A stretch of 64,000 nucleotides of DNA, from contig CBDDPY010000002.1 in the NCBI GenBank assembly GCA_965232515.1, positions 4,960,001 through 5,024,000 of the forward strand. The letters are read 5' to 3'. The notes under the pieces are model-generated. The model saw only the letters and a program-made list of their open reading frames with translations. It did no database searches and had not been told where the DNA came from. Shown here piece after piece: positions 1-64,000 of the stretch. The position numbers and the translations under genes were made by a program. Source of the DNA: Alphaproteobacteria bacterium. Lineage in GTDB: Bacteria; Pseudomonadota; Alphaproteobacteria; GCA-2731375. The first letter of the stretch is position 1, and each line of letters opens with the position of its first letter.

Positions 1-398
1 CGGACGAGGACGGCCTGTTCGGCTCGGCGCCGCACACCGATTACGGGTTCATCACGCTGCTGGCCCAGGACGATGTCGGCGGGCTCGAGGTGCGCAACCG
101 TGACGGCCGCTGGATTGCGGCGCCGCCGGTCGACGGCAGTTTCGTCTTGAATGTCGGCGACATCCTGTCGCGCTGGAGCAATGGGCTTTTCGCCTCGACG
201 CCGCACCGCGTGATCAACCGGTCGGGACGGCAGCGCTATTCCCAGCCCTATTTCTTCGACCCGTCCATGGACAGTGTCATCGCGCCGCTGCCGGACTGCG
301 CCGGAGCGGACGGCGCGTCCGATTTCGCGCCCGTTCGCTATGGCGACTATCTGATGTCCCGCCTCGACCAGAACTACGACTACCGCAAATCGGGTTAG
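1..398 (+). CDS. 2OG-Fe(II) oxygenase, isopenicillin N synthase family (5'-truncated by window edge)
   Basis: Frame from nt 3 reads ..GSAPHTDYGFITLLAQDDVGGLEV..STPHRV..RYSQPYF, giving the HxD..H iron triad and the RxS 2OG motif. Confidence 0.9.
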   Translation, partial: DEDGLFGSAPHTDYGFITLLAQDDVGGLEVRNRDGRWIAAPPVDGSFVLNVGDILSRWSNGLFASTPHRVINRSGRQRYSQPYFFDPSMDSVIAPLPDCAGADGASDFAPVRYGDYLMSRLDQNYDYRKSG

Positions 399-3037
399 CC
401 GGCCTTGGCGTAGGCGCGCAGGCGGCCGGCCGGCAGCCGGACCACGGCCGTCGTACCCTGGCCGGGTGTGCTGTCGAGCGTCAGCGAGCCGCCGTGCAGC
501 TCCGCCAACGCCTTGCTCACCGACAGGCCGAGGCCGGTGCCTTCGGCGGCGATATCGGCGCTCAGCTCGGCCTGCTCGAACGGCGACAGCACGCGTTCGA
601 TCGATGCCGGATCGATGCCGATGCCGTCGTCGCGCACCGACAGCGCGACGTCGCCGTCGGCCGTCCGTTGCAGCGACACCTCGATCCGCCCGCCTTCCGA
701 GGTGAACTTCACGGCGTTGGACAAGAGGTTCAGCAGGATCTGCCGCAGCAATCGGGAGTCGGCCCAAAGCTGGATCGGCCCGCTGATGTCGGCCAATGCC
801 ATTGTCAGCTTCGCGGCCTCGGCACGCGGCTGCATCAAGCGCAGGCAGTCGCGTGTCAGGTCGTCCACGTCGACCACCTCCTCGTTCAGATCCAGCTTGC
901 CGGCCTCGATCTTCGCCAGGTCCAGCAGATCCGAGACGATGCCCAGCAGATGCTGACCGCTGGCGTGGATATCCGCGGCATAGCCCTTGTAGGCCTCGAC
1001 GCCGACCGGACCGGCAATTTCGTCCCGGATCATCTCCGAAAAGCCGATGATGGCGTTCAGCGGCGTGCGCAGCTCGTGACTCATACCGGCCAGGAATTCC
1101 GATTTCGCGCTGTTCGCCCGCTCGGCCTCGAAGGTCGCCCGCTGCAGTTCCTGCTCCATGCGCTTGCGCTCGGTGATGTCGGTGCCGATGGTGACGGTGC
1201 TGCCGTCGGCCATGCGTTGTTCGCGGATCAGAAACCACTGGTCGCCGCGGCGGGACATTTCAAATGGACCCTCGGGATAGCGGTGGCGCAGCAGACGCTG
1301 CTGCAGCCACGTTTCCTCCCGGCCCCCGGCTTCGGGCACGAGGCCCGCGGCAAGAACGGCGCGGATATAGTCTTCGTAGCTGACGCCCGGCCGTGTCGCT
1401 TCCGGCACTTCGGCGTTGATGTCGCGATAGCGCTGGTTGCAGATCAGCAACCGGTCGTCCGGGCTCCACAGCACGAATATGTCCACCAGGCCCTCGACCG
1501 CCGTCGACAGTCGTTGCTGCGCCAGCTCGGCTCGTTGTTGGGCCTTGTACTGTTCGGTCAGATCGGATCCGGTGCCGCGATAGCCCTTGAACGTGCCGTT
1601 CTCGTCGAATATCGGGACGCCGCTGATCCTCATCCAAACATCGCCCTTCGATCCACGACGGCGGTAGGCGAAATCTTTGAATGGCTGCCGCGCCTCGAGC
1701 GCCGCCAGGTGCTCAGTCCAGGTCTCCGCCGATACGTCGGGAATGCCGACTTCCTCGCGCCGCTTGCCGTAGTGCCATTCCGCCGGTAGGCCGGCCACCC
1801 TCTCGATCTCGGCCGAGATGTAGGTGAAGCGAAGATCGGCGTCCATTTCCCAGAACCAGTCCGAGGACGCCGCGGCGAAGTCGCGGAAGCGGCTCTCGCC
1901 ATCCGCCAGCGCCTGCGCCATCAGCACCCTGTCGGTGATGTCGGTGCCGGTGCCGCGATAGCCCAGAAAGACGCCATTGGCGTCGAACACCGGTTTGCCG
2001 TTGATCGACAGATAGACGCGGGTGCCGTCCGGCTTGGTGCGCGGATGCTCGAACCCGCGAAACGGCCGGTGCGCCTTCAGGTCGTCGAGATGGCGTTGCC
2101 AGTAATCGGCCGCGACGCCGGGGTTGCCGGTTTCCTCACGCGTCCGCCCCAGCATTTGCTTTGCCGATACGCCGGCGATCTCGCTCATGCGCGAGGAGAA
2201 GTAGCTGAACCGGAGATCCTGGTCCATTTCCCAGTAGAAGTCGGACGCCGCGTCAGCGAAATGCCGGAACCGCTGCTCGCGCGCCCGCAGCTCGTCGATA
2301 TGAGCGGTCGACACTTGCTTTAGGAGATCGTTGAACGACGTGACGATGTCGCCGATCTCGTCGGCCTTCGGATAGGTCAAGGCGTAGCGCCCGGCATGGG
2401 CGGTATCGCGGCGGGCGGCGAGCAGCCCCTGTCTCAGCTGCAGGATCGGCCGCAGGACCTTTTGGCTGAGGATCAGCACGGTAGCCGCGGCGACGCCCAG
2501 CGACAGAATCAGGACCAGGCCGGCGATGCGCCAGACGAACGCGGTCAGTTCCGTACCGATCCAGGCCGCATCCAATCTAGCCGCGACCGCGAACGGCAGG
2601 CCGGTCGCGTCCGGCGTCCACAGGACATCCAGGTTGGCGCCGTCGGCCGAGCGTTCGCGACGAAAGGCGTCGTCCGTCGGCGTCAGGTCGGGCGCGACGC
2701 CGAAGCTGCCGATCGTTGTGCCGTCGGCGCGAAACAGCGTCCCGCCGCGAAAGTGCGGCGACCTGTTCAGCAATCGGCCGGTCAGCATCAGGTCGCGGTC
2801 GCTGGCGTGCGCCCTTGGCCCGAAAGCGGCGATGGCCGCGGTCATCCCGGCGTCTTCCAGCCGGTCCAGCAGATCGGTCTCGTAGCGCAGGTATGACGGC
2901 ACCAGCACGATGGCCTCGATGATCAGGATGCTGACAAAGACGGTCAGCGCGACGGTCCGGCATAGCCGGCTGCGCAGCAACTCGCCGCCGATGCCGGGTG
3001 GAACCGGCGGGTCTGGTCGTGACTGATGATCCGACAT
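395..3037 (-). CDS. Membrane sensor histidine kinase (2 TM, HAMP-like, multiple PAS, HisKA, HATPase)
   Basis: H-box FLAGMSHELRTPLNAIIGF, N-box QILLNLLSNAVKFT, DDGIG and GTGLGL boxes; two tandem PAS repeats (SDFYWEMD/SDWFWEMD). Confidence 0.92.
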   Translation of the reverse strand: MSDHQSRPDPPVPPGIGGELLRSRLCRTVALTVFVSILIIEAIVLVPSYLRYETDLLDRLEDAGMTAAIAAFGPRAHASDRDLMLTGRLLNRSPHFRGGTLFRADGTTIGSFGVAPDLTPTDDAFRRERSADGANLDVLWTPDATGLPFAVAARLDAAWIGTELTAFVWRIAGLVLILSLGVAAATVLILSQKVLRPILQLRQGLLAARRDTAHAGRYALTYPKADEIGDIVTSFNDLLKQVSTAHIDELRAREQRFRHFADAASDFYWEMDQDLRFSYFSSRMSEIAGVSAKQMLGRTREETGNPGVAADYWQRHLDDLKAHRPFRGFEHPRTKPDGTRVYLSINGKPVFDANGVFLGYRGTGTDITDRVLMAQALADGESRFRDFAAASSDWFWEMDADLRFTYISAEIERVAGLPAEWHYGKRREEVGIPDVSAETWTEHLAALEARQPFKDFAYRRRGSKGDVWMRISGVPIFDENGTFKGYRGTGSDLTEQYKAQQRAELAQQRLSTAVEGLVDIFVLWSPDDRLLICNQRYRDINAEVPEATRPGVSYEDYIRAVLAAGLVPEAGGREETWLQQRLLRHRYPEGPFEMSRRGDQWFLIREQRMADGSTVTIGTDITERKRMEQELQRATFEAERANSAKSEFLAGMSHELRTPLNAIIGFSEMIRDEIAGPVGVEAYKGYAADIHASGQHLLGIVSDLLDLAKIEAGKLDLNEEVVDVDDLTRDCLRLMQPRAEAAKLTMALADISGPIQLWADSRLLRQILLNLLSNAVKFTSEGGRIEVSLQRTADGDVALSVRDDGIGIDPASIERVLSPFEQAELSADIAAEGTGLGLSVSKALAELHGGSLTLDSTPGQGTTAVVRLPAGRLRAYAKAG

Positions 3038-3309
3038 CCGTGCGGCCGGCTGGTCTTCCTGATACGCGTTGCCGGCGATAGTCTGCCGTTCGGCCTTGTA
3101 ACAATGGTTAATGACCGGCGCGGAATGAAGATTTCCTTGCTATTTTCCTGTCGTATTCTCGTTTTTCGGGATTGTCGGCTAATTTCGGTGACGCCTGACG
3201 GCGAATTCACGGCTAGACAGGCCACCCGTACAGTGCCCACTCTTTAGCAGTTTCGAAGGTGGCGTCCGGCGACCGGGCCGGTGGCCGCCGGGTGTCGCGG
3301 AGATCCGCC

Positions 3310-3912
3310 ATGAGCGCGCCGACGAACCGGAACGTTGATGCCAGAACGCGCGTTGCGCGGCAGGGCGACGCGCGGACGATCGCCGAGTTGTATTTGTCGG
3401 CGTCGGGCGACGTCGCCCAGCGGGTCTGGTCGCGGCATGTCCGGGGCGATGCCTCCGTGCTCGATGTCGGCGAGCAGGTCTTCGCCCGGGCCGAGGGCCG
3501 GCTGACCTGCGACCACAGCATCGTCGTCGAGGTGGGCGAGACCGTCGTCGGCATGATGGTGGCCTTTCCCAACGACGCGGCGGGCGCGAGCCGGCGCGTC
3601 GATCAGCTCGATCGTATTCCGGTCGAGTTTCCGGAATGGCCGGCCGAACGCATGCTGCACATCGCCGCGATGGTGTTGCGGCCGGACTATCGCGGACAGG
3701 GGCTGGGCGAGAAGCTGCTGAACCTGGCCGAGACCGAGGCCGCGACCACGGGGCTCGCGGCGACCACCGTCATCGTGCCCGCGCGAAACGAGACCGGCTG
3801 TCAGTTCCTGCGCGACCACGGCTATATGGAATTCGATCGCCAGGACCTGCCCGACCCGCCGCGGGACGGGCGGTCGACGCAGGCCATCCTGTTCGCGAAA
3901 TACGTCGGCTGA
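3310..3912 (+). CDS. GNAT family N-acetyltransferase
   Basis: Acetyl-CoA motif LRPDYRGQGLGEKLL; ATG at 3310 preceded by GGAG. Confidence 0.8.
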   Translation: MSAPTNRNVDARTRVARQGDARTIAELYLSASGDVAQRVWSRHVRGDASVLDVGEQVFARAEGRLTCDHSIVVEVGETVVGMMVAFPNDAAGASRRVDQLDRIPVEFPEWPAERMLHIAAMVLRPDYRGQGLGEKLLNLAETEAATTGLAATTVIVPARNETGCQFLRDHGYMEFDRQDLPDPPRDGRSTQAILFAKYVG

Positions 3913-3913
3913 C

Positions 3914-5860
3914 TCAGGTCGCCGATCCGCAGACGCGCAGATCCTCGATCGCTCTTGTCGGCCCGCGCGACCTGGCGCCCGTCGTGATCGGCTTGCTCCC
4001 GGTTTTGACCGATCCGCTGCCAAGCCGGCCCTGATCGGCGAGCTTGGTCGCCTCGTCCATGCGCCCGAGCTTGACCAGCGCCGCGGCCAGTGCCATGCGC
4101 GGCCAGATGTCGGTGTCGGATAACCGCGTCCCCGACGGTCCGGCCGTATCCCGTGCGTCATGCCGGACCGACGGCGAGGTCTGTCGAGACAGGCTCAACG
4201 CCCGGTCGATGTGCCGCACCGCTTCATCTTGCCGCCCCAGCACGGCCTGAATCTGGCCCAGGCTGAGATAGGCCTGCGCGTGGCTGGGCGTTTCCGCGAC
4301 CGCGCGCTCCAGCAGTTCCAGACCGGCCTCGTGGTCGGCGCCGAACGCCATGGCCCCGCCCAGCACCATGACGGGGAACGAGTCCGACGGCTGCAGGTCG
4401 ATCGCCCGCTGCGCCAGCCGGATCGACTGTGCCATCTCCTGGGCGACGTCGCTCGCCAGGTTCAGCGCCACCCGCACCAGATGCACGTAGGCGAGCCCGG
4501 CATAGGGCGCGGCGAAGCCCGGCGCCAGCGTGTTGGCCTGTCGGAAATGCGCTTCCGCCTTGTCGACCTCCTCGCGCGTCAGCCGATAGGCGTGCCGCAT
4601 GCCGTGTTGGAATTGTTCCCAGGCGTCGAGGTTGTCGGCCTGCAGCCGCGGCAGCCGCTCGCGCTGGTGCACGCGGATCTGGGCGTCGATCGTTTCGATG
4701 ATCTCGCCGCTGATATCGTCCAGCAACGCGAAGATGTCGTCGATGTCCCGGTCGTAGCGGTTGGCCCAGAGCTGCTGGCCCGACCGCGGGTCCACCAGGC
4801 GGGCGGTGACGCGGATCCGACCGTCGGCCCGGCGCACGCTGCCCAGGATCACATATGTCGCGCCCAGCTCGGCATGCAGCGCCGTCAGGCCGTCCCCGTC
4901 GTGACCGGTCTCAAACGTCGATTGCCGCGAGAACACGTGATAGTCGCTGATCTTCGACAACTCGACGATCAGGTCCTCGGTGATGCCGACGGCGATATGG
5001 TCCTGGTCGGCGTCGACGGTCAGGCTGTCGAACTGCAGGATCGCGATCCGCGGCTTGGCCGCGAAGGTCGAACTCTCGGCCGCGGCGCCGTTCGTTGCCG
5101 GCGGTTCGCCGGCCATGGCGCCGGTTTTCTGATCGTTGCGCGTATGCCGCCGCGCCTCGTCGAACAGATCCTTGGTCTCGTCTTCCGGCTCGGCGCCCAG
5201 GTGTTCGCGCACGGCGTCGACACAGCTCGCATACTGCTTGATCGCGGCGTTGTGCCGCCCCCGCCGGATCAGCGTCCGGATAATCGCGCGATGCGCCTCC
5301 TCGCAGGCCTCGTCGGCCCGCAGCAGCTGCAGTGCCAGGCTCTCGGCCGCATCGAACGCCGGCTCCGAGCCGGCGATCTCGGAGAGCTTCTCGGCCAGCC
5401 GCTCGGCGACGTTACGCAGCGACTGCCGTTCGATGCGCAGCCAGTCGTCGAAGCTGGCGTCAGCCGCCTTGACGTCACTCAGCAGATCGCCGCGGTAGAG
5501 CAGCGCGGCCCGTGTAAGCGCGTCCTCACCGCCGTCCGTCAGCAGCGACGCAAATTCCTCGACGTCGACCTGCACCGCGTCGGCTTCCAGTCGCAGCTCC
5601 GTCGCCGACGTCCACAGCGCGTCGCCGGCGTCGTGGCTTTCCAGCAGCCGCCGGATGTCGCTCAGCGCCCGGCGCAGGCTACCCGATGACTGCGCGTCGC
5701 CGCGGTCGCTCCACAAGAGGTTGCGCACGGCCTCGCGCCGGATGGTCTTGCCCGGGTTGAACGCCAGCAGCGCGAACAGCATGGCTGTCTTGCGGGTCGG
5801 AAATTCGATCGCAGCGGTGCCGTCGACGGCCAACGGGCCAAGCAGGCGAACGGTCAGCAT
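3914..5860 (-). CDS. SARP-type (wHTH-BTAD) transcriptional regulator with TolB_N-like and TPR domains
   Basis: LTVRLLGPL..PTRKTAMLFALLA..LYRGDLL..FDDWL..EEAHRAII (BTAD), then PRIAILQF..GITEDLIVELSK..LWANRYDR and TPRs. Confidence 0.85.
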   Translation of the reverse strand: MLTVRLLGPLAVDGTAAIEFPTRKTAMLFALLAFNPGKTIRREAVRNLLWSDRGDAQSSGSLRRALSDIRRLLESHDAGDALWTSATELRLEADAVQVDVEEFASLLTDGGEDALTRAALLYRGDLLSDVKAADASFDDWLRIERQSLRNVAERLAEKLSEIAGSEPAFDAAESLALQLLRADEACEEAHRAIIRTLIRRGRHNAAIKQYASCVDAVREHLGAEPEDETKDLFDEARRHTRNDQKTGAMAGEPPATNGAAAESSTFAAKPRIAILQFDSLTVDADQDHIAVGITEDLIVELSKISDYHVFSRQSTFETGHDGDGLTALHAELGATYVILGSVRRADGRIRVTARLVDPRSGQQLWANRYDRDIDDIFALLDDISGEIIETIDAQIRVHQRERLPRLQADNLDAWEQFQHGMRHAYRLTREEVDKAEAHFRQANTLAPGFAAPYAGLAYVHLVRVALNLASDVAQEMAQSIRLAQRAIDLQPSDSFPVMVLGGAMAFGADHEAGLELLERAVAETPSHAQAYLSLGQIQAVLGRQDEAVRHIDRALSLSRQTSPSVRHDARDTAGPSGTRLSDTDIWPRMALAAALVKLGRMDEATKLADQGRLGSGSVKTGSKPITTGARSRGPTRAIEDLRVCGSAT

Positions 5861-6402
5861 GATCGGTCACCGTGCGTTGCCGTGGCCGGCGGCGATCCGA
5901 TGCTTATCGCGATGGCGTTCCGGATTGGCGGTTTTCGTGTTTTCGCGCATTTGTGCGAACTATCCCCACGGGCGTCGGTTGAGTCCGAGGCCCCGATGCA
6001 GTCTGGACGCGATGCGTGTTTCGCCGATGTCGCGAAACCGTGAAATTGGTTTCAATTGTTTCCGCCCGACCGAAGCGTTCTCGACCGGCCAATCGAAAAA
6101 TTTTTTCCGCCCTGTCGAATTCACGCTCAGGTAACGCCAAGCCGCGCGGCGAAATCACGCGCGCCCCCCATCTTCCGTTTCGGGTCGCGGACGAATCCGT
6201 CTCGCCGGCCCCGAATGCGAACGTTTTGAGGGAGTCGATGCAGCTTTGGTTCTAAGGGTTTCGGACCGACCGGCGGATGCGCGCCCGCGTCCACGCGATC
6301 CGCGCCGCCGACCTGGACCAGCCATGGAACCTCACCGATTCCCACCATCCGGCCCGGCGCCGGATCATCCGACATCGGTTCTGAATTGAAAGGAATGGAA
6401 CA

Positions 6403-7497
6403 ATGTCCACGCTTGGTTTTGCCGAATATCTCTGGCTTGACGGCAGTCAGCCGACACAGCGTATCCGCTCGAAGGCGCGGGTCGTCCAGGTCCCCGAACA
6501 GCCCGACGCGGCCGATTTTCCGGAATGGAGCTTCGACGGCTCGTCGACCGAACAGGCGACCGGCGACGATTCCGATTGCTTCCTGCTGCCCGTGCGCGTC
6601 GCCGCCGACCCGCTGCAGGGGCCGGGCCATTACCTGGTGCTCTGCGAGGTTCTGAACCCCGACGGCACGCCGCATGCGACGAACCAGCGCGCCCGGCTGC
6701 GCCAGGTGCTCGATGCCATCGATCCCGAGGACGCGCCGTGGGTCGGCTTCGAGCAGGAATACACGATCTATCGCGACGGCCGTCCGCTCGGCTTTCCGGC
6801 GAACGGGTTCCCCGGGCCGCAGGGGCCTTACTACTGCGGCGTCGGCGCGGACCGCGCCTTCGGCCGTGACGTGGTGTTGCGCCACGCGCATGCCTGCCTT
6901 GCCGCCGGCTTGCGTTTCTACGGCATCAACGCCGAGGTGATGCCCGGCCAGTGGGAGTTCCAGATCGGCTACCGCGGCATCGAGGACGAAACCGGCGATG
7001 CGCTCGCCATGGCCGACCATCTCTGGATGGCGCGTTACCTGCTGCACCGCGTCGGCGAGGCCGCCGGCGTGATGATCTCGTTCGACAACAAGCCGGTGCA
7101 GGGCGACTGGAACGGCGCCGGCATGCACACGAACTTCTCGACCTCGGCGACCCGCGATCCGCGGCGCGGCTTCGACGCCATTCATCAGGCCGTCGCCAGC
7201 CTGGAAGACAGTCACGAGTTCCATATCGGCTATTACGGCGACCGCCTCTACGAACGGCTGACCGGCCTGCACGAGACCTGCGACATCGACACCTTCAAGT
7301 CGGGTGTCGCGCATCGCGGCGCCTCGATCCGGATCCCGCATCCGGTGGCGATCAAGGGCCACGGTTATCTGGAGGACCGCCGTCCCGGCGCCAACGCCGA
7401 TCCCTATCTCGTCGCCGCCTGCCTGATCGCGACGGTCTGTGACGCCACGCAGGCGTTCCATGCCTTCGACTTGGGCGACCAGGCGGTCGCTGCCTAA
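6403..7497 (+). CDS. glnII: Glutamine synthetase type II
   Basis: AEYLWLDG, WSFDGSST, GFEQEY, QGPYYCGVG, GINAEVMPGQWEFQIG, DWNGAGMHTNFS, LTGLHET, YLEDRRP; 364 aa is GSII length. Confidence 0.95.
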   Translation: MSTLGFAEYLWLDGSQPTQRIRSKARVVQVPEQPDAADFPEWSFDGSSTEQATGDDSDCFLLPVRVAADPLQGPGHYLVLCEVLNPDGTPHATNQRARLRQVLDAIDPEDAPWVGFEQEYTIYRDGRPLGFPANGFPGPQGPYYCGVGADRAFGRDVVLRHAHACLAAGLRFYGINAEVMPGQWEFQIGYRGIEDETGDALAMADHLWMARYLLHRVGEAAGVMISFDNKPVQGDWNGAGMHTNFSTSATRDPRRGFDAIHQAVASLEDSHEFHIGYYGDRLYERLTGLHETCDIDTFKSGVAHRGASIRIPHPVAIKGHGYLEDRRPGANADPYLVAACLIATVCDATQAFHAFDLGDQAVAA

Positions 7498-7499
7498 GC

Positions 7500-7521
7500 G
7501 CGGCGCCCCATGGGGCGCCGC
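7500..7521. other. Perfect 22-bp GC-rich palindrome directly after glnII (possible mRNA stem-loop)
   Basis: GCGGCGCCCCATGGGGCGCCGC, no U-tract. Confidence 0.55.
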
Positions 7522-7538
7522 ATTCATCGGAGAAGAAA

Positions 7539-8837
7539 ATGAAACGCTTCAATCTCGCGATCGGCCTCACGGCGGCATTGGCGTCGCTCTTGGCCGCGCC
7601 GGCCCTGGCGGCGGATCCGACCGCCGCCGAGGTCGGCTTCATCCTCAACAATCTGTTCGTGCTGCTGTGCGGCGCGCTGGTCATGTTCATGGCCGCCGGC
7701 TTCGCCATGCTCGAGGCCGGCACGGTCCGCAGCAAGTCGGTGGCGGCGATCTGCACCAAGAACATTGCGCTTTACGCCATCGCCGGCGTGATGTTCTTCG
7801 CCTCGGGCTATCAGTTGATGTATGGCGACAGCACGGGCGGTCTCTTCGGCACGCTGGGGTTCTGGCAGGCCGACGATAGCGCCATCGCAGCCGGCGACCT
7901 GTCGGCCGGTCTGGCGCCGGCCACCGACTGGTTCTTCCAGATGGTGTTCGTCGCCACCGCCGCCTCGGTGGTCTCGGGCGCGCTCGCCGAGCGGGCCCGT
8001 TTCTGGGGCTTCGCCGCCTTCACCGTTGTGCTGGCCGGTCTGATCTATCCCGTGATCGGGCATTGGACCTGGGGCGGCGGCTGGCTCGCCGAGCTCGGCT
8101 TCGTCGACTTCGCCGGCTCCACGATCGTGCACTCGGTCGGCGGCTGGGCCGCCTTGGCCGGCGCGGTCATCATCGGCGCGCGGCAGGGCCGGTTCGACAA
8201 GAACGGCAAGGCCCGCGTGATGCTGCCGTCGTCGATGCCGCACGTGACGTTGGGCACGTTCATCCTTTGGCTCGGCTGGTTCGGCTTCAACGGCGGCTCG
8301 CAGCTGTCGCTGTCCAGCGTCGACGATGTCGTCGCGGTGGCGCACATCTTCGTCAACACCAACGTCGCCGCCGCGGCGGGCGTGGTGACCATCGCCATTG
8401 CCAGCCAGCTGATGCTGCGGCGTCTCGACCTGCCGCTGATCCTGAACGGCGCGCTTGCCGGCCTGGTCAGCATCACGGCCGAGCCGTTCGCGCCGACGAT
8501 CTGGCAGGCCATGCTGATCGGCGCCGTCGGCGCGCTGGTGATGATGGCGGCCAGCCGTCTGATGGAAGCGCTGTCGATCGACGACGTGGTCGGCGCGGTG
8601 CCGGTGCACCTGGCGGCCGGCATCTGGGGCACGCTCGCCGTGGCGCTCACCAATGCGGACGCCAGCTTCGCCGTCCAGGCAATCGGCGTTGCCGCCGTCG
8701 GCGTCTTCGTCGGCTCGGTTTCGCTGGTCGCGTGGCTCGCGCTCAAGGCGACCGTCGGCATCCGGCTGCGGCGCGCGCACGAAGAAGCGGGCGGGGATAT
8801 CGCCGAGCTCGGTATCCGCGCTTACAACCTGTCATGA
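7539..8837 (+). CDS. amtB: Ammonium transporter (Amt)
   Basis: Signal peptide; FFQMVF, SGALAER, DFAGSTIVHSVGG, WLGWFGFNGGS, DDVVGAVPVHL with both conserved His. Confidence 0.95.
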   Translation: MKRFNLAIGLTAALASLLAAPALAADPTAAEVGFILNNLFVLLCGALVMFMAAGFAMLEAGTVRSKSVAAICTKNIALYAIAGVMFFASGYQLMYGDSTGGLFGTLGFWQADDSAIAAGDLSAGLAPATDWFFQMVFVATAASVVSGALAERARFWGFAAFTVVLAGLIYPVIGHWTWGGGWLAELGFVDFAGSTIVHSVGGWAALAGAVIIGARQGRFDKNGKARVMLPSSMPHVTLGTFILWLGWFGFNGGSQLSLSSVDDVVAVAHIFVNTNVAAAAGVVTIAIASQLMLRRLDLPLILNGALAGLVSITAEPFAPTIWQAMLIGAVGALVMMAASRLMEALSIDDVVGAVPVHLAAGIWGTLAVALTNADASFAVQAIGVAAVGVFVGSVSLVAWLALKATVGIRLRRAHEEAGGDIAELGIRAYNLS

Positions 8838-8903
8838 CCTTGACATGACCTTGGTGGGGGCCGGCCGTCGCGCCGGTCCCCATCCTCTTTGGATGATCAG
8901 ACA

Positions 8904-10496
8904 ATGAATGCAAACATCTCGAATATCGTGTTCAAGGCGCTGGACGAGACCGGCGCCGGTGTCGTTCCGGCCAAGGACATCTGGGCGCGACTCGCCCAGG
9001 CCGGCCTGACCCGGGACGACCCCCGGCTGTCGGCGCTGTCCGAGCGCCTGGCGCGGCGGGCGGAGGACGGCGACGGCATGGTCGATGCCGCGTCCTTCGT
9101 CGAACTGGTCCACACCGGCCAAACGCTGTTGGAACGCACGCTGAAGGACGAGCTGGTGATCCCGCAGTTCGCGGACTTTGCCGGACACCTGCAGCGGCTC
9201 TATGACGAGATCAAGCCGCAGACGTCGGGCGAGGTCGCGAACTACATCCCGCAGCTCGCCCGCGTGGCGCCTGAACAGTTCGGCGTCTCGATCTGCACGA
9301 TCGACGGTCAGCGCCTCAACCTCGGCGACTTCGACACCAAGTTCACCTTCCAGTCTGCCTGCAAGCCGTTGCTGTATTGCGGCGCGCTCGAGGCCTGGGG
9401 CGAACAGCATGTACACCGGCATGTCGGCCGCGAGCCGAGCGGCATGTCGTTCAACGAGCTGTCGCTCAACAAGAACGGCCAGCCGCACAATCCGATGATC
9501 AATGCCGGCGGCGTCATGTCAGCCAGCTTCTGGCACCCGGACCTGCCCATGGCCGGCCGCTTCGAGCGATTGAGCGACCTGGTCGCGACACTCTCCGGCG
9601 GCCGCCGCCCCGGTTTCGACAATGCGATCTTCTATTCCGAGCGCGATACCGCCGACCGCAACTTCGCGCTGGCCCATGCCATGCGCGAGACCGGCGCCTT
9701 CCCGGAAGGTACCGATATCTTCCAGACGCTGGACCTCTATTTTTCCGCCTGCTCGATCGAGACCACGGTCGAGCGCATGGCGACGCTTGCCGCCACTTTC
9801 GCCAACGGCGGAATCTGTCCGCCGACTGGCGCGCGGGTGTTCTCCGACGCGACGGTCAAGAACTGCCTGTCGATGATGTATTCCTGCGGCATGTACGACT
9901 ATTCCGGCGAGTTCGCCTTTCGCGTCGGCATGCCGGCGAAGTCGGCCGTGTCCGGCGTGATCTTCGCGGTCGTGCCCAATGTCATGGGCATCGCCGTCTG
10001 GTCGCCACGGCTCGACAGCTACGGCAACAGCGTGCGCGGTGTGTCGTATCTCACCAGGCTGGTCGAGACCTTCAACTTCCACAACTACGACAGCCTGCTG
10101 GATTCGCAGAAGATCGATCCGCGCGTCCGGCGTCAGACCTTCGAGGCCAACGTCACCTTCAGCGCCATCAACGCCGCTAGCCGCGACGACGTCGACGAGC
10201 TGAAGCGGTTGGTTGCCTACGGCCACATGCTTGACAAGGCGGACTATGACGGCCGTACGCCGCTGCACCTGGCGGCGGTGGAAGGTCATATCGCCGCCGT
10301 CCGCTACATCCTGGCGCAGGGCGTCGACCGCACCCCGGTCGACCGGTGGGGCAACACGCCACTCGACGACGCGCGGCAGAACGGCCATGCCCGGATTGCC
10401 GATCTGCTTGCCGGCGCCGACAAGCTGCCCGGCACGGCGGGCAAGGGCGGCAAGGCCGAGGCCGACACTGCCAAGAAGGGCCGCAAGGCCGCCTGA
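8904..10496 (+). CDS. glsA: Glutaminase with N-terminal EF-hand-like region and C-terminal ankyrin repeats
   Basis: YIPQLA, catalytic QSACKP (SxxK), PHNPMINAG, CGMYDYSGEF, PAKS; C-terminal DYDGRTPLHLAAVEGH and DRWGNTPLDDA ankyrins. Confidence 0.93.
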   Translation: MNANISNIVFKALDETGAGVVPAKDIWARLAQAGLTRDDPRLSALSERLARRAEDGDGMVDAASFVELVHTGQTLLERTLKDELVIPQFADFAGHLQRLYDEIKPQTSGEVANYIPQLARVAPEQFGVSICTIDGQRLNLGDFDTKFTFQSACKPLLYCGALEAWGEQHVHRHVGREPSGMSFNELSLNKNGQPHNPMINAGGVMSASFWHPDLPMAGRFERLSDLVATLSGGRRPGFDNAIFYSERDTADRNFALAHAMRETGAFPEGTDIFQTLDLYFSACSIETTVERMATLAATFANGGICPPTGARVFSDATVKNCLSMMYSCGMYDYSGEFAFRVGMPAKSAVSGVIFAVVPNVMGIAVWSPRLDSYGNSVRGVSYLTRLVETFNFHNYDSLLDSQKIDPRVRRQTFEANVTFSAINAASRDDVDELKRLVAYGHMLDKADYDGRTPLHLAAVEGHIAAVRYILAQGVDRTPVDRWGNTPLDDARQNGHARIADLLAGADKLPGTAGKGGKAEADTAKKGRKAA

Positions 10497-10526
10497 CGAT
10501 GCGCGGCCAACGACGGGCGCTGGCGC

Positions 10527-11393
10527 CTAGTCGTTGGCCGCCATCATCACCGTGCGCCGCGCACGTCCGCGCGTTTCGACTTGCCAGATTCGATCCTCGA
10601 TCAATTCGCCGATCAGTTCACCGTGGGTGACCGGCGCCATGTGCCCGACATCCGGGATCTCCTCATGGCGGGCCGTGGGAATGTTTTCGACCACGATCTC
10701 CGCCACGCGGCGCGTCACCGCCGGTGATTTCTCGCCTGACAGCATCAATGTGGGGCAGGTGATGCCTTGGCATCGGCTCGCGACCCAGGTCTCGGACAGG
10801 CCCGCCGCGAAGTCGTGCACGACCTGTCCGGCCTGGCGTGTCAGCAGGTCGCGCACTTCGGACGGTGTCCGCGCCCAGGCGCCGTCACCGTTCCAGAAGT
10901 CGATGAACTGACTCATGCCCGCTTCCGGCACGCGGCCGGCGACGGCCTCGGCCAGCCGGCGTCCCACCAGGTCGATCTGGCGCAGCAGCGCCCGGTCGCG
11001 GCGGCCGCCCTCGCGCAGCAGATGCACCAGCACCGGCTCGTACAGCACCAGGCTGCGCACCAGATCCGGCCGCATCAGCGCAATCTTGACCGCCACGGCG
11101 GCGCCGTAGGAGTGCCCGACCAGATGCACCGGTCCCGGCCGCCGCGCGATCAGAACCGCGATCGGCGCGGCGACATCGGCCAGCCCCTGCCGGCCCGACC
11201 GCGACAGGGCATTGGACTGCCCGTAGCCCGGCAGATCGGGCGCGGTCACGCAATGCCGGCCCGTCATCCGTGCCGTCAGCGCCCGCCATTGAACGGACGA
11301 GGATGCTGAAGCGTGGAGCGCGACCACAGGGCTGCCGTAGCCCGTGCAGTCGAACGCGATAGCCGTGCTGCCGGTGTCGGTATTGAACATCAT
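10527..11393 (-). CDS. Alpha/beta fold hydrolase
   Basis: DLPGYG, nucleophile elbow GHSYG, C-terminal GHMAP. Confidence 0.88.
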   Translation of the reverse strand: MMFNTDTGSTAIAFDCTGYGSPVVALHASASSSVQWRALTARMTGRHCVTAPDLPGYGQSNALSRSGRQGLADVAAPIAVLIARRPGPVHLVGHSYGAAVAVKIALMRPDLVRSLVLYEPVLVHLLREGGRRDRALLRQIDLVGRRLAEAVAGRVPEAGMSQFIDFWNGDGAWARTPSEVRDLLTRQAGQVVHDFAAGLSETWVASRCQGITCPTLMLSGEKSPAVTRRVAEIVVENIPTARHEEIPDVGHMAPVTHGELIGELIEDRIWQVETRGRARRTVMMAAND

Positions 11394-11490
11394 GATGGGC
11401 CTCCGTTACTGGCCGGTCGTCGTGTGATGGATCACCGCGGGATCTGCGGGAACGCGTCATATCGGTGTAACGCGGCAACCGACCGGCCGC

Positions 11491-11529
11491 TTGGAAGGCA
11501 TTTGGAGATTTTCTGTAGAATTCTTACAG
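11491..11529. promoter_or_regulatory. Candidate operator between divergent hydrolase and wHTH regulator
   Basis: TTGGA (11491), TTGGA (11502) and CTGTA (11513) at 11-bp spacing; CTGTA-N7-TACAG inverted repeat at 11513-11529. Confidence 0.4.
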
Positions 11530-11580
11530 TCGCGTCATGGTGGCATTGGCCAATCCGCGAGAACGCGTTGCGAGGCGGCG

Positions 11581-13125
11581 ATGATTTACCGCTTCGCCGA
11601 CCGCGCGCTTGACACCGACCGCTGCGAGATCCGGCACGGCGAGGAGGTGCGCGCGGTCGAGCCGCAGGTTTTCGACCTGCTCTGTTATCTGATCGAAAAC
11701 CGCGCGCGCATCGTCAGCAAGGACGAGATCTTCGAGAGCGTCTGGCAGGGGCGGCTGGTGTCGGAGTCAACGCTCAGCAGCCGGGTCAAGGACGCCCGGC
11801 AGGCGATTGGCGACAGCGGCCGCGCGCAGAACCTGATCCGTACGATCCACAAGAAGGGTTTCCGCTTCGTCGCCGATGTCGTCGTCGACGCCGGGTCGGC
11901 GAGCGGTGCGACGGAGATCGCCGCGTCGCCGGCCCCGCGCGAGCACCCGTCCGTCGCGGTCTTGCCGTTCGACGATCTCTCTGCCGACCGCGATCAGGAA
12001 CATCTGGCCGATGGTCTGGTCCAGGACGTCACCATGCTGCTGGCCCGGGTGCCCGGCTTTTTCGTCATCGCCCGCAACTCGACCTTCGCCTACAAGGGGC
12101 GGCCGGTCGATGTTCGCACGGTCGCCCGCGATCTCGGCGTCCGCTACATCGTCGAAGGCAGCGTGCGCGCGGCGGGCGACAGGATCCGCGTCGCCGCCGA
12201 GTTGATCGAGGGTGCGACCGGCACGCATCTCTGGGCCGACAGCTTCGATCGCCAGCGCGCCGATCTCTTTGCCGTACAGGACGAGGTCGCCCAGGGCATT
12301 GTCGGCGCGCTGCAGCCGCAGTTGATCCTGGCCGAGGCCGCGCTGGCGCGTGGCCAGACGCCCGACAGTGTCGATGCCTGGGGCTACGCCGCGCATGCCT
12401 GGGTAACGCTGTTCGGCATGGGCCGCGCCGACACCGACCGGGCCGAGCCGTTGGCGCGCCGGGCAGTCGATCTCGATCCCGACTATGGCTTCGGGCACGC
12501 CGTGCTTGCGCAGGTGCTGTCCTGGCGGTCCTACAACGGTTGGACCGAGGACTGGTACGCCGACGCCAAAGAGGCGATCGTGGCCTCGGAACGCGCCATG
12601 GCGCTCGCCCGCAACGATCCCAACGTGGTGCTGTCGCGCGGCATGGCGCTGCACTATATGGGCCTGTTCCTGAAGGCGCATCCGGTGCTGCGGCGCGCCG
12701 TCGAGCTCAATCCCAACGCGGCGATGGCCTGCTCGTTGCTGGGCCACAGCCACGCCATTCTCGGAGAGCCGGCAGAGGGCATTCCGCTCATCGAGCGCGC
12801 ATTTCGCCTGAGCCCACGCGATCCCATGGCGTTTCTGTTCCACTGCCATCTGTCGCACGGGCATTTCTTTTCCGGCCGGTTCGAGGAAGCGCGGCAGCAC
12901 GCCGAGACGTGCCTGCAACTCGCGCCCGGCAGCATCGAGGGTCATCTCTACCTGGCCGCCGCCCTGGTCCGGCTCGATTGCGAGGACGCGGCGCGGCGCG
13001 AGATCGCCCGCATCGAGACCAATTCGCCGACGGCCGCCCTGAAGCACGTGTTCCGCCCCCGCACCGAGGGCACGCTGTGGGGCAACTACACCGACGCCCT
13101 GCGCCGGGCCGGGCTGGAGCCGTAG
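11581..13125 (+). CDS. OmpR/CadC-type winged-helix regulator with TolB_N-like and TPR domains
   Basis: MIYRFADRALD..VEPQVFDLL..LIRTIHKKGFRF; PSVAVLPF..FVIARNSTFAYKG..RYIVEGSVR; TPRs. Confidence 0.88.
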   Translation: MIYRFADRALDTDRCEIRHGEEVRAVEPQVFDLLCYLIENRARIVSKDEIFESVWQGRLVSESTLSSRVKDARQAIGDSGRAQNLIRTIHKKGFRFVADVVVDAGSASGATEIAASPAPREHPSVAVLPFDDLSADRDQEHLADGLVQDVTMLLARVPGFFVIARNSTFAYKGRPVDVRTVARDLGVRYIVEGSVRAAGDRIRVAAELIEGATGTHLWADSFDRQRADLFAVQDEVAQGIVGALQPQLILAEAALARGQTPDSVDAWGYAAHAWVTLFGMGRADTDRAEPLARRAVDLDPDYGFGHAVLAQVLSWRSYNGWTEDWYADAKEAIVASERAMALARNDPNVVLSRGMALHYMGLFLKAHPVLRRAVELNPNAAMACSLLGHSHAILGEPAEGIPLIERAFRLSPRDPMAFLFHCHLSHGHFFSGRFEEARQHAETCLQLAPGSIEGHLYLAAALVRLDCEDAARREIARIETNSPTAALKHVFRPRTEGTLWGNYTDALRRAGLEP

Positions 13126-13137
13126 AGCGTAAGCGCC

Positions 13138-14721
13138 ATGGTCGCGCTCTCCGGCATCGATCTCGCCGTCGTCGCCGTTTATCTCGTCGCCGTTATCGCC
13201 TTCGGCCTGTGGGTCGGACGCGGCGAGCGGGATGCCACAGACTACTTCCTCGCCGGCCGGGCGCTGCCCTGGTACCTGATCGGGTTCTCCTTCTATGCCT
13301 CGAATATGTCGGGCGCCAGCTTCGTCGGCCTGATGGGCGCGGCCTACAGCCACGGCATGGTGGTCTTCAACTACGAATGGACCGCCACCATCGTGCTGAT
13401 CTTTTTCGCGCTGTTCATGCTGCCGGTGTTCCTGCGCAGCCGGCTGTTCACGGTGCCGGCCTATCTCGAGACCCGCTTCGACCGGCGCGCGCGCTGGGCC
13501 TATGCCGGCTTCACGATCCTGACGCTGATGTTCATCGACACCGCCGGCGCGCTCTATGCCGGCGGCATCGTCGTCGGCACCGTTTTCCCGGGCGTCGAGC
13601 TCTGGCAGACCGGCGCCGCGCTGGCGCTGCTCGCCGGCGTCTACACGCTGTTCGGCGGTCTCAGGTCGGTCGTCGTCACCGACGCCATGCAGGCCGTGCT
13701 GATGATCATCGGCGCCGGCCTGATCTTCTGGTTCGGGCTCGGCGAGGTCGGCGGCTGGCAGGCGCTGATGACCGGTCTCGACGAGGCCAGCGTCCGCCTC
13801 ATCAAACCGGCCGACGACGGTTTTCTGCCCTGGCCGGGCGTGCTCGGCGTCATCCTGCTCGGCTTCTACTACTGGACGCTGAACCAGTATTTCGTGCAGC
13901 GCGCGCTCGCCGCCCGCACGCTCGACGACGGCCGCAAGGGTGCGCTGTTCGGCGGCCTGTTGAAGCTGCCGAACGTGTTCCTGATGATCTTGCCGGGCAT
14001 GATCGCCATCGTCCTGCTGCCGCAGCTCGACAACCCGGACCGGGTGTTCCCGACGCTCGCCTTCGAGCTCTTGCCGCTCGGCCTGCGCGGTCTGGTCCTG
14101 ACCGCGCTGCTGGCCGCCATCATGTCCAGCCTCGACAGCGCGCTCAACGCCGCCGCCTCGCTGCTGACCATGGATTTCGTTAAGCCGCTGCGGCCGGCCA
14201 CGTCGCAACGCGCGCTGCTGTTCGTCGGCCGCGGCTTCACCGCGCTGTTGATCGTCGTCGCCGCCTTCTACGCGCCGCTGATCGAGCGCTTCGGCTCGCT
14301 GTTCCAGTATTTCCAGTCGACGCTCGCCTATCTGGTGCCGCCCATCGTCGCGGTCTATCTCGGCGGCCTGTTCTGGCGGCGCTTCTCGCCGGCGAGCGGC
14401 TTCTGGGGCATCGCCGTCGGGCTGGGCGTGGGCTTTCTGCTGTTCCTGGCGCAGGAAGTGACCGGCGTCTGGACCGCGCTGGCGCTGCCCCCGATCCACT
14501 TCACCTACATGGCGCTGATCGTCTTCGGCCTCACGCTCGGCGTCATGCTCGTGGTGACGTTCGCAAGCCCGCCGCAGCCCGCGCCGCCCACGGCGTGCTT
14601 CCAATGGTCCGACCTGAAACCCGAGACGACTGCGGGCCGGTACGCCCTGTTGCGCGATTACCGCGTCCAGTCGGCGGCGCTCGCCCTGCTGATGATCGCC
14701 TTCATCGCCGCCTTCTGGTGA
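13138..14721 (+). CDS. Sodium:solute symporter (SSS/SGLT-like sugar or polyol transporter)
   Basis: DYFLAGR, SFYASNMS, NYEW, YYWTLNQYFVQRALAA, AAIMSSLDSALN; about 13 TM segments. Confidence 0.92.
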   Translation: MVALSGIDLAVVAVYLVAVIAFGLWVGRGERDATDYFLAGRALPWYLIGFSFYASNMSGASFVGLMGAAYSHGMVVFNYEWTATIVLIFFALFMLPVFLRSRLFTVPAYLETRFDRRARWAYAGFTILTLMFIDTAGALYAGGIVVGTVFPGVELWQTGAALALLAGVYTLFGGLRSVVVTDAMQAVLMIIGAGLIFWFGLGEVGGWQALMTGLDEASVRLIKPADDGFLPWPGVLGVILLGFYYWTLNQYFVQRALAARTLDDGRKGALFGGLLKLPNVFLMILPGMIAIVLLPQLDNPDRVFPTLAFELLPLGLRGLVLTALLAAIMSSLDSALNAAASLLTMDFVKPLRPATSQRALLFVGRGFTALLIVVAAFYAPLIERFGSLFQYFQSTLAYLVPPIVAVYLGGLFWRRFSPASGFWGIAVGLGVGFLLFLAQEVTGVWTALALPPIHFTYMALIVFGLTLGVMLVVTFASPPQPAPPTACFQWSDLKPETTAGRYALLRDYRVQSAALALLMIAFIAAFW

Positions 14722-14724
14722 CCG

Positions 14725-16398
14725 TCAGCCCGCTTTCACCAGGTCAGCGCCTTTCTCCGCCACGGCCACCGTCGGCGCCATGGTGTTGCCGGACGTGACG
14801 CACGGAAACACCGACGCATCGATGACGCGCAGGCCTTCCATGCCGTGCACCCGCAGGCTGGCGGGATCGGTCACCGCGTCCGCGCCGGTTCCCATCGCAC
14901 AGGTCGAGGTCGGGTGGTACATCGTCATGCAGTGGGACTTGATGTAGTTGCGCAGATCGTCGTCCGACTGCACGTCGCGCCCCGGCTCCATCTCCATGCC
15001 GACATGGTCCTTGAAGGCCGGCTGGTCGGTGATCTTGCGCATGATATGGATGCCCCGCACCAGGTTCTGCATGTCCCGGTCGTCCTGGCAGAAATTATGC
15101 TGGATCAGCGGCTGCTCGAACGGGTCGGGCGAATGCAGACCGACATGGCCGCGCGAGTAGGGGCGCAGATCCGTCGCATGCATTGCCCAGCCATGCGCGA
15201 AAAAACTGTCCGCGGCCTGGGCCGACGCGATGGTCGTGCAGAAGAACAGCTGCAGGTCGGGCCGGTCGGCGCCCTCGTGCGACCGGACGAATCCGCCGGC
15301 CTCCGCGGTGTTCGAGGTAAAGGCGCCGCGCCGCCGGAAAATCCATTTCAGCACATGGCCGATATTCTTGTGCAGCACCGGCAGCGACAGGCCATAAGTG
15401 ATCCGCGACGTCGACTTCTGCTTGACCCAGGTGTCGATGTGGTCCTGCAGGTTCTGTCCGACGCCGGGCAGTTCGTGCTGGACCTCGATCCCCTGCTTGA
15501 CGATCTCATGGCCCGGCCCGATGCCGGACAGCATCAGGATCTGCGGCGTGTTGAAGGCGCCGGCCGCCATGATCACTTCCCGTTGGGCATTGACGGTCTG
15601 CGTCATGCCATTCTGGTCGTACTCGACGCCTGTAACGCGCTTGCCGTCCAGGATCAGCCTGCGCACGCGCGCCTCGGTGATGAACTCGACGTTGGGCCGG
15701 TTCTTGCAGCCGTTGGCGTAGCCCGATTCCATGCCCCATCGCTCGCCGCCCTTCTGCTGCAGCCAGTGATAGCCGATGCCTTCCTGGCTCTTGCCGTTGA
15801 AGTCGGGATTGATGTTGTAGCCGGCCTGCTTGCAGGCCTCGAAATAGACGTGGCACATGGGATTGGGGTCGCGCGGCGGCGCCACGTTGTAGGGCCCGCC
15901 GGTGCCGTGATAGTCGAGGTCGATCTGATCCCGGACCGGCCGGCCCTCGATGTGGAAGTTCGGTGTGTAGTCGGGATTGGTCGCGATCTCGAAGTTCTCG
16001 GACTTCTTGAAATATTTCAGCATCTCGTCGCGGCCCCAGCCAGGGGCGCCCAGCGCCTCCCACTGGTCGTAGTCTTCGTGCTGGCCGCGGATATAGATCA
16101 TGCCGTTGATCATCGACGAGCCGCCCACCGCCTTGCCGCGCGGCAGGTCCAGCGCCGCGCCGCCCAGGCCCTGGTTGGGCTCGCCCTTGAACAGATAGGT
16201 CATTTTCGGGCCGCCCATGAACGCGAGGTTCGGCATCATGAACGTCACCATGCCGAGCGGCATCTTCACGATCGTCTTCGTGTGATTTCCGGCCTTGCCG
16301 TATTCCAGGATGCCGACCCGCACGTTGGGGTCTTCGCTCAGGCGGTAGGCAAGCACACAGCCCGCCACGCCGCCGCCGACGATCACATAGTCATACAT
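14725..16398 (-). CDS. GMC family FAD oxidoreductase (choline/alcohol dehydrogenase-like)
   Basis: True start MYDYVIVGGGVAGC at 16398; PRGKAVGGSSMING, GQNLQDH, YHPTSTCAMG, GLRVIDASVFP, GNT. Confidence 0.92.
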   Translation of the reverse strand: MYDYVIVGGGVAGCVLAYRLSEDPNVRVGILEYGKAGNHTKTIVKMPLGMVTFMMPNLAFMGGPKMTYLFKGEPNQGLGGAALDLPRGKAVGGSSMINGMIYIRGQHEDYDQWEALGAPGWGRDEMLKYFKKSENFEIATNPDYTPNFHIEGRPVRDQIDLDYHGTGGPYNVAPPRDPNPMCHVYFEACKQAGYNINPDFNGKSQEGIGYHWLQQKGGERWGMESGYANGCKNRPNVEFITEARVRRLILDGKRVTGVEYDQNGMTQTVNAQREVIMAAGAFNTPQILMLSGIGPGHEIVKQGIEVQHELPGVGQNLQDHIDTWVKQKSTSRITYGLSLPVLHKNIGHVLKWIFRRRGAFTSNTAEAGGFVRSHEGADRPDLQLFFCTTIASAQAADSFFAHGWAMHATDLRPYSRGHVGLHSPDPFEQPLIQHNFCQDDRDMQNLVRGIHIMRKITDQPAFKDHVGMEMEPGRDVQSDDDLRNYIKSHCMTMYHPTSTCAMGTGADAVTDPASLRVHGMEGLRVIDASVFPCVTSGNTMAPTVAVAEKGADLVKAG

Positions 16399-16409
16399 TG
16401 CTAGCCTCC

Positions 16410-17213
16410 CTACTTGCCGATTCCGGATGTCAGGCCACGCACCAGCCAGCGCTGGAAGAAGATGGCCAGGAAATAGACGGGCACCATGGCGGCAAGCGAC
16501 GCCACCGCCATCTGCCCGAAGCGCAGCTGACGGTCGCCCTGATAGAGCGACAGGCCGACGGGCACGGTCTGGGTGTCCTCGCTGCGCGCCAGAAAGGACG
16601 CGAACAGGAACTCGTTGTAGGACAGGACCAGGCAGATGATGCCCGTGCTGGCGATGCCCGGCATCAACAGCGGGATCACGATCCACCTGAGGATCTGTAT
16701 CTGGTTCAGGCCGTCGATCTGCGCCGCTTCTTCGACGTCGACCGGCAGGCGCCGCACGAATGACGACAACAGCCAGAACGCCACCGGCAGGTTCATCACG
16801 CCATAGACCAGCGACATGCCGGCGAGCGTGTTCACCAGCCCGAGATTCTTCAGCAGAAAGAATAGCGGGAACAGCGCCACGATCGGCGGCGCCACGTAGC
16901 TGCCCAGAATCACCGCCGGCAGCCATGGATGGCCGAGATTGGACCGCGCGATCGCATGCGTCGCCGGCACCGCGATGAACAGCGTGATCAGCGTGCCGCA
17001 CGCGGCGGCGATTGCCGAGTTGGCCAGATACTTATCGAGCGCGATCGACGCGAAGGCGTCCGGATAGTTCTTCCAGAACAGCACGGTCGGAAACACGTCG
17101 CCGGTGGCGATGTCGGCCTGGCTCTTCAGCGAGACCATGGCCATGTAGAGGATCGGAAAGGTGAAGAAGGCGAGCGCCAGCGCCAGCAGCGGCAGATAGA
17201 CCCGGCGCTTCAC
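16410..17213 (-). CDS. Carbohydrate ABC transporter permease (MalG-like)
   Basis: EAA loop VEEAAQIDG, NEFLFA, 6 TM. Confidence 0.9.
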   Translation of the reverse strand: MKRRVYLPLLALALAFFTFPILYMAMVSLKSQADIATGDVFPTVLFWKNYPDAFASIALDKYLANSAIAAACGTLITLFIAVPATHAIARSNLGHPWLPAVILGSYVAPPIVALFPLFFLLKNLGLVNTLAGMSLVYGVMNLPVAFWLLSSFVRRLPVDVEEAAQIDGLNQIQILRWIVIPLLMPGIASTGIICLVLSYNEFLFASFLARSEDTQTVPVGLSLYQGDRQLRFGQMAVASLAAMVPVYFLAIFFQRWLVRGLTSGIGK

Positions 17214-18133
17214 GACAGCCTCGCGTCGGCGCGGTCATGCGCCATGGTGAACGGTACGGTCGCCAGCCCGACGACGATGGCGAACAGGATCGTCTGCGTC
17301 GCGGCCATGCCGATATCGAACTGCTGGATCGCGACCCGGTAGATGTAGAAGCTCGAGACCGTTGTCGCCTGTCCCGGACCCCCGGCCGTCAGCACGAAGA
17401 CCAGGTCGAAGACCTTGAAGGCGATCACCAGCTTCAGGACGGCAATGCCGATCAGCGCCGGCAGCAGCATCGGCAGCGTGATGAAGCGAAAGATCTGGAA
17501 GTGCGTCTGGCAGTCGAGCTGCGCCGCGTCGAAGACCTCCTCCGGCAGCGTCTGCAGGGCCGCGAACGCCATCAGCGCCACGAACGGGCTCCATTGCCAG
17601 ACGTCGGCGACGGCAAGGAAGAAAAACGCCGATGCCGGCTGGCCGAGGAAGCTGACGGGCTCGCTGATGATCGCCAGGTCCGCCAGGAACCCGTTCAGCC
17701 AGCCGCCCTGCGGCATCAGGATCAGCTGCCACATCACCGCCACCGTCACGGGCGGCGTCAGCAGCGGCAGCAGGATCAGCGTGCGGATCAGGTCCCGGCC
17801 CTTGACGGCCTGGTCGAGCAGCAGCGCGAGCGCGACGCCGAGGACCATCGCCATCCCCGTCGTCAGAAAGGAAAACCCGACCGAGCGGGCAATCGTCGCG
17901 GTGAACTTGGCATCGCCGACGGCGTCGGCATAGTTCGAGAATCCGACCCAGTCCTGAAACACCCGGCCGAGATTGCTTTCCGAGAACGACAGGAACAGCA
18001 GATAGACGAACGGATAGACGGCGAACACGACGATGCCGAGGATCATCGGCAGCGCCAGCATCCAGGCGATGCGCCGGCCCGAGAACCACGAGACCCTCGG
18101 GCCGGTACGCGTTACAGCCATCGACACGGACAA
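17210..18133 (-). CDS. Carbohydrate ABC transporter permease (MalF-like)
   Basis: WVGFSNY, DVWQWSPF, AFKVFDLVFVLTAGGPG. Confidence 0.9.
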   Translation of the reverse strand: MSVSMAVTRTGPRVSWFSGRRIAWMLALPMILGIVVFAVYPFVYLLFLSFSESNLGRVFQDWVGFSNYADAVGDAKFTATIARSVGFSFLTTGMAMVLGVALALLLDQAVKGRDLIRTLILLPLLTPPVTVAVMWQLILMPQGGWLNGFLADLAIISEPVSFLGQPASAFFFLAVADVWQWSPFVALMAFAALQTLPEEVFDAAQLDCQTHFQIFRFITLPMLLPALIGIAVLKLVIAFKVFDLVFVLTAGGPGQATTVSSFYIYRVAIQQFDIGMAATQTILFAIVVGLATVPFTMAHDRADARLS

Positions 18134-18137
18134 TGGC

Positions 18138-19490
18138 TCAGCTCAGGGTTTTCTCCCAGAATGCCTGCGCGTCGCCCATCGCCTGCTCGACCGACTTCTC
18201 GCCGGCCAGCATCAGGCCAAGCTCGTCGGTCAACGCCTGCATCAGCTTTGGCGTCTCGGGCTTCGTCGGCCAGGGGAAGGCGTCCGCGATGGCTTCCTCG
18301 ACCACCTCGCCCTGCCGCGGCGCGAAGGCCTTGTAGGCCGGGATCGCCGATTTGCGGATCGGATCGACGCCGGTCTTGTTGTTGGTCAGGACGGCGACAT
18401 GCGTCTCCTTGGACGAGGCCATCTTGACGAACTCCCAGGCCATGTCCTGGTTGCTTGAGCCGGTCGAGACCGCGAAGCCGAAGCCGGCGTTCATGGCCGG
18501 GCGGTGGACGTTGTTGCCGCCGCCGACCGGCATCGGCACCGCGCCCCATTTGCCGACGATCTTGCTCTGCTCGGGATCTTCCGCCCAGGTGCCCATGTCG
18601 GTCCAGAACTCGATCATGCCGGCCTGGCCGCCCAAGAACACCGGGATCGAATTGCCGAACTCGGTCTCCAGCGGTGTCGGCGTGGCGTGCGGCGCGGCAT
18701 CCAGCATGGTCTTGGCCGCGGCGATCGCGGCAGCGCTGGTCAGCGCCGGCTTGCCGTTGGCATCCAGGAAATCGCCACCGAATCCGCCCAGGCGGTTGGC
18801 GTAGCTGGAGCAGAGGATGATCGGGATCTGCTTGGCCATGATCAGGGCGCCGTAGATGCCGTTGGCCTTCTCCGCGTCGGTGATCGCGGCGGTGACGGCG
18901 GCGTATTCATCCCATGTCCGGGGTGGCTTCTGGCCGTTACGTTCGAGGATCTCCGAATTGTAGAACAGCACATGCGTGTCGCCGTCATAGGGCAGGCCGT
19001 AGCGCCTGCCGTTGACCAGCGTGTAGGCGTCATAGAGCGCGCCCAGGAAGTCGTCCGGGTCGATGACGTCCTTTTCCGCCTCGATGCGGTCGGTGATGTC
19101 GGCGACGACCCCGTCGCGCACCAGCGCCTCCTTGTCGGCGTACCAGTATTCGAACACGTCGAACTGATTCGTCCCCGACATGACGTCCAGCGTCGCCTGC
19201 GCGGTGATCTGGTCGTAGGGAACCTTGACCGCCTCGACCGTGGCCCCGGTCAGTTCCGCGAACGCCGCCGACAGCGGTTCGATCGAGCCGGCGTGCGGAT
19301 TGATCATCATGAACTTCAGGGTCTGGCCGGAGAAATCGGCGGCGCGCGCCAGCTTCACAAGCGCCGGATGCGCCAGAAGCGGCCCGGCGAGCGCGGCCGA
19401 CAGGGCGCCCCTAGTGAAACGCCGTCGGGTGATGCCCGTGGCGGTGATCTCGTCGTTCTTCGCGAGATCGGAATCCTTGATTTTGCTCAT
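18138..19490 (-). CDS. Sugar ABC transporter substrate-binding protein, Tat-exported
   Basis: Twin-arginine ITRRRFTR signal; YGLPYDGD..LFYN..PPRTWDE (SBP family 1). Confidence 0.88.
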   Translation of the reverse strand: MSKIKDSDLAKNDEITATGITRRRFTRGALSAALAGPLLAHPALVKLARAADFSGQTLKFMMINPHAGSIEPLSAAFAELTGATVEAVKVPYDQITAQATLDVMSGTNQFDVFEYWYADKEALVRDGVVADITDRIEAEKDVIDPDDFLGALYDAYTLVNGRRYGLPYDGDTHVLFYNSEILERNGQKPPRTWDEYAAVTAAITDAEKANGIYGALIMAKQIPIILCSSYANRLGGFGGDFLDANGKPALTSAAAIAAAKTMLDAAPHATPTPLETEFGNSIPVFLGGQAGMIEFWTDMGTWAEDPEQSKIVGKWGAVPMPVGGGNNVHRPAMNAGFGFAVSTGSSNQDMAWEFVKMASSKETHVAVLTNNKTGVDPIRKSAIPAYKAFAPRQGEVVEEAIADAFPWPTKPETPKLMQALTDELGLMLAGEKSVEQAMGDAQAFWEKTLS

Positions 19491-19636
19491 TTCGTTATCC
19501 TCCCTTTGCAAGTCCGTTGCGAGCCGCTTGCCGAAAGGCCGTCAACATACGCACACGCGTCAACGCGGCGCTTCCGGCAAACAGCTGACTTGAATTGACC
19601 TGTTCTTCCCCTTCGTTAGTGGTTGGAGTGCCGCCG

Positions 19637-20359
19637 TCAGCCGGCGTTTTCCGTATCCTCGATGCCGGGACGTGGCAGGCTGGCGCCCGCGTCCGTCATG
19701 TGCTGGCGCATTGCCGCCGCCGCCGCCGGCCCATCGTGCGCGGCAATCGCGTCGGCGACGCGCTTGTGCCCGGCATGGGCAAGGCGGATGTGCGCCTTGT
19801 CCTTCAGGGTCAGCTTGCGCAGGTCGTGCGTCGCCTCGAGGATCTCCTCGACGATCTGCTCGATCATGGCGTTTTGGGTGATGGACGCCAGTTCCAGATG
19901 AAAGTCGGCGTCGGTCCGGCCCGCGTCGTCGATGCCGACCCGTCTCAGCGATTCCGTGAGCGCGTTCAGCCGCCGGATATTGTCGTCCGTGGCTTTTTGC
20001 GCCGCCAGTTCGGCAACGCCGGGTTCGATCACCATGCGCAGCTCGATCAGCTTCTGCAGGCTGTCCACATGCGTGTCGAACCAGTCGCCGAGCCGTGCGA
20101 CGGAGCGCTCGCTTGCCGCCACGACGAACGTACCCAGCCCCGGCTTGACGTCCACATAGGACTGCACCTGAAGCTTGCGCAGCGCCTCGCGCACCGACAT
20201 GCGCGACACGCTGAACAGTTCGCACAGCTCGCGTTCGCTCGGCAGCCGTTGGCCTTCCGCCAACTCGCCGCTGTCGATCATGCCCTTGATCTGGTCGGCG
20301 ACCTGCATCCAGATCTTGGCCCGATCGATTGCCATGAAGCGCGGCGCATTTGCCGTCAT
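19637..20359 (-). CDS. GntR/FadR family transcriptional regulator
   Basis: GQRLPSERELCELFSVSRMSVREAL wHTH; FCD domain DADFHLELA..N. Confidence 0.92.
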   Translation of the reverse strand: MTANAPRFMAIDRAKIWMQVADQIKGMIDSGELAEGQRLPSERELCELFSVSRMSVREALRKLQVQSYVDVKPGLGTFVVAASERSVARLGDWFDTHVDSLQKLIELRMVIEPGVAELAAQKATDDNIRRLNALTESLRRVGIDDAGRTDADFHLELASITQNAMIEQIVEEILEATHDLRKLTLKDKAHIRLAHAGHKRVADAIAAHDGPAAAAAMRQHMTDAGASLPRPGIEDTENAG

Positions 20360-20409
20360 GTCATGCCCGCCTCGGTTTCGTCCGGCGATTGGCCATCCGC
20401 CCATCAAAC

Positions 20410-20435
20410 TGGTCAGTGGTCATACCACCAGACCA
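20410..20435. promoter_or_regulatory. FadR-subfamily operator-like palindrome upstream of the GntR operon
   Basis: TGGTCAGTGGTCATACCACCAGACCA: nested TGGT-N3-ACCA core like PdhR/LldR sites. Confidence 0.65.
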
Positions 20436-20520
20436 CAATGCTAACAGCCTGCCCAACACGGTCAAGCAGCATCGGGCCGCGGTGCTTGCTGAGGAGATCG
20501 CCGGTAACGCGCAATCGCTC

Positions 20521-20605
20521 GTCATGCTGGCGAAGGCCAGCATCCAGCAACATCTCAAGTGATTGAGAGACAAGACATATGGATCCTGGCCTTCGCCAGG
20601 ATGAC
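20521..20605. repeat. REP/REPIN-like palindromic element, copy 1
   Basis: GTCATGCTGGCGAAGGCCAGCATCCA..spacer..TGGATCCTGGCCTTCGCCAGGATGAC; second copy at 43961. Confidence 0.8.
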
Positions 20606-20618
20606 GGTGTCGCGGATG

Positions 20619-21281
20619 TTAGTCCGCGTCCGCGAGTGCCTTCAGATGCTCCGGCTCTTTCAGCTCGATGCGGCCGCGGGCCCGGTCGAGCCAGCCCCGG
20701 CGTTCCAGCTCCTTGAGCTGCCGGCCGACCACCTCACGCGCGGTGCCGAGCTCGGTGGCGAGATCCTGGTGCGTGGCGCAGACCGCGCCGTCCGGTCCGG
20801 CCAGATCCAACAGGCGCTGTGCCAGCCGCTTGTCCAGCCGCTCGAAGGCGACTTCCTCGACCACGTGCATCAGGTCCGAGATCCGGTGCGAATAGTCGGC
20901 GAACACCAGCCGCCGGAAGCCGGGCGAGCGCGCGATCGCTTCCTCGAACGCGGCTTTCGGCAACGCCACCGCGTCCACGTCGGTCTCGGCGACGCCTTCG
21001 GCCGAAACGGCCTCGCCCGACAACAGGCAGGCCGTCGTCATGATGCAGGTTTCGCCGCCCGTGACCCGGTAGAGCACGATCTCGCGGCCGTTCGGCGAGA
21101 CCTGCTGCACCCGCACGGTGCCGTCCAGCACCAGAATGAAGCTCTCGGCCTCGACGCCGGGCGCGAAGATCGTCGTGCCCGCCGGCAACGACACCTGCAT
21201 GGCGCGCGCGCTCAACAGCCGCCGGTCTTCCGCCGGCAGGGCCGCGAGGTCGGGAAACTGCTCGAGCCAGCTCTCGTTCAT
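20619..21281 (-). CDS. Crp/Fnr family transcriptional regulator
   Basis: cNMP-fold GREIVLYRV..GETC; HTH THQDLATELGTAREVVGRQLK. Confidence 0.9.
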   Translation of the reverse strand: MNESWLEQFPDLAALPAEDRRLLSARAMQVSLPAGTTIFAPGVEAESFILVLDGTVRVQQVSPNGREIVLYRVTGGETCIMTTACLLSGEAVSAEGVAETDVDAVALPKAAFEEAIARSPGFRRLVFADYSHRISDLMHVVEEVAFERLDKRLAQRLLDLAGPDGAVCATHQDLATELGTAREVVGRQLKELERRGWLDRARGRIELKEPEHLKALADAD

Positions 21282-21323
21282 GGATGTGCTTTCGTCGCCG
21301 CCGCCGCGCGGGTTCACGAAAAC

Positions 21324-21336
21324 GTGACTAAGTCAC
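21324..21336. promoter_or_regulatory. Crp/Fnr-like palindrome between the regulator and pdo
   Basis: GTGACTAAGTCAC in the divergent intergenic region. Confidence 0.6.
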
Positions 21337-21417
21337 AGACACAACCTTAGCGCAAGTGCAGGCTGCTCCCAACGTCAACAGGCGTCGCGCACGACCGCGA
21401 CGGTGGGAGGGTAATGC

Positions 21418-22278
21418 ATGAAACCGACTGTCAAGACGTTCTTCGACGAAGCGACATACACGGCGACGCATGTGATCTCGGACCCCGAGACCCGTCACGC
21501 GGCCATCGTCGACAGCGTCAAGGACTACGACCCGAAATCCGGCCGCACGTCGACCGCGTCCGCCGACGCCGTCATCGCCTATGTGCAGGAACAGGATCTT
21601 ACCGTCGACTGGATCCTGGAGACCCATGTGCACGCCGATCATCTGACCGCAGCACCGTATCTCAAGGAAAAGCTGGGCGGCAGCATCGGCATCGGCGCGC
21701 GCATCGACGTGGTCCAGGGCGTGTTCAAGAAGGTGTTCAACGCCGAAGACGAGTTCGCCACTGACGGCCGCCAGTTCGATCAACTGTTCGCCGACAACGA
21801 GATCTTCCATATCGGCGAGCTGGAAGCGACCGTGATCCACACGCCGGGCCACACGCCGGCCTGCGCGACCTACGTGGTCGGCGACGCCGCCTTTGTCGGC
21901 GACACCTTGTTCATGCCCGACTTCGGCACCGCCCGTTGCGACTTTCCGGGCGGCGACGCGCGCCAGCTCTACCAATCCATTCAGCGCATCCTGTCGCTGC
22001 CGCCGGACACCCGGCTGTTCATGTGCCACGACTACGCGCCCGGCGACCGGGGTTACGAGTGGGAGACCACCGTCGCCGCCGAATGGGCCGACAACATCCA
22101 CGTCCGCGACGGCGTCTCCGAAGACGATTTCGTCGCCATGCGCACCGACCGCGACAAACAACTCGATATGCCGGTCCTGATCCTGCCGTCGGTGCAGGTG
22201 AACATGCGCGCCGGCGCGATGCCGCCGGCAGAGGACAACGGCGTCCACTATCTGAAGATCCCGGTCGACGCGCTCTGA
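21418..22278 (+). CDS. pdo: Persulfide dioxygenase (ETHE1/Blh-type metallo-beta-lactamase fold)
   Basis: LETHVHADH, TPGHT, GDTLFMPDFGTARCDFPGG, MCHDY, LILPSVQVNMRAG. Confidence 0.9.
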   Translation: MKPTVKTFFDEATYTATHVISDPETRHAAIVDSVKDYDPKSGRTSTASADAVIAYVQEQDLTVDWILETHVHADHLTAAPYLKEKLGGSIGIGARIDVVQGVFKKVFNAEDEFATDGRQFDQLFADNEIFHIGELEATVIHTPGHTPACATYVVGDAAFVGDTLFMPDFGTARCDFPGGDARQLYQSIQRILSLPPDTRLFMCHDYAPGDRGYEWETTVAAEWADNIHVRDGVSEDDFVAMRTDRDKQLDMPVLILPSVQVNMRAGAMPPAEDNGVHYLKIPVDAL

Positions 22279-22304
22279 CGCGACCGCACAGGAGAACCGC
22301 ATCC

Positions 22305-23986
22305 ATGTCCATCAACAAGGTCGACGCCGAGATCAGCGTCGCCCCGCAGATCACGACGGCCGACGTCCAGGCGATCGCGGCTGCGGTTACAAGACCATCA
22401 TCTGCAACCGCCCCGACGGCGAGGGCAACGATCAGCCGCTGTTCCACGAGATCGAGGAGGCGGCAAACCAGGCCGGGATCGAGTCGCATTACCTGCCGGT
22501 GGTCAGCGGCAAGGTCACCGACGAGGACGCCGCCGCCTTCGGCCAACTGCTCGACGCCGCGCCGAAACCTGTGTTGGCCTATTGCCGCAGCGGCACCCGC
22601 TCGATCACGCTCTGGTCGCTCAGCCGCGCCGGCCGCATGGCGCTGCCCGACATCCTGGCCAAGGCCAAGGGCGCGGGCTACGACATGCACGGCGTTGTCC
22701 GCCGCATCGCCAACAACGGCCGCACCCCGTCGGACGCCGTCGATGCCAAGTTCGAGGTGGTGATCGTCGGCGCCGGCTCGGCCGGCATATCCGTTGCCGC
22801 CTCGCTGCTCGCCCGGGCGCCGGAACTGAACGTCGCCGTCATCGATCCGGCCGACATCCACTACTACCAGCCCGGCTGGACGCTCGTCGGCGGCGGCATG
22901 TTCGCGGCCAACGACACCGTGCGCACGCTGTCCTCGGTGCTGCCCGAGAAGGTGCATTGGATCAAGGCCGCCGTCGCCGCCTTCGAGCCGGAACGCAACG
23001 CCGTGCTGCTGGAAGGCTGCCGACTGATCGAATACGACCGCCTCGTGGTCTGCCCGGGCCTGAAGCTCGACTGGCACAAGGTCGACGGCCTGGTCGATAC
23101 GCTGGGCAAGAACGGCGTCACCTCGAACTACCGTTTCGACCTCGCGCCCTATACCTGGGAGCTGGTCCGCGGCCTGAAGCAGGGCGCGGCTTTGTTCACC
23201 CAGCCGCCAATGCCAATCAAGTGCGCCGGCGCGCCCCAGAAGGCCATGTATCTCTCGGCCGACTACTGGTGGCGCGAGGGCTGGCTGCAGAATATGGACA
23301 TCGCCTTCCACAATGCCGGCGGCGTGCTGTTCGGCGTCAAGGATTATGTCCCGGCGCTAATGAAATACGTCGAGAAGTACCACGCCGACCTCCGCTTCAA
23401 CGAGAACCTGGTGGCGATCGACGGACCGGCGCGCACGGCATATTTCGACAAGACTGACGGCGACGGCAACGTCGAGCGGGTCGAACGCGAGTTCGACATG
23501 ATCCATGTCTGCCCGCCGCAATGCGCGCCCGACTTCATCCGGGTCAGTCCGCTCGCCGACGAGGCCGGCTGGGTCGACGTCGATCAGAACACGCTCCGGC
23601 ACAAGACGTATGAGAACGTCTGGAGCCTCGGCGACGTCATGAACGCGCCCAACGCCAAGACCGCCGCGGCGGCGCGCAAGCAGGCCCCGGTGGTGGCGCA
23701 GAACCTGCTCGCCGATCTCGGCAAGGCGTCCGGCGTCGCGCACTACGACGGCTACGGCTCCTGCCCGCTGACGGTGGAGAGCGGCAAGATCGTGCTGGCC
23801 GAGTTCGGCTATGGCGGCAAGCTGCTGCCCAGCTTCCCGCGCTGGCTGATCGACGGCCGCAAGCCCAGCCGGCTCGCCTGGATGCTCAAGGCCAAGGTCC
23901 TGCCGCCGGTCTACTGGAAAGCCATGCTGCGCGGCCGCGAATGGCTGGCCAAACCCAACCTGGTCCGGCCCGAGGTCGTCAACTGA
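22305..23986 (+). CDS. sqr: DUF442/TIGR01244 sulfurtransferase fused to sulfide:quinone oxidoreductase; apparent 1-nt frameshift at about 22385
   Basis: ATG 22305 after GGAG gives MSINKVDAEISVAPQI..; the shifted frame continues GYKTIICNRPDGE..YCRSGTRS, GAGSAG, YYQPGWTLVGGG, IKCAGAPQK, YDGYGSCPL. Confidence 0.88.
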
Positions 23987-24000
23987 GCGTCTTGCCGCCC

Positions 24001-24125
24001 GCCCTCACCCCAACCCTCTCCCGCAAGCGGGAGAGGGGGCCGCTGTCGCTGCGGTTTGTTGGCCCCTCTCCCGCTTGCGGGAGAGGGAGGGACCCGCGAG
24101 CGTCAGCTCGTGGGAGGGTGAGGGC
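24001..24125. repeat. REP-like composite palindromic repeat (CCCTCTCCC..GGGAGAGGG type)
   Basis: GCCCTCACCC..CCCTCTCCCGCAAGCGGGAGAGGG..CCCTCTCCCGCTTGCGGGAGAGGG..GGGTGAGGGC. Confidence 0.8.
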
Positions 24126-25892
24126 ATGATCGACCGGCTGTTGCCGTGCGTCGGCTGGCTGCGCCGCTACGACGCCGAAGCGTTTCGCGGCGACGCGCTG
24201 GCCGCCGTGATCGTCACCATCATGCTGATCCCGCAGAGCCTGGCCTATGCCTTGCTCGCCGGCTTGCCGCCGCAGGTCGGTCTGTACGCCAGCATGCTGC
24301 CGCTCCTCGGCTATGCGCTGTTCGGTTCCTCGAACGCGCTGGCCGTCGGGCCGGTGGCGGTGGTTTCGCTGATGACCGCGGCGGCATTGGGCGAGATCGC
24401 CGCCGCCGGATCGCCGGAATATGTCGGTGCGGCACTGGTCCTGGCGCTGCTGTCGGGCCTGTTCCTGATCGCGCTCGGGCTGCTGCGGCTCGGCTTTCTC
24501 GCCAGCCTGCTCAGCCATCCCGTGATCTCCGGCTTCATCACCGCGTCCGGCATCCTGATCGCCGCCAGCCAGCTCAAGCACATTCTCGGCATCGATGCCG
24601 GCGGCCACACGCTGGTCGATCTCGGCCAGTCGCTGGCCGGCGGTATCGGCGCCACCAACCTGCCGACCTTGGCGATCGGTGTCGCCGCCACCCTGTTCCT
24701 GTTCTGGGTGCGCGGCCAGCTCAAGCCGCTGCTGATGCGTCTCGGCCTCAGCCCGCGCCTCGCCGACAGCGCGGCGAAGGCCGGTCCGGTCGCGGCCGTG
24801 TTGGCGACGATCCTGGCGGTCGATCTGCTGGCGCTCGACGCGGCCGGCGTGCAGGTCGTCGGCGCCATCCCGCAGGGCCTGCCGCCCGTCGCCCTGCCGC
24901 CGCTCGACGTCGATCTCTGGCGCGCGCTGATCCCGTCTGCGGTGCTGATTTCCGTCGTCGGCTTCGTCGAATCCGTTTCCGTCGCCCAGACGCTGGCGGC
25001 GAAGCGGCGCGAACGCATTCAGCCCGATCGCGAGCTGCTCGGTCTCGGCGCCGCCAACATCGCCGCCGGCTTCGGCGGCGGCTATCCGGTCACCGGCGGC
25101 TTCGCCCGCTCGGTCGTCAACTTCGACGCCGGTGCCCGCACGCCGCTCGCGGGCGTGCTGACGGCGGTCGCCATCGGCCTCACGGCACTCCTGCTGACGC
25201 CGCTGTTCCACCAGCTGCCGAAGGCGACGCTCGCCGCGACCATCGTCGTCGCCGTGCTGTCGCTGGTCGACCTCGGCGCCCTGAAACGCACCTGGATCTA
25301 TTCCAAGACCGACTTCGCCGCCATGGCCGCGACTATCGTCGTCGTGCTGGCGGCCGGCGTCGAGGCCGGGATCGTCGCCGGCGTCGGCCTCTCGGTGGTC
25401 CTGTTCCTGGCCCGCTCCGCCCGGCCGCACATGGCCATCGTCGGCCAGGTGCCGGGCACCCAGCATTTCCGTAACGTCAAGCGCCACGACGTCGTCGTCA
25501 GTCCCTCGGTCCTGAGCGTCCGCGTCGACGAGAGCCTGTATTTCGCCAATTCCCGCTGGCTCGAGGACCGGGTCTACGACATGGCCGTCGCCGATCCGGA
25601 CATCCGCCACGTCGTGCTGATCTGCTCGGCCGTCAACGAGATCGACGCCAGCGCGCTCGAAAGCCTGGAAGCGCTGATCGACCGCCTGCGCGTCGCCGGT
25701 ATCGCCTTCCACCTGTCGGAAGTGAAGGGCCCCGTCACCGACAAGCTCCGCCGCTCCGATTTCTTCGAGCATCTCAGCGGCCGGATCTACCTGAGCCAGT
25801 ACGACGCGCTCGCGGACCTCGACCCCGACACCACGCGCGTCGCCGACACCGGTTGCCGCCCGGCCCGGTCGGCCGCGACCATGGCGCTGTAA
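24126..25892 (+). CDS. SulP/SLC26 anion permease with STAS domain
   Basis: IPQSLAYALLAGLPPQVGLYAS, GPVAVVSL, YPVTGGFARS, STAS VDESLYFAN..VNEIDASAL. Confidence 0.92.
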   Translation: MIDRLLPCVGWLRRYDAEAFRGDALAAVIVTIMLIPQSLAYALLAGLPPQVGLYASMLPLLGYALFGSSNALAVGPVAVVSLMTAAALGEIAAAGSPEYVGAALVLALLSGLFLIALGLLRLGFLASLLSHPVISGFITASGILIAASQLKHILGIDAGGHTLVDLGQSLAGGIGATNLPTLAIGVAATLFLFWVRGQLKPLLMRLGLSPRLADSAAKAGPVAAVLATILAVDLLALDAAGVQVVGAIPQGLPPVALPPLDVDLWRALIPSAVLISVVGFVESVSVAQTLAAKRRERIQPDRELLGLGAANIAAGFGGGYPVTGGFARSVVNFDAGARTPLAGVLTAVAIGLTALLLTPLFHQLPKATLAATIVVAVLSLVDLGALKRTWIYSKTDFAAMAATIVVVLAAGVEAGIVAGVGLSVVLFLARSARPHMAIVGQVPGTQHFRNVKRHDVVVSPSVLSVRVDESLYFANSRWLEDRVYDMAVADPDIRHVVLICSAVNEIDASALESLEALIDRLRVAGIAFHLSEVKGPVTDKLRRSDFFEHLSGRIYLSQYDALADLDPDTTRVADTGCRPARSAATMAL

Positions 25893-25943
25893 GCCACGCG
25901 TCTGTCCCTTGTGAATGTCAGGCGTTTCGACTATCGGAGAGGC

Positions 25944-27050
25944 ATGCGCCGGATCCACTGCCTCGCTGTTCTTGTTGCCGCCGCGCTGCTCATCAGCGCC
26001 GGCCGCACGTCGTTCGCCGACGATTGGCCGCGCGCCGACCTCGCCGCGGCCGGCTTCGCATCCGATATCGGCGACAAGCTCGACGCCGGCGTGCGCGAGC
26101 GCCGGTTCCAAAACCTGCACGGCGTCGTCGTCGTGCGCGGCGGCAAGCTGGTGCTGGAGCGCTATTACGAAGGCGAGGACGAACGCTGGGGCCGGCCGCG
26201 CGGCCGCGTCGCCTTCGATGCCAACGAACTGCACGATCTGCGTTCGGTCAGCAAGAGCATCGTCAGTCTGCTCTATGGCATCGCGTGGGCCGAGGGCAAG
26301 TCGCCGCCGCTCGACGCTCCGCTGGTTGATCAGTTTCCGGAATTTCCGGAGCTCGCCGACGAGCTGATGCGCCGGCGCATGACCGTCGCCCACGCGCTCA
26401 CCATGATGCTGGGCACGGAATGGAACGAGCGCCTGCCCTATACCGATCCGCGCAACAGCGAGATCGCCATGGAGCGGGCCGACGACCGCTACCGGTTTGT
26501 GCTCGACCGGCCCATGGTGTCCGAGCCCGGCACGCAATGGGTCTATAACGGCGGCGCCACGGCCGTCATCGGCCGGTTGATCGCCAAGGGCAGCGGACGG
26601 AGCCTCCTTGCCTATGCCAAGACGAATCTGTTCGCCCCGCTCGGCATTACCGATGTTGACTGGGTGCGGGGCCGGGACGGCGAATACGCCGCCGCCTCGG
26701 GCCTGCGTCTGCGGCCGCGCGACCTCGCCAAGATCGGCCAGCTCGTCCTCAATGACGGCCGCTGGGGCGATGCGCAGATCGTGTCCGCCGACTGGCTCGA
26801 TCAATCCTTCCGAACGCGCGCCAGGCTCGAACGCATCAATTACGGCTACCAGTGGTGGCTGGGTCCGGAGGGACCGGACGGTCCGCGTTGGATCGCCGGT
26901 TTCGGCAACGGCGGCCAGCGGCTCTGGATCAACCCCGGCCTCGACCTGGTCGTGGTAGTCACGGCCGGAAACTACAACCAGCGCAACGCCTGGCGGCTCC
27001 CGGTCGCGATCATCACCGAAATCGTCCTGCCTGGCCTGCAGGCGCGCTAG
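25944..27050 (+). CDS. Secreted serine hydrolase, beta-lactamase class C-like family
   Basis: Signal peptide; LRSVSKS (SxxK), WVYNGG, YGYQWW, GNGGQ. Confidence 0.85.
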   Translation: MRRIHCLAVLVAAALLISAGRTSFADDWPRADLAAAGFASDIGDKLDAGVRERRFQNLHGVVVVRGGKLVLERYYEGEDERWGRPRGRVAFDANELHDLRSVSKSIVSLLYGIAWAEGKSPPLDAPLVDQFPEFPELADELMRRRMTVAHALTMMLGTEWNERLPYTDPRNSEIAMERADDRYRFVLDRPMVSEPGTQWVYNGGATAVIGRLIAKGSGRSLLAYAKTNLFAPLGITDVDWVRGRDGEYAAASGLRLRPRDLAKIGQLVLNDGRWGDAQIVSADWLDQSFRTRARLERINYGYQWWLGPEGPDGPRWIAGFGNGGQRLWINPGLDLVVVVTAGNYNQRNAWRLPVAIITEIVLPGLQAR

Positions 27051-27661
27051 TCGATCTCCGACTCGAACGCGTCGCCGATGCGCGACAGCACGTGCGGGAT
27101 CGCCTGATCCAATACGTCCTTCCGCAGGTCGAGCGTTTCCATGGCATGGCTCTGCAGGACGCTGGCGAGCCCGTGCAGTGCCGACCAGATGAACAGCGCG
27201 TCGAGTTCGACGCCTTTCTCGTCGCTGGGCTTGCGGCGGTCGGCCGGCAACTTGGCGATGCCGTCGCGCAACAGCGCGAAGGCGTGCCGCGCCTGGCGCA
27301 TCATCTCCGGATGCTCGGCGGGGTCCGGTAGCGGCGTGCCGAACATCAGCCGGTATTGCAGCGGATGGGTGAGCGCATAGGTCAGATAGCACTCGCCCAT
27401 GGCATGCAAGTCGCCGTGCGCATCGCCCGGCTTCTGCCGGGATTCCAGGTATTCGGCGAACGCCGTATAGGCCCGGCCGACGATCTCGGCCAGGATATGG
27501 TCGCGGCTGGGGAAATGCTTGTACGGCGCCTGGTGCGACACGCCGAGCCGGCGCGACACCTCGCGCAGGCTCAGGCTTTCGACCCCCGACGTCTCGACGA
27601 TCGCCAGGGCCTCGGCCACGCAGGCCTCGCGCAGGTCCTGGCTACGCCTCCGCGGCGCCAT
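27047..27661 (-). CDS. TetR/AcrR regulator (WHG-type C-terminus)
   Basis: LSLREVSRRLGVSHQAPYKHF; WSALHGLA. Confidence 0.9.
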   Translation of the reverse strand: MAPRRRSQDLREACVAEALAIVETSGVESLSLREVSRRLGVSHQAPYKHFPSRDHILAEIVGRAYTAFAEYLESRQKPGDAHGDLHAMGECYLTYALTHPLQYRLMFGTPLPDPAEHPEMMRQARHAFALLRDGIAKLPADRRKPSDEKGVELDALFIWSALHGLASVLQSHAMETLDLRKDVLDQAIPHVLSRIGDAFESEID

Positions 27662-28457
27662 GCTGGTGCTTGGTCATGCCCTTCATCACGGTGCCCATCA
27701 TGCGCACCCGGGCGCCGCGCGGCAATGGCGCCAGCGAGCCCTCGAGGAATTTCGCCAGCCAGCCGGGCCGCACGGTGGTCTTGCGGCCGAGCGCATCCAG
27801 CGTCGCCTGCGCCACCGCGTCGGGCTTCTGCGCCATGCCCATCTGCATGTCGGCGCGCGCCGCGAAGCCGCTGTCGATCGGGCCCGGCGCCGAGGCCACC
27901 ACATCGACGCCGCGCGGCGCCAGCTCCAGCCGCAGCGCTTCGGCCAGCGTCTGCACATAGGCCTTGGTCGCGGCGTAGTTGGCGGCGTGCGGCACGCCCT
28001 GGAACGCCACCAGCGAACTCATCAGCACCAGGCCGCCGCGGCCCTGCCCGGCGAAGCGGCGGCCGAAAGCATGGCTCAGCGCCAGCACCGCCCGGCAATT
28101 GACGTCGATCATCTCCAGCTCCGGTTCGAGCGGCGCGTCGATCAACGGCCCCGACGTGCCAAAACCGGCGCAAGCCGCCAGCAGGCCGACATCCAGTTCG
28201 GCCGCCGCCGCGATGATCCGCTCAACCTCGTGCGCCCGGCTCAAATCGGCAGCGACGACCCGGGTTTCGACGCCGTCGTCGGTGGCGATCCGCGCCGCGA
28301 TCTCGTCCAGCAACGCCCGCCGGCGCGCCACCAGCATCACGTTCAGCCCGGCCCGGCCCAGGCAATGCGCCATCTCCCGGCCGATGCCGTCCGACGCGCC
28401 GGTGACCACCGCCCAGGGGCCGTATTTCGCCCGCCAGCGGTCGCGCGCCGCGCTCAT
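27642..28457 (-). CDS. Short-chain dehydrogenase/reductase
   Basis: True start MSAARDRW at 28457; VTGASDGIG, YAATK. Confidence 0.88.
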   Translation of the reverse strand: MSAARDRWRAKYGPWAVVTGASDGIGREMAHCLGRAGLNVMLVARRRALLDEIAARIATDDGVETRVVAADLSRAHEVERIIAAAAELDVGLLAACAGFGTSGPLIDAPLEPELEMIDVNCRAVLALSHAFGRRFAGQGRGGLVLMSSLVAFQGVPHAANYAATKAYVQTLAEALRLELAPRGVDVVASAPGPIDSGFAARADMQMGMAQKPDAVAQATLDALGRKTTVRPGWLAKFLEGSLAPLPRGARVRMMGTVMKGMTKHQHGAAEA

Positions 28458-28903
28458 TTCGCCACCTCGACGTCGAGCTTCAGCGCCGCGCCCTCGGCGA
28501 GCGCCACCGCGGCTTCCTCGAAGGTCGGCGCGCGCAGGGTCGGGCGGACATTGTTCGACACGCCCCAGGCCTCCTTCGGAATGCCGAGGAAATTGGTGTC
28601 CGTTTGCCGGTTGCCGTTCAGGTCGTGCGACACGGCGACGGCGTATTGTCCCGGCGCCAGTCCCTCGAAGCGGCACTCGGCGCCGCCGTCGCGGACGTCC
28701 AGCCACTGCTGCGTGGCGGCGGACGGATCCATCGGAAAGCCGTCGGCGCCGGCATAAAGCGCGCAGCCGATCTCGCCGGCCGTACCGTCGGCGCCGCTGA
28801 CGACGACGGTGATCTCGCCCGCCGCCGCCGGCGCGGTGGCGAGTGACAGAGCGGTAAGCGTGGTCGCGAACGCGATTCTCCGGGACAGGCCTGACAGACG
28901 CAT
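28454..28903 (-). CDS. DUF2141 family secreted protein
   Basis: Signal peptide; GQYAVAVSHDLNGN..DTNFLGIPKEAWGVSNN..PTFEEA. Confidence 0.85.
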   Translation of the reverse strand: MRLSGLSRRIAFATTLTALSLATAPAAAGEITVVVSGADGTAGEIGCALYAGADGFPMDPSAATQQWLDVRDGGAECRFEGLAPGQYAVAVSHDLNGNRQTDTNFLGIPKEAWGVSNNVRPTLRAPTFEEAAVALAEGAALKLDVEVAK

Positions 28904-28917
28904 GGACAACCTCCCTT

Positions 28918-28966
28918 GTTGACAGTGTCAACTTAGAAGGTGGGATGCTTGGTAGACGATGTCAAC
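28918..28966. promoter_or_regulatory. Paired TetR operator-like palindromes
   Basis: Perfect GTTGACAGTGTCAAC (28918-28932) and degenerate GTAGACGATGTCAAC (28952-28966) upstream of the DUF2141-SDR-tetR operon. Confidence 0.65.
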
Positions 28967-29864
28967 CTTTCGAACGGCCGATACCGATGACGATCGCCGC
29001 GACCACCAGGGCGCAGCCGGCGGCCTGTGACAACGACACCGGCTCGTGCAGGATCAGGGCCGCCAGCAGCAGGGTCGAGACCGGCAGCACGGCGGTGAAC
29101 AGCGAGGCTTCGCCGGGCGTGGTGCGCCCCGCGCCCTCGTACCAGAGAAAGAAGCCGATCACCGTCGGCACCAGCGCGTAGTAGACGACGCCGATGACGG
29201 CGGCGCGCGTCGCCTCGTCGGCGAGGCCCAGGCCGACCTCGACGCCTGCCGGCCCGACCGCCAGACAGAAACCGAACAGGCTCATCAGCGCCGACAACGG
29301 CAGCGCCGGCACCGGCGTCGACAGCTTCCGGTTCAACAGCAGGAACACGGCCTCGCAGGCGATCGCCGCCAGCACGATGCCGATGCCGATGGCGTCGTCG
29401 AGCGTCGGCGGCGCCAGTCGGCCGGATTCGACCTTCAGCGTCACCAGCAGCACGCCGAGGCCGGCGACGGCCAGCGCGCCGAGAAAGCGCGGGCGCGGCC
29501 GCTCGCCGAAGGCCAGGATAGCCAGCAGCCCCATAATCACGGGCAGGGTGCCGACCACGACGCCCGCGTTCGCGGCCGAGGTGAACCTGAGCGTCAGGAT
29601 CAGCAGCACCGTATAGGCGACGCTGCCGGCCGCCGCCTGGATCACCAGCAGGCCCCAGTCGCGCCGGCCAAGGCGCGGGATCGACTGGCGCGAGCGCCAC
29701 AGCAGCAGCACGAAGATCGGGCTGGCGATTGCCAGCCGCAGCGCCGCCGCCGTGAACGCCGGCAGGCTGTCGCCGATGATCTTGCTGACCACGACCGTGC
29801 TGCCGACCCCGATCATCGAGACCGTCAGGCATGCGTAGCCCACAAGTTTACGCTTGTCCGCCAT
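28962..29864 (-). CDS. DMT/EamA family transporter
   Basis: 10 hydrophobic segments in two EamA repeats (FGERP..; LHEPVS); start MADKRK. Confidence 0.85.
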   Translation of the reverse strand: MADKRKLVGYACLTVSMIGVGSTVVVSKIIGDSLPAFTAAALRLAIASPIFVLLLWRSRQSIPRLGRRDWGLLVIQAAAGSVAYTVLLILTLRFTSAANAGVVVGTLPVIMGLLAILAFGERPRPRFLGALAVAGLGVLLVTLKVESGRLAPPTLDDAIGIGIVLAAIACEAVFLLLNRKLSTPVPALPLSALMSLFGFCLAVGPAGVEVGLGLADEATRAAVIGVVYYALVPTVIGFFLWYEGAGRTTPGEASLFTAVLPVSTLLLAALILHEPVSLSQAAGCALVVAAIVIGIGRSKG

Positions 29865-30036
29865 CGAGCCCGCCTCCGCGCCGGCGAAGTATGGCATTTG
29901 CGCGGGCCGCGCACGCGAATGAAATCCCGCCCGCCGCCCATGCCACGGACTCCCGTGCTTGCCGTCATATGCGTCCGAGATCAGGCGACCGCGGTCGGCG
30001 CCGACAGCGCGGGTCAACCCGTCGGCGTCGCGCCGT

Positions 30037-30972
30037 CTATGGCGCCCTCCGGCGCTGTTGCGGGATGTCGGCGAGATCGAACGCGGTCGACTGGTAGAGG
30101 TCGTTGATCCAGTTGCCGATCAGCAGGCTGCCGTGCGCCCGCCATCGGTTGACCGGCGTTCGCGCCGGGTCGTCGTCGGGAAAATAGTCGGCCGGCAGGT
30201 CGATCGGCGCGCCGGCGGCGACGTCGCGGTGGTACTCGTCCGCCAGTGTGTTCGTGTCGTATTCCAGGTGATTGAACATGTAGGTCTGCCGTCGCGCCTC
30301 GTCGCGCAGCAGGCACAGACCCGCGTCGTCGGAGTCCAGCAGCACGGTCAGGCCCGCGTCCTCCGGCAGGTCCGCGCACCGCACCTCGGTGTGGCGGCTG
30401 ACCGGCACCGGGATTTCGTCGTCGAAGCCGCGCAGCAGGCCGTCGCGCCCGCCCCGCACGCGATGGGCAAAGACGCCGAACATCTTGCGCGGCAGTTCGT
30501 GCTTCGGCACGCCGTGGAAATGCCGCAACGCCGCCTGTCCCGCCCAGCAGATGTTGTAGGTCTCTTGAACGTGGCTCTGCGACCAGTCGAAGATTTGGGT
30601 CAGTTCGCGCCAATAGACGACGTCCTCGAACGGCAATGTCTCGACCGGCGCCCCGGTGATGACAAGACCGTCGAACTTGCGATCGCGCACCTCGTCCCAG
30701 GGTTTGTAAAACGCCAGCATGTGTTCGGCGGACGTCGTCTTCGGCGCGTAGCTCGACGTGGTCACCAGGGTCAGTTCGATCTGCAGCGGCGTACCGCCCA
30801 GCAGGCGGGAAATCTGCGTCTCCGTCTTGATCTTTTCCGGCATCAGGTTCAGCAGCGCGATCTCCAGCGGCCGCACGTCCTGGTGCAGCGCCGCCCTTTC
30901 GGTGATCAGCAGCACCCCTTCGTTTTCCAGCGCCGTCATCGCTGGCAGATTGTCCGGAACCTTGATCGGCAC
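30037..30972 (-). CDS. metA: Homoserine O-acyltransferase MetA family, probably acetyl-specific
   Basis: PIKVPD, LNLMP.KI.TE, ITGAPVE, ICWAGQA, PVSRHTE, NHLEYD, WRAHG. Confidence 0.93.
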   Translation of the reverse strand: MPIKVPDNLPAMTALENEGVLLITERAALHQDVRPLEIALLNLMPEKIKTETQISRLLGGTPLQIELTLVTTSSYAPKTTSAEHMLAFYKPWDEVRDRKFDGLVITGAPVETLPFEDVVYWRELTQIFDWSQSHVQETYNICWAGQAALRHFHGVPKHELPRKMFGVFAHRVRGGRDGLLRGFDDEIPVPVSRHTEVRCADLPEDAGLTVLLDSDDAGLCLLRDEARRQTYMFNHLEYDTNTLADEYHRDVAAGAPIDLPADYFPDDDPARTPVNRWRAHGSLLIGNWINDLYQSTAFDLADIPQQRRRAP

Positions 30973-31145
30973 GTCTTCCAACCCATTCAGCGCCGCCTCG
31001 CCGGGCGGCTTGTTCGTGGCGTCGACTGCCTACCATAATTCAACGCAACGTTTGCGAAAGCGTTGCCTGACGCCGGCCGGCCTGTTGAGCGGCGCCGTCC
31101 GACTACCTAACATGAGCAGCTTTTCCGAGTGGAGGCGGACGTCCG

Positions 31146-32117
31146 GTGGCGGAACTGACAAGAGACGAGTATCGCGTGCCGAGCGGCATCGACGGCCTGT
31201 CGCTGCTGCTCCGCCGCAAGCGGCCGGCGGGCGCGGCGCCGGCGACGCCGGAAAAGACCGTGCTGTTCTTGCACGGCGCCACCTACGCCTCGACCCTCAC
31301 CTTCGACTATGCCATCGACGGCTTGTCCTGGATGGATCGCCTCGCCATGGCAGGCTTCGACACCTGGTGCCTCGATCTCCTGGGCTACGGCGGCTCCGAC
31401 CGGCCGCCGGCGATGGACGAGCCGCCGGACAACCATCCGCCGCTGGTGGATACCGCCCAGGCGGTCGACGATCTCGGCCGCGCGGTCGATTTCATCTGCG
31501 CCGAACGCGGCATCGATCGGCTCTGCCTGATCGGCTATTCCTGGGGCAGCGCGATCTGCGGCGGCTTCGCCGGCCGACAGCCGGACAAAGTGGCGCGCCT
31601 CGTCCTCTATGGCGCGATCTGGCTCGGCGTCGGCGGCGGCGCCGTCACCGCGGGCGGCCGTCCGGGCGCCTACCGCACCGTCGATGCCGAGGCCGTGATC
31701 GCCCGCTGGCAGTCCGGCCTCGATGCCGATCAGCTCGCGGCGATCGCGCCGTTGGAACGTATCCACGATTGGGCCGAGGCCGCCATCGCCAGCGATCCCA
31801 CCGCGGGCCGGAGCGACCCGCCCCGCCTGCGCGCGCCCGCCGGCGTGGTCAAGGACGTGCTCGACCACTGGCGCCAGGACCAGCCGACCTACGATCCCGC
31901 GAAGATCGAGGCGCCGACGCTCGTCGTCGTCGGCGAATGGGACCGCGAAACCACGCCCGAACAGGGCCGCGGCGTCTTCGACCGCCTAGAAAACGCCGCC
32001 GACCGCCGCTACCTCGTCATCGGCCGCGCCACGCACTCCATGCTGCTCGAAAACCAGCGCCACGCCCTCCACAACGCGGTCGAAGCCTTCCTGAAGGAAG
32101 GCTGGGAGGGCGGCTGA
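31146..32117 (+). CDS. Alpha/beta hydrolase
   Basis: FLHGAT, DLLGYGGS, GYSWG elbow, GEWD, THS. Confidence 0.85.
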   Translation: MAELTRDEYRVPSGIDGLSLLLRRKRPAGAAPATPEKTVLFLHGATYASTLTFDYAIDGLSWMDRLAMAGFDTWCLDLLGYGGSDRPPAMDEPPDNHPPLVDTAQAVDDLGRAVDFICAERGIDRLCLIGYSWGSAICGGFAGRQPDKVARLVLYGAIWLGVGGGAVTAGGRPGAYRTVDAEAVIARWQSGLDADQLAAIAPLERIHDWAEAAIASDPTAGRSDPPRLRAPAGVVKDVLDHWRQDQPTYDPAKIEAPTLVVVGEWDRETTPEQGRGVFDRLENAADRRYLVIGRATHSMLLENQRHALHNAVEAFLKEGWEGG

Positions 32118-32135
32118 GACGCGCTGCCGCCGGGG

Positions 32136-33776
32136 TCAATCGGTCTCGTCCGCCGCGAAGCCGTAATCGCGGCGGGCGCCCTCTGGCGTGATGAGGTTCT
32201 CGGCCAGGTCACGCAACAGATGCTCGCGCCGCCTGTTTCGGGGCGGGCCGAAACCGCCACCGCCGGAGTCTTCGATCATCAGCACGTCGCCCGGCTGCAG
32301 GTCATGACGGCCCTGGGCGTCGACGACCTCGCCGTTCTGGCGATAGACCCGCATGGCGCCGGCGCCACCACCATGCATGCCGAGCGGCGGGAACTGCGTG
32401 CGCGGACCCATGGCGAACATCGTGAACGTGTGGCCGCTGTCGTTCACGAACTCGATGGTCTGGCCCAGGCCGCCGCGGAATTCGCCCGGACCGCCGGAAT
32501 CGGGCCGCAACTCGCGGCGCAGGATCCGCGTGTTGGTTTCCTGCTCCCAAAGCTCGGTCGGCACGACGGTCATGTTCGACGGCGCCGGTGTCGCGTCGGT
32601 GCCGTCGAGGCCGTCAAGCGCGCCGAAACCGCCGGCGGAGAAGAACAGCGTCGTAAACGGCTCGCCGTCGCGGCGTCGGCCCTGCACGTTGACGATGTTC
32701 ATCATGCCGGGATCGCCCTGAACCCGCCCGGGCAGGGCCTCGGCCATGGCGCCGAAGATCAGCGGCGCGATGAAGTGGCCGACCATGAAGCGCGCGCCGG
32801 TCGCCGCCGGCGGCTGACAGTTGAGGATCGAGCCTTCCGGCGCCGACAGCTCGACCGGGTTCACCGAACCCTCGTTGTTCGGCACGTTCGGCAGGATCAG
32901 GCACTTGATCGCGAAACAGGTCATCGCCCGCGTGTAGCAGAGCGGCACGTTGATCGAGACCGGCAGACACGGGCCGGTGCCGTCGAAATCGACATGCAGC
33001 CGGTCGCCGGCGATCTCGACCGCGCAGGCCAGCGTTACCGGCTGGTCGAAAGCCTCGACCTGGATGCGGTTGCGATAGATCCCGTCGGGCACGGCCGCGA
33101 TCTGCCGGCGCATGGCGCGTTCGGACTGGGCGATAATGGCGGCCGACACGTCGCGCAGATCGTCGATATCGTATTCGTCCATGAAGCTGACGAGTTCGCG
33201 GCAGCCGACCTCGACGGCGCTGACATTGGCCATGATGTCGCCCAGCACCTGTTCGGGCACGCGGACGTTCTGCCGGATCAGATCGAGAAGCTCCGCGTTC
33301 GGCTCGCCCTCGCGGACCAGCTTCATGATCGGAATCTGCAGCCCTTCCTCGAAATGGTCGGCGTTCAGCGCCGATATGCCGCGGCCGCCAATGTCCGGCA
33401 GGTGCGAGATGCTCATGGCGAAGCCGACCAGCCGGCCGTTCTTGAAGGCCGGCCGCATGATGCAGATGTCCCAAAGATGGCCGGTGCCCATGTAGATGCT
33501 GTTGGTGACGACGACGTCGCCGGGGCGCAGAGTCTCGGCCGGGAACGCGGCCAACATGTGACGCATGGTCTGCGGCGCCGTGCCGATAAAGACCGGCACA
33601 CTGTAGGTGGCCTGGGCCAGCGACCGCCCGTCGCCGTCGAACAGAACGCAGGCGAGGTCGTAAGCGCGTACGATGGACGAGAACGAGGTGCGCACCAGCG
33701 TCAGCGCGATCTCGTTGGTGATCGAAATCAGCCGGTCCCAGAGAATGCCCAGGCCGACGGCGTCGAAATCGCTCAT
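32136..33776 (-). CDS. Hydantoinase B / oxoprolinase family subunit
   Basis: LVRTSFS, GTGHLWD, HLPDIGG, EEGLQIP, DSGGPGEFRGGLG, GGGGFG. Confidence 0.9.
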   Translation of the reverse strand: MSDFDAVGLGILWDRLISITNEIALTLVRTSFSSIVRAYDLACVLFDGDGRSLAQATYSVPVFIGTAPQTMRHMLAAFPAETLRPGDVVVTNSIYMGTGHLWDICIMRPAFKNGRLVGFAMSISHLPDIGGRGISALNADHFEEGLQIPIMKLVREGEPNAELLDLIRQNVRVPEQVLGDIMANVSAVEVGCRELVSFMDEYDIDDLRDVSAAIIAQSERAMRRQIAAVPDGIYRNRIQVEAFDQPVTLACAVEIAGDRLHVDFDGTGPCLPVSINVPLCYTRAMTCFAIKCLILPNVPNNEGSVNPVELSAPEGSILNCQPPAATGARFMVGHFIAPLIFGAMAEALPGRVQGDPGMMNIVNVQGRRRDGEPFTTLFFSAGGFGALDGLDGTDATPAPSNMTVVPTELWEQETNTRILRRELRPDSGGPGEFRGGLGQTIEFVNDSGHTFTMFAMGPRTQFPPLGMHGGGAGAMRVYRQNGEVVDAQGRHDLQPGDVLMIEDSGGGGFGPPRNRRREHLLRDLAENLITPEGARRDYGFAADETD

Positions 33777-35875
33777 GGCGCATCCCCCTCGATGGCGATT
33801 TCGGCGACCAGATTGCCGCCCTCGTCGACCCGGATGCTGTCGCCGGCGCCGACCAGGCAGGTCGACTCGTTCTCCTCGATCATCGCCGGCCCGGCGACCG
33901 TCATGCCCGGCGTCAGCGCGTAGCGGTCGTAGACGTCGGCGTCGACATAGCCGCCGGCCTCCGGAAAGTAGGCCCGGCGGCTGCCTTTGCGGGCCGGTCC
34001 GGCGCCTTTGCCGGCGACCAGGTGGAACCGCTCGCTCATCCGCGGCAGGGGGCCGTGCGCCTCCACCTTCCAGTTCACCACTTCGATCGCCTCCTCCAGA
34101 TGGCTGAGCGAAAAGATCCGCGCGTAGCGGTCGGCGAACAGCGCGGGCAGGCGCGCGAACAGACTGCCGACGTCGTCGGCGGCCGGCAGATCGACCTCGA
34201 TCTCGTAGCCCTGGCCCTGGTAGCGCATGTCCAGGCGGCGGACGACGCTGACGTCAGGCGGCGCGACGCCGGCGCGGTGCAGGAAGGTCGATGCTTCCGC
34301 CTCGATGGCCTCGAACGACGCCTTGAACTCGGCCGCCGTCAACGCCTCGAGCCGTCGCTGGTTCGAGCGCGCCAGCTCGAACGACAAGGGGCTGACCAGC
34401 ATGCCGAACGCGCTCATCACGCCCGCGCCCGCGGGCAGGATGACGCGCGGGACGCGCAGCTTGCGGGCGATGCGCAGCGCGTGCACCGGCCCCGATCCGC
34501 CGAACGCGACCATGCTGCAGTCGCGATAATCGAAACCGACTTCCGAGGCATGCACGCGGAAGGCGCGGGCGACGTCTTCGTTGATGACCTCGTGGATGCC
34601 CCAGGCGGCGCGCGTCGGATCGACACCCAGCGGCTCGGCGATGTGCCTGGCGACGACGGCCTCGGCGGCGTCCCGGTCGAGCGGCATCCGCCCGCCCAGG
34701 AAGAAGGCCGGGTCGAGGTAGCCCAGCACCAGGTCGGCGTCGGTCAGCGTCGCCGCCGTGCCGCCGCGGCCATAGCAGGCCGGGCCCGGGTCGGCGCCGG
34801 CGCTTTCCGGGCCGACGCGGATGACGCCGCGGTCGTCGACCGCGGCGATGCTGCCGCCGCCGGAACCGATCTCGATCATGTCGATGGCCGGGACCTTGAC
34901 CGGCAGGCCGCTGCCGTCCTTGAACTCGTGCACGCGGGCGACCTCGAGCTCGTAGGTCTTGCGCGGCGTCCCGGCGCGCACGATCGAGCCCTTGGCCGTG
35001 GTGCCGCCCATGTCGTAGGACAGGACGTTCGGCAGACCCAGGTTTCGGCCGTGGTGGGCGCTCATCAGCACGCCGGCGGCCGGTCCGGATTCCAGCATCC
35101 GCACGGGATAGCGCCGGGCCGTCTCCGTGGTCAGCGTGCCGCCGCTGGAGGTGACGACATGCAACGGCCCGCCGATGCCGAGCTCGCCCAGGCCCTGTTC
35201 GAGATTGCCGAGATACCGGTCGGCCATCGGTTGCACGAAGGCGTTGATCGCCGCCGTATTCCAGCGCTCGTACTCCCGCGCGAACGGCAGCACGTCGGCC
35301 GAAGTCGAGACATAGAGCTCAGGGAAGGCGTCCTCGACCACCGCGCGCGCCTGCGCTTCGTGCGCCGGATTGACGAAGGAATGCAGGAAACAGATGGCCA
35401 GCGCGTCGATGCCGTCACCCGCCATCAACGCGCCAACGGCGTCGCGCACCCGGTCGGGGTCGAGGGGCGACAGCGCCTCGCCGTCGAACCGCAAGCGCTC
35501 GTCGATCTCGACCCGCCGGCGGCGCGGAATGATCGGATCGGGAAACCGGATTGTCAGGTCGTAAAGGTCGTAGCGCCGCTCCATGGCGATGTCGAGCACG
35601 TCCTTGAAGCCCCGCGTGACCAGCATCCCGGTCCGTGCGCCCTTGCGCTCGATAACGGCATTGGTCACCAGCGTCGAGCCGTGAATGACAGCGGTCACGT
35701 CGGCCGGCGTTACGGCGCAACGACGCAACAGCGCGTCCGTCCCCTGCAGAACGGCCCGGGCCGGATCGGTCGGCGTCGTGAGATGTTTGTCGATCGCGAG
35801 CGTGCCGCTCTCATCGTCGATCAGGGCGAAGTCGGTGAACGTGCCGCCGATGTCGATGCCCAGACGATAGGTCAT
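33773..35875 (-). CDS. Hydantoinase A / oxoprolinase family ATP-binding subunit
   Basis: GIDIGGTFTD, HGSTLVTNA, ESGPAAG, DMGGTT, GSGGGSIA, SAGADPGPACYGRGG. Confidence 0.92.
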   Translation of the reverse strand: MTYRLGIDIGGTFTDFALIDDESGTLAIDKHLTTPTDPARAVLQGTDALLRRCAVTPADVTAVIHGSTLVTNAVIERKGARTGMLVTRGFKDVLDIAMERRYDLYDLTIRFPDPIIPRRRRVEIDERLRFDGEALSPLDPDRVRDAVGALMAGDGIDALAICFLHSFVNPAHEAQARAVVEDAFPELYVSTSADVLPFAREYERWNTAAINAFVQPMADRYLGNLEQGLGELGIGGPLHVVTSSGGTLTTETARRYPVRMLESGPAAGVLMSAHHGRNLGLPNVLSYDMGGTTAKGSIVRAGTPRKTYELEVARVHEFKDGSGLPVKVPAIDMIEIGSGGGSIAAVDDRGVIRVGPESAGADPGPACYGRGGTAATLTDADLVLGYLDPAFFLGGRMPLDRDAAEAVVARHIAEPLGVDPTRAAWGIHEVINEDVARAFRVHASEVGFDYRDCSMVAFGGSGPVHALRIARKLRVPRVILPAGAGVMSAFGMLVSPLSFELARSNQRRLEALTAAEFKASFEAIEAEASTFLHRAGVAPPDVSVVRRLDMRYQGQGYEIEVDLPAADDVGSLFARLPALFADRYARIFSLSHLEEAIEVVNWKVEAHGPLPRMSERFHLVAGKGAGPARKGSRRAYFPEAGGYVDADVYDRYALTPGMTVAGPAMIEENESTCLVGAGDSIRVDEGGNLVAEIAIEGDAP

Positions 35876-35911
35876 GCGGGACAACTTATCGCGCTGTCGC
35901 CGCGCGGCCGT

Positions 35912-36601
35912 TTAGTCGACATATTCGACGCTGTCGGAAGCGAGATAGTCCGCCACCCAGCCGGGCTGTTTCAGGCCGTCGCGGATTTTCGCCTGCATCT
36001 CGCCTTCTTGCGCCCGCACCGTGTCCATGGCGGCCATCACGTCGGCCAGGCCCGCGCGCGGCACGTGCACGATGCCGGTGCTGTCGCCGACCAGCAGATC
36101 GCCGGCATCCACCGTCCGGCCGCCGATCGTCACCGGCAGGCCGACCGCGCCGGGTCCGGTGCGGTAGGGTGAATTGGGCGAGGCGCCCTGACAGAAAACC
36201 GGAATGCCGGCCGCCAGAATGCCGTCGATGTCGCGCACCAGGCCGTCCGTGACGATGGCCGCGATGCCGTTGTTGGCGGCCAGGCCCGCGGCGTTGTCGC
36301 CAATGCTGGCGGCGCCGTGAAAGGCGTTGGTGGCGACCACCAGCACGTCGCCCGGCCGCGCCAGCGCGATGGCCGGCATCAGCGCCAGGCTGTCGCGGGC
36401 GCCCAGCCGTGCCGTGATCGCCGGCCCGGCGAAGCGCATGGTGTCGCGCAACGGCCTGATGCGGTAGTCGAGCGCGCCGTCGCCGTTCTGGGCGTCGGCG
36501 ACGAAGCTGCTGGGCAAATCGGCGAAGGCGTCGATCTCGGCTTGCGCGGGCCGTTCGAATTGCTTGCGTACCTTCAGCGGCTTGTAGCTGTCGTAGATCA
36601 T
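35912..36601 (-). CDS. RraA family / HMG-CHA aldolase-like protein
   Basis: FAGPAIT, PGDVLVV, IVTDGLVRD, GDLLVGDSTG. Confidence 0.85.
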   Translation of the reverse strand: MIYDSYKPLKVRKQFERPAQAEIDAFADLPSSFVADAQNGDGALDYRIRPLRDTMRFAGPAITARLGARDSLALMPAIALARPGDVLVVATNAFHGAASIGDNAAGLAANNGIAAIVTDGLVRDIDGILAAGIPVFCQGASPNSPYRTGPGAVGLPVTIGGRTVDAGDLLVGDSTGIVHVPRAGLADVMAAMDTVRAQEGEMQAKIRDGLKQPGWVADYLASDSVEYVD

Positions 36602-36652
36602 GCCGGTCGGTCCGTCGTGGTTGTTGGCGCTGACATCGCTATCGCCAGCCGG

Positions 36653-37405
36653 TCACAGCACCCGCTCGACGGCGACGCCGCGGACATCCGTTTCGTAGTC
36701 CAGGTTTTCGATTGGCGGGCGGGCATAGTGCCAGGTCAGGCCGGCCGGCGCCGCGCCGCGGGCGACGATCTCGTCGGCCAGGAACGTGTGCAGGTCGTAG
36801 ACGGTGTAGACCTGCGTGGCGCTGGCCTGGGCCCAGTTCAGGTTCAGCGCGCCCAGGCGCGTCTCCATCGCGGCGTGCACGTGGCGGGCCTTCTCCAACA
36901 TGGCCTCGGGCGAGCGGTCGAGGTGGCGGACGATGCGCGTCTCGGGGCCGCCGTCGCCCGGTTTCGACTCGCCGGCGCCGGCGATGACGAAGCTCGGCCG
37001 CGCGTCGGCCGGCGCCGGCACGGTATAGCTGAAGGCGTAGAAGCTGGGTTCCGACGGCGGTGCGATCTCGGGGCAGACGTTCGATCGGGCGACCGGGTTC
37101 TCCTCGTCCTTGAAGATGCCCCAGCGTTCCAGCGTGCCGACATAAATCCGGTTGAAGTCGACGAAGCCCTGCTCGGTGAACGGCGCCGGCGAGCGCAGTT
37201 CGCAGGCGCAGAAGGCGGTGAACGGCCGGCCGATCGCCGTCAGATGCGCTTCGATGGCGGCGAAGCCCGCCACCATGGGCTGCGGCGTCGCGAACCGCAC
37301 CCGCTCGATGGCAAAGCCCGGCGCGGCCGCGACCCCGCCGGAATACTGAAACGGCCCCCGCACATAGCGATAGCCGCCCGCCTCGAACAAAGCCGTTTCC
37401 GTCAT
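36653..37405 (-). CDS. CnbZ-like protein (2-amino-5-chloromuconate deaminase family)
   Basis: GGYRYV.GPFQYSGGVAA.PGF.IERVRF, FCACELRSPAPF, NPVARSNVCPE, WHYARPP..LDYETD.RGV recalled as CnbZ-family motifs. Confidence 0.7.
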   Translation of the reverse strand: MTETALFEAGGYRYVRGPFQYSGGVAAAPGFAIERVRFATPQPMVAGFAAIEAHLTAIGRPFTAFCACELRSPAPFTEQGFVDFNRIYVGTLERWGIFKDEENPVARSNVCPEIAPPSEPSFYAFSYTVPAPADARPSFVIAGAGESKPGDGGPETRIVRHLDRSPEAMLEKARHVHAAMETRLGALNLNWAQASATQVYTVYDLHTFLADEIVARGAAPAGLTWHYARPPIENLDYETDVRGVAVERVL

Positions 37406-37550
37406 TTCGCCCGCTCCCCTGTTGTTCCGATGCGCCAGCGTAGGGCAGGCGGCCCGCCCGCTCAATCGCCCGGTGTTGTCAGGGATTGGCCGTTCAGCTT
37501 TCCTTCACGCTATGGCGGTTATGCATGCGCCCGACGAAGGGGGACGTGCG

Positions 37551-38063
37551 ATGAGTCAGCCCGCCGTACGCGTCATGCCAATCAGCTTCAGGTTCAGCAT
37601 CGGCGTGCCGATCATGGCCGTCGTTCTCGGCCTTCCGTTCACCGCCCTGTTCCTCTGGCTGGTCTGGGATCCGTCGCTGCTGTCGAACAGCGATGATTGG
37701 GGCCTGCGCTGGCTCTACGCGCAGCCCGATATCTTGGTGCGCCTGTTCTTCCTCGCCGTCGCCTCTATCTTCTTCGACCAGATGCTGCTGGCCCATCTCG
37801 TGCCCTATCTGCGCTCGCGCACGGCGGTCGAGTTTTCGGATCGGCACCTGATCGTGAACGGCAAGTACGGCCGGTTCCGGCTGCCGCGCGAGGCCATCGT
37901 CCATGTCTACCGCCAGAGCCGTGGCAAGGTCGCGATCAAGGTCGCCGACGCCTACAAGCAGCGGTCCTGGTACGGCTGGCGGGTCGATCCCCGCATCCAG
38001 ACCGGCAACATATCCGGCCTGAACCAGGACACCTTCATGCAGAAATACGCCGACTGGCGGTAG
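37551..38063 (+). CDS. Hypothetical membrane protein (2 TM plus PH-like soluble tail)
   Basis: ATG 37551 after GGGG; two hydrophobic segments; typical codon usage. Confidence 0.6.
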   Translation: MSQPAVRVMPISFRFSIGVPIMAVVLGLPFTALFLWLVWDPSLLSNSDDWGLRWLYAQPDILVRLFFLAVASIFFDQMLLAHLVPYLRSRTAVEFSDRHLIVNGKYGRFRLPREAIVHVYRQSRGKVAIKVADAYKQRSWYGWRVDPRIQTGNISGLNQDTFMQKYADWR

Positions 38064-38158
38064 TGCGCATTTACGCCTTGCCGGACGGCGTGCTGCCCGC
38101 TCAATCGCCCGCTGCGAGATCTCGTGCTAGGTTTGAGACGAGGCTGGGAGGCAGCGTC

Positions 38159-38644
38159 ATGGCAACCGAACGGCAAGGCGACGGTGCCGCCGTGCGCATC
38201 ATTCCGCCCACGGTACCCCTTATCACCGTGTTGGCCGGCGCAGGTCTCGGCTATCTCTGGCCGATCGACATCGGCGTCGCGCCCGGCGCGCTCTTCCGCT
38301 ACGGGCTGGGCGGCGGAATCGTGGCCGGCGCGGTTCTCGCGCTCGGTCTCTGGCCGATCCTCATGTTTCGCCGCACCGGCCAGAACCCGGAACCGTGGAA
38401 GCCAACGCCGGAAATCATCGCGCACGGCCCTTATCGTGTCACCCGCAATCCCATGTACCTGATGATGGTGCTGATCTGCCTCGGCCTAGCCATCATGTTC
38501 TGGAACCTCTGGATCCTCCTGCTGACCCCGGTCTGTGCCTGGATCCTGCAGCGCTTCGCGATCCTGCCCGAGGAGGCCTATCTCGAAGCCAAGTTCGGCG
38601 ACACCTACCGCGCCTACAAATCCAGCGTCCGCCGCTGGATTTGA
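38159..38644 (+). CDS. Isoprenylcysteine carboxylmethyltransferase / PEMT family membrane methyltransferase
   Basis: GPYRVTRNPMYL, PEEAYLEAKFGDTYRAYKSSVRRWI; GGAGG RBS. Confidence 0.88.
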   Translation: MATERQGDGAAVRIIPPTVPLITVLAGAGLGYLWPIDIGVAPGALFRYGLGGGIVAGAVLALGLWPILMFRRTGQNPEPWKPTPEIIAHGPYRVTRNPMYLMMVLICLGLAIMFWNLWILLLTPVCAWILQRFAILPEEAYLEAKFGDTYRAYKSSVRRWI

Positions 38645-38679
38645 GAACGAACGGCGTGCAGCCGATTGCGACGCGGATC

Positions 38680-40602
38680 TTATTTTGCCGTCACGGATTG
38701 CTCGGGAATGTCGAGTCCCGCTTTGAGCAGTGAGCTCCTCATGCGTTCAATAAAGTCGGGCTGCGGCCACCACCAGAACTCACCTTCAGCTTCTACAGTT
38801 GCCGCGAGGTCTGGTTTCAAAGCGACTGCCCTGTCGATAGCGGCCTCAGCTTCGTCGACCCGGTCTAGTTCGGCCAACACCATCGCTTCCATCATATGTG
38901 TTCCGTAATAGCCGGCCAGGTTCCGCTTCACCTTTAGGACTTGCTCCAGCGCCTGCTCGTACTCTCCACGCCAATAGTGCCATTGGATTGGGGTCCAAAA
39001 GTAGTTGGCCGAGGGATACGGATTGAGCTTCAAGGCTTTGTCGTTCAGGGCCTTGCCCCGGTCCCAATAACCGAGTCGGATCAATAGCGCACCCGCGATC
39101 CAAAGGTGATTGGCTTCGCTTGGTGCTAAAGCAATCGCTCTTTCCGCCGATAGACGCGCTTCCTCCCCATTTCTTAGGAAAAACTGAGCCCAGGCGATTG
39201 TCGAATGACCGAAGGGGAGATTGGGGTCTTCCTCGATTGCTCTCTGAGCGGCCTGCTTTGCTTTCTGAAGCGACTCAAGTGACATGCTTCCGAATTCGGC
39301 AGCTTCGGCGCGGTAGGTTCCAGACAAATAAGCCCAGGCCCGCGCATAGTGGGGTTCTTGGGTGACGACACTTTCGAGGCAATCCTGCGCTCTCTGGTGA
39401 ATGTCTGGCCTGTATGTCTCCCAAAAATACCACGCCAAGAGAACACATTCGTAGGATGCCAGGTCGCTCGGACGCTTGTCCTTGAGTTGTTGCAGAATTG
39501 GTTGTCTGACAGCACCGCCGAAACCGCCAATAGCTTGAGCAACACTTGAAGACAATTCGTCCTGCATATCGAAAACCCCGTCGACATCGAGGGCGCGATC
39601 GTAGGTCTCTGCCCAGACGTGGGTGCCGTCCTTGGCGTTAAGGAGCTGCGCGCTCATTCGGATGGTGCCACCAGACCGCCGCACGCTGCCCTCGAGGACG
39701 TAATCGACGCCGAGGTCGCGGCCAACCTCGCGCACGTCAACAGCCTTGCCTTTGTACTGGTAGGCTGAGTTGCGGGCGATGACGAACAGATAGAAGTACC
39801 GAGAAAGACGGGTCGTCACGTCCTCCGTTAACCCGTCGACAAAGTAGTCCTGCGCTGCGTCGCCGCTGAGGTTGTCAAACGGCAGCACCACGATCTTCGG
39901 CCCGGTCGGTAGCGCCAAGGCTGAATCGGGTCTTGCAGTGTCTTGCGCGGCTGGCAGCAGCCAGCCCGTGTACCAGAAGGCGACACCGACAAAGGCGATG
40001 ATAAGGACTGCAGCCGCCGCTGATACAGGGACCAGGAGGCGCGCACGCCCCGGCCGACCAGGCCGCGGCGCGCCCTTGGCCTCGTCCAACGCAACCCGGA
40101 AGGCCCGCACCGGCCGGGCGATGTTCTTGACCTCGACTTCGCCAAGGTCGTCGAACGCGACCTCCATCTTGTCGCGCACGTTGTCGCGGACCGTGCGGGA
40201 GACGCAGATGCCGCCCGGTTCGGCCAAGGCCTCGAGACGGGCGGCGACGTTGACGCCGTCGCCGTAGATGTCGTCGCCGTCGACCAGCACGTCGCCGAGG
40301 TTGATGCCGATGCGGTAGAGCATCTTGTCGTCGTCGGGCAGGTCGGCGTTCCGCGCGGTCATCACCGTCTGCACCTCGATGGCGGCGGTCACCGCCTCGA
40401 CGACGCTGGGGAACTCGATCAGCAGCCCGTCGCCAGCCGTGCCGACAATGCGTCCGCCATGTCTGTCGCCGATAGGGTCCGTGGCCGCGCGGTGGTCTTT
40501 CAGGCGCGCGAGCGTGCCCTGCTCATCCCGGCCCATGAGCCGGCTGTAGCCGACCACGTCGATTGCGACGATCGCGGCAAGTCTGCGTTGCGCGTCCGAC
40601 AT
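38680..40602 (-). CDS. Class III adenylate/guanylate cyclase with TM, TolB_N-like and TPR domains
   Basis: RRLAAIVAIDVVGYSRLM, AGDGLL, RIGINLGDV..GDGVNVAARLE, VKNI; VVLPFDNLS..YVLEGSVR. Confidence 0.9.
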   Translation of the reverse strand: MSDAQRRLAAIVAIDVVGYSRLMGRDEQGTLARLKDHRAATDPIGDRHGGRIVGTAGDGLLIEFPSVVEAVTAAIEVQTVMTARNADLPDDDKMLYRIGINLGDVLVDGDDIYGDGVNVAARLEALAEPGGICVSRTVRDNVRDKMEVAFDDLGEVEVKNIARPVRAFRVALDEAKGAPRPGRPGRARLLVPVSAAAAVLIIAFVGVAFWYTGWLLPAAQDTARPDSALALPTGPKIVVLPFDNLSGDAAQDYFVDGLTEDVTTRLSRYFYLFVIARNSAYQYKGKAVDVREVGRDLGVDYVLEGSVRRSGGTIRMSAQLLNAKDGTHVWAETYDRALDVDGVFDMQDELSSSVAQAIGGFGGAVRQPILQQLKDKRPSDLASYECVLLAWYFWETYRPDIHQRAQDCLESVVTQEPHYARAWAYLSGTYRAEAAEFGSMSLESLQKAKQAAQRAIEEDPNLPFGHSTIAWAQFFLRNGEEARLSAERAIALAPSEANHLWIAGALLIRLGYWDRGKALNDKALKLNPYPSANYFWTPIQWHYWRGEYEQALEQVLKVKRNLAGYYGTHMMEAMVLAELDRVDEAEAAIDRAVALKPDLAATVEAEGEFWWWPQPDFIERMRSSLLKAGLDIPEQSVTAK

Positions 40603-40771
40603 CCGGCGCTCGTCGTCAGTAGCGAAAAGGCTACGTCATCGGCGACAGTGCGGCAACGCCATGCAACCGCCGGTAGTTCCGCGCAGCTATGACGTGTCCA
40701 CTGCCGGATTCCAGAACGAACGGCGGGACGTTGTTCGCGCCCCGCCGTTGTTGTGGTGCTTCGCCGTCGGC

Positions 40772-41833
40772 TCAGGCGCTGCGGTAGGGTGGTCCGGCCT
40801 TGCGCATGAGGGCGTTGTACTGCTTGAAGATTTCGACCACGCGGGCGGTGCGCTCGCTCTCGCCGGCGATCTCGTCCCAGAACTTCAAGGCCTCGTCCTC
40901 GACCGTCTTCCATTCCTCGTCCGGGATCGAGGTCAGCTTCAGCTTGTCGCCCTGCACGCGCAGCTTGGCCTCGCCGGCCCAGTACCAGTGCTGGCGGTAA
41001 TAGTGCGACGAGTCCATGCACAGCCGGAACAGCGTCTGCAGATGCTCGGGCAGCTCGTTCCAGCGTTCTTCGTTGGCGAAGTAGGAGCCGCACCAGGCGC
41101 CGGAGATGTTGTTGGTCAGGAAGTAGTTGGTGACGTCGGCCCAGCCCACCGTGTAGTCCTCGGTGATGCCCGACCAGGCGATGCCGTCGAGCTCGCCGGT
41201 CTGCACCGCGACCTCGATGTCCTCCCACGGCAGCGTCACCGGCACCACGCCGAAGCGCGAGAGAAACCGGCCGGCCGTGGGGAAAGTGAACACCCGCTTG
41301 CCCCGGAGGTCGTCGAGGCTGCGGATCGGATCGACGGTGTTGAAGTGGCAGGGATCCCAGGCCCCGGCGCTCAGCCACTTGACGTTCTCGACCTCGCCAT
41401 AGGCCTCTTCCCAGATCTCCTTCAGGCCCCATTCGCTGAACAGCGCCGGCACGTCCAGCGAATAGCGCGTGGCGAACGGGAAGTAGCCGCCGAACACCGA
41501 GATGTCGACGGGCGCGGCGATGGAATCGTCGTCGCTCTGCACGGCGTCGATGGTGCCGCGCTGCATGGCCCGGAACAGCTCGCCCGTCGGCACCAGCTGG
41601 TCGGCGAAGTAGAGCTCGATCTCCATGTCGCCGTTCGCCACCTTGTTGAAGGCGTCGATCGACGGCTTGATCACGTGCTCGGCCAGCGTCGGGCCGGCAT
41701 AGGTCTGCAGGCGCCAGGTGATCTTCTGCTGCGCCTTCACGTAGGGCGCCGGAAACGCCGCCGCGCCGACGGCCGCCGTGGTCGCGACGCCGGCCTTGGT
41801 CAGGAACTGTCGTCTGCTCTTCGTCATCGTCAA
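40772..41833 (-). CDS. dctP: TRAP transporter substrate-binding protein, Tat-exported
   Basis: SRRQFL signal; WRLQTY, DLRGKR, LPWEDI..QTGELDG. Confidence 0.85.
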   Translation of the reverse strand: MTMTKSRRQFLTKAGVATTAAVGAAAFPAPYVKAQQKITWRLQTYAGPTLAEHVIKPSIDAFNKVANGDMEIELYFADQLVPTGELFRAMQRGTIDAVQSDDDSIAAPVDISVFGGYFPFATRYSLDVPALFSEWGLKEIWEEAYGEVENVKWLSAGAWDPCHFNTVDPIRSLDDLRGKRVFTFPTAGRFLSRFGVVPVTLPWEDIEVAVQTGELDGIAWSGITEDYTVGWADVTNYFLTNNISGAWCGSYFANEERWNELPEHLQTLFRLCMDSSHYYRQHWYWAGEAKLRVQGDKLKLTSIPDEEWKTVEDEALKFWDEIAGESERTARVVEIFKQYNALMRKAGPPYRSA

Positions 41834-41897
41834 AGCACTCCCTTGTTGTGCATGCGCCCCTCCGGGCGTTTCGGCGGTTCTTCTTTCGCCTCCGTCG

Positions 41898-43223
41898 TCA
41901 CCCCCTCAGACGATAGAGCTCCGGCAGCCACAGCGCGATCTGCGGGAACGCCATCACAATGGCGAGTCCGAAGATCATCACCGCGACGAACGGCACGATC
42001 GAGCGGTAGATATCCATCAGCGACACCTCCGGCGGCGCCATGGCGCGCATCAGGAACAGGTTGTAGCCGAACGGCGGTGTCATATAGGCGATCTGGCAGG
42101 TGATGGTGTAGAGCACGCCGTACCAGATCAGGTCGAAGCCGAGCGCGCCGACCAATGGCACGTAAAGCGGCGCCACGATCACCAGCATCGCCGTGTCGTC
42201 CAGGAACGTGCCCATGATCAGGTACGAGAGCTGCATCATGATCAGGATCTGCCAGGGGCTCAGGCCCATGCGGTCCACGAAGAAGCCCTCGATGGCCTTC
42301 ACCGCGCCCAGCCCGTCGAACACCGCGCCGAAGCAGAGCGCCGCCAGGATGATCCACATGAACATGCAGGAGATGCCGAGCGTCTTGCGCAGCGTCTCCT
42401 CCATCACCTTGCGCGTCAGCCGCCCCTTGGCGATCGCCGCCAGCGTCGCGGCCAGCGCGCCCACGGCCGAGCTCTCGGTCAGGTTGGTGACGCCCATCAG
42501 GAACAGGCCGGTCATCGAGAAGAAGATGAAGAGCGGCAGCAGGCCGGCGCGCAGCAACGAGAGCTTCTCGCGCATCGGCATGTCGCGTTCGTCGGCCGGC
42601 AGAGGCGGCCCCAGATGCGGCTGCAGCCGGCAGCGCACGACGATATAGACGATGAACAGCCCCGCCATCATCAGGCCGGGAAACACGCCGGCCAGCCAGA
42701 GCTGTCCCACCGGCTGCCGCGCGATCATGCCGTAGAGCACCAGCACCACGCTCGGCGGCACCAGAATGCCCAGCGACGAGCCGGCCTGGATCACGCCCGT
42801 CACCATGATCTTGTCGTAGCCGCGCCGCAGCAGCTCGGGCAGCGCGATGCTGGCGCCGATCGCCATGCCGGCGACGCTGAGCCCGTTCATGGCCGAGATC
42901 GCCACCATCAACCCGATCGTGCCGACCGCCAGCCCGCCCTTCAGCGGCCCGAACCAGACATGGAACATCTTGTAGAGGTCGTTAGCGATGCCCGACTCGG
43001 ACAGCATGTAGCCCATATAGATGAACAGCGGCAGCGTCAGCAGCGGATACCATTTCATCAGCTTCATGGCGGCGCTGAACGACAGCTCCGAGCCGCCTTC
43101 GCCCCACAGCAAGAGCGCCGCCACGACGGCGACGAAGCCGATGGCGCCGAACACCCGCTGCCCCGTCAGCAGCATCAGCATCATCGATGCGAACATCAGG
43201 ACGGCGATGAGCTCGTAGCTCAT
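41898..43223 (-). CDS. dctM: TRAP transporter large permease
   Basis: LPLFIYMG, LGILVPPS, YMTPPFGYNLF, FPQIALWLP. Confidence 0.9.
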   Translation of the reverse strand: MSYELIAVLMFASMMLMLLTGQRVFGAIGFVAVVAALLLWGEGGSELSFSAAMKLMKWYPLLTLPLFIYMGYMLSESGIANDLYKMFHVWFGPLKGGLAVGTIGLMVAISAMNGLSVAGMAIGASIALPELLRRGYDKIMVTGVIQAGSSLGILVPPSVVLVLYGMIARQPVGQLWLAGVFPGLMMAGLFIVYIVVRCRLQPHLGPPLPADERDMPMREKLSLLRAGLLPLFIFFSMTGLFLMGVTNLTESSAVGALAATLAAIAKGRLTRKVMEETLRKTLGISCMFMWIILAALCFGAVFDGLGAVKAIEGFFVDRMGLSPWQILIMMQLSYLIMGTFLDDTAMLVIVAPLYVPLVGALGFDLIWYGVLYTITCQIAYMTPPFGYNLFLMRAMAPPEVSLMDIYRSIVPFVAVMIFGLAIVMAFPQIALWLPELYRLRG

Positions 43224-43759
43224 GCCAGGTCATCCCCGGCCGGCAGGTCGGCGCCCAGATCCAAACCGCGCAGCTTGGCTATGTCCTTGATCAGACTGGA
43301 AATCGCCTGCAGCAGCATCATGAAGATGCCGACGCACATGACGATCTTGATCGGCGCCATATAGGGCCGCCAGGCGGAATAGCTGCGCTCGCCGTACTCG
43401 ACCGCATAGACCGTGCTCGACAGCCCGCCGTAGAACAGCAGCGCCAGATAGAAGATCAGGAACAGCACGGTAAACGCGTCCACCCAGGTGCGCGTACGGT
43501 CCGACCAGGCGCCGTACAACAGGTCCATGCGCACATGGTCGCCCAGCTGCAGCGAATAGGCGCCGCCCAGCAGGAAATAGGCGACCATCAGGAACTGCGC
43601 CATTTCCAGCGTCCACAGGGGCGGGATGAAGAAGGTCTTCGTGAAGGACGAGTACAGCAGCACGCCCATCATGGCGAAAACCAGCAGCATGATCGCGCGG
43701 CCGATGACGCGGTTCACCGCGTCGACCGCGCGCACGTAGGCCGTCAGCGCCTTCGGCAT
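43220..43759 (-). CDS. dctQ: TRAP transporter small permease
   Basis: 4 TM; WTLEMAQ..GDHVRMDLLY; start MPKAL. Confidence 0.88.
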   Translation of the reverse strand: MPKALTAYVRAVDAVNRVIGRAIMLLVFAMMGVLLYSSFTKTFFIPPLWTLEMAQFLMVAYFLLGGAYSLQLGDHVRMDLLYGAWSDRTRTWVDAFTVLFLIFYLALLFYGGLSSTVYAVEYGERSYSAWRPYMAPIKIVMCVGIFMMLLQAISSLIKDIAKLRGLDLGADLPAGDDLA

Positions 43760-43960
43760 GCGCCGCGTCCGCCGGCGCCACGAACGACGATGTCCGCGGG
43801 GCGTTGCTGACACATAGGACAAGCCCTCCCTGTCCGGCATGGCGTCTCCGCGCCAATACCGCCCGGACGGTAGCAAAGTTTATTGCAGGACGAAACGCTG
43901 GCTTGTCGGCGCGCGCGGTCCAACGGCCGCAAGGAAATCGTCGGCCATCCGCCACCAACC

Positions 43961-44046
43961 GTCATGCTGGCGCAGGCCAGCATCCAGCGGCTTTGCAGCA
44001 AGCTGAAGAATCAATAAACCTGGATCCTGGCCTGCGCCAGGATGAC
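43961..44046. repeat. REP/REPIN-like palindromic element, copy 2
   Basis: GTCATGCTGGCGCAGGCCAGCATCCA..different spacer..TGGATCCTGGCCTGCGCCAGGATGAC. Confidence 0.8.
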
Positions 44047-44082
44047 CCGGATTCGCCGGGCGCGATACCGGTTCTCAGGCGG

Positions 44083-44217
44083 TCAGGACGACCCGATGCC
44101 GCCCGTCGGCGGTGGCAGGTTGCCCCGGCGTCCCTTGCGCAGGGAATCGGGCGAGACGCCGAAGATCCGGCAGATCCAGGCGACGAAACCGGACCACCAT
44201 TGCAAAACTGTACGCAT
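44083..44217 (-). CDS. Candidate 44-aa small protein
   Basis: GGGAGG RBS upstream of ATG; MRTVLQWWSGFVAWICRIFGVSPDSLRKGRRGNLPPPTGGIGSS. Confidence 0.4.
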   Translation of the reverse strand: MRTVLQWWSGFVAWICRIFGVSPDSLRKGRRGNLPPPTGGIGSS

Positions 44218-44396
44218 ATCTCGACCTCCCCAAGCTGTTTCGCCCGCGCTGAAACGACGCGGACCCTCGATCGAGGTGCAACGCACATCCGCCTGGATAG
44301 TAGCACAAGATGCGATTGACCGCCGACGTTGTGCCGCGACGATGGTTTCGATAGAACCTGCTTCCCCCACGCGCATGCGGCAATGGAGACGACGAG

Positions 44397-44930
44397 ATGG
44401 TGCCGACGTTGGAAACGGACCGGCTGCGGCTGATGCCGCGCACGGCGGCCGATATCGACGCCTGCGTCGCCATGGACAGCGACCTCGAGGTTCGGCGCTA
44501 CATCACCCCCGACTTCCGCGACAACTTCGACGCCGCCGCCTATCGCGCAAGTCTTGGAGAACGCTTGGCGATCGATGCCGGGCCGGGCTTCGGCTGGTGG
44601 ATCATCCGCGATCGCGACACGCCCGGGCGCTTCCATGGTCTGGCCATGCTGATCCCGGTCGGTCTCGAGGGTCCGGAGATCGAGATCGGCTGGCGCCTGC
44701 CGCGCGCCTCTTGGGGGAATGGCTACGCGACCGAGGCCGCAATACGCATCCTCGCCCACGCCTTCGACGACGTCGGTCTGTCCGAGGTCATCGCCTGCAT
44801 CGATCCCGAGAACAGCCGCTCGATCGCCGTCGCCGCCCGCCTCGGCTTCGTCCGTGACGGCCGCAAGGCTGCCTACGGCACCGAGTTCGACCTCTATCGC
44901 CTGCGCCGCGACGCTACCGGTGCGGGCTGA
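44397..44930 (+). CDS. GNAT N-acetyltransferase, RimJ/RimL family
   Basis: LETDRLRL, EIGWRL..WGNGYATEA, ENSRSIAVAARLGF. Confidence 0.88.
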   Translation: MVPTLETDRLRLMPRTAADIDACVAMDSDLEVRRYITPDFRDNFDAAAYRASLGERLAIDAGPGFGWWIIRDRDTPGRFHGLAMLIPVGLEGPEIEIGWRLPRASWGNGYATEAAIRILAHAFDDVGLSEVIACIDPENSRSIAVAARLGFVRDGRKAAYGTEFDLYRLRRDATGAG

Positions 44931-44942
44931 CCGCCGGCTGCG

Positions 44943-46256
44943 TCAGAAGCCGATCTCCAGTTCGATGCCGACGAAGAAGGCCGGGTCCGCGTCGTCCGCG
45001 AAGGCGTCGCCCGGCAGGAACGCGCCGGCGATCGCTTCGAGCTCGACCGTCTCGCTCACCTGATAGCCGATGATCAGGTCCACGCCGTTGCCGATTGTGC
45101 GGTCGTGGCCGTCGGGATCGGCGTCGATGGCGGCGTTGCGAAGTTCGTCCGACGCCTCGTGTTGCCGGTAATGGTGGTAGACGAGATCGATCGAGCTGTC
45201 GTCGGTCGGGCGCAGGCCGAGGCCGGCGGTCAGGATGATCAGGTTGCTGAGCTCCGGGTCCAGCACCTCGCCGTAATACTTGAAGCTGGTGATGCCGTTG
45301 AAGTCGTCGTTGTTGTCCTGCAGGCCAGTCTGCCGGAAAGCCCGGTTGGTGCCGTCGTCGGGATCGTCGTCGCCGCTGCCGAAGGCAAGGCCCAGCGTCA
45401 ATGACGGCTCCCATGGCGCGTCGGCCACGTAGCTCGCGCCGACATCGAAACCGTAGCCGCGGATGTCGTCGTCGCCGGCCGCGCCGCGCACATGCATGAG
45501 CTCGACCCAGTAATCGATATTGCCGGTCAGCGCGCCGATCGACTGCAGGCCGATAAAGACCGCGTCCTCGTCGCGGCGGTCGCGGCCGTCGCGATAAAAC
45601 AGATACGGGCTGATCTCACTGTCCTCGCCCACCGCGTAGCGCCCGAGCAGGAAATAGTTGTTGGGTTCGTCTTCCGAGCGGTCGCCCAACAGGTCTTTTT
45701 TGACCAGATCCTCGCGGCTGACCGATGCTTCCAGGCCGAAGGCCGCGCGGCGCAGATAGAGCCGGACGCCGTCCAGATCCTCGTCATAGAGCCATTCGCG
45801 CTTGTCCTCGAACGGCTGCCGGCCGAGCGTCAGCGACAGGCCGGGGAAGACCTCGCGGAAATTCGCATAGGCCTGCTTGACCACCAGCTCGGCGTCCGGC
45901 GAGCCCCGGCCGTCCGGCGCGTCGATGTTGATCTCCTTGTTTATCTCGACATTCAGGAACGCGCGGAACCACGGCGTCGGATCGTAGGAGAAGGCGAGCT
46001 CCAGTTCCGGCTTGACCGCCGTGACGTCGTCGCTCAGGCCGCGCTCCAGGTCGAGGTCGCGTTCATGGGTGAGTTCGAGCTTCAACTCGGCGCCGAAGGA
46101 CAGATTGGGCGTCAGCTGCAGCCGGGTGTCGGGCGGATCGTCGAAATCGAACTCGACGCCCGAATCGTTGATTTGCGCCGCCGCGATTGGCACCGTCGCC
46201 AACAGCACGCCGGCACACGCCAGGCAGACCTCAAGCCGACGGCGCCAGCCGGCCAT
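44943..46256 (-). CDS. AlgE-like (alginate export family) outer-membrane beta-barrel
   Basis: Signal peptide; LGRQPFEDKREWLYDEDLDG, AFGSGD..FRQTGLQDN..YGEVLDPELSNL recalled as AlgE motifs; C-terminal Phe. Confidence 0.8.
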   Translation of the reverse strand: MAGWRRRLEVCLACAGVLLATVPIAAAQINDSGVEFDFDDPPDTRLQLTPNLSFGAELKLELTHERDLDLERGLSDDVTAVKPELELAFSYDPTPWFRAFLNVEINKEINIDAPDGRGSPDAELVVKQAYANFREVFPGLSLTLGRQPFEDKREWLYDEDLDGVRLYLRRAAFGLEASVSREDLVKKDLLGDRSEDEPNNYFLLGRYAVGEDSEISPYLFYRDGRDRRDEDAVFIGLQSIGALTGNIDYWVELMHVRGAAGDDDIRGYGFDVGASYVADAPWEPSLTLGLAFGSGDDDPDDGTNRAFRQTGLQDNNDDFNGITSFKYYGEVLDPELSNLIILTAGLGLRPTDDSSIDLVYHHYRQHEASDELRNAAIDADPDGHDRTIGNGVDLIIGYQVSETVELEAIAGAFLPGDAFADDADPAFFVGIELEIGF

Positions 46257-47523
46257 CTTCGTCGCGCCTCGGGGTCTGCGGCGCGTCCGATGTGTTCGTG
46301 TCGATGACGGGCATCGTCGTAACCGGGGCCGGTTTCACCGCCAGGAAGGCGTAGATCTCAGCCGCGATGGCGAGCGCGATGCGAACGCCCAGCATCGCCA
46401 TGACGCCCCAGGTGTTCCACAGGAAGCCCGCCAGGACCGGGCCGGCGACGCCGCCCGCCTCCTCGCCCAGGCTGAGCACCGCCATGGTGTGGGCGCGCTT
46501 GCGCCGGTCGAGGTCAGAATGCTGCGCCATCAGCGCGCCCCAGGCCGGCTTGAAGGCGGCCTTGCCGGCCTCGTCGATCAGACGACCGCCCATCATGCCG
46601 GCGAGGTTCGGCGCCACCATGAATACAATCGACGAGACCACGTTGGCGACGCCACGGACCCGCAGCACCAGGTTCCGGCTGACATTGTCGGACAACCAGC
46701 CAAAGCCGGGTCCCGCGACCAGCATGACCATCGCGGCCAGGAAATAGATCATGCCGGTCTCTGCCGCGCTCAGGCCGGCATACTCCACGGCCAGCACGGG
46801 GAACAGGCCGCCGATCATCTTGGCGCTGCTGCTCATCAAGAAGCCCAGCCCCATGATCGACACCAGCCGGCGCCGCAGGTCCGCCGGCCGGGCCTCGACG
46901 TCGGGCGTCTCGGCTGTCGCTTTCGCCGGCGCCGGCGTGCCGGATGCTTTCGCCGGCACGAAACGCCAGACCACGACGACCGGGATCAGCGACAGCAGGG
47001 CCGCGGCCACGAACACCAGTGAAAAATTCTGCGCCGTCGCCGTCAGCAGGATGCCGGCCAGCGCGTGGCCGAGCTTGCCCGAGACGCTCTTCACCGAGGC
47101 GTACCAGGCGAACGACGAGGCCACGGCCCGCTTGGCGCTGCGTTCGGCGATCAGGGCATAGGCCGCCGGGTCGCGCAGCGACCGCGATGCGCCATGCGCC
47201 ATGCGGATGGCGAAGAGATGCCAGGGCAGCCAGGCCAGCGCCAGCAGCAGGGACACCATCGAGCGTAAGGCCAAGGCCGCGACCAAACTGGGTTTCAGCC
47301 CGCAGCGGTCCGCCATCCGTCCCATCGCCGGCTTCAGGATCATGGCGACGGCGAAGTTCAGCGACAGCAGGATGCCGATCTCGGCGACCGACATGCCGAG
47401 ATGATGCGCGTAGAGCGGCAGGGCGAAGGCGATGATGCCGAAGCTGAGCCGGGACGCCAGCCCCTCGGCGACAATGGCCAGCAGAACCGTACGGTCGTGA
47501 CGCGGAGATTGTGCCATCGTCAT
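46231..47523 (-). CDS. MFS transporter
   Basis: About 12 TM; motif A GRMADRCGLK and GWLSDNVSR; ATGA overlap with upstream ATP-grasp gene. Confidence 0.88.
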   Translation of the reverse strand: MTMAQSPRHDRTVLLAIVAEGLASRLSFGIIAFALPLYAHHLGMSVAEIGILLSLNFAVAMILKPAMGRMADRCGLKPSLVAALALRSMVSLLLALAWLPWHLFAIRMAHGASRSLRDPAAYALIAERSAKRAVASSFAWYASVKSVSGKLGHALAGILLTATAQNFSLVFVAAALLSLIPVVVVWRFVPAKASGTPAPAKATAETPDVEARPADLRRRLVSIMGLGFLMSSSAKMIGGLFPVLAVEYAGLSAAETGMIYFLAAMVMLVAGPGFGWLSDNVSRNLVLRVRGVANVVSSIVFMVAPNLAGMMGGRLIDEAGKAAFKPAWGALMAQHSDLDRRKRAHTMAVLSLGEEAGGVAGPVLAGFLWNTWGVMAMLGVRIALAIAAEIYAFLAVKPAPVTTMPVIDTNTSDAPQTPRRDEDGRLAPSA

Positions 47524-48515
47524 CCGGCCGCCGTCGCCGGGCTTGCCGGCAACGCCGGCCGATCGCCGGGCAGCGTGCACCGCCCGTCGGCATAGTCGGC
47601 GATATAGTCGGCGATCAGCGGCGCCGCACCCGGCACGCCCTTGTAGCCGGGGAAGTAGTTCACATCCACGACCACCGGACCTTCCGGCCCCTCGATAAAA
47701 TCAAGCCCATAGAGTCCGAGGCCGAAGACCTCGCCGCAACTGAGCGCGATCCGCCGCACCTCTTCGCTGATCTCACAGGCTTCGCCGGCCCGCGTGAAGC
47801 TCGTCGGCGAAAACCGCTTTCGCGTCCCGAATACTTCGCTGCCGACGACATAGACCTTCAGGTCTTCGCCCGGGCCGGGGACAAAGTCCTGCACGATGAC
47901 CGGAACCGGCGACGGCGGCACGGCCGCCAGCTCGACCGCGTTGCGCACGACATGGATGTCGGCGCCGCGATGCCCGCGGTGCGGCTTGATGATCAACGGG
48001 CCGTCCGCCAGTTGCGGCGCCAGCAGCGTCAGGTCGCCGGTCACCCACGAGCGTGGCGCCGGCAGGTCCGCGGCGCGCAGCCGTCGGCAGGCGGTGATCT
48101 TGTCCTGCGCCGCGAGGCACGCGGCATAGGGATTGAGCATGCGGGCGCCCTGGCCATGCAACGTCCCCGCGAGACTGAGCGTCAGCTCGGTATGCGACTT
48201 GATGACGTAAAGATCGTGTTCGACGTCCAGCAGGTCTGCCCGCACGACCATCTCTTCGGCGATGCCGGTTTCGACTCTGAAGCCCCGTCCGCGCAGGATG
48301 TCGAAGACCTCGCGCAGTACCGGGCTGTCCACCGGTGGGACGCGCCGGACCAGCAGGAAATACAAGCTTCCGTTGGCGACCCTTGAGGGTTTGGCAAAGC
48401 CTTTTCGCGCTGTCTTTCGCGCTTTTCCGGTGGCCTTCATCCCGCTGGCGGCTCGTCCGAGGTTGCCTTCATGGGTACCAAGACGAGGCTGGGGGCGCGT
48501 TGCGACGACCTTCAT
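47520..48515 (-). CDS. ATP-grasp protein 4 (ITPK1/RimK-like)
   Basis: QDK, PLIIKPHRGHRG, IVQDFV..DLKVYVVG, GLYGLDFI..VVDVNYFPGYKGVP. Confidence 0.85.
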   Translation of the reverse strand: MKVVATRPQPRLGTHEGNLGRAASGMKATGKARKTARKGFAKPSRVANGSLYFLLVRRVPPVDSPVLREVFDILRGRGFRVETGIAEEMVVRADLLDVEHDLYVIKSHTELTLSLAGTLHGQGARMLNPYAACLAAQDKITACRRLRAADLPAPRSWVTGDLTLLAPQLADGPLIIKPHRGHRGADIHVVRNAVELAAVPPSPVPVIVQDFVPGPGEDLKVYVVGSEVFGTRKRFSPTSFTRAGEACEISEEVRRIALSCGEVFGLGLYGLDFIEGPEGPVVVDVNYFPGYKGVPGAAPLIADYIADYADGRCTLPGDRPALPASPATAAG

Positions 48516-49360
48516 GCTCGCTCCCCCCGGTCACGAGCGGCGTGCCCGTAGCCCTGGCCGGACTTGGCCTCCGCGCAGGCATCGTAAATATAGTCGGCCA
48601 GGTGCCGGCCGGCCTCCGGCACGCCTTTGAAGCCGGGAAAGGCGCTCGTGTCCACGACGTAGGGTCGGCCGTGGCTGATAACGACGTCGATTCCGAAGAC
48701 ATCGATACCGAAGGTTCGCCTGCAACGCATAACGATGTCGAGCAGGTCGTCGACGACTTCGAAAGGTTCACCCAGCTTTTGTTCATAGGTCTGCGCCGGC
48801 CACACGCGTTTGACGCCGAACACGCGTTCGCCGATGCAGTAGATCTTTCGATCCCGTCCTTCCGGCTCCTTGTAGCGTTGAGCTAAAACCGGCGACCTGT
48901 CGAGCGGGATCGTGCTCAGTTGATCTTGCATCCGAATGACATGTACGCCGCGCCCCCGTGAGCCCCGACAGGGCTTCACGATCAACGGCCCCTCATCCAG
49001 CAGGTCCACCAGTTGCTCCGGACGACTGGCGACATAGCTCTCCGGGGCCGGGATGTTGGCCGCCTCGAGCATCTGCGCGGCCACGATTTTGTCGCGCAGC
49101 ATCTCAGAGACCGGATAGGGATTGACGATCCGCGCGCCCAGAGCATGCAGCGCTCCGGCCAGGCTCAACGTCAAGTCGCTGCGATACTTCAAGATGTAGA
49201 GGTCATGTTCGACCCGTAATCGCGTCAGATCGGTCCGCCGTTCCTCCGGGGCGATGACCTCCACGGCAACGCCACGATCGGAAAGGCGCCGAATTATTTC
49301 GGCTGCGATGGAAACGCTATGTGTTTGACGCCCTGCGCGGAGGAACATGGCGATCCTCAT
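48512..49360 (-). CDS. ATP-grasp protein 3 (ITPK1/RimK-like)
   Basis: Start MRIAMF after GGAG; RDK, PLIVKPCRGSRG, LAQRY..DRKIYCIG, FGIDVV..VVDTSAFPGFKGVP. Confidence 0.85.
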   Translation of the reverse strand: MRIAMFLRAGRQTHSVSIAAEIIRRLSDRGVAVEVIAPEERRTDLTRLRVEHDLYILKYRSDLTLSLAGALHALGARIVNPYPVSEMLRDKIVAAQMLEAANIPAPESYVASRPEQLVDLLDEGPLIVKPCRGSRGRGVHVIRMQDQLSTIPLDRSPVLAQRYKEPEGRDRKIYCIGERVFGVKRVWPAQTYEQKLGEPFEVVDDLLDIVMRCRRTFGIDVFGIDVVISHGRPYVVDTSAFPGFKGVPEAGRHLADYIYDACAEAKSGQGYGHAARDRGERA

Positions 49361-49520
49361 GTCGAACTCCTCCGGCTGGCTTTCCGCCCGCATGCTTCTC
49401 TTGTCGTCTGGTGAATGAAGGCAACATCGTCGGTCGCCGCCTGGTTCGAGCCCGGCCCCCGCAAATCGGGCCTTTCTTTGAGCAAGACGCTGCGTTGCAT
49501 TGCCATCGCCATCACCCATT

Positions 49521-50804
49521 TCATTCAGGTCGGGGTGCACGGGTAATCAGGCTGTATAGCGCTCGCCCGGTTAAGCGACCGCATTCGGACATCTCGTTAT
49601 GACGCGAGGGCCGCTGCCAGGCCCAGGTCATGGTCTTCAGGTCGATCAGCAGGTTCTCTCGTTGCCAGCCGCGGGCGAAACGGTCGTATCGGCTCATGAC
49701 CAGGTGGCCCAGGCGGCTGGCGCTGTCGATCGCGCAGATGCGTTCCATGGCGGCGCGGACGCCCTGGCTGCCCATGTCGCGGTCGAGCAGCACCGCCGCC
49801 GGATCGTCCGGGTTGCGGTAGTGCAGGGCCGCCGCGATACCGACCGCCAGGTTGGTCGGCCGCCGGCCGGCCTTCGCCGCCAGCCGGAGAGCGCCAACCA
49901 GCCGGTCGGCGGGCGCCAGCTTGCGAAAGGGATCGCGGGCAACGCGGGTCACGGGATCGTTCAGCACGGCATTGTCGAAGCGCCGGAGAACAGCCGTCAG
50001 GGTATCGCGGCCGCCGGCGATGGCGGCGCCGTAGCGGGCGGCGAGCCCGGCCTGTCCCTCGGCCATCGCCTTCCGGACGACGGCGCGAATCTCCGGATCG
50101 CGGACCGCCGCGTGAATGTAGCGATAGCCCTTCAGATAGCCGATATAGGCGCAGGTCGCGTGCCCGGCGCTGAACATGTAGAGCTTGCGGTGCACATGAG
50201 CGCCGTAATCGGCGGCGACTTTCATGCCGGCGATCACCGGTTTCGGATCGCGCAGCGCCCGGCCGTCGACGACGAACGTCTCGGCTTGGTCGCCGATCAG
50301 GGTCACCGGCTCGGCACAATCGCGCGCCATCTCGAGGTGCGATACCGCGCGCGAGACGAGGGCGCTGACGAAACCGTGCGCGCCGGCGCGGCGCGCGCCC
50401 AGTTCCCGCGCCACCAGTTGGCGTAGTCGGCGGCCCGGGTCTTCCAGGTTCTCGAAGGCGAGCACGTTGACCGGCGACTGTCGCCGCGCCAGTCCCGCCG
50501 AGATCAGCGGCGCCACGTCGGCCAGGTTGTCGGGCCCCACCGCGGTCGCCACCACATTGGCGTTGGCGATCTCGTCGACGGCGCGGGCCTGGTCGTGGAT
50601 CGACACCGCGTCGACTCCACCGACCTCGGTTTCCACACTGTCGGCGCCGTTCGACAACCGCACCCGATAACGCCCGGCCGTGTTCAGGTGCGACAGCAGA
50701 CGCTGGTTGCGCCCGATGAAGGTCAGGTCATAGCCGGACGCCCGCAGCAGATGGCCGGCGAAGCCGCAGCCGACCCGGCCGGGGCCGATGATGACGGCTT
50801 TCAT
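49521..50804 (-). CDS. mtlD: Mannitol-1-phosphate 5-dehydrogenase-like polyol-phosphate dehydrogenase (divergent)
   Basis: MKAVIIGPGRVGCGF, TAVG, FENL, RKLYMFSAGHATCAYIG, RFDN..D..RVARDP.RKL..DRL match the MtlD pattern. Confidence 0.78.
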   Translation of the reverse strand: MKAVIIGPGRVGCGFAGHLLRASGYDLTFIGRNQRLLSHLNTAGRYRVRLSNGADSVETEVGGVDAVSIHDQARAVDEIANANVVATAVGPDNLADVAPLISAGLARRQSPVNVLAFENLEDPGRRLRQLVARELGARRAGAHGFVSALVSRAVSHLEMARDCAEPVTLIGDQAETFVVDGRALRDPKPVIAGMKVAADYGAHVHRKLYMFSAGHATCAYIGYLKGYRYIHAAVRDPEIRAVVRKAMAEGQAGLAARYGAAIAGGRDTLTAVLRRFDNAVLNDPVTRVARDPFRKLAPADRLVGALRLAAKAGRRPTNLAVGIAAALHYRNPDDPAAVLLDRDMGSQGVRAAMERICAIDSASRLGHLVMSRYDRFARGWQRENLLIDLKTMTWAWQRPSRHNEMSECGRLTGRALYSLITRAPRPE

Positions 50805-51640
50805 TGCAGCACCCTCCGTGGGGCGGCGGGCGTCGAGGCCCAGTCGGCATCCTGGGCGCAGGTGTAGACATAGTCGGCCAGACGTAGCGCCGCGTCCGGC
50901 ACGCCCTTGAACCCGGGAAAGCTGTTAACATCGACGACATAGGCCTGACCGTTGCTGAAGATCACGTCGATCCCGAATACGTCGATGCCGAAGGCGCGGC
51001 CGCTCATCAAGGCGATATCCCGCAATTCCGCCGAGATCGTCAGCGGGCGGCCCAGCTTCTGCCGGTAGGTCCGGGCCGGCCATTCGCGCTCGACGCCGAA
51101 CACCTGTCCGTTGATGCAATAGATCTTGTGGTCGAAGCGGTCCGGCGCCTTGTAGCGCTGGGCGATGACGGGTCCGGTGCTGGCCGGCAGTTGTTCCAGC
51201 TCCGCGCGGTCGCGCACCACGCGGATACCCCGGCCCTTCGAACCGCGGGCCGGTTTGATGACCAGCGCGCCTTCTTCCAGGATCGACGCCAGATCGCTCG
51301 GCCTTTCGGCGGCATAGGCCGGCGGCGTCGGGATCCGCGCCCGCTGCAGAATGCGGTAGACGATCGCCTTGTCCCTCAGCATCGCGGCCACGGGAAAGGG
51401 ATTGATGATCCGCGCGCCGGTCGCGTGCAGCGCGCCGGCGAAGCTCAGCGCGCCTTCGCTGCTCGATTTCAGGACATAGAGGTCGTGATGGGGCCAGCGC
51501 TGGGTCAGACAGATCGGGCTTTCGTCCGGACAGATCAGGTCGATCTCCGCGCCCCACTCCGACAGCAGGTGGACCATCTCCCGCATGATCGGGCTGCTTT
51601 GTCCGTCCGGATGGGCGCGAACCAGAAAACCGATTTTCAC
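50801..51640 (-). CDS. ATP-grasp protein 2 (ITPK1/RimK-like)
   Basis: RDK, LVIKPARGSKG, IAQRY..DHKIYCING, FGIDVI..YVVDVNSFPGFKGVP. Confidence 0.85.
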   Translation of the reverse strand: MKIGFLVRAHPDGQSSPIMREMVHLLSEWGAEIDLICPDESPICLTQRWPHHDLYVLKSSSEGALSFAGALHATGARIINPFPVAAMLRDKAIVYRILQRARIPTPPAYAAERPSDLASILEEGALVIKPARGSKGRGIRVVRDRAELEQLPASTGPVIAQRYKAPDRFDHKIYCINGQVFGVEREWPARTYRQKLGRPLTISAELRDIALMSGRAFGIDVFGIDVIFSNGQAYVVDVNSFPGFKGVPDAALRLADYVYTCAQDADWASTPAAPRRVLQ

Positions 51641-52527
51641 GACACCCTCCCCTTATCCGATGCCGGCGCACCGTCCGCGCTCAGGCAATGGGCGGCGATG
51701 TAATCGGCCAAACGGTGATCGGCGTCCGGCACGGCGGAATAGTTCGGGAAGTCGTTCACCTCGATGACCACCAGGCCTCTCGAGCTTTCCAGGCAATCGA
51801 CGCCATAGAGATCGAGTTCGAAGGCCGCGCGGCAGGTCTGCGCCAGGCGCCGCATGGCTGGCGTCACCGTTACCAGCTCGGCATCGTCGTCCATGGCCGC
51901 GTGCGGCAGCGGCGACGGCTTGCGTACCGCCCAGAGGTCGGCGCCGATGCCGTAGAGTTTCAGGTCATAGCTGTCGCTCGGCAGGAAGTGCTGGGCCAGG
52001 ACCGTCGGATCCGGCCACGCGAGGTCCACCAGCTCGCGCGCGCTGTCGACGAGACGTATGCCGCGGGCATTGTCGCCGAAGACGGGCTTCAGGATCAGCG
52101 GGTAGTCCACGCCGGGGTTCAGTTTGCGCGGAAGCAGGGCGATCGGGCCGACGAACGTCCGCGGGATCGGCAACCCCTCCGCCGCCAGCACCATGGACAT
52201 GTGCGCCTTGTTCAGCACCGCTCTGATGCTGGCGCTGCGGTTGATGGTGGGCGTGCCCTGCCGTTCCGCATGGCTCAGCAGCAACAGAAGCATCAGGCTC
52301 CGGCCGCGGGCCACCACGGCGTCGAACGTGATGGTCGGTGAACGATTGTCGAAACGGCAAACGGCGGCGTCCGGGTCGACCAGCTCGACGTCATAGCCGC
52401 GCTCGGCGAGCGCCGTCATCACGCCGGCGGGCTGCGGCTGCGACATGTAGCGCCGCTCGGCCAGAATGCCGATCTTCGGTGCCGTCGACGACCGACGGCA
52501 CCCCTGTGGGGATAGTCCCATCGTCAT
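51637..52527 (-). CDS. ATP-grasp protein 1 (ITPK1/RimK-like)
   Basis: LNK, PLILKPVFGDNARG, LAQHF..DLKLYGIG..AVRKPSP, YGVDCL..VIEVNDFPNY. Confidence 0.85.
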   Translation of the reverse strand: MTMGLSPQGCRRSSTAPKIGILAERRYMSQPQPAGVMTALAERGYDVELVDPDAAVCRFDNRSPTITFDAVVARGRSLMLLLLLSHAERQGTPTINRSASIRAVLNKAHMSMVLAAEGLPIPRTFVGPIALLPRKLNPGVDYPLILKPVFGDNARGIRLVDSARELVDLAWPDPTVLAQHFLPSDSYDLKLYGIGADLWAVRKPSPLPHAAMDDDAELVTVTPAMRRLAQTCRAAFELDLYGVDCLESSRGLVVIEVNDFPNYSAVPDADHRLADYIAAHCLSADGAPASDKGRVS

Positions 52528-52610
52528 GCCCTCTTTATTTCTGCGTCGCGGATTTCGTTTTGCCGCCGCCCGACTGCGGCATCCGCTGTCAATTCGTGTT
52601 TAGTTTGTTC

Positions 52611-52650
52611 GTTTCAGTTTTATGACAAATTTACACGGCGCAGATGACAA
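52611..52650 (-). promoter_or_regulatory. Pho-box-like direct repeats upstream of the ATP-grasp operon
   Basis: Minus strand reads TTGTCAT (52650-52644) and, 22 bp later, TTGTCAT-AAAA-CTGAAAC (52628-52611); PhoB consensus is CTGTCAT-A/T4-CTGTCAC. Confidence 0.65.
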
Positions 52651-52810
52651 ACACCTGTCGCCAAGATTAAGACCAGATGAATAAGACATTAGTGTTGGAT
52701 GAACGGGCGCGACCGCGCGACCAAGCCGTCTTTCAGTCCGTTATTTGCGCAACCCGGAGTCAGAAAAGCGGCGCCTGCGATCCGGTTTGGCGCGTTAGCC
52801 GACCGCGATG

Positions 52811-53605
52811 TCACTCAGGCATGCTGCGCCAGGTCTCCGCGCATTCGGTGCAGGACGACCGGCGCGGATGCAGAAACGCGAACGGGTTTGCCGTCAACGT
52901 CGGCACGACGGTGTCGACCACATCGCGGGCGCGCATCAGCTTCGCTGGTGCGTATCCGACCGGGCCTTCGGCTTGCAGGCCGCGTTCCGTCAGCCAGGCG
53001 TTCGCCAGGCGGAACAGCGCGCAGCAATGATCGTTCTCCAGATAGTCGATCCGCGTCGGCCGGCCGTCCCGCGACACGGTGATGTGCTTCGGGCGCCGGT
53101 AGGGCACGTCCGCCAGCAATTCGGCCAGATGCAGCATGGTGCTGGCGTCGTGGTCGACGCCCAGCAGCAGCACCTTGCCGTCGGCCTCCAGCACGCGCCC
53201 GACCGGGCTCTCGTGCTGATGCGGTGGCAGCACCAGATCGTCGGCCAGGATCTCGGTGGCCTTCGGCCCGCGCGCCGAGAACGCGAAGGCATGCCGGCCG
53301 CGCTTGACGCCCGGCAGCAGCCGGAATGTTTCGGCGACGACACCCAGATCCTCCGCCACCGGCGTCGATACGGGATCGAACACGGCGTCGTCGTCGCCAG
53401 TCCACGACGGCATCGCGATCGTGCCCTCGGGCCCGACGGCTGCGCCCAGCGCCGCAATCAACCCGGCCGGCCCGCCCGCCACCGGCCGCACCGCGCGAAA
53501 CGACGTATGCACCAGCACGACATCGCCACGCGCGACGCCGAGCGCCTGGAGCTGGGCGACGAGCTCCGGCACAGAAATCTCGCAACGGGCATGCCATGCG
53601 GTCAT
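52811..53605 (-). CDS. aac(3)-IV: Aminoglycoside 3-N-acetyltransferase, AAC(3)-IV-like
   Basis: LVHTSFRAVRP, MPSWTG.DD..FDP, DLGVV.ETF, LPPH..SPV.RV, LHLAEL, DYLENDHCC, EGPVG, FLHP..CTEC, collinear with AAC(3)-IVa as recalled. Confidence 0.85.
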   Translation of the reverse strand: MTAWHARCEISVPELVAQLQALGVARGDVVLVHTSFRAVRPVAGGPAGLIAALGAAVGPEGTIAMPSWTGDDDAVFDPVSTPVAEDLGVVAETFRLLPGVKRGRHAFAFSARGPKATEILADDLVLPPHQHESPVGRVLEADGKVLLLGVDHDASTMLHLAELLADVPYRRPKHITVSRDGRPTRIDYLENDHCCALFRLANAWLTERGLQAEGPVGYAPAKLMRARDVVDTVVPTLTANPFAFLHPRRSSCTECAETWRSMPE

Positions 53606-53766
53606 GGATCAAGCGCTTTTCTATAGGGTTGGCAGGTAGGGTCCGAATACGTTGACCGGGCGATGGCGAAGCCGGGGCGAAAAGACAGAGTCGATTCCAT
53701 GTATCGAGGGATCATAGCTTGAAGACCGTTTCTGGAGCGCCGGATTTGTCTTCGTCGTAAAATACA

Positions 53767-53776
53767 GGTATATACC
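53767..53776. promoter_or_regulatory. MarR operator-like palindrome
   Basis: GGTATATACC in AT-rich DNA immediately before the marR ATG. Confidence 0.5.
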
Positions 53777-53782
53777 CATAAT

Positions 53783-54199
53783 ATGACCGACACCGCCTGC
53801 ATGTGTATCGGGCTGCGCCGGGCCGGCCGAGCGGTCACGCGTTTCTACGATGACGCCCTGGCGCCGGCCGGGGTGAACGCCACGCAGTTCTCCCAGTTGC
53901 GCGCGATCCTGCGGGCCGGATCCCCGACCATCGGCGCGCTGGCTGACGCCACCGATCTCGACCGCAGCACGCTTGGACGCAATATCCGCGTCCTCGCGCG
54001 CATGGGTCTCGTCCGGTTCGAGCCGGGCGCGGACGAGCGCACGCGCCTTGTGTCGGTTACCACGGATGGCAAGCGGGTGTTGAAGGCCGCCACGCCGCTT
54101 TGGCGGACGGCGCAGTCGGCGCTCGCCGAGAAGCTGGGCGCCGGTCGCCGCGCCGTCCTGTTCGATCTTCTGCATGAGTTGGAGACCGTCGACGTCTGA
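53783..54199 (+). CDS. MarR family regulator (N-terminal CxC)
   Basis: CMCIGLRRAGRAVTRFYD, LDRSTLGRN, DERTRLVSVT..G. Confidence 0.9.
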   Translation: MTDTACMCIGLRRAGRAVTRFYDDALAPAGVNATQFSQLRAILRAGSPTIGALADATDLDRSTLGRNIRVLARMGLVRFEPGADERTRLVSVTTDGKRVLKAATPLWRTAQSALAEKLGAGRRAVLFDLLHELETVDV

Positions 54200-54250
54200 G
54201 TTTGCAACCGGCCGCGACAGACGGCCGGGCGACAAGAAGGGAGGCCGAAA

Positions 54251-56593
54251 ATGATGCAGCCACGGACCGAGCCATCGGCGCTGAAGTCCGTCGTCTGTAC
54301 CAGTTGCGACGGCTTTTGCCCCGTCGCGGCGAAGGTCGAGGACGGCCGCGTCGTCAAGGTCACCACCCGCGAGCACCCGTTCTTCAAGGACGTGATCTGC
54401 ATGAAGGGCGCCTATGCGCCGAAGTCCTTCGCGCATCCCGACCGCCTTCTGCATCCGCTGAAGCGCACCGGCGCGCGGGGCGAGGGCGGCTGGCAGCAGG
54501 TCACCTGGGACGACGCGCTCGACGACATCGCCGAGCGCCTGCGAACGGTCGTCGCCCGGTACGGGCCCGAAGCTTTCGCCGTCGCCGCCAGCAACGCCAA
54601 TTTCGGCCTCGACAACGGCCTGACGCGGCGGTTCATGAACCTCATCGGCTCGCCCAACTTCATCAGCGGCGTGGCCTACTGCATGGGCAACACGGCCGCC
54701 GTCAACCGCATGGTCTACGGCTGGTACCCGCGCGGCGACATCCTCAATTCGAAATGCATCGTGCTGTTCGGCCACGATCCCCGCCGGCATAGCTGGACGC
54801 TGGAATACAAATCCATCCGCGTCGCCCAGGCCGGCGGCGCCAAGCTGATCGTGCTCGACCCTCGCAAAAGCGAGAACGCCGAGGCCGCCGATATCTGGCT
54901 GCCGCTGCGCGCCGGCACCGACGCCGCCATGACCCTGGGCTGGCTGAACGTGATCCTGGAAGAGAGCCTCTACGACAAGGATTTCGTGCGCGACTGGACC
55001 GTCGGCTTCGACGCCTTTGCCGAGCGCGTGCGCGAGTATCCGCTGGACCGGGTCGCCGAGATCACCGGCGTCGACGCCGAACTGATCGCCGGGGCGGCGC
55101 GCATGTACGCCATGTCGTCGCCTGCCGTGATCCCCTGGTCCCCGATCACCGACCAGCAGGCCTCCTCGACCTCGGCGATCCGGCTGCAATGCGCCCTGCG
55201 GGCGCTCACCGGCAATCTCGACGTCAAGGGCGGCGAGATGTTCGCCGGCTTTCATCCCGGCATCCGCTCGGACACCGAGATCGAGCTGCATGACGAACTG
55301 TCCGACGCGCAGAAGGCGAAGCAGCTCGGGGCCGAAGAATTCCCGGTCTTCACCTATCGCGGCATGCGGGCGCTGGGCGATGCGACCGAACGCGTCTGGG
55401 GCGCGCGCTGGGCCAACCTGATTTCGGGCTGCTACATGGCGAACCCCATGGCCGTGTTCAAGGCCATGGCCGACGGCGATCCTTATCCCGTGCGGGCGTT
55501 CTTCGCGCTCGCCAACAACACGCTGATGTCGTTCGCCAACACCCGGCGGATCTACGACGCGCTGATGCGGCAGGACCTGATCGTCGCCTACGAGCATATG
55601 CTGACGCCGACGGCCCAGCTCGCCGACTACGTGCTGCCGGGCGACGCCTGGCTCGAGCGGCCGAGCATGATGGCGGGGCTCAGCGAGCAGGCCATGGCGC
55701 CGCCCGGCGACTGCAAGTCGATCGTGTATTTCTGGTGCGAGTTGGCAAACCGGATGGGAATGGAAGCGTATTTCCCGTGGGCATCGGTGGAAGCGCTGCT
55801 GGATTTCCGTCTGGAGCCGGCGGAGACGACCTGGGAGGGAGTCGTCGCCGCCGGCCGCCTGCCGAAGGCCGGCTACGAGGAGAAGAAGTATCTCAAGACC
55901 GGTTTCGCCACGCCGTCGGGCAAGGTCGAGCTCGCGTCCTCGGTGCTGGGCGATCTCGGCTTCGACCCACTGCCCTACTACCGCGAGGCCGCGGCGCCGG
56001 ACACCGACTTTCCGATGACCATGTTCATCGGCCTGCCCGACGACGAGTATTACCGCACCGGCCACCGGCATATCCCGGAATTGCGTCAGCGGGCGCAGGA
56101 CCCGACGCTCTTCGTCAACCCGGACGACGCCGACCGGCTCTGTCTGGACGAAGGCGGCTGGGCCCGGGTCGAAACCGCGGCCGGCGCCATGGCCGGCCGC
56201 GTCTTCGTGCGCTCGGCCATGCCGGCCGGGCTCATCCGCGTGCCGCACGGCTGGTGGAAACCGGAATCGCGGCCCGGTCTCGAGAACATGTCCGGCATGT
56301 GGTCGTTCGCCGACGCGCAGCTCACGTCGGACGACGATCCCGACCTGATCGACCGCGAGCAGGGCGTGCCGCACCTGAAGGGCGTGCCCTGTCGCATTTC
56401 CGCGCTCGACCCGGCCGAGGTCGCCCGGCTCGAAGCCGAGTTCGGCCCCACCGACCGGCTGCCGCGCGGCCCCGAGGGAAAGGTGCTGCGCGCGAAAAGC
56501 CGGCCCGGCGACCTCACGTTTGACGACGAATTCGGCGACGGCGTCGAATTCGAAGCGGTTCAGCTTTCCCTTTACGGCCGCGGCTCTGTATAG
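54251..56593 (+). CDS. Bis-PGD Mo/W enzyme of the acetylene hydratase clade
   Basis: CTSCDGFC..ICMK [4Fe-4S] motif with Asp after the second Cys; RRFMNLIGSPN..YCMGNTA; IPW..TD; MANP; PGDAWLERP; IRVPHG.W.PE; no Tat signal. Confidence 0.85.
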   Translation: MMQPRTEPSALKSVVCTSCDGFCPVAAKVEDGRVVKVTTREHPFFKDVICMKGAYAPKSFAHPDRLLHPLKRTGARGEGGWQQVTWDDALDDIAERLRTVVARYGPEAFAVAASNANFGLDNGLTRRFMNLIGSPNFISGVAYCMGNTAAVNRMVYGWYPRGDILNSKCIVLFGHDPRRHSWTLEYKSIRVAQAGGAKLIVLDPRKSENAEAADIWLPLRAGTDAAMTLGWLNVILEESLYDKDFVRDWTVGFDAFAERVREYPLDRVAEITGVDAELIAGAARMYAMSSPAVIPWSPITDQQASSTSAIRLQCALRALTGNLDVKGGEMFAGFHPGIRSDTEIELHDELSDAQKAKQLGAEEFPVFTYRGMRALGDATERVWGARWANLISGCYMANPMAVFKAMADGDPYPVRAFFALANNTLMSFANTRRIYDALMRQDLIVAYEHMLTPTAQLADYVLPGDAWLERPSMMAGLSEQAMAPPGDCKSIVYFWCELANRMGMEAYFPWASVEALLDFRLEPAETTWEGVVAAGRLPKAGYEEKKYLKTGFATPSGKVELASSVLGDLGFDPLPYYREAAAPDTDFPMTMFIGLPDDEYYRTGHRHIPELRQRAQDPTLFVNPDDADRLCLDEGGWARVETAAGAMAGRVFVRSAMPAGLIRVPHGWWKPESRPGLENMSGMWSFADAQLTSDDDPDLIDREQGVPHLKGVPCRISALDPAEVARLEAEFGPTDRLPRGPEGKVLRAKSRPGDLTFDDEFGDGVEFEAVQLSLYGRGSV

Positions 56594-56646
56594 CTAGGCG
56601 CGGGACAGGCGACGACGGATCGTCGCCGACATATCGAGAGGGAAGC

Positions 56647-57654
56647 ATGGCCCAGAACCGCCAGGTTATTGTCCGTGAGCTGCCGAAGGGCGCGCTGACG
56701 CAGGATCACTTCGAGTTGCGCGAGGCCGAGATGCCTGCGATCGGCGCGGGCGAGGCGCTGGTCCGCACCGTCCTCATGTCGATCGACGCCGCCAACCGGG
56801 CCTGGATGCAGGGCGCGACCTACCGCGAGGCCGTGAAGGCCGGCGACGTCATGCACACCTATTCGATCGGCGAGGTCGTGGAATCGAACGACGACAGCCT
56901 GACGCCGGGCGACATCGTCGCGGTCGAGGCGCGTTGGGCCGACTATGTGGCGGTCAAGGCGCGGCGCGCGCAGAAACTGCCCGACATTCGGCCGCTGTCG
57001 CACCTGCTGTCCGTCTACGGCATCGCCGGCAAGACCGCCTATCACGGTCTGGTCGGCGTCGGCCGGCCCAACGCCGGCGAGACCGTCGTGGTCTCGGCTG
57101 CGGCCGGCTCGGTCGGCATCTATGTCGGCCAGATCGCCAAGGCGCTCGGCTGCCGCGCCGTCGGCATCGCCGGCGGGCCCGAAAAGTGCGCCTGGGTGAC
57201 GGACGAATTGGGCTTCGATGCCTGCGTCGACTACCGCGCCGGCAACCTGTTCAAGGACCTGAAGGCCGCCTGCCCGGACGGCGTCGACATCTATTTCGAC
57301 AATGTCGGCGGCGCGGTGCTGGAAACCGTGCTGTTCCAGATGAACGAGAAGGGCCGCGTCGTCTGCTGCGGCGCCGTCAGCCAGTACGACGCCGACGCGC
57401 CGTCGGGTCCGCGCAACCTGCCCGGCCTGGTCGTGGTCAAGCGCCTGCGCATGGAGGGTTTCATCGTCATGGACTTCGCCGACCAGGACCAGAAGGCGAC
57501 CGACGACATCGGCAACTGGCTCCGCGACGGCAAGCTGAAGGTGGTCGACGACATCGTCGACGGCCTGGAGAACGCGCCCAGCGCCCTCATCGGCCTGCTC
57601 GCCGGCGACAACCGCGGCAAACGCATGGTCCGCGTCGCCCCCGACCCGGGGTGA
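56647..57654 (+). CDS. NADP-dependent oxidoreductase, PTGR/CurA (enone reductase) family
   Basis: TAYHGL, VSAAAGSVG, GIAGGPEKC, YFDNVGG, CGAVSQY, GLENAPSA..GDNRGK. Confidence 0.9.
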   Translation: MAQNRQVIVRELPKGALTQDHFELREAEMPAIGAGEALVRTVLMSIDAANRAWMQGATYREAVKAGDVMHTYSIGEVVESNDDSLTPGDIVAVEARWADYVAVKARRAQKLPDIRPLSHLLSVYGIAGKTAYHGLVGVGRPNAGETVVVSAAAGSVGIYVGQIAKALGCRAVGIAGGPEKCAWVTDELGFDACVDYRAGNLFKDLKAACPDGVDIYFDNVGGAVLETVLFQMNEKGRVVCCGAVSQYDADAPSGPRNLPGLVVVKRLRMEGFIVMDFADQDQKATDDIGNWLRDGKLKVVDDIVDGLENAPSALIGLLAGDNRGKRMVRVAPDPG

Positions 57655-57696
57655 GCGAGCGGCGGGCGCATTCCGACGGACGGCGCGGACGTTTGT

Positions 57697-58116
57697 TCAC
57701 AGTTTTTCGCCGGGCAGCTGACTGGCCTGCATCACCCAATCGGAGAACTGGTCATCGAGCCGATCGCCTTCGTGAATGTTGAAGTAGCGCACGTCCTTTT
57801 GCTTCGACTCGCCGGGCGGCGTGGGGCTCAGCGACGCGCCACTGAAGAAGGTGACTTGGACGTAATTCGTGAAGCAGTAATAGCTGAGGAACCAGCCCTG
57901 GCCCTCGATGCCATATAAGGGCGCGTTCCATTTGACAGCCTTCTGCATGTCGGGGACGGTGCGTTTGACGATGTCGTCGATGCCGCGCCCGACATCGCGT
58001 TTCCAACCCGGCATGGCGGCGATATAGGCCTGAACCGGACCGTCCCCATCGCCCTTCGGAATCTGCGGGTTGCCGCCCGTGAGAAGTTTCGGTTTCGACG
58101 ATTTCTTGTCTGCCAT
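57697..58116 (-). CDS. DUF1801 domain protein
   Basis: LLTGGNPQIPKGDGDGPVQAYIAAMPGWK..KAVKWNAPLYG..LPGEKL. Confidence 0.85.
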   Translation of the reverse strand: MADKKSSKPKLLTGGNPQIPKGDGDGPVQAYIAAMPGWKRDVGRGIDDIVKRTVPDMQKAVKWNAPLYGIEGQGWFLSYYCFTNYVQVTFFSGASLSPTPPGESKQKDVRYFNIHEGDRLDDQFSDWVMQASQLPGEKL

Positions 58117-58157
58117 TGCTTACGCTTCTCGGGAGCTCGTCTTGCCGTCACCCGCGG

Positions 58158-58310
58158 TCAGTCCGTCTCGAATTCCTTCAGAAAGGTTTTCAGCAGCGCA
58201 TCGAGCTGCTGCTGCTGCTCCTGCTTGGACAGGCTGGCCACGAGGCGGCATCGCAATTCCACATGGTCGGTCACCGCGGCGTCGGTGACGCAGAGGCCCT
58301 TGTCGGTCAT
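58158..58310 (-). pseudogene. Probable C-terminal remnant of a MarR regulator
   Basis: Translates as MTDKGLCVTDAAVTDHVELRCRLVASLSKQEQQQQLDALLKTFLKEFETD, like the MarR LTxxG..helix5-helix6 region; HTH absent. Confidence 0.45.
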
Positions 58311-58420
58311 TCGTCGCGAGTTGGCCGACGACGGCTGTCAGCCGACACTGCAGGCGGACACGGGCCGCACATCCCCTCAGGCTTTCTCGTGAAGACGTTC
58401 ATTGGAGATCCTGATTGGGA

Positions 58421-58873
58421 CTAAGCCTCCGCGAACGACAGCGCCAGCAGGTCGCCGCGCAGGGTGTCGGTGTCATCGCCTCCCAGCAACCGGTCGACCA
58501 CATCATGCGTACGGCGCCAGATTGGCACGGCTTGTTTCAGGAGATCCCGGCCGGCGTCGGTCAGCCCGAGGCGGCGGCTGCGTTTATCATTCGGGTCCGG
58601 AAACACGGTCAAGAGGCCGCGCCGTTCCAGCGGCTTGGCGTTCGCCGTCAGCGTCGTCCGATCCATGGCGAGCAACCGGGCGACGTCGCCGATGCGCGGC
58701 GGCTCGGGCCGGTTAAGCGAGATCAACAACGAATATTGTCCGTGCGTCAGCCCGACGGGCCTGAGCGCGTCGTCGAACCGCCGGCCGATGGCCCGCGCGG
58801 CACGCTGCAAATGCAGGCACAGACAGCGGTCGCGAACCTCGTGCGTGACGCTGAGTGGCAGATCGTTTCTCAT
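58421..58873 (-). CDS. MarR family regulator (N-terminal CxC)
   Basis: CLCLHLQRAARAIGRRFD, MDRTTLTAN.KPLERRG, DKRSRRLGLTDAG. Confidence 0.9.
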   Translation of the reverse strand: MRNDLPLSVTHEVRDRCLCLHLQRAARAIGRRFDDALRPVGLTHGQYSLLISLNRPEPPRIGDVARLLAMDRTTLTANAKPLERRGLLTVFPDPNDKRSRRLGLTDAGRDLLKQAVPIWRRTHDVVDRLLGGDDTDTLRGDLLALSFAEA

Positions 58874-58884
58874 GTAAGATATTA

Positions 58885-58902
58885 TATGTTGATATCAACG
58901 TA
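58885..58902. promoter_or_regulatory. MarR operator-like palindrome between marR and the VOC operon
   Basis: TATGTTGATATCAACGTA with a perfect core GTTGATATCAAC. Confidence 0.65.
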
Positions 58903-58984
58903 AATTTCAAGCACACTCTGCCCATCGGGCCCGCGCACCGTTCCGGGTCCGGACAACGTGATGACATGTGAGCGGGGCCGATCC

Positions 58985-59230
58985 GTGCGCATCAACGTCT
59001 ATATCAATCTGCCGGTCGGCGATCTCGACCGCTCGCGCCGGTTCTTCCAGGCGCTCGGCTTTTCCTTCAATGACGCCTTCGGCGACGACACCGCGCTGGC
59101 GAACGGGGCCGGCGCCGTGCGCGAGCCTGAGGACCACGGTTTCATGTACGGCCACGCCTTCGCCGACCCCGACGGCCATATCTGGGAGCCGTTCTGGATG
59201 AACCCCGACGCCATGGACTGTGGACAATGA
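58985..59230 (+). pseudogene. VOC/glyoxalase family gene with internal in-frame deletion
   Basis: N-part INLPVGDLDRSRRFF.ALGFSFN..DDTA joins directly to C-part GA..REPEDHGFMYG..F.DPDGHIWE; the middle of the fold is missing. Confidence 0.65.
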
Positions 59231-59697
59231 CCGAGAAACCCAAGGTCCGCACCTGCCTCTGGTTTAACGCCGGCGGCGAGGCGGCAGCCGAATTCTACGT
59301 CGCGCTGTTGCCCGACAGCCGCATTGAAACGGTTGTGCGGCCGGACCCCGACGGACCGCCGCTCGTGGTCGAGTTCACACTCGCGGGCGCCCCCTACATG
59401 ATTCTGAACGGCGGCCCGCACTACCAGCTCACGCCCGCCGCCTCGATCTCGGTCCTGACGACGGATCAGGCCGAGACCGACCGTCTCTGGGCGGCGCTCA
59501 CCGCCGACGGCGGCAGTGAAAGCCAATGCGGCTGGCTCACCGACAGATACGGCGTCTCCTGGCAGATCGTGCCGGAAGCCCTGCCGCGCCTGCTCGGCGC
59601 CGAGGATCGGACGGCCGCCGCCCGCGCCCAGGAAGCCATGCTGACCATGGGCAAGATCGACATCGCCGCCCTCGAGGCGGCCTTCAACCGCAGCTGA
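59227..59697 (+). CDS. VOC family protein (PhnB/3-demethylubiquinone-9 MT-like)
   Basis: TCLWF..AAEFY, LNGGP, CGWLTDRYGVSWQIVP, MGKIDIAAL. Confidence 0.88.
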   Translation: MTEKPKVRTCLWFNAGGEAAAEFYVALLPDSRIETVVRPDPDGPPLVVEFTLAGAPYMILNGGPHYQLTPAASISVLTTDQAETDRLWAALTADGGSESQCGWLTDRYGVSWQIVPEALPRLLGAEDRTAAARAQEAMLTMGKIDIAALEAAFNRS

Positions 59698-59709
59698 TGG
59701 AGCTTCGCC

Positions 59710-60105
59710 ATGGCCAAAGCCGTCACGCCGTTCCTGATGTTCGAGGGCCGGGCCGAGGAGGCGATGACCTTCTATATCGGCCTGTTCCCGGACAGCCGCA
59801 TGGTCGCCATCGACCGCTACGGTCCCGACGGACCGGGCGCCGAGGGCACCGTCGTGGTAGCCATCTTCATGCTGGGCGGGCAGGCCATCATGTGCAGCGA
59901 CAGCCCGGTGCCGCACGCGTTCACCTTCACGCCGTCGAGCTCGCTGTTCGTCACCTGCGAGAGCGAGGCCGAACTCGACCGGCTGAGCGCGGCATTGACC
60001 GAAGACGGGGAGGTGCTGATGCCGCCCAACAACTACGGCTTCAGCCGCAAGTTCACCTGGGTGAACGATCGCTTCGGCGTCTCCTGGCAGCTCAATCTCG
60101 AATGA
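59710..60105 (+). CDS. VOC family protein (PhnB-like)
   Basis: TPFLMFEGRAEEAM.FY, FTFTPS.SLFV, YGFSRKFTWVNDRFGVSWQL. Confidence 0.88.
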   Translation: MAKAVTPFLMFEGRAEEAMTFYIGLFPDSRMVAIDRYGPDGPGAEGTVVVAIFMLGGQAIMCSDSPVPHAFTFTPSSSLFVTCESEAELDRLSAALTEDGEVLMPPNNYGFSRKFTWVNDRFGVSWQLNLE

Positions 60106-60124
60106 CTGAACGAGGAATTCTCTG

Positions 60125-60478
60125 ATGGCCTACGTAGACGGATTTGTCGCCGCCGTGCCGACCGCCAACCGCGACGCCTTCATCGAACACGCGAAAATCA
60201 GCGCCGAGGTCATCAAGGAATGCGGCGCCTTGAAGGTCGTCGAATGCTGGGGCGACGACGTGCCCGACGGCGAGCTCACCTCGTTTCCGCTGGCGGTAAA
60301 GAAACGGGATGACGAAACCGTCATCTTTTCGTGGATCGTCTGGCCGTCAAAGGACTTACGTGACGCGGGCATGCAGAAGATGATGGCGGACCCGCGCATG
60401 CAGCCCGACACGAACCCGATGCCCTTCGACGGCAAGCGCATCATCTTCGGCGGCTTCGAGATGATCCTGGAAAGCTGA
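60125..60478 (+). CDS. DUF1428 (YbaA-like) protein
   Basis: MAYVDGFV.AVP, VECWGDDVPDG..TSF, FSWIVWP, MPFDGKRIIFGGF. Confidence 0.88.
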   Translation: MAYVDGFVAAVPTANRDAFIEHAKISAEVIKECGALKVVECWGDDVPDGELTSFPLAVKKRDDETVIFSWIVWPSKDLRDAGMQKMMADPRMQPDTNPMPFDGKRIIFGGFEMILES

Positions 60479-60513
60479 CGGCGCTTGGCGCAAGCTGTTA
60501 GGGGAGGCCCGAC

Positions 60514-61596
60514 ATGGCCCGGAAAGTCCATGTGCTGATCGGCACCAAGAAGGGCGCCTTTGTGCTCGACGGCGACGCGGCGCGCAATTCGTGGTCGCTT
60601 CGCGGCCCGTTCTGCGAGACCTGGCCCATCAATCACGTCGTCGCCGACCCGGCGAGCGGCGTGATCTACGGCGCCGGCGGCAACGAGTGGTTCGGCCCGG
60701 CGGTGTGGAGGTCCGAAGACCTTGGTGAAAGCTGGACCCACTCGAGCGACGGCCTCGCCTATCCGGAAGGCCAGGACCCGGTCAAATCCGTCTGGAGCCT
60801 GGCGCCCGACGGCGACGGCCTCTACGCCGGCGTCGAGCCGGCCGGGCTGTTCCGCAGCGACGATGCCGGCCAGACCTGGCGGCACCTGCCCGGTTTGCAG
60901 GACCATCCCTCGCGCGCCGAATGGGAGCCGGGCGGCGCCGGCCTGATCCTGCATTCGATCGTCCGCCACCCGGCCGACCCGCAACAGCTCTGGATCGGCA
61001 TCTCGGCCGCGGGCGTGTTCCACACGTCGGACGGCGGCGTCACCTGGCAGCCGCGCAACCAGGGCACCCGCTGCGACTTTCTGCCGGAGGACCAGCGCTA
61101 TCCCGAATTCGGCCAGTGCGTGCATTCGCTGGCGATCGCGCCCGGCATGCCGGACCGCCTCTATCAGCAGAACCATTGCGGCATGTACCGCTCGGACGAC
61201 GGCGGCCGGTCCTGGGAAAGCATCGAGGCAGGCCTGCCGTCGACGTTCGGCTTTCCCGCGGCCGCGCATCCGCGCGACCCGGCGACGCTCTATCTGGTGC
61301 CGCTGAACGGCGACGTGCAGGGCCGTTACATGCCCGACGGCAGGGCCGCGGTCTGGCGCACGCGCGACGCCGGCGCCACCTGGCAGGACCTGCGCGCCGG
61401 CCTGCCGCAGCAGAACGCCTTCCTCGGCGTCCTTCGCCAGGCCATGGCGGCGGACTCGCTCGAGCCAGCCGGAATCTATTTCGGCACCTCGTCGGGCGCG
61501 CTGTTCGCCAGCGCCGACGAGGGCGAGAGCTGGACCTGCATCGCCCAGCACCTGCCGACCATCAGTTCGGTCGAAACCCTGGTCGTCGAGGCCTAG
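60514..61596 (+). CDS. BNR/Asp-box beta-propeller protein (sialidase-like fold, no signal peptide)
   Basis: Repeated SxDxGxTW boxes; IGTKKG, QQNHCGMYRSDDGG, STFGFP. Confidence 0.85.
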   Translation: MARKVHVLIGTKKGAFVLDGDAARNSWSLRGPFCETWPINHVVADPASGVIYGAGGNEWFGPAVWRSEDLGESWTHSSDGLAYPEGQDPVKSVWSLAPDGDGLYAGVEPAGLFRSDDAGQTWRHLPGLQDHPSRAEWEPGGAGLILHSIVRHPADPQQLWIGISAAGVFHTSDGGVTWQPRNQGTRCDFLPEDQRYPEFGQCVHSLAIAPGMPDRLYQQNHCGMYRSDDGGRSWESIEAGLPSTFGFPAAAHPRDPATLYLVPLNGDVQGRYMPDGRAAVWRTRDAGATWQDLRAGLPQQNAFLGVLRQAMAADSLEPAGIYFGTSSGALFASADEGESWTCIAQHLPTISSVETLVVEA

Positions 61597-61616
61597 GCCG
61601 CGCGGGGAAGACGGCG

Positions 61617-61886
61617 ATGCCCACGGTCACGGTCGTGCTGCCCCGGCCGTTCAAGACGCTGTTTCCGGACGCGCCCGCGCGGCTCGACGTCACCGCCGCA
61701 ACGGTCGCCGACCTGCTCGACGCCCTCGACGACCGCTGGCCCGGAATGCGCGACCGGGTCCGCGACTCGACGCCGGCGATCCGCCGCCACATGAAGGTCT
61801 TCGTCGATGGCGAGCGGGCGACCCTGGACACCCGCCTCGCGCCCGGCGCCGAGGTCTTTATCCTGACGGCGATCAGCGGTGGCTGA
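61617..61886 (+). CDS. MoaD/ThiS ubiquitin-like protein
   Basis: 89 aa; TVADLLDAL..PG, VFVDG, C-terminal AISGG. Confidence 0.88.
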   Translation: MPTVTVVLPRPFKTLFPDAPARLDVTAATVADLLDALDDRWPGMRDRVRDSTPAIRRHMKVFVDGERATLDTRLAPGAEVFILTAISGG

Positions 61887-62316
61887 TCCGGGTCGCGATA
61901 AGGCCGCCGCCAACGGCCGCGAGCTGGCCGGCGCCTGCCTCTGCGGCGCCGTGCGCTACGCCGTGGCCGACGCATTCACCTATGCCATGAACTGCCATTG
62001 CTCGAAATGCCGGCGGACGACCGGCGCGGCCTTCAAGCCCTTCGCCGGCATCGCGCGCGACAAGCTGCGCATCACCGATGGCGCGAACGATGTCCAGATC
62101 TTCGGCGACCCCGACCTCCACGACGTTCACTGCCGGCCGTGCGGCTCGCTTCTCTACGCCGTCGTCCGCAACGGCGCCTTCGTCCATGTCGCGATGGGAA
62201 CGCTCATCGATACGCCCAGCATCCGCCCCACCTGCCACATCTTTGTGGGCTCCAAGGCGCCCTGGTTCACCATCACCGACGACCTGCCGCAATACGACGA
62301 ACTCCCCGATCCCTGA
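61879..62316 (+). CDS. GFA (glutathione-dependent formaldehyde-activating) family Zn protein
   Basis: GACLCGAVRY, CHCSKCRR..G, CRPCGS, HIFVGSKAPW. Confidence 0.88.
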   Translation: MADPGRDKAAANGRELAGACLCGAVRYAVADAFTYAMNCHCSKCRRTTGAAFKPFAGIARDKLRITDGANDVQIFGDPDLHDVHCRPCGSLLYAVVRNGAFVHVAMGTLIDTPSIRPTCHIFVGSKAPWFTITDDLPQYDELPDP

Positions 62317-62430
62317 ACGGCTGCGCCGCCCGGACGTCGCCGCAAGCTATGCGCACCGGTGGCATGTGGCCCGGCCATTCGCTAGACTCCCGCCGAACGG
62401 GCGTTCGTATAGCAAAGGATGGGCGGAGCG

Positions 62431-63324
62431 ATGGCGGCGAAGAACTGGCAAGTCAGGCGTCTGACGACGGCGCTGGGGGCGGAGGTAACGGGGCGGCGCT
62501 TGGCCGAGACCGACGCGGCCGACATCCCCGAAATCACGCGCCTGCTGCACGAGCACATGGTGCTGTTCTTTCCCGATCAGCACATGGCCGCCGGCGATCA
62601 GGTCGCCTTCGGCCGCCATTTCGGCCCGCTCGAAGGCCATCCGAACCTGACGGACCGCAACCTCAAGGAGCATCCGGAGCTCTATCGCCTGGCCGCCAGC
62701 CAGGGCGGCATCGCCGACGAATGGCACACCGATCTCACCTTCCTGCCGCAACCGGCCTTGATGTCGATCCTGAACATGAAACAGTGCCCCGAGATCGGCG
62801 GCGACACCATGTGGAGCAGCATGTTCGCCGCCTATGAAGGCCTGTCGGCGCCCATGCAGGAACTCTGCGACGGCCTCAGCGCGCTACACGACGCGCATCC
62901 GCACGACCGCGCCGACCGCACGACCATCCATCCGCTGGTCCGCGTCGACCCCGGCAGCGGCCGCAAGGCGCTTTATGTGAACGAACATTTCACCCGGCGC
63001 ATCGTCGAGATGAATCCGACCGAGAGCGACGCCCTGCTGACCTACCTCACCAACTGGGTCAAGCAGCCGGCCTTCACCGTGCGCTACCACTGGCGGGCCG
63101 GCACCATCGGCATGTGGGACAACCGCTTCACGCAGCACTATGTGATCAACGACTTCGTCGGCGAGCGCGTGATCGAGCGCGTCACCGTGATGGGCGACCG
63201 GCCGAAGGGCGCCGCGCCGCGTTGGCGCCCCTGGACCGAACGCGCCGGCCGCTCCGCCATGACGCGCCACGACCGCCAGCTCATCCGCCACCTCAAATCC
63301 GCGACGGCCGACGCCGCGGAGTGA
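62431..63324 (+). CDS. TauD/TfdA family 2OG-dependent dioxygenase
   Basis: LGAEV.G, WHTDLTF, GGDTMW, HPLVR, MWDNRFTQH..R. Confidence 0.9.
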   Translation: MAAKNWQVRRLTTALGAEVTGRRLAETDAADIPEITRLLHEHMVLFFPDQHMAAGDQVAFGRHFGPLEGHPNLTDRNLKEHPELYRLAASQGGIADEWHTDLTFLPQPALMSILNMKQCPEIGGDTMWSSMFAAYEGLSAPMQELCDGLSALHDAHPHDRADRTTIHPLVRVDPGSGRKALYVNEHFTRRIVEMNPTESDALLTYLTNWVKQPAFTVRYHWRAGTIGMWDNRFTQHYVINDFVGERVIERVTVMGDRPKGAAPRWRPWTERAGRSAMTRHDRQLIRHLKSATADAAE

Positions 63325-63783
63325 CGCAGGCTTTGTACCGGTCTCCGGCCGCGCTTTTCCGGATCGGAATGAACATGCCCGCGACCTGAACGGCCCGTCC
63401 CGGCGAGGGTGGTTGATTCATGTCAACGACGCGGGCCCGCGAAACGCGTTTTTCGGTCTCGGGTTAGGCTGGGCCTTGTCTGCGGCCGATGCGCAGGAGT
63501 CCGGTGCGTGCCCGCGGATGCAATGAATGCCGTGCGCCCAGGCACGGCGAGAAAAGGGGGCGCCATCGCGCGTGTGGCGAACAGGCCGCAATAGGGCGAC
63601 CGAACGAAGGTCCGCTTCCCAAGATCTGCTGGCAATCGCTCTCAAGGACGGCGCTGGGCTCCGCCGCGGTTCCGCTGTGGCGAAAGCACCGGCAGGACCG
63701 CCGCCCGAACGCCGCTTCTTGCGGACCGGCGATCTGCTGCGATCGCCGCCGCCGCGCCAACCATGTCGCCGGATTGGATGACC

Positions 63784-64000
63784 ATGCTGTTTCTTGAGAT
63801 CCTCTTCGTGCTTCTGCTCATTCTCATAAACGGCCTGCTGGCGATGTCGGAGCTCGCCCTGGTGTCGGCGCGGAAAAGCCGGCTTCAGCAGATGGCCGGC
63901 GGCGGCGACAGCGGCGCGCGCGCGGCGCTCGTCCTGATCGACGACCCCAGCCGCTTCCTGTCGACGGTGCAGATCGGCATCACGCTCGTCGGAATTCTGG
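63784..64000 (+). CDS. Hemolysin/CNNM (DUF21-CBS) family protein, 3'-truncated by window edge
   Basis: MLFLEILFVLLLILINGLLAMSELALVSARKSRL..P.RFLSTVQIGITLVGIL. Confidence 0.88.
   Translation, partial: MLFLEILFVLLLILINGLLAMSELALVSARKSRLQQMAGGGDSGARAALVLIDDPSRFLSTVQIGITLVGIL

Follow-up and report, generated by a model that had tools for sequence, protein, structure and literature searches.

A recurrent bacterial operon of ATP-grasp proteins, an MtlD-like dehydrogenase and a transporter under putative phosphate-starvation control

Here we report an operon that encodes four RimK/LysX-like ATP-grasp proteins, an MtlD-like dehydrogenase, an MFS transporter and an Alginate_exp porin, located in a stretch of 64,000 nucleotides of alphaproteobacterial DNA (the window, meaning the whole stretch that was analysed). 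No described pathway corresponds to this operon, we found no published description of it, and its core recurs in many bacterial phyla. The explanation that we favour, although only tentatively, is that the operon is controlled by PhoB and serves to make and export a dephosphorylated hexitol derivative that would aid phosphorus acquisition. It builds on what we observed of gene content and conservation, of likeness to Pho boxes, of the dehydrogenase's phosphate pocket, of fold relations and of natural fusions, and from these we infer the chemistry, which way transport runs and what the product does.

Gene order and conservation

The seven co-oriented open reading frames listed in an earlier note on this DNA were all confirmed on the minus strand (44943-52527) and in the same order. 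As that note had also stated, no NRPS, glycosyltransferase, PTS or precursor-peptide genes were seen in this interval.

52611..52650, minus strand: Pho-box-like array of four 11-bp units, matching the genome's own pstS site
51637..52527, minus strand: G1, ATP-grasp orthogroup A, 296 aa, catalytic residues intact
50801..51640, minus strand: G2, ATP-grasp orthogroup B (tree placement), 279 aa; RimK 58 bits, Ins134_P3_kin 30 bits
49521..50804, minus strand: MtlD-like NAD-dependent dehydrogenase, probably of hexitol phosphate or ketose phosphate, 427 aa; Pfam Mannitol_dh N and C
48512..49540, minus strand: G3, second ATP-grasp orthogroup B copy, longest ORF 342 aa; RimK 49 bits, Ins134_P3_kin 33 bits
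47520..48515, minus strand: G4, ATP-grasp orthogroup C, 331 aa counted from the ATGA-coupled ATG
46231..47523, minus strand: MFS transporter; Pfam MFS_1 148 bits
44943..46256, minus strand: Alginate_exp (AlgE-like) outer-membrane beta-barrel with signal peptide, accessory; Pfam Alginate_exp 1.6e-43, 149 bits

Four-base stop/start overlaps, likewise claimed before, are seen in coordinates and sequence at four junctions (G1/G2, G2/dehydrogenase, G3/G4 and G4/MFS); the longest ORF of the MFS spans 46231-47580, and its ATG at 47523 gives the ATGA overlap with the G4 stop. Because the orthologs are about 265-300 aa long, the true start of G3, and perhaps also that of G4, is suggested to lie downstream of the longest-ORF start: orthologs indicate a G3 start near 49360, and the conserved core of G4 begins at about residue 26. 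An AAC(3)-like acetyltransferase gene lies directly upstream of the operon.

At least three ATP-grasp genes, the dehydrogenase and the MFS occur together in 51 of 68 related loci, which come mostly from soil or groundwater MAGs of about eight phyla. The order is exactly grasp-grasp-dehydrogenase-grasp-MFS in 26 of those 51, and 12 of the remaining 17 loci are truncated by contig ends. The conserved core consists of ATP-grasp A, ATP-grasp B, the dehydrogenase, ATP-grasp C and the MFS, and two kinds of natural fusion protein exist, dehydrogenase with C and C with MFS. Apart from the window, only locus L005 of the 68 has a porin of this kind (downstream, 45% identical), which makes it an accessory outside the core; of the gene set that the earlier note had treated as a unit, the core holds and the porin falls away. 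Among the 140 flanking ORFs scanned no family beyond the module's own was common, the most frequent being Trans_reg_C (5/140); on this basis the module appears self-contained and would draw on central metabolites. Just one small ORF recurs, a DUF3562-like helical domain (6 loci; fused to the dehydrogenase in L051), and the window's own genome lacks it.

Inositol-monophosphatase-family genes lie within 10 of the 68 loci, and in L040, L041 and L044 the gene sits between C and the MFS. In L005 genes for a HAD hydrolase, a secreted beta-propeller phytase and a porin of the same type stand in line with the module, preceded by a triple Pho-type repeat. Next to the module lie efflux genes of MacAB/HlyD type at 8 loci (7 of Myxococcota type and L005) and TonB-receptor-like barrels at 5.

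Putative phosphate-starvation control and the dehydrogenase

The units of the array read TTGTCAT ctgc / GCCGTGT aaat / TTGTCAT aaaa / CTGAAAC, and the array ends 84 nt ahead of the G1 ATG. Its core (TGTCATAAAACTGAAAC) is identical at 15 of 17 positions to the pstS-promoter site of the same genome (TGTCATTAAACTGCAAC), and sites with at most two mismatches to the latter are rare, there being, pstS aside, only three in the 7.39-Mb genome (the operon's own, one ahead of a CYTH-CHAD gene and one other). PhoB is encoded in this genome (C2:4504163-4504840) with a score above the curated cut-off. Direct repeats of 11-bp period also closely precede gene A in L005, L019 and L048, the source of 4 out of 7 GTCAY-N6-GTCAY matches among 80 loci, and likewise in L034 and L045, which provide 2 of the 3 TTCAC-N6-TTCAC matches; Pho-type boxes are found in six loci of several phyla. 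The Pho-box-like repeats described in the earlier note are real, and the phosphate-starvation control that it proposed is credible given the pstS-like site, the presence of PhoB and the repeats at related loci, which point to a putative PhoB-controlled operon.

The dehydrogenase has the same fold as MtlD/M1PDH (3H2Z, 5JNM) and conserves their catalytic Lys, His and first Asn. It matches Mannitol_dh N (67 bits) and C (107 bits) in Pfam, and its family profile finds MtlD 3H2Z at 6e-88 and the bifunctional Acinetobacter MtlD 7OCN at 1.5e-17. Conserved too are the five basic residues round the substrate phosphate, the invariant R287, R290, R294, K295 and R301 corresponding to R280, R283, R287, K288 and R294 of SaM1PDH (as numbered in the available text of PMC6623548). 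The polyol-phosphate dehydrogenase of the earlier note thus retains the phosphate pocket of mannitol-1-phosphate dehydrogenases, and because their phosphate-binding arginine triad is kept, its substrate is probably a hexitol or ketose phosphate. Unlike MtlD, however, it falls under all equivalog cut-offs (248 bits against 356 for the top NCBIfam model, mannitol-1-phosphate 5-dehydrogenase), never lies beside a PTS and is always flanked by ATP-grasp genes. The second oxyanion-hole Asn (Asn205 of SaM1PDH) is an invariant Ser212 in this family, and the Val neighbouring that Asn is Phe in the window's protein (numbering from the same available text). The pairing of dehydrogenase and phosphatase at some loci recalls MtlD with mannitol-1-phosphatase, which lead from fructose-6-P through mannitol-1-P to mannitol.

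Relationships of the ATP-grasp proteins

Where the earlier note saw four distinct ATP-grasp enzymes, our tree resolves only the three orthogroups, with G2 and G3 both in B. The Mg-ligand Asn of (D/E)xN is gone in 28 of 32 group B members and kept in 4, G2 among them; G3, which has Ser instead, clusters with the "extra" B copies located after the MFS at other loci. Three orthogroups, one of them mostly without this ligand, weaken the proposal of up to four phosphorylation steps.

Whole-protein comparison, in sequence and fold, places these proteins closer to the LysX/ArgX/RimK ligases (PDB 3VPD, 3VPB, 5K2M, 5ZCT, 7QYS) than to PPIP5K2 or ITPK1. The ligases are the best matches (profile 3e-25 against 6.5e-13 for ITPK1), the three-domain ATP-grasp layout and the KP...G.xG loop are the same, and groups A and C have the GxD and (D/E)xN metal ligands in common with them. 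Such a grouping, which is not a firm one here, had been named in the earlier note itself as counting against its ITPK-like identity, and that identity is accordingly disfavoured. The operon proteins nevertheless differ from the ligases in that they stay under every curated NCBIfam cut-off, the D-I-R Arg is mostly Lys, and the loop of RimK (...FRSNLHRGG...) and LysX (...TNTARGG...) is shortened and different in all three orthogroups (S-F-x-x-P-G in C, T-Y-x-x-K-x-G in B, unconserved in A); in place of S6 or a LysW-type partner they have the hexitol-phosphate dehydrogenase and the MFS.

That the best named NCBIfam families are rimK_fam, LysX, MptN and CofF, and that the AAC(3)-like gene lies directly upstream, would suit ordinary RimK-type glutamate ligases adding amino-acid tails to a protein or cofactor, or making a small peptide antibiotic, with the dehydrogenase and MFS loosely associated. 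We consider this very improbable: every score is far under its curated cut-off, neither a LysW-like carrier nor a precursor peptide turned up (the DUF3562-like ORF being absent from the window's genome), the AAC(3) gene occurs in none of the 68 related loci, and the dehydrogenase and MFS retain synteny with the ATP-grasp genes in 51 of these loci, each also occurring in fusions with orthogroup C.

A different possibility, somewhat unlikely in our judgement, is phosphotransfer, in which the ATP-grasp proteins would be kinases or ADP-phosphotransferases resembling ITPK and PPIP5K, with a polyol or inositol that carries several phosphates as substrate. In the catabolic form an organic polyphosphate (for example, a phytate breakdown product) would enter under phosphate starvation through an outer-membrane channel and the MFS, its phosphates would pass to ADP or be rearranged, and phosphatase and dehydrogenase would then feed ketose phosphate to glycolysis; in the biosynthetic form hexitol phosphate would be phosphorylated further. 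The ATP-grasp fold is indeed common to the operon proteins and eukaryotic/Asgard ITPK1 and PPIP5K/Vip1/Asp1. All four proteins match Ins134_P3_kin (PF05770) at 30-42 bits, over the gathering score of 23, besides RimK at 31-58 bits, although the match spans only positions ~140-200 of the 201 of the profile (its last ~60), and an extra copy in L014 scores 44.8 bits with PF05770 against 27.3 with RimK. Over the last 57 residues of G4 (the ...NYFPGY... segment) ITPK1 ranks above RimK (ZmITPK1 ...VIDINYFPGYAKMPG...), and the segments ...(D/E)(V/I)N(Y)FPGY... and D-x-K-x-Y ... RK(S/P)P are common to both groups. G1 ...DLKLYGIGADLWAVRKPSP... aligns with a 20-residue PPIP5K2 segment; the equivalent residue of Asp1, an ortholog of PPIP5K, is Lys260, which links the gamma-phosphate of ATP to the acceptor phosphate, and Arg274 of Asp1 touches a substrate phosphate (available text of PMC9765450). 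Phosphotransfer would also agree with the missing RimK/LysX loop, the phosphate pocket of the dehydrogenase, the phosphatase genes, the L005 gene set, the lack of an amino-acid-related partner gene among the flanking ORFs, and fusions that fit uptake, modification and oxidation in succession.

Against it stand the whole-protein grouping, the lack of a Pfam match to the ITPK N-terminal domain in any of the four proteins, the Mg ligand missing from most of group B, and the efflux-like MFS. The D-x-K-x-Y strand matches PPIP5K2 but is non-discriminating, because Arg takes the place of its Lys in 9 of the 32 members of group C and in 4 of the 32 of group B. The operon proteins also lack the fused phosphatase domain and belong to a bacterial operon with dehydrogenase and transporter, whereas ITPKs are described, in the available text of PMC6900528 and PMC8024741, from eukaryotes and Lokiarchaeota only; an MtlD-type active site, judging from the available text of PMC6623548, would fit acyclic hexitol phosphates rather than inositol rings. 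Of 50 genomes with the module just 4 have a phytase (PF02333), and a tblastn search with that of L005 detected no phytase in the window's genome, so that the catabolic phytate reading of the earlier note loses ground, as it does from the likeness of the MFS to efflux pumps. A cell short of phosphate would have little reason to make and export a compound rich in phosphorus, and we know of no acyclic polyol polyphosphate in nature. Of the inositol-kinase kinship, then, the PF05770 match, the NYFPGY segment and the D-x-K-x-Y strand survive, but not whole-protein grouping or the N-domain; the polyphosphorylated-polyol pathway as a whole keeps the conserved unit, Pho control and the phosphate pocket but is undermined by the LysX/RimK grouping and by what was found for porin, phytase and MFS.

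Transport and the proposed pathway

The MFS, which conservedly adjoins orthogroup C at related loci, has the efflux pumps NorA (5e-8) and EfpA as its nearest solved sequences, a weak likeness (35 bits). No organophosphate or sugar-acid importers appeared at E <=0.01 among these matches, but organophosphate and anion importer families give comparable partial scores in NCBIfam. Transporters fused to a cytosolic domain that uses ATP are just as typical of uptake with trapping, and both fusions, the mannitol-1-phosphate dehydrogenase pocket and the self-contained module would suit non-PTS hexitol catabolism, in which a free hexitol (mannitol or sorbitol, for instance) is imported by the MFS and phosphorylated by C at the membrane, the hexitol phosphate is oxidised by the dehydrogenase to fructose-6-phosphate, and A and B serve other polyols or regulation. 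This we regard as improbable, since it leaves unexplained the Pho boxes at six loci of several phyla, two further conserved ATP-grasp orthogroups, the phosphatase between C and the MFS, and the outer-membrane, MacAB and TonB-like neighbours.

In the preferred explanation, that of ligation and export, phosphate starvation would lead the dehydrogenase to form a hexitol phosphate by reduction of fructose-6-phosphate or a closely similar ketose phosphate, and to this hexitol phosphate the catalytically intact RimK/LysX-lineage proteins A (G1) and C (G4) would add, with one ATP each, a carboxylate-bearing group (an amino acid or organic acid, in ester or amide linkage), the B paralogs G2 and G3, with their degenerate metal site, acting as partner or specificity subunits. 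A phosphatase, cluster-encoded at 10 of 68 loci and presumably a housekeeping enzyme here, would recover the phosphate, and the phosphorus-free anionic product would leave through the efflux-like MFS and then, in the window's organism, the AlgE-like porin. Outside the cell it may make phosphorus easier to acquire, for example through chelation of the Fe, Al or Ca to which phosphate or phytate is bound.

The best matches to LysX, ArgX and RimK support the ligase lineage, and the NorA/EfpA-like MFS with the MacAB/HlyD and TonB-like neighbours supports export; the order dehydrogenase, C, phosphatase, export fits both fusions and the phosphatase between C and the MFS, and the conserved module, Pho control and phosphate pocket each count in favour of the explanation as well. 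Against it, no enzyme of the module makes or supplies a partner with a carboxylate or amine, and since only hydroxyls are available on a hexitol phosphate, an ester-forming ATP-grasp reaction has to be assumed; moreover, the genes that accompany the core encode phosphatases and a phytase, not enzymes of amino-acid metabolism. The shortened loop, the NYFPGY segment favouring ITPK1 and the PF05770 threshold passed by all four proteins weigh on the same side, as do the sole match of the G1 central segment, to PPIP5K2 (E 1.3, not significant), the weak efflux likeness with comparable importer scores, and the fusions, equally at home in uptake.

Carboxylate-siderophore clusters (for example, vibrioferrin pvsABCDE) combine ATP-grasp or NIS ligases with an MFS exporter and an outer-membrane receptor. 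The operon departs from them in its Pho-type upstream site, its sugar-phosphate dehydrogenase and the lack of NIS synthetase, decarboxylase and aminotransferase genes, but resembles them in its small ATP-dependent ligases, its efflux-like MFS and, at diderm loci, its MacAB-like pumps, TonB-receptor-like barrels or porin.

Operon layout and phosphate control

The earlier note had described seven head-to-tail genes on the minus strand, most of them joined by four-base overlaps of stop and start codons, and both features are borne out. ORF and Pfam evidence places the seven genes at 44943-52527, and overlaps of the ATGA or GTGA type lie at the junctions G1/G2, G2/DH, G3/G4 and G4/MFS, where G1 to G4 are the ATP-grasp genes and DH is the MtlD-like dehydrogenase.

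Genes of the operon and its surroundings
54251-56593, plus strand, molybdopterin oxidoreductase, flanking the region
52811-53605, minus strand, AAC(3)-like acetyltransferase (Antibiotic_NAT, 1.3e-50), directly upstream of the Pho box
51637-52527, minus strand, G1, ATP-grasp
50801-51640, minus strand, G2, ATP-grasp
49521-50804, minus strand, DH, dehydrogenase with Mannitol_dh N and C domains (Pfam)
48512-49540, minus strand, G3, ATP-grasp
47520-48515, minus strand, G4, ATP-grasp
46231-47580 (longest ORF; ATG at 47523), minus strand, MFS transporter (Pfam MFS_1, 148 bits)
44943-46256, minus strand, outer-membrane porin (Pfam Alginate_exp, 149 bits)
43220-43876, minus strand, TRAP transporter dctQ, downstream of the porin
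41898-43223, minus strand, TRAP transporter dctM, downstream of the porin
40772-41833, minus strand, TRAP transporter dctP, downstream of the porin
38680-40602, minus strand, adenylate/guanylate cyclase-TPR protein, flanking the region

The Alginate_exp domain of the porin is matched over 372 residues (Pfam, E 1.6e-43), and the gene does not stand in an alginate biosynthesis (alg) operon, its neighbours being the MFS/ATP-grasp operon and the TRAP transporter. Among 68 related loci, which come from a scan of one genome per species, the TRAP genes (40772-43876) are not conserved with the cluster and the AAC(3)-like gene is absent throughout (tblastn); no link to the operon was seen for the cyclase-TPR and molybdopterin oxidoreductase genes on the flanks. 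Between the porin and dctQ a stretch of about 1 kb (43960-44940) contains only ORFs without a Pfam match, and two of them (43962-44759 on the minus strand and 44042-44857 on the plus strand) were not counted as genes, their translations resembling wrong-frame sequence. Contigs from RNA libraries of a close relative cover this stretch at low depth, equal to that over the genes. A simple scan of the region for sigma-70-like promoters returned none, and terminator-like sites in a simple scan numbered 6 against 5.3 expected.

The Pho-box-like repeats that had been claimed upstream of the operon amount to a credible Pho box. Four 11-bp units lie at 52650-52611, inside the 283-bp spacer before G1, and the cluster site (TGTCATAAAACTGAAAC) is identical at 15 of 17 positions to the site in the pstS promoter of the same genome (TGTCATTAAACTGCAAC). 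The fair test of this likeness is a mismatch scan with the pstS site as sole input, looser patterns having been chosen after the sites were known; over both strands of the whole 7.39-Mb genome it yielded only three non-pstS sites with at most two mismatches, namely that of the cluster, one that precedes a CYTH-CHAD gene by 65 nt, and a third. The genome also encodes a PhoB protein (346.5 bits against an equivalog cut-off of 296.2), the last in a row of ORFs resembling phoR-pstSCAB-phoU-phoB, with names assigned from gene order and size. Both sequence marks of a Pho regulon, a Pho box like that of the organism's own pst genes and a PhoB, are present, and the operon is Pho-box-fronted. From the end of the Pho box to the ATG of G1 there are 84 nt, a spacing that would suit activation. 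The second-best Pho box of the pstS type, TGTCATAAAACTGTAAC, lies at C2:4410686 and belongs to the CYTH-CHAD gene (L073, contig C2 of the same genome, 4410751-4412331); this domain pair is linked with polyphosphate.

Direct repeats with an 11-bp period directly 5' of the first ATP-grasp gene were found in other loci as well. The pattern GTCAY-N6-GTCAY has seven matches among 80 loci, and four of these are the upstream repeats of L005 (a betaproteobacterial MAG, with three units), L019 (a Usitatibacter MAG) and L048 (an Anaeromyxobacter MAG), while two of the three matches to TTCAC-N6-TTCAC lie upstream of the module in L034 (an acidobacterial MAG) and L045 (a Thermoleophilaceae MAG). Elsewhere upstream of the module, the two Usitatibacter loci L019 (~8170-8200) and L020 (~6780-6810) have in common a palindrome-like element, TTTGGGAAAA...TCCCAAATTT, which may be a site for another regulator, and the Myxococcota loci L011, L012, L016, L022 and L030 share a conserved GGAACA...TTTCTGTTCC and also GGTGTCGGA...ACAAG upstream of the first ATP-grasp gene (gene A).

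Short contigs 95-99% alike to the region, at depth 3-9 over the operon, occur in three RNA-seq libraries labelled with two other organisms (runs X4, X6 and X13), and their near-identity indicates that a close relative of this bacterium is present there under other organisms' labels. Because coverage is just as deep over the AAC(3) gene and over the non-coding flank, these contigs could stem from DNA carried over into the RNA libraries. A poly-A RNA run gave 0 reads, and small shares of the region's words were found in marine, coral-reef and marine-sediment metagenome runs.

Conservation of the module

Relatives of DH at about 50% identity number in the hundreds and are mainly metagenomic. The 68 related loci, three of them from cultured actinobacteria, are labelled in their database records as Chloroflexota, Acidobacteriota, Actinomycetota, Myxococcota, Elusimicrobiota, Eisenbacteria, Rokubacteria and Betaproteobacteria. 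Strains of Ornithinimicrobium, Pseudonocardia and Pseudopropionibacterium, the sources of L053, L058 and L054, are among the cultured carriers. Most loci are MAG contigs, with start codons being doubtful in the high-GC loci, and no main claim rests alone on L003, which belongs to a genome flagged unpublished. Co-occurrence is conserved, as the check proposed with the original observation had asked: 51 of the 68 loci contain at least three ATP-grasp genes together with DH and MFS (tblastn with the window's proteins), and 12 of the remaining 17 are broken by a contig end. The commonest order, grasp-grasp-DH-grasp-MFS, is found in 26 loci, and 11 further loci have one additional ATP-grasp gene after the MFS. 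The conserved part of the seven-gene set is a core of five (ATP-grasp A, ATP-grasp B, DH, ATP-grasp C and MFS), but the porin is accessory, with a homolog in L005 only. With DH as query, none of 24 same-family genomes gave a match, from which the cluster appears sporadic in the organism's own lineage; none was found either in 15 of 16 same-class genomes, the sole other same-class match being 32% identical (3e-12).

The flanks were surveyed to a distance of 1.3 kb from the module through 140 of the 146 ORFs there, six ORFs of at least 820 aa being left out. Other diderm loci have envelope genes beside the module, comprising DUF5916/CBM9 proteins (7 loci), CarboxypepD_reg plus beta-barrel proteins resembling TonB receptors (5 loci) and MacAB/HlyD pumps (8 loci, seven of Myxococcota type plus L005); no other common flanking family was seen in the 140 ORFs by Pfam, none reaching more than five of them. 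The search for a carrier or precursor near the module (a LysW-like ORF, S6) found none, and the sole recurrent small ORF, at 6 loci, is DUF3562-like. This helical ORF of about 80 aa stands between DH and C in L005, L008, L009, L010 and L055, loci from Chloroflexota and Betaproteobacteria; in L051 (10610-10786) the domain is fused to the C-terminus of DH, and it is absent from the window's genome.

The earlier statement that no characterised operon with this layout is known agrees with our searches, in which the searchable literature held no description of the gene set. A cluster of ATP-grasp and mannitol-1-phosphate dehydrogenase genes is likewise undescribed there, a scope that leaves subscription journals and supplements, with possible regulon tables, outside the search; nothing relevant appeared on RimK and the Pho regulon, and nothing on the module among the matches listed for ATP-grasp, phosphate starvation and mannitol dehydrogenase. 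The system belongs to a familiar class, that of small-molecule operons built on ATP-grasp enzymes and equipped with a transporter, here under probable Pho control, but its gene set is its own. Its fixed synteny in about eight phyla, together with phosphate-starvation boxes in several lineages, points to a likely widespread and undescribed response to phosphorus scarcity.

The dehydrogenase and the ATP-grasp proteins

DH is nearest to the NCBIfam model of mannitol-1-phosphate 5-dehydrogenase, at 247.7 bits and hence below the equivalog cut-off of 356, and a profile of 17 members of its family finds Shigella MtlD (3H2Z) at 6e-88. Passages of a report on S. aureus M1PDH (PMC6623548) name Asn119, Lys200 and Asn205, plus His208, as catalytic and Arg280 and Lys288 as substrate-binding, and describe a phosphate pocket of Arg283, Arg287 and Arg294 that is strictly conserved in mannitol-1-phosphate dehydrogenases and missing from mannitol 2-dehydrogenases. 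In the DH family N119, K207, H215, R287, R290, R294, K295 and R301 are invariant; the three arginines of the phosphate pocket (R290, R294, R301) are present in 17 of 17 sequences, and their spacing is the same as in 3H2Z (...RVGRQPLRKLSAGDRL...). DH therefore resembles MtlD in keeping both Mannitol_dh domains, the catalytic Lys and His and the first oxyanion Asn, but differs in that the second oxyanion-hole residue, Asn205 in the S. aureus enzyme, is an invariant Ser212. We infer from these residues that DH is a hexitol-phosphate/ketose-phosphate oxidoreductase, near MtlD yet no MtlD equivalog.

Of the "four ATP-grasp enzymes" announced by the earlier note the four genes stand, but a tree of 119 ATP-grasp proteins (FastTree without outgroup, local support 97-100) resolves them into three orthogroups, A (G1), B (G2, G3 and "extra" copies) and C (G4), so that the window has three enzyme kinds and not four. 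Nor are ITPKs their nearest characterised relatives, in sequence or in fold. The Pfam RimK profile matches all four proteins at 31-58 bits and G1 has a sub-threshold LysX_preATP_grasp match (22 bits); the nearest NCBIfam models are rimK_fam, LysX, MptN and CofF, all far below their cut-offs (rimK_fam 73-89 bits against 143.4, LysX 64-74 against 275.6). Single-sequence matches to RimK, LysX and ArgX cover most of the domain at 1e-9 to 1e-12, and those to ITPK1 cover shorter stretches at about 1e-6; a profile of 28 C-type sequences ranks RimK (3e-25) before LysX (1e-16), the graspetide ligase PsnB (1e-14) and ITPK1 (6.5e-13). AF2 gave models of high confidence (pLDDT 88.8 and 91.8), and the ESM Atlas offers only unnamed ATP-grasp clusters labelled both RimK and Ins134_P3_kin. 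What remains of the ITPK claim is the C-terminal part of that profile: Ins134_P3_kin (PF05770) scores 29.8, 30.3, 33.2 and 42.5 bits on the four proteins against a gathering score of 23, the matches spanning only profile positions ~140-200 of 201. The ITPK-type N-terminal (pre-ATP-grasp) domain, given the accession PF17927 in passages of one report (PMC8024741), has no Pfam match at E <=0.01 in any of the four. By overall likeness of sequence and modelled fold, then, the proteins are to be placed in the RimK/LysX lineage, while falling, as DH does with MtlD, below every curated threshold of the named families and corresponding to ITPK1 in its C-terminal part only. That they simply carry out ordinary RimK-type tailing is nevertheless a highly improbable account.

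Local motifs point partly in another direction. In RimK and LysX the loop after the D-I-R strand binds the incoming amino acid, and it reads ...EFRSNLHRGG... and ...ITNTARGG..., respectively; HMMER alignments show this loop to be 4-6 residues shorter in the cluster proteins, with a consensus of S-F-x-x-P-G in C and T-Y-x-x-K-x-G in B and no conservation in A. At the C-terminus of G4 the final 57 residues (...VVVDVNYFPGYKGVPG...) are a closer match to ITPK1 than to RimK, their counterpart in ZmITPK1 being ...LVIDINYFPGYAKMPG..., and the central segment of G4 finds LysX/ArgX first (0.0065) and PPIP5K2 second (0.37); the central strand of G1 (...DLKLYGIGADLWAVRKPSP...) has PPIP5K2 as its sole match, at a non-significant E of 1.3. 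Passages on the PPIP5K ortholog Asp1 (PMC9765450) describe the Lys of the D-x-K-x-Y strand as bridging the gamma-phosphate of ATP and the acceptor phosphate. Arg takes this position in 9 of the 32 proteins of type C and in 4 of the 32 of type B, and Lys versus Arg was dropped as a kinase marker on account of the C-type members. The Mg-ligand Asn of (D/E)xN is present in A (46/46) and C (31/32) and in few B proteins (4/32, and 1/7 of the extra copies), being Asn in G2 and Ser in G3. Judged by this residue, the B-type ATP-grasp is probably no standard catalyst. In the conserved core a hexitol-phosphate dehydrogenase stands with three ATP-grasp enzymes, two of them intact and one degenerate, and with a transporter.

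Ligation or phosphotransfer

A survey of proteins longer than the query showed the C-type domain fused ahead of the MFS in at least 12 clusters (for example, proteins of 763 and 775 aa) and behind DH in at least 10 clusters, of which one has 14 member sequences; in two cases a protein-kinase-like domain separates C from the MFS within the fusion. C should therefore work beside both DH and the transporter. No A-type fusions were found among the longer proteins, which is weak evidence. The nearest solved structures to the MFS are the efflux pumps NorA and EfpA, with low scores, and NCBIfam gives it comparable partial scores to importer families. Simple uptake of a hexitol is improbable.

An inositol-monophosphatase-family gene accompanies the module in 10 of 68 loci from five phyla (Pfam 166-177 bits; nearest NCBIfam models CysQ, HisN and SuhB, each below cut-off), and three of these loci have it between C and MFS. 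In L005 the MFS is followed, in the same direction and behind the triple repeat, by a phytase, a HAD hydrolase, an AlgE-like porin and MacAB genes, the phytase being a secreted beta-propeller (PF02333, 3e-70) with a signal peptide. In this groundwater MAG the phytase-HAD-Alginate_exp porin genes occupy L005:13768-17918, the phytase is a two-part protein of 650 aa with a repeated C-terminal region, and the same contig has a further phytase gene. As a general companion phytase was dropped, since PF02333 occurs in 4 of 50 module genomes and 2 of 14 controls, the adjacency in L005 standing; the window's genome gave no match to the L005 phytase in tblastn.

The reading we tentatively place first is ligation followed by export of the product. 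It draws on the RimK/LysX lineage of the ATP-grasp proteins, ester-forming relatives included, on the efflux-like MFS with its MacAB and TonB-like neighbours, and on the sense there would be in exporting a phosphorus-free compound under phosphate scarcity. It draws also on colinearity, the sequence DH, C, phosphatase, MFS mirroring pathways in which an intermediate is built upon in its phosphorylated state and dephosphorylated at the end. Were this correct, the product would be a new metabolite, secreted to mobilise phosphorus, in which RimK-type enzymes form ester or amide bonds on a sugar-alcohol scaffold.

Phosphotransfer, with the ATP-grasp proteins acting as ITPK/PPIP5K-like kinases, is an alternative only slightly less probable, its catabolic form being likelier than its biosynthetic one. 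It is favoured by the segments resembling ITPK/PPIP5K and by the absence of the ligase loop, by the accessory genes, which are only phosphatases and phytase, by the lack of a gene supplying an amine or carboxylate partner, and by the transporter-enzyme fusions, which match uptake and trapping. Passages of two reports (PMC6900528, PMC8024741) place ITPKs in eukaryotes and Lokiarchaeota only, and our literature search on ITPK1 and ATP-grasp inositol phosphate kinases found eukaryotic cases and no bacterial report. If phosphotransfer proved true, the module would be categorically new and would hold the first bacterial inositol-polyphosphate-type kinases. We consider rather unlikely the joint proposition that the orthogroups are the first bacterial relatives of ITPK1/PPIP5K acting on phosphorylated polyols or inositols and that they serve starvation harvesting or polyol-polyphosphate synthesis; under it they would be intermediate between RimK/LysX and the eukaryotic kinases. 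In the harvesting form an imported organic polyphosphate, such as a product of phytate, would pass phosphate directly to ADP and the last hexitol phosphate would enter glycolysis through the MtlD-like enzyme, and in the other form a bacterial polyol polyphosphate would be the module's product.

An ATP-grasp clade that bridges RimK/LysX and PPIP5K/ITPK1 would bear on the origin of the eukaryotic inositol-phosphate kinases. Carriers of the module are mostly uncultured soil and groundwater bacteria; the organism described here has a complete genome and a clear Pho box. The same assembly includes two small contigs, C3 (5516 bp) and C4 (10862 bp), whose G+C contents of 46% and 42%, against 65.5% for the chromosome, suggest that they may be foreign or contaminant DNA.

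Follow-up and report, generated by a model that had tools for sequence, protein, structure and literature searches.

What reaction does an acetylene hydratase (AH) homolog catalyze when its catalytic residues are kept but the pocket around them is not? According to the available text of PMC12096430, a single acetylene hydratase has been characterized, no other molybdenum or tungsten enzyme is known to be non-redox, and how this hydratase works is still disputed. The window (the whole stretch of 64,000 nucleotides that we analyzed) encodes such a homolog on the forward strand, as the second of three co-directional genes. These are a MarR-family regulator of 138 amino acids (53783-54199; Pfam MarR_2 and MarR), a "long-form" AH-like bis-MGD/[4Fe-4S] protein of 780 amino acids (54251-56593; Pfam Molybdop_Fe4S4, Molybdopterin, and Molydop_binding), and a CurA/PTGR-type NADPH-dependent MDR reductase of 335 amino acids (56647-57654; Pfam ADH_N_2 and ADH_zinc_N). 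The intergenic gaps are 51 and 53 bp. A Shine-Dalgarno sequence (GGGAGG) lies 7 nt upstream of the ATG of the AH-like gene, and a consensus scan placed a terminator-like hairpin 3' of the reductase gene (57675-57697, forward strand).

The 780-amino-acid protein clearly belongs to the Asp13-bearing AH subfamily of the DMSO-reductase (MopB) family. Its closest match in the PDB is the AH of Pelobacter acetylenicus (2e7z), and because the E value is 5e-192 (phmmer), this match is beyond chance; the runner-up, PsrA/PhsA, is at 4e-64. The AF2 model (pLDDT 92) has the four-domain MopB fold with AH as the nearest solved structure (Foldseek against 2e7z: TMt 0.94, rmsd 1.7 Å, 44% identity). Scores against NCBIfam models were all far under the cut-offs (for example, 268 versus 694 for PhsA).

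We assigned active-site residues manually on the phmmer alignment to 2e7z_A, in which the chain number plus 3 gives the published number. Residues 16-23 (CTSCDGFC; C16-T-S-C19-D20-G21-F22-C23, at 54296-54319, forward strand) contain the equivalents of Cys9, Cys12, and Cys16, with D20 in place of Asp13 and G21 in place of Ile14. Residues 50-52 (CMK; 54398-54406, forward strand) supply the fourth cluster cysteine (C50 for Cys46) and the Lys48 equivalent, K52. The four-cysteine [4Fe-4S] motif, which the available text of PMC12096430 defines as Cys9, 12, 16, and 46, is complete (C16, C19, C23, and C50). Within YCMGNTA (residues 143-149), C144 corresponds to the metal ligand Cys141 and M145 to Ile142 (54680-54685, forward strand). 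Elsewhere, Ile113 is replaced by A116, Trp179 and Trp293 are kept as W182 (in HSW) and W296 (in IPW), and Ala137, Met138, and Phe611 map to Gly, Val, and Tyr. We take Ile14 to be part of the acetylene-sized ring of AH as well; Seiffert in 2007 and tenBrink in 2011 are said to have placed it there, and an Ile142 variant reportedly loses activity. The other ring residues are named in PMC7970554 (Ile113, Ile142, Trp179, Trp293, and Trp472). The 780-amino-acid protein lacks the full ring of AH sensu stricto (EC 4.2.1.112): G21, A116, and M145 stand in place of the three Ile, W182 and W296 are kept, and the Trp472 loop is deleted.

AH Trp472 (chain residue 469) lies within the stretch "pnwegipf," and the counterpart of this stretch is missing from the 780-amino-acid protein, which amounts to an 8-residue deletion. 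In the alignment to 2e7z, what is left is a shortened loop without Trp (residues 471-484; 55661-55702, forward strand). The Trp of the DAW motif, W467, pairs with chain Trp459, which is AH Trp462. The loop has 14 residues and no Trp in all 113 long-form sequences, versus 22 residues with a Trp in 11 of 11 sequences from a shorter form of the protein that we describe below. At the other end of the protein, the alignment to AH stops at residue 711, and residues ~722-780 (56414-56590, forward strand) have no match in AH or in the short-form relatives. This acidic, conserved tail of ~58 amino acids has the motif LEa.yGpt..lP.GPEGK...dFM.D...g.gvEFeA.eLslYGr. Tails of 56-84 residues are found in 113/113 long-form sequences, versus 0-8 residues in the short form. 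The tail is modeled with a pLDDT of 64-75, and an Atlas search with it returned C-terminal fragments of molybdopterin proteins and nothing else. Because of the side-chain sizes and the loop deletion, rather than a measured cavity, we infer that the substrate pocket is much wider than in AH, and the tail or Phe22 might refill this space.

The earlier note on this DNA had been made from the sequence alone, and every motif that it quoted is present in the 780-amino-acid ORF. It had recognized an AH homolog with its ligands and catalytic Asp kept and its hydrophobic ring remodeled, and the alignment to 2e7z agrees with it on the equivalents of Asp13, Lys48, and Cys141, on the change of three Ile to Gly, Ala, and Met, and on an extra C-terminal tail of about 60 amino acids. 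It had also counted three pocket Trp as kept; those of HSW and IPW stand, while DAW was mistaken for the Trp472 site, whose loop is gone.

This residue pattern is shared across the long form. C50, K52, C144, W182, and W296 occur in all of the 112 long-form sequences and D20 in 111 of them, while the replaced ring positions are less uniform (G at position 21 in 87/112, A at 116 in 80/112, and M at 145 in 81/112 with A in another 27/112). In the same alignment, just 5 of the 122 other 50%-identity representatives have an Asp13 equivalent and 117 lack it. The available text of PMC12096430 describes Asp13 as specific to the AH subfamily, the Ala variant as inactive, and similar proteins as uncharacterized. 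In a quick LG+G4 tree of 75 rows, with AH not among them, SH-aLRT support was 100 for the Asp clade, 100 for the long form, and 99 for the long and short forms together. In this tree, the long form, which is carried by aerobic Proteobacteria from marine and soil habitats, makes up a well-supported clade that is sister to the short form; it comprises more than 110 clusters at 90% identity among the best 120 matches listed. The phmmer scores would place AH, which is absent from the tree, outside the clade of long and short forms: AH scored 643 bits against the 780-amino-acid protein, 646 against P0121, and 709 (708.6) against the short form, while the 780-amino-acid protein scored 950-970 against the short form. 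The grouping with AH that the earlier note had made a test of its proposal holds at the level of the Asp-bearing subfamily, but by these scores the protein would fall outside AH proper.

From its sequence, the 780-amino-acid enzyme is cytoplasmic and stands alone; the earlier note had likewise seen neither a Tat signal nor an electron-transfer subunit and had taken this to fit a non-redox enzyme. The features of complex iron-sulfur molybdoenzymes (PsrA/PhsA, Fdh, Nap) were not seen, neither Tat export nor an adjacent FeS subunit. We found no twin-arginine motif in the protein, whose first cluster cysteine is already at residue 16, and no Tat motif in any of the 113 long-form sequences. No FeS-subunit gene lies next to the AH-like gene in the window, and a domain of the FeS beta-subunit type was present in 0 of 177 flanking ORFs scanned around related loci.

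These observations bear on the alternative that survives best, which is that the protein is a redox enzyme that reduces, dehydroxylates, or oxidizes an organic or inorganic substrate and exchanges electrons through the [4Fe-4S] cluster with a soluble partner encoded elsewhere. Other cytoplasmic MopB enzymes do pass electrons via ferredoxin, flavodoxin, or an NAD(P)H-linked protein. Also, all of the characterized MopB enzymes other than AH are redox enzymes, and the nearest ones beyond AH are the catechol dehydroxylases and the sulfur-transferring metallopterin-dependent ergothioneine synthase (MES). The Lys48 equivalent, which is invariant in the long form, is an electron-transfer residue elsewhere in the family, and nitroreductases, luciferase-like monooxygenases, and BVMO-type monooxygenases recur among the neighboring genes, which suggests redox catabolism. 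However, AH itself has both Lys48 and the cluster yet catalyzes no redox reaction, the AH-subfamily-specific pair of Asp13 and Trp179 is invariant, and a conserved partner gene is absent from the 177 flanking ORFs scanned. We consider a redox enzyme unlikely.

The best PDB match of the MarR is MosR (4fx0; E = 1.4e-19 over residues 5-121), and it combines a MarR winged helix with a C-x-C at the start of helix 1 (Cys6-Met7-Cys8; codons at 53798-53806, forward strand) that aligns with the C-x-C of 4fx0. In the available part of PMC5823404, MosR senses oxidation via an intrachain disulfide switch between Cys10 and Cys12 and controls a neighboring oxidoreductase; these two Cys would be the C-x-C of the 4fx0 chain. 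The Cys-bearing MarR of the earlier note is therefore MosR-like. We found no clear operator palindrome in 53600-54260. The consensus scan found no terminator-like site between the AH-like and reductase genes, which is weak evidence, as such sites were no more numerous than in shuffled sequence. RNA-library contigs from a 95-97% identical strain span the junction of the MarR and enzyme genes (53700-54669) and that of the enzyme and reductase genes (56441-56854); they show the same gene order but prove neither transcription nor a shared transcript, and 0 reads came from two runs of polyA RNA. In this strain, the AH-like and CurA-type genes are probably joined in an operon by read-through.

The earlier note had gone further and proposed that the hydratase acts with the reductase in electrophile detoxification or catabolism. 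Spelled out, this would be a dedicated module for electrophile detoxification made up of the MarR, the hydratase, and the reductase, in which the product of hydration (an enone, enal, or diketone) would then be saturated by the CurA-type enzyme. The close spacing and probable read-through of the three genes, their repeated order in the nearly identical strain, and the thiol-switch type of the MarR are consistent with this; an enyne or ynone, once hydrated, would be a substrate of the CurA type; and at one related locus (L045) genes for a nitroreductase, a MarR (48% identical), the enzyme, and a hydrolase follow one another in that order. But the pairing is not conserved. Across 69 long-form loci (57 with enough downstream DNA and 63 with enough upstream DNA), a CurA-type gene lies 3' of the enzyme gene in 0/57 and a MarR gene 5' of it in 1/63. 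Conversely, the five closest orthologs of the reductase (59-90% identity) all lack both AH-like and MarR genes upstream, and the ortholog in a genus-mate (L090) stands alone. In a comparison of L090 with the window by blastn, a block of ~12.3 kb (44287-56615) is absent from L090, where its flanks are 81 bp apart; its right breakpoint, visible in the alignment, is 22 bp past the stop codon of the AH-like gene. The block contains genes for a porin, an MFS transporter, four ATP-grasp proteins, a mannitol-DH-like protein, an AAC(3)-IV-like protein, the MarR, and the AH-like protein. Relative to L090, it parts CurA from its former neighbor, and 31 bp is all that remains of the native upstream region of CurA. 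Furthermore, CurA-type paralogs are abundant, with three matches in the host genome, and the best NCBIfam model for the window's reductase, curcumin reductase CurA (E = 4.6e-106), was matched with 354.7 bits, short of the 440 set for the equivalog. The genes are truly adjacent, and recently so, but the arrangement looks like the product of an insertion rather than a conserved pathway. Functional coupling to the enone reductase is not borne out by comparison, and we regard the proposed module as quite improbable. More generally, the gene neighborhoods are too variable to indicate the substrate.

The weakest alternative, a plain Mo-type acetylene hydratase of aerobes that converts acetylene to acetaldehyde, accords with the retention of all catalytic and cofactor residues and with the aerobic acetylene users of PMC7858054, whose enzyme is described in the available text as Mo-dependent, immunologically distinct from that of Pelobacter, and uncharacterized, but it is very doubtful given the loss of four of six ring residues, a short-form sister that is closer to 2e7z, and an aldehyde/alcohol dehydrogenase gene that is adjacent at a single locus (L046) rather than consistently.

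We therefore favor, with a probability of roughly one half, a cytoplasmic, stand-alone enzyme of the AH subfamily that carries out AH-type hydration of a bulkier substrate and that arrived with the block and is co-transcribed under the MosR-like MarR. The predicted cofactors of this protein are a Mo- or W-bis-MGD and a single [4Fe-4S] cluster. The long form retains the first and second shells of AH (Cys141, Asp13 held by Trp179, Lys48, Trp293, and the FeS cluster), and little remains in it of the small hydrophobic ring that accommodates acetylene in AH. The predicted chemistry is an Asp-assisted, non-redox addition of water at a reduced metal center, and the substrate may be a substituted alkyne, alkynoate, ynone, enyne, or another bulkier or functionalized compound with a cumulated or triple bond. 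The gene would have come in with the ~12.3 kb block, just 5' of the resident CurA-type gene, and is now probably transcribed with it under the thiol-switch MarR, which could place both under redox or electrophile control. A hydratase for a larger substrate is a reasonable interpretation of these sequences. In the available text of PMC12096430, the Pelobacter enzyme alone has been assayed among members of the AH subfamily; the case for hydratase chemistry is thus an extrapolation across about 44-48% identity.

The host, which the earlier note had guessed to be aerobic, has an aerobic respiration gene set that includes three COX1 genes. It should be able to mature the enzyme, since its MobA scores above the cut-off and its genome contains 11 further MopB matches. 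The metal center of AH must be strongly reduced and is oxygen-sensitive, which counts against a hydratase in aerobes.

A more speculative possibility, which we hold only tentatively, is that the long-form clade represents a second reaction type: an oxygen-tolerant, probably Mo-dependent, non-redox hydro-lyase, widespread among marine and soil Proteobacteria that live aerobically, that would hydrate larger alkynes found in nature or chemically related substrates (for example alkynoates, polyacetylenes, enynes, nitriles, or allenes) and in which the acidic tail would replace the gating by the lost Trp472 loop. Whatever its substrate, the clade is a natural experiment on the catalytic range of the AH active site, as aerobes have kept the set of Asp, Cys, and Trp and opened the pocket. 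It may also provide a model enzyme that tolerates oxygen and is easier to express, and it is a candidate for the hydration of alkynes or related compounds in ocean and sponge-associated bacteria. Because the argument from neighboring genes is weak, the function must come from assays.

How does this locus compare with known systems? The reductase shares the ADH_N_2 plus ADH_zinc_N architecture of the CurA (YncB)/PTGR1-type alkenal/enone reductases, but it scores below the CurA equivalog and is one of several paralogs. The MarR shares the N-terminal C-x-C with MosR (Rv1049 of Mycobacterium tuberculosis; 4fx0/4fx4), but it is from another phylum and its putative target is a molybdoenzyme gene. 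The catechol dehydroxylases (Dadh, Cldh) and MES have AH as their closest characterized relative and show that relatives of AH can dehydroxylate catechols (PMC7028382) or form C-S bonds (PMC9516567; MES is 27% identical to AH). These enzymes are much more distant and derive from anaerobes; they carry out redox or sulfur-transfer reactions and have partner subunits or else a fused desulfurase. The AH of Pelobacter (Syntrophotalea) acetylenicus (2e7z, EC 4.2.1.112) has the same fold and FeS cysteine motif as the 780-amino-acid protein, is likewise cytoplasmic and without a partner, and shares the equivalents of Cys141, Asp13, Lys48, Trp179, and Trp293; the 780-amino-acid protein differs in the replacement of Ile14, Ile113, and Ile142, the deleted Trp472 loop, the ~58-amino-acid tail, and the aerobic host. 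The closest comparison is with the uncharacterized short form (~722-733 amino acids), which is found in Bradyrhizobium australafricanum, Paraburkholderia sp. C35, Caenimonas soli, Roseovarius sp., and Bacteroidota MAGs. It is 53-58% identical to the 780-amino-acid protein and has the same catalytic residues, aerobic hosts, and a stand-alone gene, which is often beside an HxlR-type regulator. Unlike the long form, it keeps Ile/Val14 and the Trp472 loop, has a Trp at position 113, and lacks the tail, so that its pocket is more like that of AH. An acetylene-using strain of Bradyrhizobium was reportedly described by Akob and colleagues in 2022. Judging from its sequence, the short form is the better candidate of the two for an acetylene hydratase of aerobes.

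The 780-residue enzyme (window 54251–56593, plus strand; Pfam Molybdop_Fe4S4, Molybdopterin, and Molydop_binding) has the acetylene hydratase (AH) of Pelobacter as its best match among proteins of known structure. When we compared it to all PDB chains with phmmer, the top match was AH (2e7z; E = 5e-192, query residues 12–711), followed by PsrA/PhsA (4e-64). No NCBIfam model matched at its cut-off (the highest-scoring one, PhsA, gave 268 bits, with a cut-off of 694). An AlphaFold2 model, based on 85 aligned sequences, had a mean pLDDT of 92 and a pTM of 0.92. Its top Foldseek match was again 2e7z (TMt 0.94, rmsd 1.7 Å, 44% identity), and the remaining MopB structures were at an rmsd of more than 4.8 Å.

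We mapped the active-site residues by hand from the phmmer alignment. Note that the 2e7z chain number plus 3 gives the published AH number (this holds for Cys9/12/16/46, Ile113, Ala137, Met138, Cys141, Ile142, Trp179, and Trp293). The earlier note had proposed that the catalytic residues are kept, and they are: Asp13, Lys48, and Cys141 of AH correspond to D20, K52, and C144, and the FeS ligands Cys9, Cys12, Cys16, and Cys46 correspond to C16, C19, C23, and C50. The proposed change of three pocket isoleucines to Gly, Ala, and Met is also present (Ile14 is G21, Ile113 is A116, and Ile142 is M145). Ile14 is part of the AH ring. The active-site neighbors in AH include Trp179, Trp293, Trp472, Ile113, Ile142, Ala137, Met138, and Phe611 (PMC7970554). 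All three pocket tryptophans had been thought to be kept. This is correct for Trp179 (W182) and Trp293 (W296), but the Trp in the DAW motif (W467) is the counterpart of AH Trp462 (chain Trp459), and Trp472 (chain 469) lies opposite a gap of 8 residues in the query. The alignment to AH stops at residue 711, which leaves the reported C-terminal tail of about 60 amino acids. Overall, the note's observation is confirmed except for Trp472.

A word-indexed search found at least 120 proteins of 62–83% identity, mostly of 772–807 amino acids. Among the matches listed, the names were at most "molybdopterin-dependent oxidoreductase" or similar, and the sources were Gammaproteobacteria, Burkholderiales, Hyphomicrobiaceae, Nitrobacteraceae, and Cupriavidus. 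A scan of one genome per species yielded 74 loci. In 63 of these (65–81% identity), the match reaches approximately residue 779; these proteins and the query make up a clade that we call the long form. The hosts are marine or sponge-associated Alphaproteobacteria (Rhodospirillaceae-labelled MAGs, Thalassobaculaceae, BAL199, and SAR116), Gammaproteobacteria (OM182 and Pseudomonadales), Burkholderiales, and Cupriavidus sp. 2SB. The other 11 loci (L061–L064, L066–L070, L072, and L080; 53–58% identity, 722–755 amino acids as called) encode the short form, which is found in Bradyrhizobium australafricanum, Paraburkholderia sp. C35, Caenimonas soli, a Roseovarius sp., a Moraxellaceae MAG, two Pseudomonadota MAGs, and four Bacteroidota MAGs. 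The distribution of the enzyme gene is patchy: of 24 genomes in the family to which the window belongs, 5 have it; none of the 16 genomes that represent other families in the class has it; and it was not found in the genome of a genus-mate (81% complete). Among the papers searched, none dealt with the long-form clade.

To describe conservation, we used a MAFFT alignment of 246 sequences: 112 long-form and 11 short-form proteins, 122 other representatives at 50% identity (650–800 amino acids), and the query. Position 20 (Asp13) is Asp in 111 of the 112 long-form and all 11 short-form sequences; Cys at position 144 (Cys141), Lys at position 52 (Lys48), and Trp at positions 182, 296, and 467 are invariant in both groups. 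Outside these two groups, Asp20 is found in only 5 of the 122 representatives. At position 21 (Ile14), the long form has mostly Gly (G 87, C 9, N 7, S 5, Q 2) and the short form has Ile or Val (I 7, V 4). Position 22 is Phe in 108 long-form sequences and Tyr (6) or Ser (5) in the short form; position 116 (Ile113) is A 80, W 16, G 9 versus Trp in all 11; and position 145 (Ile142) is M 81, A 27 versus A 6, M 4, S 1. The loop after the conserved LER has 14 residues and no Trp in all 113 long-form sequences (including the query), as compared to 22 residues with a Trp in every one of the 11 short-form sequences; in three more Asp-bearing representatives it also has 22 residues, with a Trp in two. 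Similarly, the tail past residue 722 is 56–84 residues long throughout the long form (113 of 113) versus 0–8 in the short form. It has a conserved pattern (LEa.yGpt..lP.GPEGK...dFM.D...g.gvEFeA.eLslYGr), and in the model, residues 720–780 form two short helices (pLDDT 64–75). We considered whether the tail is related to another domain, and all atlas matches were below 0.9 and were fragments of the enzyme's own family.

These groups are also distinct in a tree of 75 hand-chosen rows (24 from the long form, the query among them, 11 from the short form, and 40 representatives, all taken from the sequences above; quick IQ-TREE, LG+G4, SH-aLRT only). SH-aLRT values were 100 for the Asp-bearing clade (38 rows), 100 for the long form, and 99 for the long form together with the short form. 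Pelobacter AH is not among the 150 representatives and was left out of the tree. (P0121, P0123, P0124, and P0130, four of the representatives, were considered as Pelobacter AH and rejected, as each is only about 45–50% related to 2e7z.) Instead, we placed AH by phmmer bit scores, which were 708.6 to the short form (L063), 646.5 to P0121, 643 to the query, 612 to P0124, and 607 to P0123; the query scored 948–969 bits to the short form. By these scores, AH would lie within the Asp clade and outside the long-plus-short clade, somewhat closer to the short form. AH and similar, biochemically uncharacterised proteins have been described as one subfamily with a strictly conserved Cys141 and a highly conserved Asp13 that is specific to the subfamily; the Asp13Ala variant of AH is inactive (PMC12096430).

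Judging from the sequences, the catalytic first and second shells of AH are strictly conserved in the long form, the residues that size the AH pocket for a two-carbon gas are smaller or deleted, and the new tail is fixed. The simplest explanation for this combination is that the enzyme would perform AH-type acid/base hydration and would act on a larger substrate.

Alternatively, the enzyme might be a redox enzyme with an unlinked partner, which we consider unlikely. We clustered the flanking ORFs of the relatives and scanned 23, and then 177, against Pfam. None of the scanned ORFs had an FeS-subunit domain, which agrees with the reported lack of an electron-transfer subunit, and no universal operon partner was found among them. 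The reported lack of a Tat signal holds across the clade, as a twin-arginine motif is present in 0 of 113 long-form sequences (median of 15 residues ahead of the first Cys). As for the host, the 7.39-Mb source genome carries three genes for subunit I of heme-copper oxidases, which is in line with the suggestion that it is probably aerobic, and it encodes MobA (above cut-off) and 11 further MopB matches. The host can, by its predicted gene content, respire oxygen and make bis-MGD. (At 61596–61886 on the plus strand, 3' of a BNR-repeat protein, there is a short ORF whose translation, read by eye, resembles a MoaD/ThiS-type ubiquitin-fold protein with a GG end.)

The recurrent neighbors include CoA-transferase III (at 12 loci, in 8 of them as the next gene downstream), enoyl-CoA hydratase (at 10), acyl-CoA synthetase (at 9), and two DUF1538 proteins together with P-II and CBS proteins (at 7), as well as sulfatase, BVMO/FMO, luciferase-like monooxygenase, PhyH, GST, nitroreductase, alpha/beta hydrolases, and SDRs. 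The recurrent regulators are TetR and HxlR, the latter mainly beside the short-form gene, which it often adjoins. In the closest relatives (79–81% identity; L009, L014, L038, L041, L042, L083, and L084), the CoA-transferase family III gene directly follows the enzyme gene, and the two DUF1538 membrane proteins and the P-II-like and CBS proteins are upstream on the opposite strand. These neighborhoods look like variable catabolic or detoxification sets and point to no substrate. We did not draw a substrate from the commonest neighbors because these are abundant families and many loci are from near-duplicate MAGs.

The earlier note had coupled the enzyme to an enone reductase. In the window, a MarR gene (53783–54199, 138 amino acids, Pfam MarR_2), the enzyme gene, and an MDR reductase gene (56647–57654, 335 amino acids, Pfam ADH_N_2 and ADH_zinc_N; 354.7 bits to NCBIfam's CurA model, below the cut-off of 440) are co-directional on the plus strand, with gaps of 51 and 53 bp. 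The order is shared with a close strain, since contigs of RNA library run X5 (95–97% identical) cover 53700–54669 and 56441–56854. (Contigs from RNA libraries X5 and X6 indicate presence only and are no proof of a transcript; the raw polyA RNA runs X17 and X21 gave 0 reads and so were no test of expression.) A consensus scan, whose site counts were not above those for shuffled sequence, placed a terminator-like site at 57675–57697, 3' of the reductase gene, and none between the enzyme and reductase genes. The promoter scan gave a single minus-strand match, no better than in shuffled sequence, and Rfam had no match to a Moco or other riboswitch in the whole window.

A dedicated hydratase-plus-reductase module is nevertheless quite unlikely, as the coupling is not supported by comparison. 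With the window's MarR and reductase as tblastn queries, we searched the 74 loci and another 6 of the long form from relatives. Of the 69 long-form loci, the flanking DNA was 600 bp or longer on the upstream side in 63 and 1100 bp or longer on the downstream side in 57; MarR is upstream in 1 of 63 and a CurA-type gene is downstream in 0 of 57, counts that are not independent, as several MAGs are near-duplicates and some of the further relatives' loci probably repeat named ones. The exception is L045, with MarR directly upstream (48% identity); it is also the only locus with a CurA-like gene (29% identity, 3 kb off, opposite strand). At the short-form locus L063, a MarR gene is 4.3 kb away. Conversely, neither the enzyme nor MarR is upstream of the reductase orthologue in the genus-mate (locus L090, 90% identity) or of orthologues at 70, 63, 60, and 59% identity.

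By blastn, L090 1035–1241 matches window 44080–44286 (87%; single copy in the source genome) and L090 1323–2364 matches window 56616–57657 (90.5%). In the genus-mate, 81 bp separate these stretches, as compared to 12,329 bp in the window, so a block of about 12.3 kb (44287–56615) is present in the window and not in the genus-mate. It contains genes for an alginate-export-type porin, an MFS transporter, four RimK-like ATP-grasp proteins with a mannitol-dehydrogenase-like protein, an AAC(3)-IV-like protein, MarR, and the enzyme, and no integrase or transposase. An insertion in the window strain and a deletion in the genus-mate both fit. Whichever the direction, homology restarts 22 bp past the enzyme's stop codon and 31 bp ahead of the reductase's ATG: the enzyme–reductase junction is the edge of an indel, and the former upstream region of the reductase has been lost. 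Therefore, the reductase is likely transcribed by read-through from the enzyme gene.

Within the block, the genes from the porin to the mannitol-dehydrogenase-like gene form a minus-strand cluster that looks like an uncharacterised small-molecule or peptide-ligation pathway. The aminoglycoside 3-N-acetyltransferase-like gene (52811–53605, minus strand; 380 bits to NCBIfam AAC(3)-IV, just below the 420 cut-off) is divergent from the MarR gene, in a genome like that of an environmental alphaproteobacterium. An ORF of about 44 codons (44075–44218, minus strand) lies within the conserved 207-bp stretch at the block's edge and, in the genus-mate, is divergent and just upstream of the reductase orthologue; longer ORFs that overlap it have no Pfam matches.

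The regulator bears cysteines, as had been noticed. Its top PDB match is 4fx0 (E = 1.4e-19, residues 5–121), and its aCmCiglRRA aligns with eCaCyttRRA of that chain. 4fx0 is MosR of M. tuberculosis, a regulator of an oxidoreductase gene; it senses oxidation via an intrachain disulfide between Cys10 and Cys12, where helix 1 begins (PMC5823404). The window's MarR is like MosR in its N-terminal C-x-C; the L045 MarR keeps the first Cys alone. The only candidate operator palindromes in 53600–54260 were two weak GC-rich repeats, both within coding sequence. A second MarR (58421–58873, minus strand; 36% identical to the first) has C-L-C in the same N-terminal position and adjoins small stress/detoxification-type genes (DUF1801, two PhnB-like [3-dmu-9_3-mt] proteins, DUF1428, and GFA). 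Overall, the earlier interpretation is supported for the enzyme, and comparison does not support the reductase coupling.

That the enzyme is a plain acetylene hydratase is very unlikely, as the short-form sister clade is a better candidate for the acetylene hydratase of aerobes, which PMC7858054 mentions as uncharacterised. The short form has Ile or Val at position 14 (AH numbering), keeps the Trp472 loop, and has Trp at position 113. AH-type hydration of a larger substrate is the predicted function of the long form.
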